Source: Curvularia clavata
Lineage: Eukaryota
Reading direction: 5' to 3'
Assembly: GCA_023920165.1 (NCBI GenBank)
Contig: CP089274.1
Span: 2,728,001 to 2,792,000 of the forward strand
Length of the DNA stretch: 64,000 bases
Part shown: piece after piece, positions 1-64,000 of the stretch
Position numbering within the stretch: the stretch's first letter is position 1
Layout: each line of letters opens with the position of its first letter
Made by a program: the position numbers and the translations under genes
The notes under the pieces: model-generated
The model's input: the letters and a program-made list of their open reading frames with translations, nothing else
The model's database searches: none
Told to the model about the DNA's origin: nothing

Positions 1-13200: not shown

Positions 13201-16200
13201 GTGGGGCAATCTCTGACTCGATGCTCAGTGTGGGGAAGTTGTTCATCAGTTTGGATATCACGCTTCCCATCTTCTTGTTGTGAACCATGTCTCCGATCTC
13301 GGCCGCATCCATATCCCTCAACGCCTGTATAGAGGGATATTTGTGGTCGAGAGCTCTCAGGACCGGCTGAGGAAGGTCGTACTGATGCAGAGGGTGTTGG
13401 AAAGACCAACATCGGTGCTCAATGGATTGGCAAAGACTCAAAAGTACCAAACATTGGTAACCCCAGCGCCTGTTAAGCGCTATCATGAACAATGCACGAG
13501 CGATACGTGCAGCATTTTGGGTAATGTAGTTGGTATCGGAGACGAGAGTAAAGTCTTCTAGGCGTGCCCTAGAAATGTGTGCTTGTAGCAAATAATTTGT
13601 TTTGCCGTGTGAGGTAGCGTACCCGTCTTTGACTTCGGTTATAACGTGACCCTGCTCTTTGAGTGCTGATAATTCCTTCTCTTCGCTCTCTCGTGATTGC
13701 ACCTGGTCGAATTCGCCACTCATGCTAACCATAGCTAGAGCATCTGCATCTGTACTGCGAGGTCGCATCATAGCGTTGAATATCTCGATACTGGACTGTT
13801 GTACATAGTATTGACTAGCGATGCGGCCAACGTCTTTGGCTCGCAAATCCTCAGTAGTCTCGTTGAAGATGATCATTTGGCTTCTCTGCAAAGTTCGTGC
13901 CGCGTCGATGATGAGTTTGCGCCTTCGTCCGACAAGTTGAGGGTCATCGCGTATTTCCGACCATTCGATACCGTACATCAGTGGGCTCTTTTGCATGCGC
14001 ACGAAGAGATACGAATACCCAAGCCAAGTAACAGCCTCAGAGACCGTAGTAACTGTCCCCAAAGATATCTCGGCATTGAGATTATCAATAAGTCGTGTAG
14101 AGAAACGTGACTCTATAGGCTGCTGCTCAGTCACAGCGCGCATGTAGTGGTCGAGCCTATCATGTGTGGTACAGATGAAACCGATACCACTGTCCTGGAA
14201 CTGGGGACGACCAGCACGTCCAAAGATTTGCAAAACATCAAGGATGCCAAGGTCCGTGAACTTGCCCTCTTGCGCATTGTAAACCTGAGTTCCTTTGATG
14301 AGGACTGCTGCAGCAGGCAAATTGACACCCCAGGCCAGTGTAGCCGTACAGCAGAGAACTTTAAGAACACCTTCCGCGAAGAGACGCTCGATCAGATTTC
14401 TGTCAGAGCGAGGCATGCCGGCATGGTGAGTACCCATGCCTTTGCCCAGCAACTCTCTTAATTCTCTGCCCTTTGATTGTTTCATGTCGCGCACAGCATT
14501 CTCGTACCGAGGATGATCTTGCGGGTCAAAGAGATCGGTGCATTGTTCTTCCATAGCCATCTCATACAGCCTTCTAGCTGTTTTTACGGTGTCCTTCCTC
14601 GAATGCACGAAAACCATGATTTGATGCCCAAGTTTGAGCATCTCGACAACCTTGTCAAATGCGACCTTCTCCAGATTCTCGCGTGACTTTGCAGTACCGG
14701 GCTTTCCCTTCGCGCCGATAAAATGTTGTTCCAGTGGGACTGGACGGAACGAGGCATCGAAGTAGAACAATCCGGCCATCTTGTTGACATGAAGGAAGTC
14801 GGCAACATCGACATAGTTGGGCAGTGTAGCAGAGAGACCAACGATCCGAATGAGTGATTGTGTACTTTCGACTTGTCGCTGGGTTCGCGCCACCAGGCTT
14901 TCAAGCACAGCGCCACGCTCGTCATGTAGCATGTGAACTTCGTCTATGATAAGCAGTCGAACCTTCTGAACAAGCTCAGTGTCACCAGTGCTCTTCCTTG
15001 TAACGACATCCCACTTCTCGGGAGTGGTGACGATGATTTGAGTGTCGAGAATTTCAGCCTTGGTCAGGTGCATATCACCCGTAAGTTCTCGCGCTTTGAT
15101 GCCCAACCATGCGAGACGCTTCCCAAGTTTCTCCGTGACTTCGGCAGCCAGTGCCTTCATAGGCGCTACGTAAATTATTTTGAAGTCTTCTTTCATAGCC
15201 ACGAAATCAGTTGCTTCAGGTTGGTCAATCGGGTTTGGTACGACATTCTTTGCCACGGTATTGAGAATTGTAAGCATTGCTGCATCCGTCTTACCAGCAC
15301 CAGTAGGAGCACATATAAGCATATTTTCGCTTGTCTTATATGCAACAGGATACACCAGACTTTGCATACGATTGAGGGTCTTATAGCCCTTGAAGGTGCG
15401 TTGACAAAGGCCGTCCAATTCTTGGATCTCGAGGAGTCGCCGACCCGCCCCGATAGTGCCTACAGGCACGGCTGGGATCTCGTACTCTTCGTATAGGTTG
15501 TTATCACGGTGGACCGTGTTTGGGGGCAACGCGTACTTCTTGCCATAAGCCGAGAGCTTGTTGCCTGCATCGTGAGCTTTGAACACATGAGGATATTGAG
15601 GCCCGGTGCGGTCCATGGCAGGTGCCAGTGAAGCATTCTTGTGCTCCCAATCTGCACGCCGCAGTGCGTCTTCACGCTCGGCACGAGTCTGCAAGCGGCT
15701 CATAACATCGTTGCCATGAGGACCTGCTGATTCGCGCAGAGATCGCAACAAGTCTTTGCGATGGGAAATGAGATCGGCTACAAGGTCAAGCTCTCCAAAT
15801 CCTACAATATCTGAGAGCATCATCTGCAATTCTTCATCTGTTCCGAGTAAGCGGGAGGCATTCCAAAGCTGTTTACCCCAAGACCAACCATTGCTATCGC
15901 TAGATAGAATAGCGGATATCTGCTCCTTCAGCATCTCTGCATCCAGACCAGAGCTACCGCGAGCAACCTCACCGCACTTTGCAGTCAGCCAGCGTGCGTC
16001 GTAGGTGTTACTCGAGGCAGGCACTTGCGCAAACTGTTCCGCGTGATCGCTACTGTATTCTTCTTCATATTCGTCATTGATGATGTCCCAGATGTCGTCT
16101 CCACTAGCAGTTCCGGAAAAGTCGCCATCGTCGTCAAAGCTGATATCATGACCATATGGGGGTGTTTTTTCACTTTCAGTGGCGGGCAGATTCAATTCGG

Positions 16201-16270
16201 CGATGGCTTTGCGCATAGCCTGAAGCTGTTCGAGCCACTGTACTTGAGCCTCTTCCATAGCGAGCGACAT
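10235..16270 (-). CDS. SLH1: Ski2-like tandem helicase Slh1/Rqt2 (ASCC3/Mug81 orthologue)
   Basis: Two helicase cassettes (APTGAGKT/DEVH and SPTGSGKT/DEIH; QIFGRAGRPQF, QMLGRAGRPQF), each followed by a Sec63-like region; ~2000 aa. One small in-frame intron is likely near 15.84-15.89 kb. Confidence 0.93.
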   Translation of the reverse strand: MSLAMEEAQVQWLEQLQAMRKAIAELNLPATESEKTPPYGHDISFDDDGDFSGTASGDDIWDIINDEYEEEYSSDHAEQFAQVPASSNTYDARWLTAKCGEVARGSSGLDAEMLKEQISAILSSDSNGWSWGKQLWNASRLLGTDEELQMMLSDIVGFGELDLVADLISHRKDLLRSLRESAGPHGNDVMSRLQTRAEREDALRRADWEHKNASLAPAMDRTGPQYPHVFKAHDAGNKLSAYGKKYALPPNTVHRDNNLYEEYEIPAVPVGTIGAGRRLLEIQELDGLCQRTFKGYKTLNRMQSLVYPVAYKTSENMLICAPTGAGKTDAAMLTILNTVAKNVVPNPIDQPEATDFVAMKEDFKIIYVAPMKALAAEVTEKLGKRLAWLGIKARELTGDMHLTKAEILDTQIIVTTPEKWDVVTRKSTGDTELVQKVRLLIIDEVHMLHDERGAVLESLVARTQRQVESTQSLIRIVGLSATLPNYVDVADFLHVNKMAGLFYFDASFRPVPLEQHFIGAKGKPGTAKSRENLEKVAFDKVVEMLKLGHQIMVFVHSRKDTVKTARRLYEMAMEEQCTDLFDPQDHPRYENAVRDMKQSKGRELRELLGKGMGTHHAGMPRSDRNLIERLFAEGVLKVLCCTATLAWGVNLPAAAVLIKGTQVYNAQEGKFTDLGILDVLQIFGRAGRPQFQDSGIGFICTTHDRLDHYMRAVTEQQPIESRFSTRLIDNLNAEISLGTVTTVSEAVTWLGYSYLFVRMQKSPLMYGIEWSEIRDDPQLVGRRRKLIIDAARTLQRSQMIIFNETTEDLRAKDVGRIASQYYVQQSSIEIFNAMMRPRSTDADALAMVSMSGEFDQVQSRESEEKELSALKEQGHVITEVKDGYATSHGKTNYLLQAHISRARLEDFTLVSDTNYITQNAARIARALFMIALNRRWGYQCLVLLSLCQSIEHRCWSFQHPLHQYDLPQPVLRALDHKYPSIQALRDMDAAEIGDMVHNKKMGSVISKLMNNFPTLSIESEIAPLNRDVLRIRLFLTPDFVWNDRHHGTSESFWIWVENSETSEIFHHEFFILSRKKLYDDHELDFTIPLSDPLPTQVYVRAVSDRWLGAETVHPISFQHLIRPDTESVYTDLLNLQPLPISALKNPLLEEVYGQRFQYFNPMQSQIFHCLYHTSANVLLGSPTGSGKTVAAELAMWWAFREKPGSKVVYIAPMKALVRERVQDWGKRLAGPMGLKLVELTGDNTPDTRTIRDADIIITTPEKWDGISRSWQTRGYVRQVSLVIIDEIHLLGSDRGPILEIIVSRMNYIASQKKDGSIRLLGMSTACANASDLGNWLGVKEGLFNFRHSVRPVPLEIFIDGFPEQRGFCPLMQSMNRPTFLAIKAHSPEKPVIVFVASRRQTRLTARDLINFCGMEDNPRRFLHMSEEDLALNLDRVHDESLREALSFGIGLHHAGLVESDRSLSEELFANNKIQILIATSTLAWGVNLPAHLVVVKGTQFFDAKTEAYKDMDLTDVLQMLGRAGRPQFDDSGIARIFTQDAKKEFYKHFLHTGFPVESSLHKVLDNHLGAEISAGTIATKQDALDYLTWTFFFRRLHKNPSFYGLEISAEEHNTIAAQSMANDYMVELVETSLQELNESSCAVVEPTGEVDSTPLGKIMSYYYLSHKTIRFLVQNVKRNATFAEALAWISHATEYDELPVRHNEDLINAELSKALPISADDFGLPMWDPHVKAFLLLQAHFSRIDLPISDYVGDQNSVLDQSIRIVQATIDVLTELGYLSSCQTVISILQAIKSARWPTDGPLSIFPGVDVDKEKKRLDHPKAKPKTLIEATSTAEADLERAGKFAGVPHGGLKRFIEPLSRLPRLELRLGQVNAVTLEFRATRQNLARMQHGGVRIYAPRYPKPQTEGFFAIMSYSSTDEIVALKRVNWPDLSRTGGAGRVKRGKEATGNAARSVLQTSVKVTLPPEAQGKMLDISVHSDSYPGMSWDIRSVEIPEAPAVDAYGKGKEQK

Positions 16271-16588
16271 GTGCAAAGCTGGTCCCAGCTAACGGTGGCT
16301 GATGGTATGGATTGAGGAGGGTAGTTGCCTCTGATTCACGGCTTGGCAAAATGATGAGGCTGTGGAGTAGTCGCCCGCGGCATGCCCCGCCCTCACGCAC
16401 TAGCGTCATGACATAAGCAGCGTCACCCTGTTACTTGGCCGTACAGCGCGCCGCAAGAGTCGCATCCCAGGCATCGCAGTTTGGGTACATCTTATCACTC
16501 AGCGCCAGAGACACTAAACCTTCTCTAGAAGACTCACTTATAACGCCGCACATCAGCCCTTGCCAACACCCCAAGAGAAGCCGCCACC

Positions 16589-17435
16589 ATGAAGCTCATC
16601 TACATCGGCGTGAGTGTCCCTTCACCGCTGCGAATAACTCTATCTGGTGCCTGACATAGTTCAGATTTTCAAGAAAGACACGAAATCTGCCCTCGAGCTG
16701 GTGGGTGAGGAAGACCTCACCTCATACAACTACTTCACGCGCAAAAGCATCGGCGAATTCGTATGTTAGCACCACCAAGGAGGCCAGACACACTCGGATG
16801 TGGCAGAAGCGCAATCGACGTATATGCTTACAGCATGACCCCAGACTACCTTTGCGGCCGGTACAATTGCTCAGAGAACACCGATAAATGAGGCCACAGA
16901 TGTTTTGGAGAACGGTAAGGTAGAGTGTTCCTCAAGGTTGCCTTCTCCTAACACTATGAACAGGTTACATGTTTCACACATATGCCCCCTTCGACCCTGT
17001 GTGCGGTGTTGTCATAACCGATGAAGACTACCCTAGCCTTGCTGCGCATCGTATGCTCCGAAAAGTCCTCGACGAGTTCAACTCCAAATACCCACGGTCC
17101 GCCTATAACGGCTTCGTAGCAGGCAACCCCAAACTGTCATTTCCAGAGCTCAAGGATTACATCAAGAAATACCAGGATCCTGAGAATGCAGACAGCACAA
17201 TGAAGATTCAGAAGGAGCTTGATGAAACAAAGATCGTACTCCACAAGACTATCGAGAGTGTGTTGGAGCGGGGAGTGAAAATCGACGACCTCGTCCAGAA
17301 AAGTGAGGGGCTCAGTGCACAGAGCAAGATGTTTTACACGCAGGTACGCTGCTGGTCAATCCCCGAAGTCAAAGAAGATGGCGCTGACATTGATCCCAGG
17401 CTAAGAAACAAAATTCATGCTGCACCGTTATGTGA
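16589..17435 (+). CDS. YKT6: R-SNARE Ykt6 (longin + synaptobrevin domain, CCAAX prenylation tail)
   Basis: Starts MKLIYIG over several small exons; KIQKELDETKIVLHKTIESVLERG..DDLV..S..LS.QSKMFYTQ; the last exon gives AKKQNSCCTVM*. Confidence 0.95.
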
Positions 17436-17689
17436 GCATCGGTTTGCCTTGAATATTTTTGCATCTTCTCGCGCATTGTTTCCTGGATTCTATAGTCGAC
17501 ACAAGTTACTCTTTATACCCATTACCTTTCGGATGCTTCTGCTTTACAATGACTATGTTCTGCTAACATATCTTGACCCGCCACCATGTTCATTTGCTAG
17601 GCAAGTGACCATCATCGTTGACGCTTCGTGATGGTATAATCTTCAAGATCAAACTTATGGGAGGCATGAATAGCAATGCCCCTGCAGTA

Positions 17690-20600
17690 TTAATTAAAAA
17701 CCTCGGCTACATAACGTCGACGGTCCAGGCTCCTGAACCACTCTGTTGAACTTTCCAGATTATCTTTTCCAGCGTCTTTCCGCGCGATTTTGATGAATAC
17801 ATCCTTCACCGCTTCGGACATTCTACTCCCACCACACACAAACACGGAGGCACCTTGCTCCCATAGTTCCAGAAATTCCTTTTTCTCAGCCCAAACCCTG
17901 TCCTGAACGTATTTGCATCCACCCGCATCTATTGCCTCTAGCGTTTTACTGTAGGCGCGTCTTACGCGTACAATGCCCAAATTCTCAAGGTCGTCGAGCT
18001 CTTTCCTGTAGAGGTCATCATCCTGGCCACGACAACCAAAGAACAAGAGAGCCGGTGCTAAAGTTTTGCCTGCCTTCTGCTGTAATGCGCGTTCTTGTAA
18101 AAAGCCACGGAAAGGCGCCAGGCCTGATCCAGACGCAATCATGATGATGGGGTAAGCTCCTGGGTCTTGAGGCAGATGAAACGCAGGGTTCGAACGTCGC
18201 ACTGAAACGCGCACCACAGCACCTGGCGAAAGATCATTGAGATGGTTAGATGCGACTCCGAGGAAAGAGCCGTGTCCCGTCCATGACGGACCGTTCACGA
18301 CTGACCATGTCAGTGTAGCGTGAGACGGATTCCAGCCTGGAGCTGATGATATGGAGTACGTTCGAGGACGGAGGGGCGGTAGCATCTCCAGAAATGTTTC
18401 CACGGATAGTGGGATAGAGTCATAGACTTCCAGCAAGTCAAGGACCGACTGTTGTTTGCCACCCTTGTTACTCAACTCCTCATCTGCCAGTTTAAGCAAT
18501 GACTGTTTAGCGGATTCATCAGTTGCAGCAGCAGCGAGCTTTTTGATGTTCTAGATATTGTTAGTTAGTTTCTCTTGAGTATCAATGTCCCGGACCAACA
18601 ACTCACTCTGGATGAAGCAGGTTGGGAAAGCTCGACGTATGCGCCAAAAAGGTCTGCAACCGAAATTGGTGTTGATGTAGGAAGCTGCGTAGCCCCTGTC
18701 GACTCGATGATCAGAACGTTGTCCCAAGCTAAATGAAAACGAGCCAGAGCGCGCTGTACGTTAGACAAGGGGTTCAATGGTAGAACTGCTAAGTAGTCGC
18801 CAGCTCTATACGATACGTCCTGAGGCAATCTCAATTCAATGTGGGACTTTCGAGCCGGGAAAACGGGAGGGGTGAGCTCAAAGCGTTCCGTGACAGTAGC
18901 TTCTATGAACTCTTTGCGCTGGGTGTACGGTTGCTGGAAGGAAATCCTGAGTCCAGATTCCAACGGCGTAGAAGATTCTGATGACAGTGGGGAAAGACCA
19001 AGTTGAGGCCACAATGTCTCCTCCTCCCAGTTTTCGAATACCGAGAACGGATCGCTTGTGGCAACGTTGACAGCTCCACGAGGCGCAACTCTATTTCCTC
19101 CTCGCTGCTCTAAAACTTCGTCGATCAGAGTGGGGATCTTGTGAAACGTTGCAGGCCAATCTTGGTGCCCTAAATCAAGTCAGCTATATATTCTCTTCTG
19201 GTTTGATCCAACGTACCACATCCAAAAACGGCATACGACACCCCTTCTAACGGCCTTCCAGTAAGCGAATTGAGCCAGTCCATGAACTCTGTTGCATTAT
19301 CCGTAGGCTGGCCATCGTATGTCGCTGTAATGATGACAACTAGCCCACTTGAGGGGAAGTCATCTTTGGCTGAATCTAAAGTGCGTATTGGATGCACTTC
19401 GAATCCACATTTTGCGCAGTCGTTCGCGAGAACATTCGACAAAGCCTCACAAGTACCGCTGTTTGATCCATAGAATATGGAGACGCTCTTGTACTTTCCT
19501 TGAATCGTGATGGCCTTCTTCATCAACGGTTTTTTCTTCTCTGTCCTGGTGATAGCTTGATTTGTCGAGAGATCAGACTCGGTCCACAACTGCGGGGCTC
19601 TTCTGGATTGTCTCAGTGTTGCATAGATCTTGAAGTCTTGAGGTTTGATAGTCAATGACTCCTTGACTCGAAGATCGTAAGACGGATCAGCAGGCGAAAA
19701 ATCAAATCTTTGGAGCAGTGCAGCTATAACCTGAGGCGAGTCAATAGTGCTATAATATGACGATAGAACGAGAGACAAGACTGACCAGCAATGCCTCCTG
19801 CCAAGCAAACGCTCGCCCAATACACGCTCGCTTCCCATTTCCAAAGGGCTTCCATGAGTTTGGAGGCAATTTCTTGAATTCTTCATCCAGCATCCTCTCT
19901 GGCTTCCACTCATTGGCATCGGGCCCGTAGACTGTGGTATCGCAATGTACGGCCTGGAGGAGAACATTGAGAGGCTCTCCTTTTTTGACAGCGAATTTCC
20001 CGCCTATCACGTCGTCTTTCAATGCACCTACCGTGAAAGCCGGTGCAGTCGGCATAAGCCTGAGTGTCTCTCTAAGCATCGCGTTTACGTACTTCAGCTG
20101 GGGTAAATGATCGACGGTCAGCTTTTCCATGCCAACAATGTCATCGACTTCTTGCTGAGCTCTCGCCAATGCTGAAGGATATTTGAGCATGTAGTAGAAA
20201 ACGAATGATAGTAGGCCTGACGTAGTCTCGTGGCCAGCGACGAGAAAAGTAATCAGGTTGTCCACGATGGATGTGTCGCTCAACTTTGATCCTGTCTTGG
20301 GATCCGTTTGGTTGATCAGAGTGTCCAGAAGATCATTGCCGTCTGTTGGGTTCTGACGTCGCTGTTCTACCAGCTCTTGACTCAGCTGTCTCATTACTTT
20401 GATGGCGTGTTTGTTCTTTTTTTTCGCGCCCAAACGTAGATTGTTGAATATCTCAGGCAACCCAGATCGCTTGTCAGCTTCATGCAGCCATTGGTTCATG
20501 CTATCAACGAAGGGATGCAATGATTGGTCTCGATAAAAGCTGTTGAATCGGTGGTTCATTGCGCAAAGAGCAATTGTGTCCAACGTAAGGCGTGTGAAAT

Positions 20601-21200
20601 CCTCGGTGATTTCGATGGGATAGTTGGGGCCATATCGACTCCTTCTCTAGCCATTAGCGATTAGCTATATAGATCTGATCAATACTTACCATTTCAGGCA
20701 CAGTTGTTGCGCGATATCAGTCATCTGGTCGAACATCCCTTTGATCTTTATTGGCCCAAAAACTGGCATCAATATTCTGTGCGCAACGTCCCAGTTTTGC
20801 TCGCCTTCATGGGCTGTGAAAAGGCCATCATGTACTCCCGATCTTAGCAGTTCGACTCCTGAGGTGACAATCTTGCAGAAGCGTCTTTCATCACATATTT
20901 CATTCAAGAGTTGCACGTCACCAATAAATATTTGCTTCTGTCCCGCGATGGTTATTTGAAAGATAGGCCCTACACCCGTTTCATCAATCGCTTGCTTGTT
21001 CATAATCTCTTAATGCTACTACGTACCGTATTTTTGAGACATATGAACCAATGATTTCAGAGCAGCTTCAGGTTCAAGGTCGAGAATATTACCGACAATA
21101 GGAAGGGCTGGCGTTTCGGTCAGTACTATTTCACAAGGGCAGCAAGATCAAACACACCACTTGGCCCCGGGATGGGTTGTAAGAGAGTTTTCGATGGCAT
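17690..21200 (-). CDS. Self-sufficient cytochrome P450/NADPH-P450 reductase fusion (CYP505 family, P450foxy-like)
   Basis: Multi-exon. P450 motifs AGHETT, ETLR, PERM and heme [10 protein letters not shown]; flavodoxin YGSNSGT and TATYDG; FAD/NADPH motifs [26 protein letters not shown]. Confidence 0.93.
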
Positions 21201-22094
21201 GCTGGCCAACGGTTGTGAGGGTTATTCTTGATGATATTGTGGGCCGCGATAGGTGTCTGCTTTTGAGACGAAGGATAAGTTGCATGAGCTTTGTGATAGA
21301 TGATCTTTCGTACACTACTTTTTATAGATAACAACTAGTGTAATTTAACCCTTTTGATAGCCTAGCATTAATCTGGGTATTCGTCGGCTTACGGGGCTGA
21401 GTTCTGAATGCTCTCGGGATTTCGGAGGTCTTGGCAAATCCGGCTTGACCGCATTGGTTTCACCACCCTGATTCACAAGTGCTAACGCAGTTCAAATTGA
21501 AGTTCTCTTGCTGCATTTGCAATTCAACCCTAATGCAGCTAGTCAGGCATTACGTGTTCACCTCCTTTTGCTCAACGCCCCTTGCGTGTACGTTGATAGC
21601 ATGACTTCAGACAAGTTGCACAACGAATTGTATCCCCGAGTGACTAGGCCTGTTTAACGTCCATTCGTCTGTTCCTGCAGATACGACTGAAACAGCACTA
21701 AAAAAAGCTTGCCGAGACATCCGGTAACAGTACGAGAAGATGATGGTCAATCATCTTCCTTGTATGTGAGAAGGCCCGCGGTAGCAACGAAGATAAATAG
21801 CTCAGCTTGCCCAAGCTTCAAGTTCAACACACTGTGCATTTTCGACCATCCATCACCGTTTCTTATCTCTGCATATCTAAGAAGCATCAATATAAAGAAT
21901 AAATACATCATTCAGACTTGGGAAGAATACTACCGAGTGTTCCTACTTGTATGATCGGTATTTGGCGCGTTTGCACTATCTGGAAGTTACAGGAATGATA
22001 TGTATGTAACTGGCTACTAGAATCCTTCGCAATCTAATCCACTGAACGTTGAAAGACTCATCATACCAAAGAAGACATAGGGTGCAACAATCGT

Positions 22095-23217
22095 ATGACA
22101 CATGATCCCAGTGTAACTTTGGATGCACACGAATTCAATTCTGCGATGGAATCTATTCCACGTCTGGAGTATTCACTGCGCACGCGCAAATTAAGAATTG
22201 GAATTTTCTGGGGTCTTATCTTCGTTGACTCTGTAGCATTACCTGTTCTCTTGTACTTTGTATTGTGGTATGGGACCGATCTGGATCATAACACTGGTAA
22301 GTACTAGCTCTTTTTCATCGTTGTGGTTTTGTACTGACGCTGTGAATGCAGTTTTCGCAATCGTAACAGCTCTTCTGGGTGGTACAGGAATCATGGAATA
22401 CTGTCAGCGGTTTTGGCGCCTTTGCCACAAAAATTCCACATGTCGAATTCTTGGTGCGAGCAGGTTCTCGGTGAGTGTGCTTTGAGTTGGGTACCTCCTT
22501 TGATACCCTTCCCACCTAACGGATCGATAGTGCGACTTTCTCCAGTGGAACCTGACAGTCATCTTCGCTGCAATCATAGCAGAGCTTGTTGTCGGCACCT
22601 TGCCTGCCGAACCTATGGTTCGCCTGTTAGCACTCCCGTTACCTACATTTCTAGCTATCTTCGGGCTGGAACTAAGCTTATTAGAGCTCGGTTACATATA
22701 TCGATTACCCAGTCCTTTTCGCATATCTTCCGTAACTCGAGGACAGACCATACGCCCATCCGTATATTTCATCGTAGAAGATATTGTCGCTGTAGATGGA
22801 GATGGAGGGACGGCCTTCAGGGCACGTCTCAATCAAAGGTACGAGGCAAGCCCGTACTTCAGGCAGATGCTTCACCGGTTGTCACTCTTTTGGGCACTAC
22901 CAGCAATAGTGGTGGCTGCAGCAACCGGATGTGTAGTATCTCTGGTGGATAGAGACATTGCTTATATTGTGAGTACTATTTACCTTCCACAACATCTTTT
23001 CTACCTAAATGCATGCAGCCCAAGCTCCATGCTCCTTCACCCACCCGATGAGCCCTACCATGTTTTGTCGCTAACGAGAAAATGAATCTATTAGTTAGGC
23101 TGGTTTGTGCCATTTACGTGGGCTGGCATATGGGCACTCGTTACGATTCGATGGGTTCAGCGAGACTTGGAAATCGAGCAGATCCTCTGGAATCAACACA
23201 GAGCCCCTTTTAGGTAA
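22095..23217 (+). CDS. Multi-pass integral membrane protein of unknown function
   Basis: Hydrophobic exons (LRIGIFWGLIFVDSVALP; EDIVAVDGDGGTAFR.RL..RYEASP.FR.ML; GWFVPFTWAG) separated by canonical introns. Start codon uncertain. Confidence 0.75.
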
Positions 23218-23408
23218 TGGAAATACAATTACAAAGGCAATTTATTTGGATATGCTTTCATAAACCTTGCCATGATGTGTGCTATCTATGATAGAAGACG
23301 TGATTGTACCGAAAAGTGAGCCGAACATGTATTTCTCGGAAGCGCATCTTGGAGTACAAAGCTGTGAGATGAGAGTCAGGTGAAAGAGACTATCATACTT
23401 ATGTATAC

Positions 23409-25875
23409 CTACGTCCGTTGGTAGAGGCTGAGGACGATATCACCCTTGCTCTTGATAACTTTCCAAACCTCAAGATTGTTGGCTTGCAGGGTGTTACCAG
23501 TGACTACAATGGCGTCGCAGAGAAGATATGTATGGCATGGATCGTTGACGAGGTACGACTCAGAGGCACCAAGCACGCGCTGAATCTTGTATGATTCCTG
23601 CGGGACGCCCAGGCTTGCGAGGTAGGTCTGCACCACGCGCGGATGCTCGGCGGCGATGCGGACCGGCTTGTCAGCGGTCCACGAGTGGGGGTCAATTTGC
23701 TGACCCTGGCGACTAATGAGGGCGAGCGAAATGTCGGTTTCTGGTGCAGAGATGATGGGCTGGGAGGCCGTGGGGTAGTTGTCCATGATGACGTTGTAAG
23801 TGATTGTGCCGTCAAGCATGCCCTGAGCAAGGAGGTCTGGCATGTCCTTTGGCCTGGCTGAGACGAAGTGGACGTTGACGCCCTCGCCAAAGGCCTTTGA
23901 GAATTTGGCGGCGTCGACGACCTCATAACTGACGCGCAAGCAGCGGCCCCCGCGGCGGATCAACTTCACCCCCAAATGCGACAGCAAGAACTTATCCGTC
24001 CGGTCCTCGTACTTGTCGACGGTGACGCCAATCGCCTTGGACCTCGCCGGTGTGACGGTGCGGGCAGTGATAGTGTCATTGTCGACTGGCTCTGACCGGG
24101 TGCGTGAGCGATCATGCGCAGCGAGGCGCTCGTACAATGCCCGGTATCGCGGCGTGAGGCTGAGCGTGTCGTCAGCAAGCACGCTGCGAGCATGCAGGCC
24201 GTATGGCTCGTTCGGCGCCACCATCTCGTGCTCGTGGAACGGGCGGCCCGCAAGGTGCGCGCGCAGGAGGCTGTTGAGTTGCGTCCACTTGTCGAGAATA
24301 TTTCCTTTCACTGCGCTGCCGCCTGCCCGCCACATGTCCTTGTCAAACTCCTCCTGGCCCTTTGCGTCCGGATTCTCACGCCGCTTGATACGCATACAGT
24401 CTTGGTTGATCTCGGACCACATGGTACGGCCCGTTGGGTCGAGCATGATGCATCCATCCTGCACCTCGAGCCCGATCTGGTGGAGATAGTGCTGGATGGT
24501 GAAGAAGATCCGTATCGTCCAGTCGACGGATGCCTCAACATCTTGCACGCCGTGCACCAGCTCCTCAGGCACACACTTGTCACCAAACGGCTTGGCGCGT
24601 GCTGTCAGGTAGTCCTTGTAGAAGGCGTCCTTCCCCACCGACGCTTCCATGAGGTGGTAGAATGGGTGGGTTGCGGGATTGACGCCCTTGTATGTGTGGT
24701 TCGGGTTCCGCCAGTCGAAGCGCACATATGGTCCACGCCTATACTGGCCCGTTGGCAGTGTAACACCCGAGTGATTGACAATGTCAAAGAAGGAATGCTT
24801 GTCTGTTCCCAGGCAAAGCTCCTTGTACACTGTCTCGATCTGCGTTATCTCGGTGCTGTGTGCCCAGATGAGCCCATGCGCGTTCAGGCCCTTATAAGTG
24901 TGGCTAATTCCCGCCCGATGGAGCATCTCAAGGAAAAGGCGCGAACCCGCCGCTCGGATGGCGCTTAGACCGGTAATCTCCGCCGTCGATTGCTTGCTGT
25001 GTGAATATATCGTCGGTTTGAGGAAGACAAGGACTTGGTTGTCGAAGTGCCGGGTCAACTGTGTTTCGACTTTGTAGATCTGCTTCGACTCTCCTTCAAC
25101 GACCAGACGAAGTCGCACTGGCGCATCCTTGTCATGCAGTTTGTCGTAGTGGTTTACAAGTGCATGTACGAGGCCTGGGTCACGCGAGCACTGGCTACGA
25201 ACGTCTTCAGGTGTGAAGATAGACGTTTCCCCACACTCGATAGCGATGATCTCTTCCAACCGTTTTGCGTAGTCCACACCGGGTATCACTGCCCGACGAT
25301 TTGCCAAGGAAGCCACATCGTTGGGGGTAAGTGTGCGCAAGGCAAGCCTGGAGAAGAGCGCGAGGACTTCAGTGTTGTGAGCGAGAGAAATAATGTCAGA
25401 CACTGTTTCCTCGACGCTCCTTTTTCCAGTATCTATGACTGGCAGGCCAAAGAATGCTGCTAGTTCCTAACTGTCTATCAGTCTCATTCGAAAAGAGCAA
25501 CAAATACCAACGACATACAAGAAATCGCGCACGGAAGTAGAAGAGGCTCTTTTCGGACTCCCACTTGTCTGTGCTTGGCCGGTTCGCGAGCCTTGCTTGA
25601 AGAGTGGCGAGGTCGGCATCCAGAATGACTCGGACAATCCTGCGGTGAACTCCATCTTGGTCAGTGTAAGATGTGGGGAGGGGAGCACGGTCGTCGTCAG
25701 CAAGCTGTAACGTGAGTTTGTCGAAGCCCCTCACTACAAGGGTATCTTCGAGTGTGGCATCTTCATCTCCACGTGCATAGACAACTTGACCGGCAGCTCT
25801 GAGGGCGGGGACAAGAGTAGATTTTCCAGTTGCGTCGTTGCCGTGGAGAACTATAGTATAGGCCGACCCAGACAT
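23409..25875 (-). CDS. cns3-like: Cns3-like fusion: P-loop nucleoside/nucleotide kinase + SAICAR-synthetase-like domain + ATP-phosphoribosyltransferase (HisG), ~804 aa
   Basis: Exon 1 25875-25519 has the P-loop HGNDATGKST; intron 25518-25467. Exon 2 has PurC-like motifs (EGESKQIY, GLEVQDGC, SEINQDCMRI, FDKDMWR) and HisG motifs (RPKDMP, GASESY, DAIVVTGNTLQANNL). Architecture and sequence match my recollection of Cordyceps militaris Cns3. Confidence 0.9.
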
Positions 25876-26105
25876 GGTAGGCAAAGATGAGGTGGGCAAA
25901 CTTGACCGCGCTGCAATCAGAAATCTTTAAAGAGAAGCGACGAGGTCTGTATGCGCCTGTTGGGAGAAGGATTAAGAGGGTTCCAGTGTCTAATTTATAG
26001 AAAATCAAGCATAGTTTCATGATTTCCAAGCCCTCTCATTCGGTCCTTTTCAGGTTTATATCCCTCAAACCGTAGGGTCACACTGGAGAGAATCTTTCCT
26101 TTTTC

Positions 26106-26760
26106 ATGATGGAGCAACTTGCTCTTGATAGAACAATCATTCAATTCACTTCAAGGAGCCGAGGTTTCCTAATCGAGTGCTTTGCCTCGTTTCTACACAC
26201 AGCTTCTCTTCTACGCCTTAGCGCCATGGTCAAAGAAGCAATTCAAAAACAACAGGATGTACTACATCCAACGCTCCTTAAGCTGTAGCTGCTATGGTTG
26301 AATCTTCTGAAAGGCACGCAAGCTAAACCTGGCAAGGCAGCTTTCATCCAAAGGCCACGCAAGCTCCATCTACCTAAGAGGCCTTCATTCAAGTTTACGC
26401 GCCCAGACTTTGACGTGATAGTCACGTCTCTGATGAACACTCTACAAGCTGAAGCGGTCAGGATAACCCTCAGTTCGAAGTTAATGGGTTTAGTTGCAGC
26501 GGAAAAGCGGGTAAGGGTGCGGGGAGGTAGGCCGAGATAGTTGCTTGGTGTGAAAATGGCTCTAGAATGCATACCTAGTACGGGCCGTTTTAGCAAGCCC
26601 TGGTGGAACCCCACAATAGCCTGGCATGTCGAGCTGATACAAATTAACAAGCACATGCACATAGCGAATTAGCGCGTGAAGAAAGGAAATACATTCTCCA
26701 CTGGCGAAACTCAAGCAAAGCAGTTGCCGCTAACACTTCAACGTCAAAATATGCCGCGAT
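26106..26760 (+). mobile_element. Possible degenerate LINE (Tad1-like) ORF2 fragment, endonuclease end/linker region
   Basis: One frame continues through three TAG stops (~26288, 26540, 26672). It reads FTSRSRGFLIECFAS...FKFTRPDFD...SKPWWNP, resembling the IDLxFAS / FxKADW / PWW motifs between the LINE endonuclease and RT. Motif impression only. Confidence 0.35.
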
Positions 26761-27159
26761 GATCTTTCCCAGAAGAATGATTAAAGTTCATTGGCATATG
26801 CCACTAATCGATGGAACTACAGTAATACTCCGTGTGGAGAGACCAATTACTATGAGTAATAGTGTGTAACATTTGCCTCTGGTGGGCTTGGTTCATGGAC
26901 CAGTTCCGGACAAATAGGTCAGAACCCGAGCGTGGGATCAAAACCAAACCAGCAAGCCCTGACAATGCATACAGGCGTGAGACTCCCATGTCGAGCCGTC
27001 GAACAGATGCCTACTCGAAGCACAGCCCCTATCTGGTATCTAACTAAATATCACTTGAAATTTCTCAACTTATCTTCCTCTCTTTCCCGGACTGCGCAAA
27101 TAACTACATTAATCATCCTACCTCACTTACTTTAGTCGACACATATTGGCCGAGCAAGA

Positions 27160-28194
27160 ATGTCATCTCCTATCAGTGCCGGAGTCTTCCAGACACACAT
27201 ACTCTCTGGAGACGATTCAATTTTGATCCGAGATGAGATACACGGAGAAATGTTGGTTCATGAACCAGTCCTTGTGGAGCTTCTCCAAAGCCCAGAGGTA
27301 CAGCGACTGCGAGGAATCTGCCAATACGGAGTCACGTCTGTCCTGGGCCTGACACCAAGAGTTACGCGCCTCGAGCATTCGGTTGGGGCAATGATGGTGG
27401 TGCGAAGAGTTGGCGGCACAGTTGAGGAACAAATCGCTGGCCTTCTACATGACATCTCCCACACCGTCCTCAGCCATGACGTCGATTACGCTCTTTCCAA
27501 GCTTGGAGAGGAAAGCTACCACGAAATACACAAAGAACGCTATCTTGAGATGACTGAGCTTCCGGAGATCCTCACTAGACATCAGATCGATCGAAAGGTT
27601 CTTGACGAAGATCTATTTCCTCTAGTAGAGATGCCATCGCCTCACCTTTGTGCCGATCGCCTCGACTATGCTTTACGCGACGGTATTAACTTCGGCAAAC
27701 TTGCAATCGACGACGCAAGAAGAGTTGTCGGCTCATTAAAGGCGTTCCCCAATCCAATGGCACCTGATCGATTGCTGGTGCTAGATGATCCACAAGTAGC
27801 ACTGATCCTTGCTCGCGCATATATCACTACCGAAAAAGACTTCATGTCAAACCCCGCCATCGTTGACATGTCTGAGCGTACGGGCCGGGTTATAGGCGAA
27901 CTAGTGAAGGCGGGCTCTGTAGATGAAACTGCTTTGTGGAAAATGTCCGACACTGATTTCTGGGCCTTGTTGCGCCAATCAGCGAGCCCTGAGCAGCTTC
28001 GTGTCATTGAGCGGCTAGAGAGTGAAGGAATCCCAGAGGAGAAGGGACTCCGACGACCAAAAGGTACCAAGGTTCGCACACTCGATCCGGATGTTTGGGA
28101 AGGGGGAGAAAAGCGGCCCGATCCATTGTCGACATTGTTACCAGAGTGGGCGTCTGAGAGAACGCAATACATTCGTAGTCGTAGCCAGGACTAA
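27160..28194 (+). CDS. cns2-like: Cns2-like HD-domain metal-dependent phosphohydrolase
   Basis: QRLRGICQ.G, TRLEHSVG, LLHDISH..LSH and ADRLDY motifs; 344 aa, intronless; closely resembles C. militaris Cns2 as I recall it. Confidence 0.9.
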   Translation: MSSPISAGVFQTHILSGDDSILIRDEIHGEMLVHEPVLVELLQSPEVQRLRGICQYGVTSVLGLTPRVTRLEHSVGAMMVVRRVGGTVEEQIAGLLHDISHTVLSHDVDYALSKLGEESYHEIHKERYLEMTELPEILTRHQIDRKVLDEDLFPLVEMPSPHLCADRLDYALRDGINFGKLAIDDARRVVGSLKAFPNPMAPDRLLVLDDPQVALILARAYITTEKDFMSNPAIVDMSERTGRVIGELVKAGSVDETALWKMSDTDFWALLRQSASPEQLRVIERLESEGIPEEKGLRRPKGTKVRTLDPDVWEGGEKRPDPLSTLLPEWASERTQYIRSRSQD

Positions 28195-30324
28195 TGACCA
28201 TTCCCGTACCTGCCGCGCACAGTCATGGTTGTCTAGTAACACGGCACGGACCATTCCTGGAGGGTCGTCCCGCGTGCCCGCCTCCACATCCACAAGCCGG
28301 TGCAGCTGCATGCGCTAGCTCTACCTATGTACCGTGTTGCCTTGCCCATATATATAATAACACCATCCTTCGGAATATGACGCTAGACTCGGGCATTTAG
28401 TGCACTTTCCGGCTTATGTCTATAGAGCCAAGCAATAAGTACCAGCCGAGGTACATAAGTCGCTCCTTTATTCACCAGTCGTATTTCGTAACTAGATCAC
28501 GCCGATTCAGGAAGGGGAGGCGCATCTGCTGATCACACTCATGGTTTCAATAAGACTGAAGGTCGCAAATAGTTCCATGTGCAAGAAAAACGTGAACAAC
28601 ATGCGTGCATACAGGATATGCCCCGTCGCATGTCAGTCAAATCTCACGCTAAGGTACAGTCGTCCGAAATCAGATCGCCTATGTTAGGCGACGAAGTTTC
28701 CCGGCGCCATTGACTTACCGAACGCCGCTGTTTACTCATCACATACCAGTAGTTATGTATGCTATGTCAACTTCGGCTAGTATGCCTATGGAACTTGCGG
28801 ACGTGTCCGCTGCGTGGTGCAGGGTCGATCGGCCCTTTCAATTGTGCGGTCCGCGTCACCACTGAGCCCAACAGTCCTTCTGTGGGCTAGATACGCCACG
28901 TCATGCAACTCGAGTCAGTTCTTGTCTGCTTACTCCGTACATAGTATTCTATACGCCTTACACCTTAAGAAGGGTCTGTCCTTGGAAGACATGAGTCGTG
29001 TGCTGCAGTCCGATGCAGCCCTTGTTAAATTGCTAGATTTCGTGACTAGAGTAAGTAGCGCGAACCGTGTCTTGGGTACAGCTGACTATCCTCACCGTTT
29101 TGAAGTCTTTTCTCCTCGCTTTCATTCGTCAGTGCCTTCTACATACGTCCCTGCGGATCGCTTCATCGGGAGAGCCTTCTACATGGGGCGAAACGTCCTC
29201 CCCTCGCCAAGCCTGTTGCGTACCCGTGCTCTGACTGTGATGCGTCTCACCGAGTAATGCCCGGAGAATTTGGAGAGTATACATGACCACTGCTGTTCAT
29301 GTGGTCGCAATAACTGAGTTGATCGGTGTATATTGATTCTCGCAAGCGTCGTATATAGAAACTTGTACGACACCACGGTGCGTAGTGTGGCACGTCCGCG
29401 GGCTAATATGCAGACCAACTTCATTGTTCTCAGGTCCAGCTGTCAGCAAAAGAAACAGGCGACCTCTCAAGCCGGGAATTCTACAAAAGAGGTGATAGCT
29501 CAGGGTTACATGTCATCATAGGCGTTGCATCTAGCGTATAGGATCTCACTGTTGTAGGCCCACATGGCCATTTGATTCGTGCTTTCTTAATTACCGCACT
29601 CCACTTAATAACTTGCCGAACAGTACCAAACTGGATACTACGCCCAAACTCTTCTTCTTTCACACTGCTGTGCGGTGGACCAGATCTGCCGAGCCACGAC
29701 ACCAATGCGTTCGGAGCGAATCATTTTTGACACCAGCATTCACATTGCGTCTCCGGAATGCATGGCTGCTTCACTTGAACTTAAAGAATTAGATTGAATA
29801 TATAATATTAGTCATTTTCAATGGTAACACTCCGAGGTGGATCCACTTTAGTATCCGTAAGTGTTCGGTATTCTTGCCCTTCCGTGGCACCGTTGAGCCG
29901 TGAGGCCGGCGGAGCGATTGATTCTGGATATGGACGCTTTGTGTTTTGTCTGTGGGGCATTTTCGCTCCGCTTGTTGATCTAGACGGGTCTTATTAGACC
30001 TCTGTATTAACACAACTTGCTGTATTTTCGCTTCGAGAGCTACTAAGGTGCGACTGACCAGACTAGTAGCACTCAGTATCATTTGTTCTCAAAGCCCATT
30101 TATATGCATTAAGCGATTCAATTTTGAGAAGGTTATCGTATTAGATACTTCATAAGTGACTTTTTTCCCGGTTTGAAAGTACTAAATATAGCGTTCGCGC
30201 CTATTTCCAGCCAGCGTTTTAGACAAATTAATAATCCTAAAAGAACCACAAAATATGCAATTGGATGTGCCTCTGTGCATACATAAAACTGAAACGAATT
30301 GCACATAATGTTTGCCTGAGAGAT

Positions 30325-32268
30325 TTATACACCGGAATCATCTTGCTCAATATCTGCGCTCTCTTGGAAGCTGGCCCAAGTACTGCATCCGTCTCTCACC
30401 TGATCTGAGTCGGTCAGGTTCGCAATGCTATCATACTGTTCCACGAATTGTAGAGCAAAGCCCTCTGAAGTGTGCCAGCCGATGTGGCAATGCATGAGCC
30501 AGGCTCCGGGATTGTCAGTTTCAAAGGCGAGTACAAGGTATCCAGAGGCAGGTAGCATTGCCGTATCTCGTCTGGGGGGATTATCCAGTTTTAATGTTAT
30601 GTCGGACGAGTAGCTGCCAGATCCCTGCGCCAGAACGAAGAAATCGTGTCCGTGAAGGTGTATAGGATGTGGAACAGCTAGCGTAGTCTCGATGACTATG
30701 TATACCCATTCTCCGGCATCGGGCAACTCGATGACAGCGTTTGAGTTTGCCCATGATGTCTCGCCATCGAGGATCTGCAACAGTGTTGGGTCTGTCCAAT
30801 TCACCACCATGGTTGTACTGTTCAGATACCATCGGAAGAGACCATCGCTATTGAAGCCAACAGTCGCAGCCTCAGCACTCGTACTGTCGGAATCTGAGAC
30901 CGTTTTGGAGATGTAGGGAACAAGATTATCTGTCTCATCGCCACAGCTGTCCGTATAACTGTATGCTAACGTCGAGGGCGTAGAGGGCGAAGAACCATAG
31001 TAGACGATACCGCGAATGTCGTCTGTGTTGTCATTGTCTGGAACCATTTGTTAGATCAATAGGGTGACTAGTCTCAGAGCTTCACTAACCAGAGCATGCA
31101 GATTGAGGAATGGCACGCATCCAGAAGTTTTCAGCAGTTGATGCTTGATCGGCTGTGACAATAATCTGTGGACTGTGAGCTCGTTCCCGCCAACTCACGT
31201 CAACTGAGTTATAACTTACGTCGTAACGTTGTCCCATTCCGATATCCAAGACCGTCGTGCTGTACGGCTCAATTGGAACCAAGTCAGATGCGATCACAGT
31301 CATGGTGTGATTATCAATCATGAATTTGAAATGTGTATCAACAGCACCATTTACTAGACGTATCCTGTATGATGTGCCTGAAGTGAAAGATGTGTTGTAT
31401 CGGTAGCCGCCATCTTCGTACGTGTTCGTGCCGTTGATCAAAGCATTATCGAGCGTAGGTGGCCCGCTCGTCTGAGCAGAGAGGTAAAGCTCATCTACTG
31501 TCTATATAACATCGTCAACATGCGCTCAAAGCCCGCGTTATATCAAAGACTTGAGAATACTCACCTGATGGTCCCAATCGTTGAGGAACAGCATTCCCAA
31601 ATCCTCATCGTAATCTGCAGTCGCGGGTCCATTTATGATGATGCCACCAAGGATGCCTTGCCAAGCCTGAAGTGCAAAATGAGAGTGGTACCAAGTGCTG
31701 CCATACTGCGTCGCTCGCCACGTGTACGTTACGGAGCTTCCTGGAGCAGTCGGACACTGGGTAATAGATGAGACTCCATCCTGATCGTTTGTACCGTTTT
31801 GTCGAATACCGTGCCAATGGATGCTAGTGCCGTTCTGGGAGGTCTCGAGGTTGTTTGTTACATGTACGACAACCGTATCGCCCCAGTCTGCAAACAGAGT
31901 TGGACCTGGAATAGTTCCATTCACGGCCATTGCTGACCGAGAGACTCCATCAGGTGCGACAGTCACATCTGTCAACTCAAGCCAGTATTCGCGCGTTACT
32001 CCAGTGTCGGGGACGACTAGATGATCTTGTGATTAGAGTTCTATCTCCACATTCTGTGTACGAATAACCTACAAGATGTATAATCTGTATCAATTGAATA
32101 ATCACACCATGTCGAACGGGAGGTCGCAGTATTGCCAGAGCAAGCTGCTCGTTTATCAAGTTGGTAGCCGTGCGAATGACGGTCATGTTTATGGGAGTTG
32201 TGGTGTGAATTGATAGCCAAAACATGCGCAAATAGCAAACTGACATTGGAGAGATGTAAGAAGCGCAT
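30325..32268 (-). CDS. Secreted laccase / multicopper oxidase (ascomycete AA1-type)
   Basis: All four Cu motifs (HWHG, WYHSH, HPIHLHGH, HCHIGWH); signal peptide and KR propeptide; C-terminal DSGV; several introns. Confidence 0.95.
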
Positions 32269-32945
32269 CTTGCATGCTAATGAGGCCGAAAGCTTGAGTC
32301 AAAATTTGATTGTACGAATATTTGATGGAACAAATAGAGAGTATGACTATCAAGGGGGGTGGTTTGCGCTGCCTTTAAGTTGAATTTCTGAAGTCGTGAT
32401 CGAGACAGGTTCATCATCGAGTTCGTATAGCATATCCACTGCATTGCTGAAAATTGATAGAGCTACCTAACAAAGGAAAAACTCGTCAGCGCCAGGTTCA
32501 CTAGACTTGATTGAGTCTTGCTGGCAGCGCGACGCGTAAACAAATGTTGCGATGTCAAGTCAGGTACAAGGTCGATCATTACTCAAACAGGTATCGACGG
32601 GTGGCCGTGTCAAGCACTTATCGAAGCTTGCGATAGCTTCGCTTCCTACCCCTAGTACAACGGGAGAATCCGGCGATGGAACGGGGCCAACTAGTGTCGT
32701 TTTAGATCTGAGATCGTCTGGACCAGTACAGCGGTTGTTCAAATAATGACCTGTGCTTCAGGTACATGACTGCGGCCATCTGATGACGACCTGCGCTTGC
32801 GTAAGGCACCAGTATGAAGATGAATCTGGATGCTGGAGAATTTTTCTTCCGCATGCTACAAATATAATATAAAGGACCAGCGGTAGGTTTCAAAACTGCT
32901 CAAACAAGCTTTGCATCATTACACGATAAATTCAGAACATCTACC

Positions 32946-33597
32946 ATGTCAATCTCCAAGTCCCTGGCGCTTCTCTGCACTTTGCCCTTTGTTGCATTTG
33001 GTGCAGGAAACCCCCAGAAGTCCCAGGACTTCATGCTCTATGGATACAGTGACAGGTTTGGTGGCAGTCCCTTGGTCTATGCGGATGGTTAGTCACCTAC
33101 ACAAGCTACATTAGTTACCTAAACAAGTCTCATTCATGGAAGGTATGGCATACGTTGGTAATGCAGATGAGCTTAACATCACGGATGCTGCCATTGTGAA
33201 ATGTAAGTCTAGTGTACGAAGGCTTATTGGTAATTTACACGACACTGACATGTCTTCAGTCACGTCTGACTCTAGCAATCAATGGCTCGCATCACCGAAC
33301 GTGACGGCGGGAGGGGATTCGTCCTGGTCCAACGCAACGTTCTTCGTTCCGACGGCTCAGAACTCCGACCGCCGCATTGGCTTTGTCGATGCCAACTCGA
33401 CAACTGAAAACAAGATCACCTCAGGCTTTCGACTCTACGGCTCTCTGGCAGCACTCGTTCTTGATGGGAGGTTGGAGACTCTATGGACGGGGCTTCAAGT
33501 TGGACCGCATGTACATGCTCTATACTGGAACGATACCAGCTTAGGCCAAATCCCAATTACATTGACCAATGTCGCCCCTTCTAATCCATCAGACTAG
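32946..33597 (+). CDS. Small secreted protein of unknown function, divergent from the laccase
   Basis: Signal-like MSISKSLALLCTLPFVAFG, then FMLYGY..FGG.PLVYADG; two short introns; ends in the 33136-33597 ORF. Confidence 0.7.
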
Positions 33598-34762
33598 GCG
33601 ACATGGCATGTGTTTGTTGAGATAGATGGTGGTCTAAGAACTGAAGGCTTGTGAAAACTGAACCCCTAACCCTAAACTTCTCCTGAAGACACCCACCTTC
33701 TTACTCTTTATTGGTTATTGTGTGATAGCTAGTCTGAGTTTTACCCCTTTTGGGTATAGTGCATTGGCTGCGACCTGAACTTTGCCCATCTTCCAGCTAC
33801 TTTAAAGAATCAACCTTACACTACTATTTTGACCCATTTATCTCTGTGGTATGCTTCCCGCTCGTAGATATTGCTGAGTGAGCATATCCTGGGACGCATG
33901 CGGGGTCTAGAAAGAAACGTGGGCTCCATGATCTATGCAATGCCGTAATCTCTTTCTCGACATGAGCAATTCCAGACGAACAGTAGTCTATCTTGTACAA
34001 GTACTGCGAATGTAACGTCTTCTCATTTGAAAGCCTTTTTTGATCTTATCTGGTGCAATTCTGATCGACTTCTGCAGTTCGAAAGTGATTGAGTACAAGG
34101 AATAGGTACAGACTGCACGAAGTGGTGGTAGTTAGCACATGTGGAAACCTAACTCTCTTTGTCTATCGGCTTGATGTACTCTGCACATGAATTAATTTGT
34201 ACCTCGTGCTTAGTTAAAGTTTATTAAGATATAAATGCTTGAGGATCGAACTGCCAAGCCGGAGAGATCTACAGCGATGCAATCCTAATTCAGAAGACAC
34301 TTCCTTTCCCACCGTAATCATCCATTCGCCTACGCAAGCTACATCATAGTTATTTGGTCGATTACTCGACTTGTGTACTTTGCTGGAGCTTCTTAATCAT
34401 TCATTGTGGCTACAAATAGGTCGAAGGAGAAACATGTTCATGCGGGAAAAACACCCTACCTACGTAGAGCACAATGATAGCAGAACCCCACAGGGCGCTA
34501 GTGTCCGCCTGCATTACAGCAAGCATGGTGTCTCCACTGTGCTAGGCATGCCCTACACCTACACTCGCCTCCGTTAAAAAGGCCGAACCGCGGTATAAGA
34601 ACCATGCTTGGATGGATGAGTTCCGTGACGTTCCGTTGTGTTGCATGCGCGTGTTCATATGAAAGCTACACCCCCTCGCACAACCCAGCTGCTTGAAAAC
34701 CCGCCCTAACCCCCACAGACAAGATAGAAAGAAATCAACGAGGAAGAAGCAACAGCCACAGC

Positions 34763-36151
34763 ATGCAAATCATCATCATCGGCGCGGGCCTTGCGGGGCT
34801 TTCAACTGCACTAGCTCTTTCGCATTCGCTCTCGCGCACTAACTCTCGGCACCATATCCTCCTTCTTGAATCTGCACCTCACCTGGCCGAAGTTGGAGCC
34901 GGCGTGCAGCTCACGCCTGTGGCCACGCGCTTCTTCCTGCGATGCGGGTTAGGTCCAGCGCTGCTTGCCGCCTCTGCAGTGCCGTCCTCATGGTACCTGA
35001 GGCGTGGAAGTGACGGCGAGGTGCTAAATCGAGTGCCAATGGATCGGTTTGAGGAGTGGTACGGAGCGCCTTATGTGGTTGTGCACAGGGCAGACTTGCA
35101 TAGGATTTTGTGGGAAGCCCTGGTGGCGAGGCAAGAGAAGGGAGCAGCCGTAGAGGTGGAGATGAGGCTGGGGACGCGAGTGGTAGAGTATGGAGTGGAG
35201 GAAGGGTGGGTGCAGGTGCAGGGCGGAGAAAGACTCGAGGCAGATCTTGTGGTAGCATGCGACGGGGTGAACAGTTCTGCGAGAGGCGAGCTGATGCGGC
35301 GCCTGGGGGCTCAGCAGCAAGAGTGGGTGGTGGGCACAGGCATGGCAGCATACCGCGTGATGGCCGATGTGAAACAGGTGCGGGCCGATGCGCTTACAAG
35401 GGACATTGTCGAGGAGCATGCTGGGAATTGCTGGTACGTCAACAAGAACAAGACAAAACGTATTCATGTGTGACACGCTCTCAGGGCCGATACTGACAAG
35501 CTCGTCATGACATACATGATCCGCGGCTCTGACAAGCTCAACCTGGTGCTCTCGCACCCAGATACAGTCGATACCAGCACGTGGACTCAGGCACAGTATC
35601 AAGCCGAACTGGCCCGCTTCTACTCAGATATGGACCCGCGCGTGCAGCGCCTCATTGCCCTGGCCTCAAGCCCTGTCACCAACTGGCCCGTCCACCAAGT
35701 GCGGCCTCTCCCCAGTTGGACTTCAAGGGCCAAGAACTTCATCCTTATTGGAGACGCAGCGCATGCCATGGCCTTCTACCTATCCATGGGCGTCTCTCTC
35801 GCCATTGAAGACGCTGCTGCACTCGCTGCCACGTTAGCCCACCATGTCACGCACCCAGACACCTTCTCACTGGCTTCGGCTGTTACTCTGTTTGAAGACG
35901 TGCGCAAGCCGCGTGCGGAGAAGATCAGTGCAGCGAGCCAGCACGCTGGCGACATGTTACACCTAGGGCCTGGGCCAGACAGAGAGAAGCGTGATAGAGC
36001 GGCGAGGAGGGATGGGGCTGAGGGCGAGGAGGAGACCAGAGGTGATCCGCTGACCGAGTGGACGAGCTATGGGATTACGGATAAGAGAATAAGGGAGTGG
36101 TGTTATGGCTATGATGTGCTGGAGGAAGTGGAGAGCAAGGTGCAGAAATGA
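34763..36151 (+). CDS. FAD-dependent monooxygenase (salicylate-hydroxylase-like, group A)
   Basis: GAGLAGL, EVGAGVQL, HRADL, ACDGVNS and LIGDAAHAM..GVSLAIEDA motifs; one intron at ~35434-35484. Confidence 0.92.
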
Positions 36152-36623
36152 GTCGGCGTGGGTGAAGACAAAAGAAAGGAAAACAGGAGAGAGGGGAAGA
36201 TGCATCTTTTTCTTAGGAAATCCCCAAGCGCGATGCGCCTCACGGGCCTGAGTTTCTTATAAATTCCGAGAGCCAAAGAGAAGGAACATGCTCGCTTGCC
36301 CACGATTCTTAGCAGCTCGAACCTTGTGATTCAAAGCTCTGCTCATTTGACTGATGACTGACGTATGAGATACGAATTAGTATCAGGCCCGAGAGCGATA
36401 TTAATTTTATTTCAGCAATCCGCACAATTATTACTATCCTAGAAACTAACACCAACGGTCGTTCAAAGCTGGCACTCCCATCCAATGGTATCTCACACTT
36501 ATCATTATTCTGGTCGAGATTCAGGATCGCTTACGCGATGGTTCTTATGGATGAGCTTTTCCTTGATTGCACTATATCAAATTAGCAGGTACTCCTAGTT
36601 TATGCATTGGTCCTTGTCTACAC

Positions 36624-37259
36624 TCACGTTGCTTTGTGTGTCTCACGACCTTCACGGATCTCCAGGAACATAAACCCTCCCTAAACCCGCAAATTAGCGT
36701 GTATAGTAAGATTTTATGCGTCAAATCAATGCGGAGGACTCACAAGACTCGCACTCAGCATCCAAGACATCGCTCCGATGAAAAGAAAAGCCAGGATGGC
36801 CCTCCAGCTTCCACAGCCCGCGTTACCAACCACTCCAGGAGTGATAGTAACGCGTGGCCCGACAGTCCAGAATCTACCCCAGTAGTATCCCCAGTAGTTC
36901 CAGTACCAGAACGAATCGCACGAACTGTTGAGCTACGAACTGATTTAGCTGATGGAATTCAATGTTCTGATTGGACTTACAGCAGCTAGAAGTCCAAATG
37001 CTACAATTGAGCATATGAAGAAGAGAACATCAACTGGCCACGCGTAGAAGGAGTATTTGGCAGGAACGATTAAGATAATTGACGCAAAAATTTCCAAACA
37101 AGCAATAACCTCCGCGTATATGAGACGGCCATTAGTACTTGTATCGGGTCCAATACTGAGGTAGAAGAAGAATCGACCCAATAAGGCGACTACAATGACG
37201 GCACTGCAGAGTTCAGATAGGCGAAGAAGAACCGAAAGAACTTTCGCGGTAGTTCCCAT
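36624..37259 (-). CDS. MARVEL-like four-TM membrane protein
   Basis: LRLSELCSAVIVVALLG N-terminus; exon 2 gives a W/Y-rich loop and GCGSWRAILAFLFI. The 3' end is uncertain. Confidence 0.7.
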
Positions 37260-38386
37260 GGTGAAGGCTTAATTTTTCTTGCACATGTAGGTGATGCTGG
37301 GATGTGCAGGTAATGAGGACTTCATTGTGCGAGTGCGACAATATATGTAAAGGCAGTATTGCAAGGCACACTTGTGTATAGCCAAGGAGGTAGCTAGTAA
37401 TTCTGCCCAACTACAGGCGCGACACCTGGTGGTGAGATGTCTCATGATCGTTTCATCCGCCAGCTGAATGCTAGCGCGGGGTCTGGAAGTGTCCAACATC
37501 TAATGGTAACCAGATCTCTGATGATTTCCTTATGGGCCAGCTGAAAGGTAATGCGGCTCTGATGTCATGGGCTGAACTCCCTGACAGCTCATTGCCCAAG
37601 TTATCTCCAAAGAGCACTTTACATAAGCTCAAATCGCAGCTATGTGAAACATGGTCTGCAAAATAAAGAAATAAATCCTTCCAGTTCAGATATCATGAAC
37701 ATTTCCTTGCTGTAAATACTGTGGTATTTAGCACGTGACTAGACGATCAGCATGGATTGGAATTTCTTTTTAACATGATCGGAGCTTGCAGCTGGACGGA
37801 TGAACTAGCCAACGCGATGCGAGCCACGTTGGCATGCATGTTTGATCTGTAATCCAGTAATTCTACATTCATAGTAAATAGCAAGATGTCGTATTATTTA
37901 GGGCGGCTTTCGAATCTCACGTTTCGCGTTCCTTATCATCTGGATGCTTGTTCAAGAAGAAATAGGCGTCATGGAGTGAGGCGAATGAAATGTTGTGAAG
38001 AACTGGAGTTCTTACTTGTAATATCCTTTACTCAAGATGATATCAGGCTGCCCTATATACCAAAATTGCACATGATAGTCTCTACTTCAATAGATCATAA
38101 AGTACAGCGAGGTACCAGTTGCTTCTATTTCGTTAATGCTATCCAACGGAAATGAACTCTGTCAGAGGTAGGATAGTCTAGCTACAAAACTGCGAACCTC
38201 AAAATTCGATAGTTCACATGCATAAACATAGTCCTTTGTTCTCTTATAATACCTGAGATTAGGCCTGGACGCCATTCTCGAATGAAACTAGGACATGGAA
38301 GCTACTTCATCCTTCCCAAGGGTTTGATCAAGTGGCAGTACCAAGTGCGAACTGTCATCATACTGTGTTCATACTCAATTTTCATG

Positions 38387-40328
38387 CTAGAGTCCCGCCT
38401 CGCAATTCTCCTCCCAAAAAGAGTCATCATCCGACCCGTAATAACTCGTCGACGCTGGCAGGGGAGATATGATCTCCCATTCTTCTAGACTACCGTCGTC
38501 CGCATTCAACTCTAGGACTTCGTACTTTCCATTGGATTCGAGGTCGGAGTCTTCATCAATATCTTCCATGATCTCAAAGCCGTAAGGATCCAAGTTTGAT
38601 TCCACAGAGTGAGCTGGTTCCTCAATGGTGTCTGAAATTGGACATAAGAACGGAAGGATGCCATCAGTCGACAAAGAAGAGCGCCGATGCCAGATTTCAG
38701 ACAGAATGGACAGGTACGATCGTTTGGTTTTCTGACGAGAGATACGCACCCATTCTCTACCTGGCTCTGCATCTCCAGAAGGGTCTCTGGAATAGGCGTG
38801 AGGTTCTTCTCGAGGAGGAGAGATAGAGGCGCTTTCCAAGTCAATTGGAGGTGTCTCGAATCTATTTTCAAACCAGGGGTATCTAGCTGACTTGGTTGAG
38901 CCAGAGTAAAGACGTCGTCTCGCCCGAGGATTTCGATTGGCGAATATGGAATCGACCTGCTGAGCAAGGGAGCTCTTCCGATATCCGTTGATCATCAATT
39001 TAGGTGTTGGCATGGTCTTCAGGCGAAGAATGTGGGTATTGTCGGTATGCGGAATTGAGTACCCGAAGGTATGTGATAAAAATGCCAATCTTTCATCAAT
39101 GGCCTTGCAGTTCTGTTGGGCACGTACAAAGAGAGCATCTGTCGGCATAGGTCGGATTCGGTTGAGCGACTCCATGAGTGCCGAATTAGACAGCGTGCAA
39201 TAAAAATAGGCAATTCCAGCGGCCCAAGAGGATTTGCGTAGATGCCCTAACTGATGAGAATAGAAGGACGACAGAGGTTCCAGTAGTGGAATAGGTGACT
39301 TATACGTTGAGAAGTTGTCACACTTGGCCCAATCTATTGAGAATTGAATATATGCGAACGCTGTGTTGGTTAAACCTTCATGATGGGGCATGACTCTGGT
39401 AGCACTAAAGTGCGCTGTGTGACAGGATCGTGGAAAACGGCAGTGTTGACATGTTAGAGGGGTTGACATATCCTGGTAAAAACTCTCGCTATACCGATCA
39501 CTTTCTTTACTTCTAAAAGGACTGCTGGACAAAATAGCAGCCACAGCGTCTTTTGCAGCACACGTAAGTAGATGATTCATTGCGGGTTCTTGAGTGGAAA
39601 TTGGAGTATGCCAAGGCGCCTTGGAGCCTCGTTTGCCCAACGCGTCAATGTTCAGTGTTGATGTGCGTGAACTCAATGTGATTTTCGACAAACAGATGCT
39701 GGTTGAGAGACTTTCTGATTTTGTTTCAGGATGGAGGGCCGGTCTAACCATCTTGTTTGATGCTTCGAAATTTGTGCGCGTAGCTAGGGAGATGCGCTGA
39801 GAGAGTACTGGGCCTATTGGTGAGCTGTTCAACCAAGAGGACACACAGCCCACAAAGCGGAACGGTAGGCTGGCTGAGTGTCGAATATAGTTCGCATTAT
39901 CTTGATCCTCGGTCGTTGGCGAGCCAGCCCGCTCAATAGCTGAACGAGCCAATCTTTGACACCACTTGCCGATGCTCTCTACTTGGAGCAACTGTGCGCG
40001 CTCAGTGCCTTCTTCCCTGCTCTTATAGCGCAATCTGGCTTGCTTGCACCGCCACGGCGGTTCACTCTTTGGAGTCCAGAATTCAGAGCGCCGTGGTGAA
40101 GTTACGGAAGTCTCCTCAAGGTGTGCCAGGGCGCTGAAGCTGTTTGCTGTGCTATTTTCAGATTGTGCTTTCAGCACAAAGAAGAATGCAGAACATACGA
40201 GTAGGAGCAAAATTGTGATTAGCAGAATTTGAGAGTTGCTTCGAAGCAGCTTTACTAGGATCACGGTATGAATCGCAATTGTTTTCGGGGTTGTACGCAT
40301 AACGAAATCTCGCTTGACATGGGACCAT
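38387..40328 (-). CDS. Hypothetical protein with acidic C-terminus
   Basis: 637-codon ORF. A probable upstream exon from ATG 40328 joins in frame via a GTATGT..CAG intron (40198-40147). No recognised domain. Confidence 0.55.
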
Positions 40329-41047
40329 GATAAGAGCGTGGGCGAGTTACTGGACTAGGAAATATAGGGCAGAAGAACAGAGGAAGAAAGATGCATAGGT
40401 TTCAGGATTCACTAGGAAGATACGTGAAAGTTGGGAGAGACGAGAGACACATGTCCAAGTGCCACGGTAGTGTCCATGCCGCGTGGGATACCTTTGGGCG
40501 AGAGAAGAAAGAGCATGCTGCCAGGTAATACTTTCGCACCTTCTCGGAGACCAATGAGGCAAGTAAGGCTACTATTGCTGTGCTGATGTTCCAGCTCTTT
40601 GCTTCTGGGGGTATATATTCACTGGAATTTGCTTATGCCGACGGTGACTGGAGGATGGAGAATTTGGTGCTTCGACAGTTCTATTCTGCATTTCCCAATG
40701 TGAGTCACGTGTGATATAACGGCCAGGCACGTGTGCAGTACTGGCATTGAGTCGTTACAGACGTAGAGGTGACATGGCACGACGTGATGTTTGGCATTTG
40801 TTGCCCTATGGCGGGCTGACAAAGAACGCTTGGGCCAGGTGCGATCTCCGAATAGTGGGGAACGCATCTCTCCATCTCTTGCTCGACTGAAATGTCCTGT
40901 GCCTGACCCCACCCCGCAATTCCTTTGCCGCGCACACATTTCCCGTTCCAGGGCGCTCCAGGATAATTGGCAACAAGCAAGAGGCTGCAATTACCTGGAG
41001 CCGCGTCCGTCTTGTCACTCGACTTTTCGCGATCCTCTTGTCCCACC

Positions 41048-43251
41048 ATGGCCGGTTCCTCACGCGCTCCCTTCGCGCAGTCACAGCACCGCCGTCCAGG
41101 CTCACGCATTGTGCCCGCAATACCCTACCGCCTATCCAAAGCCCAGCCATCCGTGAGGCCCCTCACTCCTGAAGAATCCAACAAAGGTGCACCAGCTCCC
41201 GCAACGGACGTACAAGCAAAGGAGCAGCAAGCAGGGGAGAAGCAGCAGGAACAGCACCAGCACCAGCAGTCTGAGAAACGGCCGGCGGTACAAGAGACTA
41301 CTACAGAAACACCTCCCACACCGGACTCGCGAGCTTCTGGCGACCCCACTGAGGCCGACGCAGGTGTATCCCCATCAGACAGCCGCAGTGCGGAGCAGAC
41401 AAATGGACAAACAGACGCTGCAGACCCTTCTGGTAGGCACTCAATATGGATTGCTACATGAGTATAGCACGTGCTCATCTTATATATGTAGATAATCAAA
41501 ACCATGCCGCCAATGGCCACACTAGCGCCAGGACTCGCGCTCCTCGCGACGAACACAAGCCGGCCGGGAACGGTGTACATCGCAAGTTGACGATACCAAC
41601 GTATCTACCTCCGCCCTTCGTACCCTCAAGCAAGGCAACTCAGACACCGCCCGTAGATGGAAGCGACGCTATGTACACCCCATTGCACCCACCGCAGTTC
41701 AACGGTGGCGCTGTGGCATCCCACAGTGCAAATGAGTCACCCGCCCTTCCCATGTCACCCCACGAAGCCAACGTCGATATCCATGGGCAGCACGCTTTGC
41801 CTCGTCCCCCACCTGGCTTCGGGCCTCAGCAGTTTACGCCCTTCTTCCCTGGTCCTGCCCAATATGCGCCCGAGACAGGCGCGACATGGCACTTGCCTCC
41901 CCACACGGTCGCGCCACCTGAGCCTGTGTACCAGAACGGAATCGACTACCACGTCCCCCATTTTTCAGGCGGCCCTCAAGCCTACCCAACTCCCTACAAC
42001 GGCCATTTCTCACCTCGAGAAGCTGCCTTGACTACCAACGGAATCCTCACTTCGCACGCTCAGTCGCCAAGCAAAGGACAGTTTGAGACAATGCCTGCCA
42101 TCGACCACGCAGACGAGCAGCATGCCATTGCACACCAGGATAGCAACGCCCCTCCAGAAGAAAGAGTTGAGTCTTCTTTTGAGCTTGCAGGCTATTTGTC
42201 GTCGCAGTTTGGTAATCCCGAGCTCGCCGACTTTATCCTTCAGGTGAGGTCCCCTGAGTCGGTCCTACTGTCGCTTCCAGTGCATGGAATCGTGGTTATC
42301 CGTAGTCCTGTCATTGCAGAAGCAGTTCGATGCAGCCCTGCCCCCGCGTACCGCGATAGGGATGCGCGTCCGCTGGTTCATGTTCTCGCGCTAGATCCAT
42401 TAGCCACCCGTGATTCCTTGGAAGAAGCCATCCGCGTCTTGTATGGCGCGCCGCTTATTCGCCCCCAGGGATTCCTGTACGGACTAGAGCCGTTTATGTA
42501 TGAGAACCAACAAACTTCTCCTTCGCCCGAAGCTCGTCGCCGCATGCAACAGGTTTTGGGCTATATCGCGGCAGCTAGGACTTTTCAAATACCAAGCATG
42601 CAAGCTCGTGGCATCCACACAGCCAAGATGCTTTTGCGGTGGGATACAGTGGATCTTGTTTTGCAATATGCGCTGCGCTCTAGACTGCGGCAAAGACCTG
42701 AAGGTCCTGACGTTGACGCCCCTTTTGCCACAGCACTCATAAGCCAAGCGCTCGAGTTCATTGCATACTTTTTTCCTAGCAATTTTAAGTTGCACACGAT
42801 CGCGCCAGAGCTCAAAGATGCCCCGCGTCTGCCAACGTTGACTGAGTCTCGTCAGCCAGCCCACAACCCTCGACTGAGTAAGATTCGGTTTGGGGACGCA
42901 CCGCCCGAGGACGATCTGCAACCCAGCTACTCAACCCTTGTCCTTTCGACCATCCTCCTCTCGCTTCCACTTTCTTTGATCGAAGGCCTATTCAACCAAG
43001 CAGCGACGGTAACCAACCGGATTGGCTGGAAGGATGTTACGAACCACTTGCGAGACATTGTCAATGAGCGTGAGAATCGACGGCAAAAGGCACTCCGATG
43101 CTGCCAGCCAGACCAATCTCAACCCAGGTCAATTCCTGCCACGCTCCTAAACAATCTGTATGTTGAAGAGATTTTGGAGCAGGTGGAGCCGTCGCCTCTT
43201 CATCCTTCTGGTTACCAACTGACCACAAAACGGGTGACTGGCGAAGCTTGA
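41048..43251 (+). CDS. Fungal protein with P-rich N-terminal half and BTB/POZ-like C-terminal region
   Basis: Kozak-like CACCATGG at 41048; intron ~41432-41491; FGNPELADFILQV..PVHGIVV.RSP is BTB-like. Confidence 0.7.
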
Positions 43252-44602
43252 GGCATGTCTGAAGACACGGTGTCTTAACACATCCTAGTCTCTCCTAATA
43301 TCGTACAAGCGCGTATGTGAGCGTTTTCTTGGCTCAATCATACGCTGAAACGTCAAAATTTCTGGGTGCGGTTTCTTTTATTCGGTATGTAGCATAGCGA
43401 GCGTTCAAGGCGTTTTGCACGGACATGAGGGACAAGTTCCTGATCCATGGCCTTTTTTTTACGTCACCAAAAGCACGAAACGACATGACGAAGCATATTC
43501 CCCACGATCATGAAAGCATTGTAACTGGAACTTTGCTCTGTAAATCAGCACGGCATACTCTTTTCTTTTCTTCGAAGATGGCGTCTGAGGCGATTAGCAA
43601 TGGGCTGGACGGAGGCTCAAAAAAGGGTTGGAACTCAAACAAGTAGATAGGTCGCTCGGAAAAGCGTGAATAATTTGCATCTTTTCCATGACATATTACG
43701 TTCACCGGTGTGCTGCATGCTGTGAGTCTCCACTCGTGGCGTGAGCGGAAATGTCAGAAGGGCGCACGACGAAATATCGACATGAAGCTTAGGTCGTGTT
43801 GGTTCAGGCCGCCAGGTGCTTATCCGTTTGTAATACACTGCTCGGACATGTCGGATATGTCGGAGACGAGTCGTGGTCTGTCGGAGAAGATATGTAATGC
43901 ACAACAAGAATGCGCGTAAGAAACGACGCAGCAGTTGATTGGTCCTCTAAGTAGGCACTCCACTCAAGCCGAATAAGTAATCCGTTTCTACTGCCGAAGC
44001 CTTGCACCTCGGCTAGCCTCTTAACTAAACCTGTAGTAAGCTAATGGCCCGCGGCCACCACCCATTGGTCATGTCCACGCGGGAATAATCACAAAACATG
44101 TTTCATGACGTGCTTTTCCGAGTGTTCTTGTGGCCGATTTGCAGGTCACTTGAGCGTGTACAGTAATAGAATTAGCACAAGCAAACATTCTCGACGGTGT
44201 GGCACACAGCAATAGCCGGCATAAACGGCATGCATGTTTCGCGTCCCGTGGTGGGTCGGCAAAGCTGCTCGGCCATAAGTCATAGCGAAGAGCGAGGTAG
44301 TACAGAGGCGTCCACACCAGGCCGAAACTTATTACATAGTCGGGGAGTGACCCGCTTGGTGTCGCTAGGTCGTTGTGGGCGAGAATCTGGATCTCTTAAC
44401 TATTTGACATTTTGCACATGCACTAGTCTGCCCAGCCCTGAAATACCTCATCACTCTTCTTCTACACTTTTCTTGACTACTTCTGCTTCCTAGTGGTCTT
44501 CACATCCTGAATATTTAGTCTCCAAGAGACTGGACACTGTGTCGTTGAAAGAATACCGACGCCTACTCTTGCTCGACCAACTCGGCCCCCACACCAAACT
44601 TA

Positions 44603-46107
44603 ATGGCGCTTTCAACATCAAACCAAAACAGCCCTGCTGCGTCAAGATCAAGTGAGCACTTGGACCTTGACGAAAAACCTGAAAAACTGCCGTCACTTGC
44701 ATCTTCGGATTCAGTGCGTAGCTTGGATGTAGCAGCGGTCGACCAACAACCAGAAAAAGACATACACGCCACCGAAGCCACTGGTGACGACCAAGCGGGC
44801 GCAGAATTGGAACCAGTACGATCAGCGCACCCAAGCGTACGCGATGCGTCGAAAATCCCTAATGGCGGACTATGGGCATGGCTCCAAGTCCTTGGCGCCT
44901 TCTTCCTTCTCTTCAACTCCTGGGGCATCATCAACACGTTTGGCTCCTACCAAGCCTACTACGAAACAACTCTTTTGCCCAACTCGAGCTCTTCTGCCAT
45001 CTCGTGGATAGGATCAATCCAGGCTTTTCTGTTGCTGTTCGTGGGCGCCTTGACGGGTCCTATATACGATGCAGGCTACTTCCGTGGACTCCTCATCGTC
45101 GGCAGCATCATGTTGGTCCTCGGTCAAATGATGCTGAGTCTCTGCCATGAATACTGGCAGGTTCTCCTCGCACAGGCGTTTTGTATCGGCATCGGGACGG
45201 GATGCCTTTTTGTTCCCAGTGTGGCGATTCTGTCCACGTATTTCAGCACCAAGATTGGTACCGCGATTGGTATCGTTGCGTCTGGATCGTCCTTTGGCGG
45301 CGTCATTTACCCCATTGTGTTCCAAAAGCTTCTCCCGCAGATTGGGTTTGGCTGGACGACGAGGGTACTGGGGTTCATGGTACTGGGCACCATGGTTATC
45401 CCCAATGTGTGCATGCGTGTGCGTGTGCTGCCGGCCAAATCCCGCTCGCTGCTCGATATCAGTGCGTTCCGGATCGCAGCGTACGATCTGCAGGTTGTGG
45501 GCTTCTTTGTAGGCTTTATGGGATTGTACATGCCCTTCTTCTATTCTCAACTATATGCGCTTCAAGAGCATATTACTAGTGAGCACTTGGCGTTCTACTT
45601 GCTGGCGATTATGAACAGCACCAGTATGTTTGGTCGAATTTTGCCTAACCTGGTAAGCTTTATCCTTTCCTCTTGAAAACACGGCTCTTGCTAACAGGAA
45701 ATCTGCAGTTATCCGATAAAATAGGGCCCTTCAACGTCGTCATACCCTGTGCTATGATCTCCGGCATTCTCTGCTTCTGCTACATGGCGGCCTCTTCTTC
45801 GGCAGGTCTCATCGTGCTCATGGCATGCTATGGCTTTTTCTCGGGTTCCTTTGTCAGTTTGCCTCCAACAATTCTCGTATACCTAAGCACCGACGCGCGG
45901 GACAAAATTGGTACGAGATTGGGCCAGAGCTTCGGTATTGTAGCGGTCGGGCTGCTGGTCGGTACGCCTATCGGAGGTGCGATTCAGGAACATAGCGGAT
46001 TTGACGCTCTGTGGACATATGGTGGGTGTCTGTTATTTGGTAGTTCCGTGCTCCTTGTTTGTGCCAGAGTGGCATTCAAGGGATGGGGTCTTATGGTTAA
46101 GGCATGA
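44603..46107 (+). CDS. MFS transporter, monocarboxylate porter (MCT/Mch) family
   Basis: PNGGLWAWLQV, NSWG..NTFG.YQ.YY, SWIGSIQ, G.IYDAG and SD.IGPFN motifs; one intron at ~45653-45708. Confidence 0.92.
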
Positions 46108-46283
46108 GAAAAGTAGCGAAGCCGTTATGAGATGTCTAAATTAAAAGTCTAAGGCCAGAGAAAGTATTATAGAACTTACATAATCGCCGGTAGCATTGAG
46201 ACCCGTACATAGTATAGCGAGCCGGTAATTATAGTATAATCAATGTCTCCTAATCAAAATTACAGTAAAATAACTTTCACCTT

Positions 46284-46804
46284 TCAGTTTCCCGCCTCAC
46301 ACCATTTCTTGAGGTCTGCATTATATTCATCCCATGCTTTTGTCGTCTTTTCCGCGAAGCCAAATCGCTTCGCTACAAAACCGCTTCCCATCGTCCACGC
46401 CAGTGCTCCACTGAATTCCTCCCTCTGTATAAAGCGACATCCGCCGGGTATTTCTGTGCTCGGCTCGAACTGGAAGGAATGCTTGCCCGTAAAGATGAAT
46501 GGGAAGCTGCCGGTCCAGGTGAAGATCTCTGGTTCGTTTTTCTGGCAATTCTATCAGTATACTGCTTGATCACTATCTATATAGGGTTGGATTTGCTCAT
46601 CAGACGTACATTTATGGTGGCATCCATCGTCTGTCCGGCTTGGGCAAAATGAACTCGAATTTTATTACCAGGTTCGAGAGCGCCCAGGGGTGTTATGGAG
46701 CCAAAGAAGCCCTTGTGGTATTGTGGGAGAGAGGCAAAGTCGAGGAACTTGGCGCGGACGACTGAGGGAGGCTGAGCGATGTCGATGGCTGCCGTGATGG
46801 TCAT
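46284..46804 (-). CDS. SRPBCC / polyketide-cyclase-like (START-fold) protein
   Basis: I.I.QPPS.VR.KFLDF in exon 1; exon 2 after a GTACGT..CAG intron gives F.WTGS.PF.FTG.H.F.FEPS...F.Q.EEFSG. Confidence 0.75.
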
Positions 46805-47320
46805 GGTGGCTTGGTAGGGTGAAGTTTTGTGTCTGAAAAGTGGTCTTGATGGTGGGAATCTTGGATAGAAGGTATCTTGTGTATCACAGTTGTTGGTTGA
46901 GTGATGTGAATGGGCTTGGTGGCACGGCCACGCCTTATCTTTATATCAATTCATCTCTACTGCGTACTGGAGTAGCAGATTGGTTGACTTTCCCCATTGC
47001 GGCTTTTCGCGCGGGCTTCTACTAGCACTTATATCACAGCCTAATGCTCTTTCAGTTATCCTCGATAGGCGCCATGTCGCAGGGTCCCGTCGGCTGCGTA
47101 AGAGATACCCAGATTGTAAGGCCATACGAGAGGAGGCCTATCAGCGCTAGGCCTATTGCGTCTCATTGCGCGAGACTAGGGCTGCGGAAGGCTTAGTGAC
47201 TGAACCATGTGCAAGTTGTAATGCTGAAGTGGTTGCCTTGTCCATCCCACCCTCCAGATTAACCCCTCGTTCAAAATACCGTATCCGTTCTCGTCGCATG
47301 CATCCTGTACCTAGGTAGCC

Positions 47321-48884
47321 ATGGTTAATGTAGCTGGTCGTTCCAAGGGATGCTCCACCTGCCGCAAGCGGCGTATCAAGTGTGGTAAGTAGCGTCGTTC
47401 GGCCCGACCCACAACAGTAGGCTGACGCCTCTGGCCCAGACGAGACACAGCCTATTTGCCTACGATGCCAGAAGCTTGGTGTCCCTTGCGACGGCCCCAA
47501 AACACTCGTCTTTGTACAGGGAAAGATTGTTAAGTCGCGGCGGACACAAAGATCGTCGTCAAACGAAACAGTGGATGAAGAAGTGAAAGCTTTGAGGAAG
47601 AGGCAGGATGCCGAAGCTCCGCGCTCAATCTCTCCTGGCTCCGAATCGTCAGTGCAGGATGTGCCATTGAGGTTCAACGAAAACGAGGTCTATGTCTGTT
47701 ATCTAAGACGCCATCTTTTCCCAAATGGGCCTGTAGACCTGGAACTTCAGAAACTGCAGGTCTCGGATCTTGATCTGGCTCGAAACTCGACAAGCGTAGG
47801 AGACAGCCCACTCTTTACTCGAGCTGCCTTGGCTTTTGCTACGCTGTTCTTTGGTTCACGCCATTCCCAGACTCCGATCCTCGTCGAAGGCTACAAGATG
47901 CACAGTGCAGCGCTTCAGCATCTAAATCAAGCCCTCAGCATTCCAGGATGCCATACCCGCGACGACATCCTTAATGTCGTCTCAATAATGGCCATGGTAG
48001 AGCTTTACCTACCCAGCGGACCCAGAAACTGGCTCAAACATATGTTGGGGTTAGAAAGGCTGCTAGGACTTCGTGACCCAGGCTCGCTGATATATGCGTC
48101 GCCCCAACTGCTGGAGATGTACAAAGGCCTTCGACATATGGTTTTGATTGCAGCGCTGCGTAACAGAAGCCCATCTATATTTGCAAGACCGAGGTGGAAG
48201 GCCGTGCTGCAGACAGCACTTTCTCTGGAAACAACGGAAGAGCGAGAGCTTCATGATGTACTGGCAGATTGCTCGGTACTGAATGCTGTAAGCGATGAGT
48301 TAACCAGAACATGGAACGTATATGACCCAATGTGCTCAGAAAGGGTTGAAACAGTCAGAAACAAAGGTTTTGAGTTACTGGCCTTTGTGCAGTCCTGGAA
48401 AGAGCGATGGGACCGCGACAAGGGTAACGCTCATGTCGCAGAAGATGACCTTGAAGCGATGGTTACAGGCGCTCCACTGGTTTTCCAAACAGTTTACAGA
48501 TTTCGGGACGACTCCGTTGCGCGCATGTTTATGTTGTATAGTACCGCCTTGATTTACGTTCTCCAGGTCATTGAGGCCGCTGAAAATTTACAGCCAACTC
48601 TGCCCCTGGCCATGGAGCAAGGAACGCCCGCGGGTATCCCGATGAGTATTAATGCCGCCTCCATCTATGCAGCTGCTGTCGACATCTTCCGGAGCATACC
48701 ACATTACCTAAAACACAGATTACTACAAGGCAAAACAGACTTTGCCTCCCCTGTCGTGCAATGGGCTGCTTTTACTTGTTGGCAAGTATTTGATGGAAAC
48801 AACTCTGCCGAGGGAAGGTGGGTGATGCAGACTTTGTCTGTGCATAACGATTATAGGATTGCAAAGGCCGCATGGGAGTTATGA
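47321..48884 (+). CDS. Zn(II)2Cys6 transcription factor
   Basis: MVNVAGRSKGCSTCRKRRIKC|DETQPICLRCQKLGVPC, with the intron at the usual position after KC; long C-terminal fungal TF region. Confidence 0.92.
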
Positions 48885-49175
48885 AGGTCATTCACTATCG
48901 AGTTATGTTGTATGTTCGAAGAATTAGTTTGGCACAGCGAATTGTTCCGTCAGTTCCTCAAATCTGTTCTTCACACAACTACATAGAATTATATCAAGAA
49001 AGCTGCGGTTTACCAGCGCTGTTGTCTAAGCCATCTAACGCATAGCCTCTGTTCGCACCAGAAAACATTGCAACAACAACACTAGGGCATGTGTTTCTTA
49101 TCTGAAAAGATATTCAATCCTCCAAATGACGACTATTTCAACCCCGAGAGACTCCTTCTTCCGTCCCGTACCTCC

Positions 49176-49877
49176 TCATAGTGGGACTTCGTCCTTGCCC
49201 CACGTAACCTGGGTATCAGATTCCGATCGCGCAATAACCTTGTGTCCAGTGATGGCTACATTCTTCCATTTCAGTGAAGCGCAATTAATAGTACCCTTGA
49301 ACTTGCGGCAGTCGTTGCCAGAGAAGACAATGTATCCCAGATCGGATTCATAGGCACGGTCTCCTTTTGATGCAGGCTGTGACACACCGCTAGACGGTAC
49401 GCCACTCCAGCGGAACCAAAATTTGGGCGAGCGGAAACTGTTTTTCTCGAATGTGTCGAAGCGCGTTTTGGCGGGTGACTCTGGTTCAGTAAAGCTGTCA
49501 CTATCGCCATCTCCTTGCTCATTGTCTTGCTCGTTTGCAACTTCCTCTTCGCCGGGTTCAACATCTGCGATTACTCTTCGCAGAGTATCTCGACTGCCGG
49601 CTAAAATGACTGCAGTCCGCAGTACACCTGGTAGGATGAGTTCGCCTACAACGCCCTCGCCGGATTCTGTCAGCCGGTACAGCTCCAAAGACGCTTCTTG
49701 GTCTTGCTGCGCATCGCCATTTGCACCGAGCACCTTTTGCCAGGCTGGACACTTGACAGAGTAACTGGCGAAAGTCTTGCGAACGTCAAAGGCGCTGGTG
49801 TGTTTGGACTTGCCTGTGCGCCCGGTGCGATTGTGCATGTGTCGCGATGAGAACGCGACATCTTGCCAGTCATCCAT
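49176..49877 (-). CDS. Hypothetical protein
   Basis: Open frame; FEKNSFRSPKFWFRW.G and GYIVFSGN.C..F.GTI.C look like a conserved fungal domain. Start uncertain. Confidence 0.6.
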   Translation of the reverse strand: MDDWQDVAFSSRHMHNRTGRTGKSKHTSAFDVRKTFASYSVKCPAWQKVLGANGDAQQDQEASLELYRLTESGEGVVGELILPGVLRTAVILAGSRDTLRRVIADVEPGEEEVANEQDNEQGDGDSDSFTEPESPAKTRFDTFEKNSFRSPKFWFRWSGVPSSGVSQPASKGDRAYESDLGYIVFSGNDCRKFKGTINCASLKWKNVAITGHKVIARSESDTQVTWGKDEVPL

Positions 49878-50539
49878 CTTGAGGACGTTGTTCGAGAGAG
49901 TACCCTTAGTGAGTTGGATTAACGGTGGTGCTGATGGGTCCCGAGTTGGTCGCGTGTGGTTAGCAAAGACTGGATTAACGTCATAGACTAGTGAACATAT
50001 AGTTATATAGCATACGAGCGAATGTATGGATCGAAGACCCGCCAGTAGTTTTGCCAAGCGGTGTATGCATCATAAATGAGACTGTAGGAGAAGCAATAAG
50101 TCGCGTGCGGGGTGGGTGTCGTCATGCGGACTCCGCATTTCTAACAGATGTGGCGCTGCCTTGTTCTGTGAGATTGGCTTCACAGCTTGAAGATGTCTGG
50201 GCAATTTTCTTTCCAATTTACGAGATGAAAACAGGCTTTGCATGTACCTTTCAGTTTGTGGCCTACACACTACGCATTGGATACGGTACCTCTCGCTCTT
50301 TGCTGAGCCCATCTCATCTCAAGTGACCATGGGCTCTAAGTGGTATCGAAAACAACTGAAATGCTTCTGAATAACACGCGCAGTCTGCCCGAAAGTAAAT
50401 TTTGTTCAAACTATAGTGAAGAATACCTAATCGACAAAGGCTGTGGTTGATCAGAGTGGGGCGGCACGTGAGCAGGCGTCCTTGAGCCCTGGAGATTCTG
50501 AAGCCTCGCGCCGCGATCTGATGAACCGTCACACGCAAC

Positions 50540-51913
50540 ATGCCACCCAAGGGCTCCAAGAAGTCAGCCCCGGCACCACCAAACAAGACTCTGGTCATAG
50601 ATAATGGCGCCTACACTATCAAAGCTGGTCTAGTCGCAGCAGCGACAGAGCCTACGTACGACGGCTGCAGCGTCATACCTAACTGCATCGCGCGCAGCAC
50701 ACGCGACAAACTCACATATGTCGGCGCGGAGCTCGACTCGTGTAAAGATTTTGGGGAGCTGGCATTCCGACGCCCAGTGGAGAAGGGCTTCATCGTCAAC
50801 TGGGAGGCTGAGAAGGCCATTTGGGAACATGAGTTCATGAGTGAGACTGCGGGGGAGGGGCTGAGGGTGGGTATGCACAATCGACAGGGCTGTGAGATAT
50901 TGTTGGCTGATAGAGCATAGGTTGATCCGAAGGAGACAAATCTACTTCTGACTGAGAAACCAAACTGCCCAAAAGAACTTCAGAAGAACTGCGACGAAAT
51001 CGTATTCGAGCAGTTCGAGTTTGCTGCCTACTACAGATGTGTGGGCGCGACACTGAATGCATATAACGGACCCGCTGCCTCATCGCTGTCGTCACCGCCG
51101 CAAGAATGTCTCCTAGTCATCGACACGTCCTACTCCGATACGACTATTTTACCTCTATACAACGGCAAACTTATACAATCAGCAGTAAGACGGCTCACAG
51201 TCGGCGGAAAGCTTCTTACCAACTACCTAAAAGAGCTATCTTCGTTACGCCACTACAACATGATGGAGGAAACATATCTGCTTAACGAAATAAAGGAAGC
51301 TGTCTCGTATGTTGCACCATCGTCACAACATTTCGCTCAAGACCTAGAGCGGACGTGGAAGGGTCGAGTGGGTGCCAAAAGAGAGCTGGATTCGAGCATT
51401 GTTGTCGACTATGTGCTACCGGACTACGAGAACGCGATACATGGCCATGCGCGCCCTCATGATCCTGCAAAGTCACGAATGCGCCGTGGTTTGCAGCCAC
51501 TGCAGGGACCAAGGGAGGACTTGTTGCCTCTAGGCAATGAGCGATTTGCTGTCCCGGAACTGCTATTCAACCCCTCGGACATCGGCATTCAGGAAAATGG
51601 CCTCCCTGGTGCAATCATGGAGTCATTGAGCGGACTTCCAGAAGCTCTTAAAGTCGGTTTCCTGGCGAACATAATTGTCGTAGGTGGGAACTCCCTTATC
51701 ACCGGCTTTATAGAACGATTGGAGACAGAGATGAGGGCCTTGGTGCCAATAGAGTACGTCTTAAATATAGTAAGGGCAGAAGATCCCATCAAGCACACAT
51801 GGCTGGGAGGGGCGCATTTTGCCAGTCAACCGAACTTGATGAAGGAGGTTCTTGTGACTAAGGCGGAGTATGACGAGAGGGGATCGACGTGGCTGGTGAA
51901 GAAGTTTACTTAG
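50540..51913 (+). CDS. ARP6: Actin-related protein 6 (SWR1 complex)
   Basis: LVIDNGAYTIKAG, RRPVEKG.IVNWE, GGKLLTNYLKE, NERFAVPELLFNPSDIG, TWLGG; one intron at ~50867-50920. Confidence 0.92.
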
Positions 51914-52144
51914 ATGATACCCAGCAATGCGCTTTAATTACAAGATTTATCCTGCCTGTCATCACTGAAACGAATTTGCTTATACAACTAGAACAGCGTA
52001 ATGCGTGACGCCTGATATCAACTACAGTGGGTGATGTTCGGGGCTGCTGCGGCTGTGATTGGCTGGGTTTCGGCGTCTTGGCGGGCTGTCAATTGCATTC
52101 GAAGGGATTTCTATCACAAGTTGCACACTACGCATCTCGACCCA

Positions 52145-54056
52145 ATGCGCCGAATACCGCGCCCTTCGCGGGCAACTGACCCGTCACATTCGCTCTACGC
52201 CTCTATATGCCAAAGAGTGTCCCCACTGCCCTCTCGCTGCGCCGTCTCACCTTGCACGCATCTCCGCAGCGCCGCCGCATTTTCTACTACCGCCCCAAAT
52301 TCGTTCCTCCTACCCGGAAAGCAAGACAAGAAGAAGCATCAGCAGTTTGTGCGGCGATGGCAGAAGCGACTCCTTGGTGACTCAGAGCCAATTGGCGCAC
52401 ACGTTGACCCATACGATCCAACGTCACCAGTCCGAATAGCGCCTGAGGAACAGGGCGAGTATGAGGAGGTGCTCGAGGAAGACCGCCCCAATTTTCCCCA
52501 CTACAAGCCATCTGAAAACATCAGTGGCCTTCAGCGTGTGGGTGGAGAGGAATGGCTGAGACAAAAGGTGGAGAGGGACATGGCCAAAGAATTCGAAAAG
52601 CTCACACTGCGGACTTACACCCCGCTGACGCTGGAAATGGCAGACGAGATTGAAGAGCTCACTGGTACACCGTACACACTCAAGGATGAGAACCTGATGA
52701 TGGCCCAAACTGTCCACGAGAAGACGAAACGCCCATACACTGACTACAATTTTGGTCTTCACACAAAAGTCACTCGCCCAAACGAGTTGCGCAACCGTTT
52801 CACCCAGGCCGTTGCCGAGGTTCATGCCATGAAGCAGGCTGGTCTTGGCATGGATTTCTCCCAGTTTGCGAACCGTGGAATTTACGATGCACCACGCTGG
52901 GTTAAAGATATCAAATTGGTCAAGACAGAGAGCGGAGATCTCGCCCTCTCCTTCCCCCAGCACAAGAGCCTTGAACAGCTTCTGGAGACTATGCAAAGTG
53001 CGCCAACTTGGGAGCCTTCTTTCGAAGAGTCAGCGGAACTTCTCGTGGAGGAAGGTGGGGATGCCGTTTCAACAGAAGAGCAAATTCCTACAATGGACCC
53101 TAACACTCCGGCACACAAGCGAGCAGCTGTGGTTAAGATGGATTCTGAAAAGAAGCCTTTTGACTTTATGTCGAACCGCCCTGTGCCACGTAGTAAGCCA
53201 GCTCAAGAGCCAGTTGTTGAGCAGGCCGCTGTTGAGGACACAACACCGACAGCCACTTCGACAGAGCCTCACACCCAGAAAACAGATTCTCAGCCTGCAA
53301 AAGAGTCAACGAGTGAGCTGCGAGCCTCGATCCTCGAAGAGAAGGCGCAGCGATTGGCTCAGGAGTTTGCAGCTTTGAAAAAGGCTGCGCAAGAAAGCCG
53401 ATCAAATGCATCTGCCGTTCAACCCGAAGAGACAAAGTGGCGACAAATTCAAGTGACTGACATCAACCTCAAGTTTGCTGTAAGTGCTGTCCAGTGTAGT
53501 TCCCTCATGAATACCACTCTAACTTGACCAGCTCTACAAACGTCTATACCAGTTGACAGGTCATCGCATCTCTGACCCAGATCTTTCTTCTGCAAACACT
53601 CTGGGAGATTTATACAACAGCCTCTGCCTAGCCGCCAAGCCCCAACCCAACAGCCTCTTCTCCGCAATCCACGTTGAAGGTCAGAAGGCGCGCGAAAAGG
53701 CTAAGCAACAAGTAGCGACGGCTGCTGAGAAGAAGCGGAAAGCTGATCTCGGCGATTTGATCAACATGGGCAATGTCGAGCTCCGCCGCGTCAAGCCAAC
53801 GAAGGCAGAAAAGCGAAGCAAGACCGGTCTCGACAAGGTGGTCAATTACGCGCTATGGGAGCGTGGTTTGAGCACTGGCATGCCACTCAGGACAGTCAAG
53901 AAGGGAAAGCGAAAAGCACGCACTGTGGTTGGATTGTCACGAAAGCGAGCGGAGTTTTCGAAACCATTGAGTAGTAAGGGTGCGGATTTCTTGGCGAAGA
54001 AGACGAGAATGTGGAGCGAGGGGCGGGAGGCAGCCGCTCAAGCCTCCGCTGTTTAA
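52145..54056 (+). CDS. Probable mitochondrial large-subunit ribosomal protein mL50-like
   Basis: Arg/Ser-rich mitochondrial-targeting-like N-terminus; LKFA|LYKRLYQLTGHRISD across an intron (~53479-53531) matches the L50 motif. Confidence 0.7.
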
Positions 54057-54859
54057 GTCCCAAATGAATGGATGGAATAAGATGTTCGAAAAGAATAGGA
54101 AACGAAGGTGTACTATACGTGTATCTGCTTTATGAAGGTATCAAGAAAACCTTTCTTAAAGGTTGACAAACTCGAGTCGCTCCCATAGTTCTACCAGTGC
54201 CCGTTTCGTGTGTAGTAGCTCAGCACACGCTCAGAATAATCAGCGAAGACTTTACGTTGTTAGATGCCGATTATGGTGTGAAACACGCTAATATCTACTC
54301 AAAGATATCAGATCGGGTTACATGCCCGCCCGGCAAGTATTCCATGAACGAATTCAAGCTTTGCCCAGTTATCTTGGCACCGATAAGCAGGTGGAGACTC
54401 CTGCTCGGACTATTGAATCAAACACAGTAAGCACCGGCTGTTGTGAACCTTGTTATCTTAACAGAATAGACTTGGTAACATTGAGGGCTAATTCAATGTG
54501 TGCCCAATAGGTCAATGCAGCGCGTAGTACACAAACAACTATGTACTACTTTCTCCATCTAAGTACGATAAGGACGATAGAAGTGATCCATTACAGCCCT
54601 TGCCATTGGATGCCTCCACCAAGCATACAAGTAGTATATGCCGTGTAACTACTAAGATCGGCCGTGGGGCAGTAGCCCCATGTCGTTTCTCCGCATCGGC
54701 GTTGCAACGGCGCTTTTAATCTGCATACCCAGGTACTCCGCAAGCAACCCAGGGTACAAAGAGATAAACTATCGGCAGAGATGTCCGCACGGTGCAGCAC
54801 TTCGAACCATCTCCTTTCTTTCTCTTCTTCTTTAACTCTTCACTGTCTCTCAACACGCC

Positions 54860-56457
54860 ATGGAAGACGCAGAAAAGGCCAAAGGCAAGACCAGCGTCTC
54901 CAGTGACAATGGCATCGACCTTGCCACCTACGAGACAGAGACAGGACTTCTGGCCCGACTACGAGCGCTGGAAGCGAGGCTGGATGCCAAACTGGGTGTT
55001 GAGGCTGAGGCCATCACCAGAAAACTTCCAGAGGACAAAGGCCATGTGCCGTGGCATCAGCAGCTCAACATGATTTTCATATGGGCCTCAGGCTCAATGA
55101 ACACGTCTTGTTTTGCGATTGGATTTTTGGGCTATGAACTGGGATTGAGTAAGCAATTCAATCCTATATACCATACAGATCATCAGGATATGAGAAGCTA
55201 ATAGTTACTGCGACGATAGCGCTCCGGCAGTCCATTTGCATCACCATCGCGGCGACTCTACTTGGAGGAGCATCAACAGGGTTCGCAGCTACATTTGGAC
55301 CACCGATGGGTCTTCGACAGATCTCGATTTCGCGATATTCGTTTGGCTGGTGGCCTACAAAGATCATTGCTGCGCTCAACACCATACAGCAAGTCGGCTG
55401 GGCAGCAGTCGCTTGTATCGCAGGTGGGCTGGCACTGACTGCCGTCGCGGATGGACACGTCTCGCTCGTCGTGGGCATCGTCATTATTGTCCTGGTATCG
55501 ACAGTCATCTCGTTTGTTGGGCTCCGCGCAGTCTTGTTTTACGAGCGCTACGCGTGGTTCATCTTCTTTGTGATTTTCCTCATTATCTTCGGCGAGACGG
55601 GGAAATACACAGATAACAGCACGAAGACGAGCTTACATGGTATAGACCTGGGTGGCGGGGTACTTACCTTGTTTGCAATCGTATACGGCAGTTCAGCGTC
55701 ATGGCAAGTCATTGCGTCGGATTACTACGTCCATTATCCCGTTGACGTGAGTCGATGGAAAGTCTTCTTCTTGACTACTATTGGCGTCGCGCTCCCCACT
55801 TCACTCGGCATGGCAGCTGGCACCGTCGTTGCCTTTGGCATGAACAACCGTCCTGACTGGAAAGAAGTCTATACAACCCAGGGGCTGGGTTTTCTTGTCC
55901 AGACTATACTATATCCGCGTGGATTTGCAAAGGTGATTCTCACTTTGCTTGTCCTTTCTGGTATCAACACCAACGTTATTTCCATGTATAGCGCTGCGAT
56001 ATCGTGCCAACAGTTTGCACGACCTCTCGCACGCATACCTCGCATTATTTGGGTACTACTATCTTCTGCATGCATTCTTGGTCTCGCGATCGGAGGCCGT
56101 GCAAAGTTGAGCGTGTACCTCCAGAATTTCCTGAGCCTTCTTGGATACTGGTGCACGCAGTACTTTGTTATCTTGTGCAGCGAGCACGTTATTTTCCGCG
56201 GCATGAACTTTGACAATTATGATTTAGATGCTTGGAACGATCCTGATCGTTTGCCATTAGGACTTGCTGCGGGATCTGCGTTTGGCATCGGCACTATTGC
56301 TTGGGTTATGGGTATGGTGCAGACATGGTTTGTGGGACCGCTTGGACGTTTGATTGGCGTTGGAGGTGGCGATATTGGAAATGAGTTCACGTTTGTCGTC
56401 ACAGCTCTCATCTATATTCCGGCAAGATACATGGAAAGGAAAATCATTGGGAGGTGA
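54860..56457 (+). CDS. NCS1-family purine-cytosine / vitamin B6 permease (Fcy2/Tpn1-like)
   Basis: FGP..GLRQ..ISRYSFG, DYYVHYP, N....YSAA and NFLSLLGYW motifs; many TM segments; intron at ~55148-55219. Confidence 0.9.
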
Positions 56458-57029
56458 TTGACTTCAGCGCCAGGAAATGCAGAACACAAGAGGCTGTGTG
56501 TATATGATGGTGGCAGCTATCGTAGGTGAAAGGTCTTTTGTGCACAATACCCTTTTGTAGTTGATATGGGAAAGGAGAATGTACGTGAGAAAGAGCAGCT
56601 CTTATAGCAGGGCTTAGGTAAGTCAGACCCAGGAAGAGCGCTCAGTTCTATATGCACCTGTGTAGTGTGCCGGTGTACAGGGTTACTAGTGACCTGATGC
56701 TAGGGTCTAGTCTCTATGGCTTACTCTCTATAAAAAAGAGCCTTTGGAGACGTCCCTAAGAGCAGCTATCTGGCAGATATCAGTTTTGACTGCACAGGTA
56801 GACAACAATGCAAGGACAATTCTCCTATGTTTGACTCTTGCTACTCTTTGATCCTATGAGTGCTTCTGGATTTCGGGTTGCACACTGGATAGGTATTGTG
56901 GTTCGACACGCTATACTCCCGTTCAATAGTACCAAACGTTGTAAGAGAAGAGTGAGAAGAGTGAAGATGATAGGAATATATTTCATGCACAGCCAAGCTT
57001 CTAAGCTACGTAGCCATCTATGAACCCTA

Positions 57030-57455
57030 GGATAGAGACATAATATCACTCAACAGCTAGTTAGCAATTGTAAAAGATAGAATGTGGACATCGAGATCGC
57101 AAGTGAGAATGAGAGAGAAAGGCTCTAGCTCATTACACTGTACGGTAGGTGAGTACATACCTGGTTGAGAAATGTCCTAGTCTAGACCAGTCTCTCATCA
57201 CAGCAACTACAGAAATTGATCAAGATGCATTGCTAATGCTTGGTTAGTAAAAGTACTATCAGTGAGAATATCAGACCTTAGGAAAAGCTTACGCCAAGAA
57301 CCTTACATCATCTACAGATAGATCAAGAAGCCAGTGGTTCGAACATAAGTCCGTGCTTGACGAGCCATAAGCGACTCCCTCCCCTTCCCTTGAATGCGCG
57401 TGATTCCCGCCACTAGTGTAGCGAAGGCTAGGGGTAGAGTAATAAAAAGCTTCAT
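57030..57455 (-). pseudogene. Possible disrupted small secreted Cys-rich protein gene
   Basis: Signal peptide MKLFITLPLAFATLVAG. Canonical introns (GTAAGC..ACTAAC..TAG at 57292-57233; GTATGT..GCTAAC..TAG) flank CKVLG|QCILINFCSCCDERLV*, but there are in-frame stops. Confidence 0.35.
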
Positions 57456-57590
57456 TTCGATGAAGGTCAGGAAGATTGTACTGATGGGAAGAAGGACTGT
57501 AGCAGCGAGCGATAAGTGGGAAAAGTGTAAAATTGATTCACACCTTTCTAGGTGTCTCATATATCTATATTTATATGAGCAACTAATACG

Positions 57591-57636
57591 CTCCGACGGA
57601 ACGTCTTCTCAATACTCCCACGGAACGTCTTCTCAA
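57591..57636. repeat. Tandem 24-bp duplication CTCC(G/C)ACGGAACGTCTTCTCAA
   Basis: Two near-identical copies read directly at 57591 and 57615. Confidence 0.85.
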
Positions 57637-58265
57637 CCCTCTCACAGCGCCGTGGTCGCACTGAGTCCCCTGTGGAGTTTTGAGTGATGTATCGAAGCGC
57701 AGTGCCGCGTTTGGCTCTGGATGATGATGTGTGTAGTGTCTCCGTCAGCATATTTGTTGTGTAGCCAACGCAGCGGAGAGTGGCTGACTGTGGTGAGATG
57801 AGAGATGCATAGGGTCACGTGGTTAGCAGGAGCCGCCTCAACCACAGTGCTCAACACACTAGCAAGGTACGGCATGCGGCCAGCGTATCGTTCTCGATCA
57901 ACTTGGATTCTTACACGCAGATAATCACTGACGCAATACCTGCCCAATTGCCTCCTGCCACGCACACAGAGTTGACTGCCCGCTACACCGGATCCCCTTT
58001 GTCACAACCACAATCACTAGCCGCAGCTGCTCTTCGGAAGGAAGAATCAATCATGATCACAGTACGCTTCTGCTCCCTCTAACATGTCCTCCCCGCACTT
58101 CCTTACTTATGTTCTGCACGCTCTTTTCCCGACTTGGCGCCTCGACTCTGCAGAGCCAAGCAGGCTGCAAAGTCTGGGTTGAGAATTCCAATCCTTTACT
58201 ATTGCTTTGTCTCTCCATCTCAGTCTCAACCTTTCTCATCGCTATAGCGGCCGATAATTGCAACT

Positions 58266-58994
58266 ATGAGTTCGCATTTGCTTACAACACCATCCAATAC
58301 TTTGCCACCCCTTCTGCGACTTCCAGCTGAGTTGCACTTGGCCATCATCTCGTTTCTCCCAGATCTCGAGGATGCCAAAGATGAAGACGATCTAGCACTT
58401 CTTCAACTTCGTCGAACGAGTCATTACTTTCGCGGCCTTGTTCCTCCTCCGACCTACAACAATCTTCTCTTTCTCGAAGTAACTTTGTTCAGAAACTCAG
58501 CATATGCCTGTCAATTCTGTCTTCGTCTCCGGCCAAAAACAAAGTTTGCTGCATCTATGCTCCACCCCAGAAAAGGAAAGAAGAGACGAGCTCAGTTGTT
58601 CTGCGCAGATTGCGGATTTGATACAACAGTCGTGGGGAAGAGTCAGCGGTATTGCCCTGGTACAAGAGCAGTTGTTGACGGAGTTGACTGGATATGGTGC
58701 AAGGACTGCAAGGTAGTGAAAAAACATGAAGAGGCAGATTCAAAGTGTGTTGGGCTTTGTAAGGCGTGCTATACCTTTTTGGGCTGTAGATGCCGTCCGA
58801 AATGCGGTAAGCCACCAAGTTGTAAGACTCCACCATATGAGAGTGCCTTGATACCACCACGTAATATGGTGCCAGAAGCGAGCTCGGGGCACATTAGCTT
58901 CTTCACTACTTATAGAGGGAGTGATGGAGATGATTTTTGGGAAGACCAGTATGAAATGTGGCAGGAAGATGACGATGATTGGCGTTCGCCGTAG
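58266..58994 (+). CDS. F-box-like protein with Cys-rich (CxxC) C-terminal region
   Basis: LLRLPAELHLAIISFL...LLQLRRTS..FR F-box-like motif; CQFC, CADC, CKDC and CKAC pairs. Confidence 0.8.
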   Translation: MSSHLLTTPSNTLPPLLRLPAELHLAIISFLPDLEDAKDEDDLALLQLRRTSHYFRGLVPPPTYNNLLFLEVTLFRNSAYACQFCLRLRPKTKFAASMLHPRKGKKRRAQLFCADCGFDTTVVGKSQRYCPGTRAVVDGVDWIWCKDCKVVKKHEEADSKCVGLCKACYTFLGCRCRPKCGKPPSCKTPPYESALIPPRNMVPEASSGHISFFTTYRGSDGDDFWEDQYEMWQEDDDDWRSP

Positions 58995-60464
58995 GGCTTA
59001 TCTACTGGTTAATCTGTATGCCTCCTAGACGCAATTTACCATAGAGGAGCTGATTTTCTAACTATTACCCGCTATGCTAGTTCAAATACAGTATCAAGTA
59101 TGATGCCCTTCTAAGCAATACCGTGTTATTCGTGCAAATTTCGTAACCTGCTCAATGGTTATCTTGTTGTGACATGGCCTACAATGGGATAACGATATTC
59201 TGTTAGCTCAAGTCAGTCAGCACATGTGACAATCGCTACTAAAGGATAAGTGTAAACCAAGATAGGTGATTATATTCGAGACGAGAAGTTCTATGTTGCG
59301 TTCTAAATTTAATGCTAGCTTAATACTCAAGTACTAGCTAGAGTACCGAGGCTGTATAATCCAGCGCCCCATGGCAGCTACATAGAGCCAATACGACTCT
59401 GTCACCTGAGAGCCAAGCTCTTGGAGTTAAGGAGGACATCCCTATCTAGTTTGAGAGCTACAACGGCCTTCTAGTGTTGCTCATCGAGACATGCTGTTTG
59501 AGCGCCTGATGAGATATTCTATATTTTGGGTGTATTAGCGAGTGTGTAGATATAATGTATTGCTAAGAACTAGAACTAGATACATATAAGAAATCCAGGT
59601 ACGTTATGTATGAAGGCCATAGATTTGTCATATATGCGCGAAGAGTGACATCTTCTTGACTTGAGTTACCTTGCCTACTTGCCAGCGCAGAGGGTTTTCC
59701 TAGCTTTAGGGATGATGTTCATATTGCTCTTAAATAATGCCTGGATTTTAGTCTCTGGGCAACGCTTGCAGACATGTATTCGCACTGGTACACATGTATG
59801 CTTCTGTCACATCAAGAACACTACTTCACGTATTGTGAGCGACACCAGTACGTATTTCCAGACAATCACTGTCCTCAATCAAATATCTCGGTTCCTTGAA
59901 GTACCCAGCTGCGAGACTGATCAAGCGCCTCATATTCGATCTGAGAAATCTAGCACTGAGAAGAAAAGGTCATCACAATGCTGTTTGCACAGGCACGATG
60001 AGTTTGGATCGCGACATCTCCCATCACGTATGGAAGAGACTTTACAGTACGATATAGGCACCAAGTGATTTCAAATGTTTTTACCATTGATGAAAAGCTG
60101 AGTGTTCTGCTGAATCACTCGCGTGTTTGTAATGCTACATGAAAGCCACTCTCTTTTCGAGTAATGGCAATACCATAATCGGGCACTTCGAAACTCCTTT
60201 TTCGTTTTGATCTTACATAACTCGTCAGTATAACTGTTCTGGTATTTTGCTCAATCAATCAAACTTCAGCTTTCAGCTGATCCTCTTCTGTCTCTGGGTA
60301 GGTTGCGCGTTGGGTTCACTTCCTTGCATGCGCTCTCGCTTTCTTCTTGCAAAACCTGCATGCTCCTTTGTTTCAGTTTCAGTAGCTTCTTGGTGACAAT
60401 GACTTGTAGCGTGTGGTGGGTGGCTTGATGGCAGTTTCCGTATCAAGCGCGCTTTGAGGATAGC

Positions 60465-61529
60465 TCAATCTTCGCCAAACACAATGAAGCTTGACTCGTC
60501 GTCAATTTCCCAGTATGTGCAACTGCCCTCACTATCATCGTCGCTGTACTCATCGCTGTCCTCGTCCTCCTCGGCATCTTCCCAGTCACTGTCACCGTCA
60601 TCATCTTCGATTTCATCGATCTTGTCAAGATTTTGAAACGATTTGAGCAATTTGGGAGCTGGCTCAGCCTCATCAGCGACTGGCTCCGACTCATCGATGA
60701 CGTCACGGTTTCCTGAGTGATAATAATCTTCTGAGTCTTCAGAGATCATATCTTCATAGTGATCATCGTACTCTGCCACGGTGTATTTTCCGGGTTCGTA
60801 CCGCGGTGAGTTGTGATAGAAGTATACGTCGGGTCTTCCGGGTTCGAAATCTGTGTCCGGGGCGAATGTGACTGTTGAGCCCTTTTTGGGGCGCGGTCGT
60901 TCATCTACGCATCCTGATATGTCGGCTGACACGTCGGACCAATAGAGTTCCAATGCCTTGGACGCGGTTTGTACGTTCTCTTGCTTCTCCTCTGGGTGTT
61001 TTGCTGACCATTTGGCTTCTTGTTCCGCCATGACTTCAAGAACCAAGAGCTCCTTGATTGCGCTTACTTTGCCTTTGGACCATGCATTGTAAACCTTGTC
61101 TTGATGGTCGGAGCTTTTCAGGGTGCATGATGGTGGGTGTCCGCCTGCATCCTCAAGGGCTTGTGACATAACGTGCATGTACTTGACGTGCATGTCGATT
61201 GTACAGACAGGACATCGCGATTGGAAATGGCCTGCGGCTACTGGGTGCAAGGTGTGCTGGCAGACTGATGCAACAGGCGCATCAGATTTAGACTCTTTGG
61301 TAACTGAAGAGGCGGCTACGATGTGGCCGGTGATGTCGTCAAAGATATCGGAAAAGTAGCCAGAGTCTTGTCGCTTCAACCACTGCTGAAAGTCTTCGTA
61401 TTCAACTGCTGTGGGGATGAATCCTCGCTCCTTCGGCTGAAGAGTGGTATGTAAGCATTGCCAGCGGTTATACAACTTCATTTCCCGCGGTGAAAAAATG
61501 ACCTTGGCGGAGAGATCCGAATGCGCCAT
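60465..61529 (-). CDS. Hypothetical protein with a C/H cluster and a very acidic C-terminus
   Basis: Long ORF, likely start MAHSDL at 61529; CQH.LHP..CPVC and V.F..DT.F..GRP motifs; D/E-rich tail. Confidence 0.65.
   Translation of the reverse strand: MAHSDLSAKVIFSPREMKLYNRWQCLHTTLQPKERGFIPTAVEYEDFQQWLKRQDSGYFSDIFDDITGHIVAASSVTKESKSDAPVASVCQHTLHPVAAGHFQSRCPVCTIDMHVKYMHVMSQALEDAGGHPPSCTLKSSDHQDKVYNAWSKGKVSAIKELLVLEVMAEQEAKWSAKHPEEKQENVQTASKALELYWSDVSADISGCVDERPRPKKGSTVTFAPDTDFEPGRPDVYFYHNSPRYEPGKYTVAEYDDHYEDMISEDSEDYYHSGNRDVIDESEPVADEAEPAPKLLKSFQNLDKIDEIEDDDGDSDWEDAEEDEDSDEYSDDDSEGSCTYWEIDDESSFIVFGED

Positions 61530-64000: not shown

Follow-up and report, generated by a model that had tools for sequence, protein, structure and literature searches.

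A transcribed and conserved cns2–cns3 gene pair without a linked cns1 or cns4: a reduced or split variant of the cordycepin/pentostatin cluster

Architecture of the locus

The window, by which we mean the whole 64-kb stretch of DNA that was analysed, carries two divergently transcribed genes of the type found in the fungal cordycepin/pentostatin (cns) cluster. The cns3-like gene (positions 23409–25875, minus strand; 804 residues, one intron) encodes kinase-like, PurC-like and HisG modules in a single chain. Exon 1 (25519–25875, minus strand; 119 codons, ATG at 25875) supplies a P-loop kinase-like (NK) module; its P-loop matches in Pfam are weak and below the cut-offs, whilst a Walker A motif, GNDATGKST (about 25819–25842, minus strand), is visible in the translation. 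A 52-nt, phase 0 GT..AG intron (25467–25518, minus strand), absent from the first-pass annotation of this DNA, was predicted and then found spliced in contigs. Exon 2 (23412–25466, minus strand; stop codon at 23409–23411) is an open reading frame of 685 codons containing the PurC-like (SAICAR-synthetase-like) domain at 24306–25103 (Pfam SAICAR_synt, 22.5 bits; cut-off 20) and the HisG-like domain, the catalytic part of ATP phosphoribosyltransferase, at 23454–23855 (Pfam HisG, 35.8 bits; cut-off 25.5), both on the minus strand. The NCBIfam search returned nothing beyond sub-threshold matches to TIGR00070 hisG (E = 5e-11) and TIGR00081 purC (14.8 bits; cut-off 189.9). A sequence search of the PDB with exon 2 gave no match and a profile search with Cns3 gave weak HisG and PurC matches; the HisG-module profile aligns with the PDB HisG structure 5ub9, with the D-x3-(S/T)-G-x-T-L-x-x-N loop conserved.

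The cns2-like gene (27160–28194, plus strand) is intronless and encodes an HD phosphohydrolase of 344 residues. Its metal motif (H...HD...D; H73, H97-D98 and D166) is invariant across 52 aligned rows. The Pfam HD score (21.6 bits) falls slightly below the cut-off of 22, but PDB matches to 2hek (E = 2e-11), EF1143 and SAMHD1 confirm membership of the HD family; among solved structures its closest kin are triphosphohydrolase-like HD proteins of the SAMHD1/EF1143 type and not 5′-nucleotidases. Coordinates, Pfam and PDB matches thus agree with the arrangement that the first-pass annotation had described, a kinase–PurC-like–HisG fusion divergent from an HD phosphohydrolase. The 1284 bp between the two ATGs (25876–27159) form a shared intergenic region and putative bidirectional promoter, into which transcript contigs extend up to 25950 on the cns3 side and from 27103 on the cns2 side.

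Convergent with cns3, their stop codons 191 bp apart, lies a gene for a multi-pass membrane protein (22095–23217, plus strand; start uncertain). It has a 126-nt GT..AG intron (22969–23094), joined in an X1 contig which continues into cns3; the protein has no Pfam match, and in the Atlas it falls only with unnamed Ascomycota clusters, under 0.9. A further 59-nt GT..AG joint (22626–22684), seen in one low-depth X2 contig, was taken as a minor or foreign form, since it breaks the membrane-protein frame and an X1 contig is unspliced across the same stretch. On the other side of the pair, 2133 bp separate cns2 from a laccase gene; in this stretch (28195–30327), which by the C. militaris gene order would be expected to hold cns1, no gene was recognised. 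Repeats and composition of the 25.8–30.4 kb region showed nothing of note.

Orthology of the two genes

The 685-residue product of exon 2, used as the query of the Cns3 homology search, aligns over 100% of its length with C. militaris Cns3 (CCM_04438; P0021) at 67% identity (E = 0); exon 1 is also alignable, and an end-to-end alignment with 16 relatives was obtained. The cns2-like product is 68% identical over its full length to C. militaris Cns2 (P0122), and in a quick maximum-likelihood tree of 62 rows it falls inside the Cns2 clade (28 rows), which is split from a paralogue clade (34 rows) with an SH-aLRT value of 100. Its end branch is the longest of its clade (0.23, compared with a tree-wide median of 0.098). 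Judged from these alignments and this tree, the two genes are true Cns3 and Cns2 orthologues.

No fused Cns1–Cns2 model was found among longer proteins (six matches, none with an oxidoreductase). A first metagenome scan for a homologous locus gave no match; a second turned up a single close contig of fungal origin, L001; it carries a cns3 homologue but stops before cns2, has an unrelated P450 as its other neighbour and shows no synteny with the window. In the literature searched we found no description of cns2–cns3 loci without cns1.

Intactness, transcription and selection

As the first-pass annotation had held, each of the two genes has an unbroken reading frame in the window, and no stop codon occurs among the contig variants from other strains. 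The window's Cns3 retains every invariant column of a 17-row alignment, and its Cns2 departs from none of the 85 columns that are invariant across 52 rows of the Cns2 clade; at columns uniform in all other rows, Cns2 carries a single private change (Y28H).

In four sequencing runs, contig cover tracks the cns2 and cns3 genes. The cns3 intron is removed in contigs of three of these runs (X1, X2 and X13), one of which is an oligo-dT RNA-Seq library, and a single 1126-nt contig spans cns2 (27162–28287) without a joint. None of the four runs gives cover over 26.0–27.0 kb or 28.7–30.0 kb, although contigs cannot prove that transcription is absent. Transcripts of the fungus are present in root and tick metatranscriptomes.

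Comparison of cns3 with the L001 homologue over 804 codons gave a dN/dS of 0.088 (0.10, 0.06 and 0.12 for the NK, PurC-like and HisG modules, respectively). Among the cns3 variants in contigs, 10 of 13 are synonymous, against an expected 24% (binomial p = 8e-5); those in cns2 (one synonymous, three not) are too few to interpret, and one of the four comes from a contig of depth 3. The cns2–cns3 pair is transcribed, correctly spliced and under purifying selection.

Absence of cns1 and cns4 from the window

Cns1 is, we take it, a member of the Pfam family GFO_IDH_MocA. Excerpts from a review describe it as having an ‘oxidoreductase/dehydrogenase domain’ (PMC8869658). None of 571 ORFs in the 64-kb window, which extends 23 kb to one side of the pair and 36 kb to the other, matched GFO_IDH_MocA, ABC_tran or adh_short, in agreement with the first-pass annotation, which had noted neither a Gfo/Idh/MocA oxidoreductase nor an ABC transporter. 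The ABC membrane family was likewise without a Pfam match in the window, as were further NAD(P)-dependent dehydrogenase families near cns2, and no reductase for the 8-keto intermediate was found in the window, which counts against the pathway proposed below. The scans covered 117 of the 126 ORFs of at least 100 residues, the other nine lying inside cns2 or cns3 (three of these were scanned separately); 113 of the 120 ORFs of at least 35 residues in 21.0–23.6, 25.8–27.3 and 28.0–30.5 kb, at E values up to 1, the remaining seven being the cns2 and cns3 frames themselves or covered in other scans; and 341 ORFs of 55–99 residues in the rest of the window. No ORF of at least 35 residues in the 2133 bp that separate cns2 from the laccase gene matched a noteworthy Pfam family, which bears out the earlier statement that the 2 kb beyond cns2 hold no convincing gene.

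Relatives of the PurC-like and HD proteins

Relatives of the PurC-like domain are few: 228 representatives reach E ≤ 0.001 in a set of 1.84 billion proteins. Thirteen relatives of 1203–1337 residues combine it with HisA-type (12 of 13), PRA-CH (11 of 13), PRA-PH (10 of 13) and HisG (11 of 13) domains. This fusion of the PurC-like domain to HisA, HisI, HisE and HisG supports a ring-forming role of the pentostatin/coformycin type, and the first-pass annotation's reading of Cns3 in those terms fits with it.

For the prokaryote context of the PurC-like gene, we examined 75 loci with a stand-alone relative, drawn from alignment A4; alignment A3 was too diverse to serve as the query, and the single protein P0234 gave no match. 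A kinase-like module, detected by HMM, adjoins the PurC-like gene or is fused to it in 17 of these 75 loci, and none of the 75 has a Cns2-like HD gene. A search of genome_contigs with Cns2 found only 20 prokaryote homologues (26–45% identity), none of whose loci has a Cns3-like gene; no Cns2 homologue was found in viral_contigs. No GFO_IDH_MocA neighbour was present in 18 of the Cns2-like loci (119 ORFs), L012 and L013 having been left out since their ORF layout resembles that of L007 and L010. The HD and diazepine-route genes never occur together in these prokaryote loci, so a role for the HD protein in that route is there without comparative support.

Proposed pathway and alternatives

The locus is a real and active variant, reduced or split, of the known cluster. 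With two cns genes intact and transcribed and the other two absent nearby, we predict that its product is probably a pentostatin-like enzyme blocker; by itself the locus should be unable to make cordycepin, although the organism is not necessarily so limited. The reading we favour, with about even confidence, is that the cns cluster is here reduced to two genes, active and most likely working without linked Cns1; our statements on the product, on what Cns2 does and on the lack of cns1 in the remainder of the genome are inferences. According to excerpts from reviews, cns3 is required for pentostatin, and bacterial pentostatin makers use PenA (HisG-like) and PenC (SAICAR-synthetase-like) (PMC8869658; PMC12648386). 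In the proposed pathway, the HisG module of Cns3 would couple ATP or dATP to PRPP, ordinary cellular histidine enzymes (HisE/HisI/HisA activities) would process the product further, and the PurC-like module would close the 1,3-diazepine ring. An unlinked enzyme would then reduce the intermediate, followed by dephosphorylation, to give an adenosine deaminase inhibitor of the pentostatin/coformycin type. The co-transcribed Cns2 HD enzyme would remove phosphate from an adenosine-derived nucleotide; without its Cns1 partner cordycepin would not be completed, and Cns2 may be either the phosphatase of the Cns3 route or the source of another adenosine derivative.

We consider it possible, though on balance unlikely, that Cns2–Cns3 is a self-sufficient two-gene pathway in which Cns2 catalysis is independent of Cns1. 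Cns2 may, for example, free a pentostatin/coformycin-type nucleoside from phosphate, or make a different 3′-modified adenosine. Were this so, the pair would in many fungi serve at its core to produce a deaminase inhibitor, and cordycepin synthesis would be a later add-on via Cns1.

A real contender, if short of even probability, is a split but complete cluster, in which cns1 and the exporter lie elsewhere, only linkage has been lost, and cordycepin plus pentostatin are made, as they reportedly are by C. militaris and A. nidulans. Cns2 is expressed with its family-invariant positions fully conserved, and excerpts from reviews of Xia et al. 2017 state that it binds Cns1 tightly and is non-functional without it (PMC11188397; PMC8869658), so its retention here is a hint of a Cns1 somewhere. 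The window's Cns2 and Cns3 also group with Pleosporales-type sequences at 73–82% identity, which suggests long maintenance. Review excerpts on characterised producers, however, place their cns genes within about 10 kb of one another (PMC12648386; PMC10710699), whereas the flanks of the pair in the window hold no such partners, and the long end branch of Cns2 also argues against an ordinary, merely unlinked set. That two cluster genes out of four are missing, and that 2.1 kb without a recognisable gene lie at the expected cns1 site, would suit the decaying, productless remnant of a former four-gene cluster which the first-pass annotation had offered as its other option. We reject this as highly improbable: the transcripts are correctly spliced, selection is purifying, and the catalytic motifs and all family-invariant residues are kept in uninterrupted frames.

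The pair may, rather improbably, serve another purpose, namely a different purine or adenosine analogue, or conditional nucleotide salvage or signalling, and not deaminase inhibition. The triphosphohydrolase-like relatives of Cns2 are consistent with such a role, as is an HD paralogue clade widespread in Eurotiomycetes and Leotiomycetes, in which five Aspergillus records are annotated as fused to a genuine SAICAR synthase. The kinase-like module, moreover, accompanies the PurC-like gene in prokaryotes without a Cns2-like gene, which suggests that the published hand-over of 3′-AMP from kinase to Cns2 is maybe not its main job. Against this, Cns3 is 67% identical to a protein that genetics links to pentostatin, and in relatives the complete HisG-to-HisA series is joined to the PurC-like domain, a pointer to the diazepine route.

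Pentostatin is in clinical use as a drug, and cordycepin is a lead compound that has received much study; to our knowledge, the fungal pathway to them is known from few producers only. With a transcribed cns2–cns3 pair that lacks cns1 and cns4, more fungi would count as likely producers of deaminase inhibitors; the pair also offers a natural experiment on the action of Cns2 without Cns1, and helps to tell apart what each of the three Cns3 modules does. Should cns1 lie elsewhere, this is an ordinary split cluster. According to excerpts from one paper, antiSMASH misses the cordycepin/pentostatin cluster (PMC13236867).

Comparison with known systems

The closest systems are cns1–cns4 of C. militaris (CCM_04436–04439), ck1–ck4 of C. 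kyushuensis and cns1–cns3 of A. nidulans. Like the C. militaris cluster, the window has a three-module Cns3 adjoining a Cns2 HD enzyme of the same clade; unlike it, the window has neither the cns1 oxidoreductase nor the cns4 ABC exporter in its 64 kb, and beside cns3 stands the membrane protein without a Pfam family instead of cns4. The linker between the PurC-like and HisG domains is about 59 residues shorter than in C. militaris Cns3; this stretch is also missing in P0024, P0032 and P0035, and mostly missing in the L001 homologue. The host belongs to another fungal class, probably Dothideomycetes/Pleosporales from the best named matches.

Going by published descriptions of PenC, CofB and PenF, the window resembles the bacterial pentostatin and coformycin genes in that a HisG-like and a SAICAR-synthetase-like catalyst occur together, and the bacterial pen cluster in that an HD phosphohydrolase lies within the same locus. 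Excerpts describe PenF as an HD-domain 5′-monophosphatase of the companion (Ara-A) branch of the pen cluster (PMC11592144). Unlike PenA plus PenC/CofB, the HisG-like and PurC-like parts are here fused, with a kinase-like module, and unlike the bacterial set with PenB/CofA the window has no short-chain reductase. Fungal Cns3 patterns had no match in genome_contigs, which holds GTDB species-representative prokaryote genomes.

The long fusions (about 1200–1340 residues; kinase-like, PurC-like, HisA, HisI, HisE and HisG), which come from genomes and metagenomes, share with Cns3 the order of its three modules, at 38–46% identity over the PurC-like domain; their chain also includes the three enzymes of the intervening histidine-pathway steps, which fungal Cns3 must borrow from primary metabolism. 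The paralogue clade of Cns2, found in Penicillium, Talaromyces, Aspergillus, Coccidioides and some Leotiomycetes, has the same fold family, length and metal motif as the window's Cns2, at 52–60% identity, and forms a clade of its own.

Gene structure and orthology

The cns3-like gene lies on the minus strand and comprises two open frames, exon 1 (119 codons, upstream of exon 2, ATG at 25875) and exon 2 (23409–25466; 685 codons), separated by a 52-nt phase 0 intron with GT..AG boundaries (25467–25518); once joined, they encode a protein of 804 aa. Pfam places a SAICAR_synt domain mid-protein (22.5 bits vs a cut-off of 20) and a HisG domain near the C-terminus (35.8 bits vs 25.5), while exon 1 yields no more than weak P-loop matches, with a Walker A motif (GNDATGKST) visible there. 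Exon 2 matches 74 proteins at E ≤ 0.001, including C. militaris CCM_04438 (67% identity over 100% of the query; UniRef name, bifunctional cordycepin biosynthesis protein) and, at 66–73% identity, proteins from Boeremia, Pyrenochaeta, Xylaria, Emericellopsis, Aspergillus, Penicillium and Paramyrothecium; one match (69%) comes from the basidiomycete Mycena. In a 17-row alignment, the window Cns3 keeps all invariant columns and lacks approximately 59 residues of the linker joining the PurC-like module to the HisG module, a stretch also absent from three other rows (P0024, P0032 and P0035). The close Cns3 homologue on the metagenome contig L001, which lacks most of this stretch, is just 16 residues longer than that of the window. 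Since cns2 has an identical database match (P0075) and cns3 has none, cns3 may be absent from, or mis-modelled in, the source annotation.

The cns2-like gene (27160–28194, plus strand) is an intronless frame of 344 codons, divergent from cns3 and 1284 bp from it. Its HD domain scores 21.6 bits, slightly below the Pfam cut-off of 22. Among solved structures, the protein matches those of the HD proteins 2hek (E 2e-11), EF1143 and SAMHD1, and its H...HD...D motif lines up with theirs. The frames, Pfam and PDB matches bear out the anatomy described by the first-pass annotation, i.e. a fusion gene divergent from an HD gene, the intron being its sole omission.

The window HD protein matches 632 relatives; it is 68% identical to C. 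militaris Cns2, and its best named match is from Corynespora cassiicola (76%). In a quick maximum-likelihood tree built from 62 rows, the HD family divides into two clades (SH-aLRT 100): a Cns2 clade of 28 rows, within which the window protein groups with Pyrenochaeta, Corynespora and Boeremia, and a paralogue clade whose 34 rows represent Penicillium, Talaromyces, Aspergillus, Coccidioides and two Leotiomycetes. Across 52 Cns2-clade rows, the window protein keeps all 85 fully invariant columns, with a single private change (Y28H) at otherwise unanimous columns and up to 6 in other rows. It is also the most divergent member, having a median identity to the rest of 71% (73–86% for the six other members checked) and an end branch in the quick tree of 0.23, compared with a tree-wide median of 0.098. 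Each of the two window proteins simply adds a member to a known family.

Five Aspergillus records (P0195–P0199) annotate the Cns2 paralogue, HD domain N-terminal, as one protein with a genuine SAICAR synthase; the two that were scanned have a C-terminal PF01259 at E 2e-74 and 4e-73. These records may be the source of the wrong name ‘SAICAR synthase’ attached to many HD proteins, C. militaris Cns2 among them, and may reflect an HD–PurC neighbourhood in primary metabolism.

The GC3 of cns3 exon 2 (0.695 over 23412–25466) exceeds that of 15 other window ORFs (0.46–0.60), with cns3 exon 1 at 0.52 and cns2 at 0.50, and branching in the Cns2-clade tree is out of step with fungal classes. Together with the Mycena identity, these observations hint at horizontal spread of the cns genes.

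Transcription and selection

One run search found the stretch in 20 sequencing runs from 14 studies; contigs of four of these (X1, X2, X11, a root metatranscriptome, and X13, an oligo-dT RNA-Seq metatranscriptome) were aligned to 21000–31000. The intron is skipped exactly in X1, X2 and X13 contigs, whilst X11 contigs do not bridge it, and cns2 is covered joint-free by one 1126-nt contig. Cover in all four runs is limited to approximately 22.3–25.95 kb and 27.1–28.35 kb, except that X11 adds a thin tail (28.35–28.7 kb) and cover at 30.0–30.7 kb, over the 3′ end of the laccase gene. Judging from their spliced contigs and gene-shaped cover, X1 and X2 are probably RNA too.

The contigs represent other strains, with 13 substitutions relative to the window in cns3 and 4 in cns2. 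In cns3, 10 are synonymous and 3 are not, against a random expectation of 24% synonymous (binomial p 8e-5); the cns2 changes (1 synonymous, 3 not, one of them resting on a depth-3 contig) are too few to interpret (Fisher p 0.10 vs cns3). The cns3 gene and its L001 homologue share 81% amino-acid and 77% nucleotide identity, with a dN/dS of 0.088 over 804 codons (by module 0.10, 0.06 and 0.12) at a dS of 1.34, which is close to saturation.

Neighbouring genes and the absence of cns1 and cns4

Of the 126 window ORFs of at least 100 aa, 117 were scanned with Pfam (the other 9 lie within cns2/cns3), as were 113 of 120 ORFs of at least 35 aa listed for the flanks and gaps (E up to 1) and 341 ORFs of 55–99 aa in the rest of the window. 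Cns1 we take to be a Gfo/Idh/MocA protein. A review credits it, more generally, with an “oxidoreductase/dehydrogenase domain” (PMC8869658). Among the scanned ORFs of the 64 kb there are zero matches to GFO_IDH_MocA, ABC_tran or adh_short, in agreement with the earlier claim that the stretch holds neither a cns1-type nor a cns4-type gene, although a badly eroded cns1 relic may sit in 28195–30327.

Where C. militaris has cns4, the window has a gene for a multi-pass membrane protein that matches no known family (22095–23217, plus strand), convergent with cns3 and with 191 bp between stops. X1 and X2 both contain transcripts of this gene; as a single X1 contig extends from the gene's last intron junction into cns3, the 3′ ends of the two genes overlap or abut. 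Its Atlas clusters contain unnamed Ascomycota only, below 0.9. Two genes from cns3 is a P450–CPR fusion gene (17693–21009, minus strand), which encodes a self-sufficient cytochrome P450 with a flavodoxin/FAD/NAD reductase in the same chain. Annotated neighbours include laccase (30.3–32.0 kb), FAD monooxygenase and MFS transporter (44.5–46.1 kb) genes; a purine/cytosine-type permease gene (Transp_cyt_pur; 55153–56454, plus strand), at 27 kb from cns2, is too distant to call linked. Elsewhere in the window, a SesA-domain ORF followed by a TPR-repeat ORF (an NLR-like immune-type gene; 6987–10126, plus strand) adjoins a 2017-codon Brr2/SNRNP200-type spliceosomal helicase ORF (10238–16288, minus strand).

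The PurC-like domain and proposed chemistry of Cns3

The PurC-like domain is part of a small separate family (228 representatives at E ≤ 0.001 among 1.84 billion); on Cns3, the NCBI purC model reaches 14.8 bits, its cut-off being 189.9. Thirteen relatives are 1203–1337 aa long and contain HisA-type (12), PRA-CH (HisI; 11), PRA-PH (HisE; 10) and HisG (11) modules, several with a kinase-like N-terminus. Judged from domain content, these fusions probably link the PurC-like catalyst to an intermediate from HisG, HisE/I and HisA, following the logic of bacterial coformycin and pentostatin synthesis. Ren et al. 2020 reportedly describe the ring-closure chemistry of CofB. According to two reviews, early coformycin and pentostatin steps resemble L-histidine biosynthesis (PMC11592144), with PenA HisG-like and PenC SAICAR-synthetase-like (PMC12648386). 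The PRPP-binding HisG loop of Cns3 aligns with that of solved HisG. Whereas the long fusions mostly carry HisA/HisI/HisE in the chain, fungal Cns3 lacks these modules and would use the housekeeping HisE/I/A enzymes; no reductase for the 8-keto intermediate was found in the 64-kb window.

Age of the Cns2–Cns3 partnership

Reviews of Xia et al. 2017 relate that the Cns3 kinase module makes 3′-AMP, that Cns2 converts this to 2′-carbonyl-3′-deoxyadenosine, and that Cns1 reduces the latter to cordycepin; Cns1 and Cns2 are described as binding each other, each being inactive alone (PMC11188397, PMC8869658). Among 75 prokaryote loci that contain a stand-alone PurC-like gene, none has a Cns2-like gene within 6 kb, 17 (many from candidate-phyla bacteria and Myxococcales) have a kinase-like module adjoining or fused to the PurC-like gene, and the fungal HisG profile scores in 4. 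Conversely, in 20 prokaryote loci that contain a Cns2-like gene there is no Cns3-like gene, and none of the 18 scanned with Pfam has a Gfo/Idh/MocA gene. Because prokaryote loci show neither pairing, both Cns2–Cns3 and Cns1–Cns2 look as if they arose in fungi. The kinase-like module seems to belong with the PurC-like enzyme and not with Cns2, which questions the view that it mainly feeds Cns2.

Interpretation of the locus

With the reductase absent, the published route to cordycepin is impossible at this locus, and the earlier statement that it cannot make cordycepin alone holds. Its further suggestion of a decaying cluster is rejected on account of the spliced transcripts, the low cns3 dN/dS, the synonymous excess and the retained invariant residues; we give decay next to no weight. 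The reading we prefer, at even balance, is that Cns1 is absent from the genome and that the pair is a reduced module, the one sure product of which would be an inhibitor of the pentostatin type.

A split cluster, with cns1 elsewhere in the genome, is a serious but lesser possibility, for which the main argument is that Cns2 reportedly depends on Cns1; the principal arguments against it are that the genes are tightly linked in every characterised producer (PMC12648386, PMC10710699) and that the window Cns2 has diverged faster. That the pair has some other role we consider unlikely.

PenF, encoded in the bacterial pen cluster, is likewise a nucleotidase with an HD domain and acts for the companion nucleoside (PMC11592144). 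Among the open-access main texts searched, we found no description of cns2–cns3 loci without cns1. Compared with the known cns1–cns4 cluster, the locus lacks two of the four defining genes within 64 kb, whilst the remainder is expressed and constrained.
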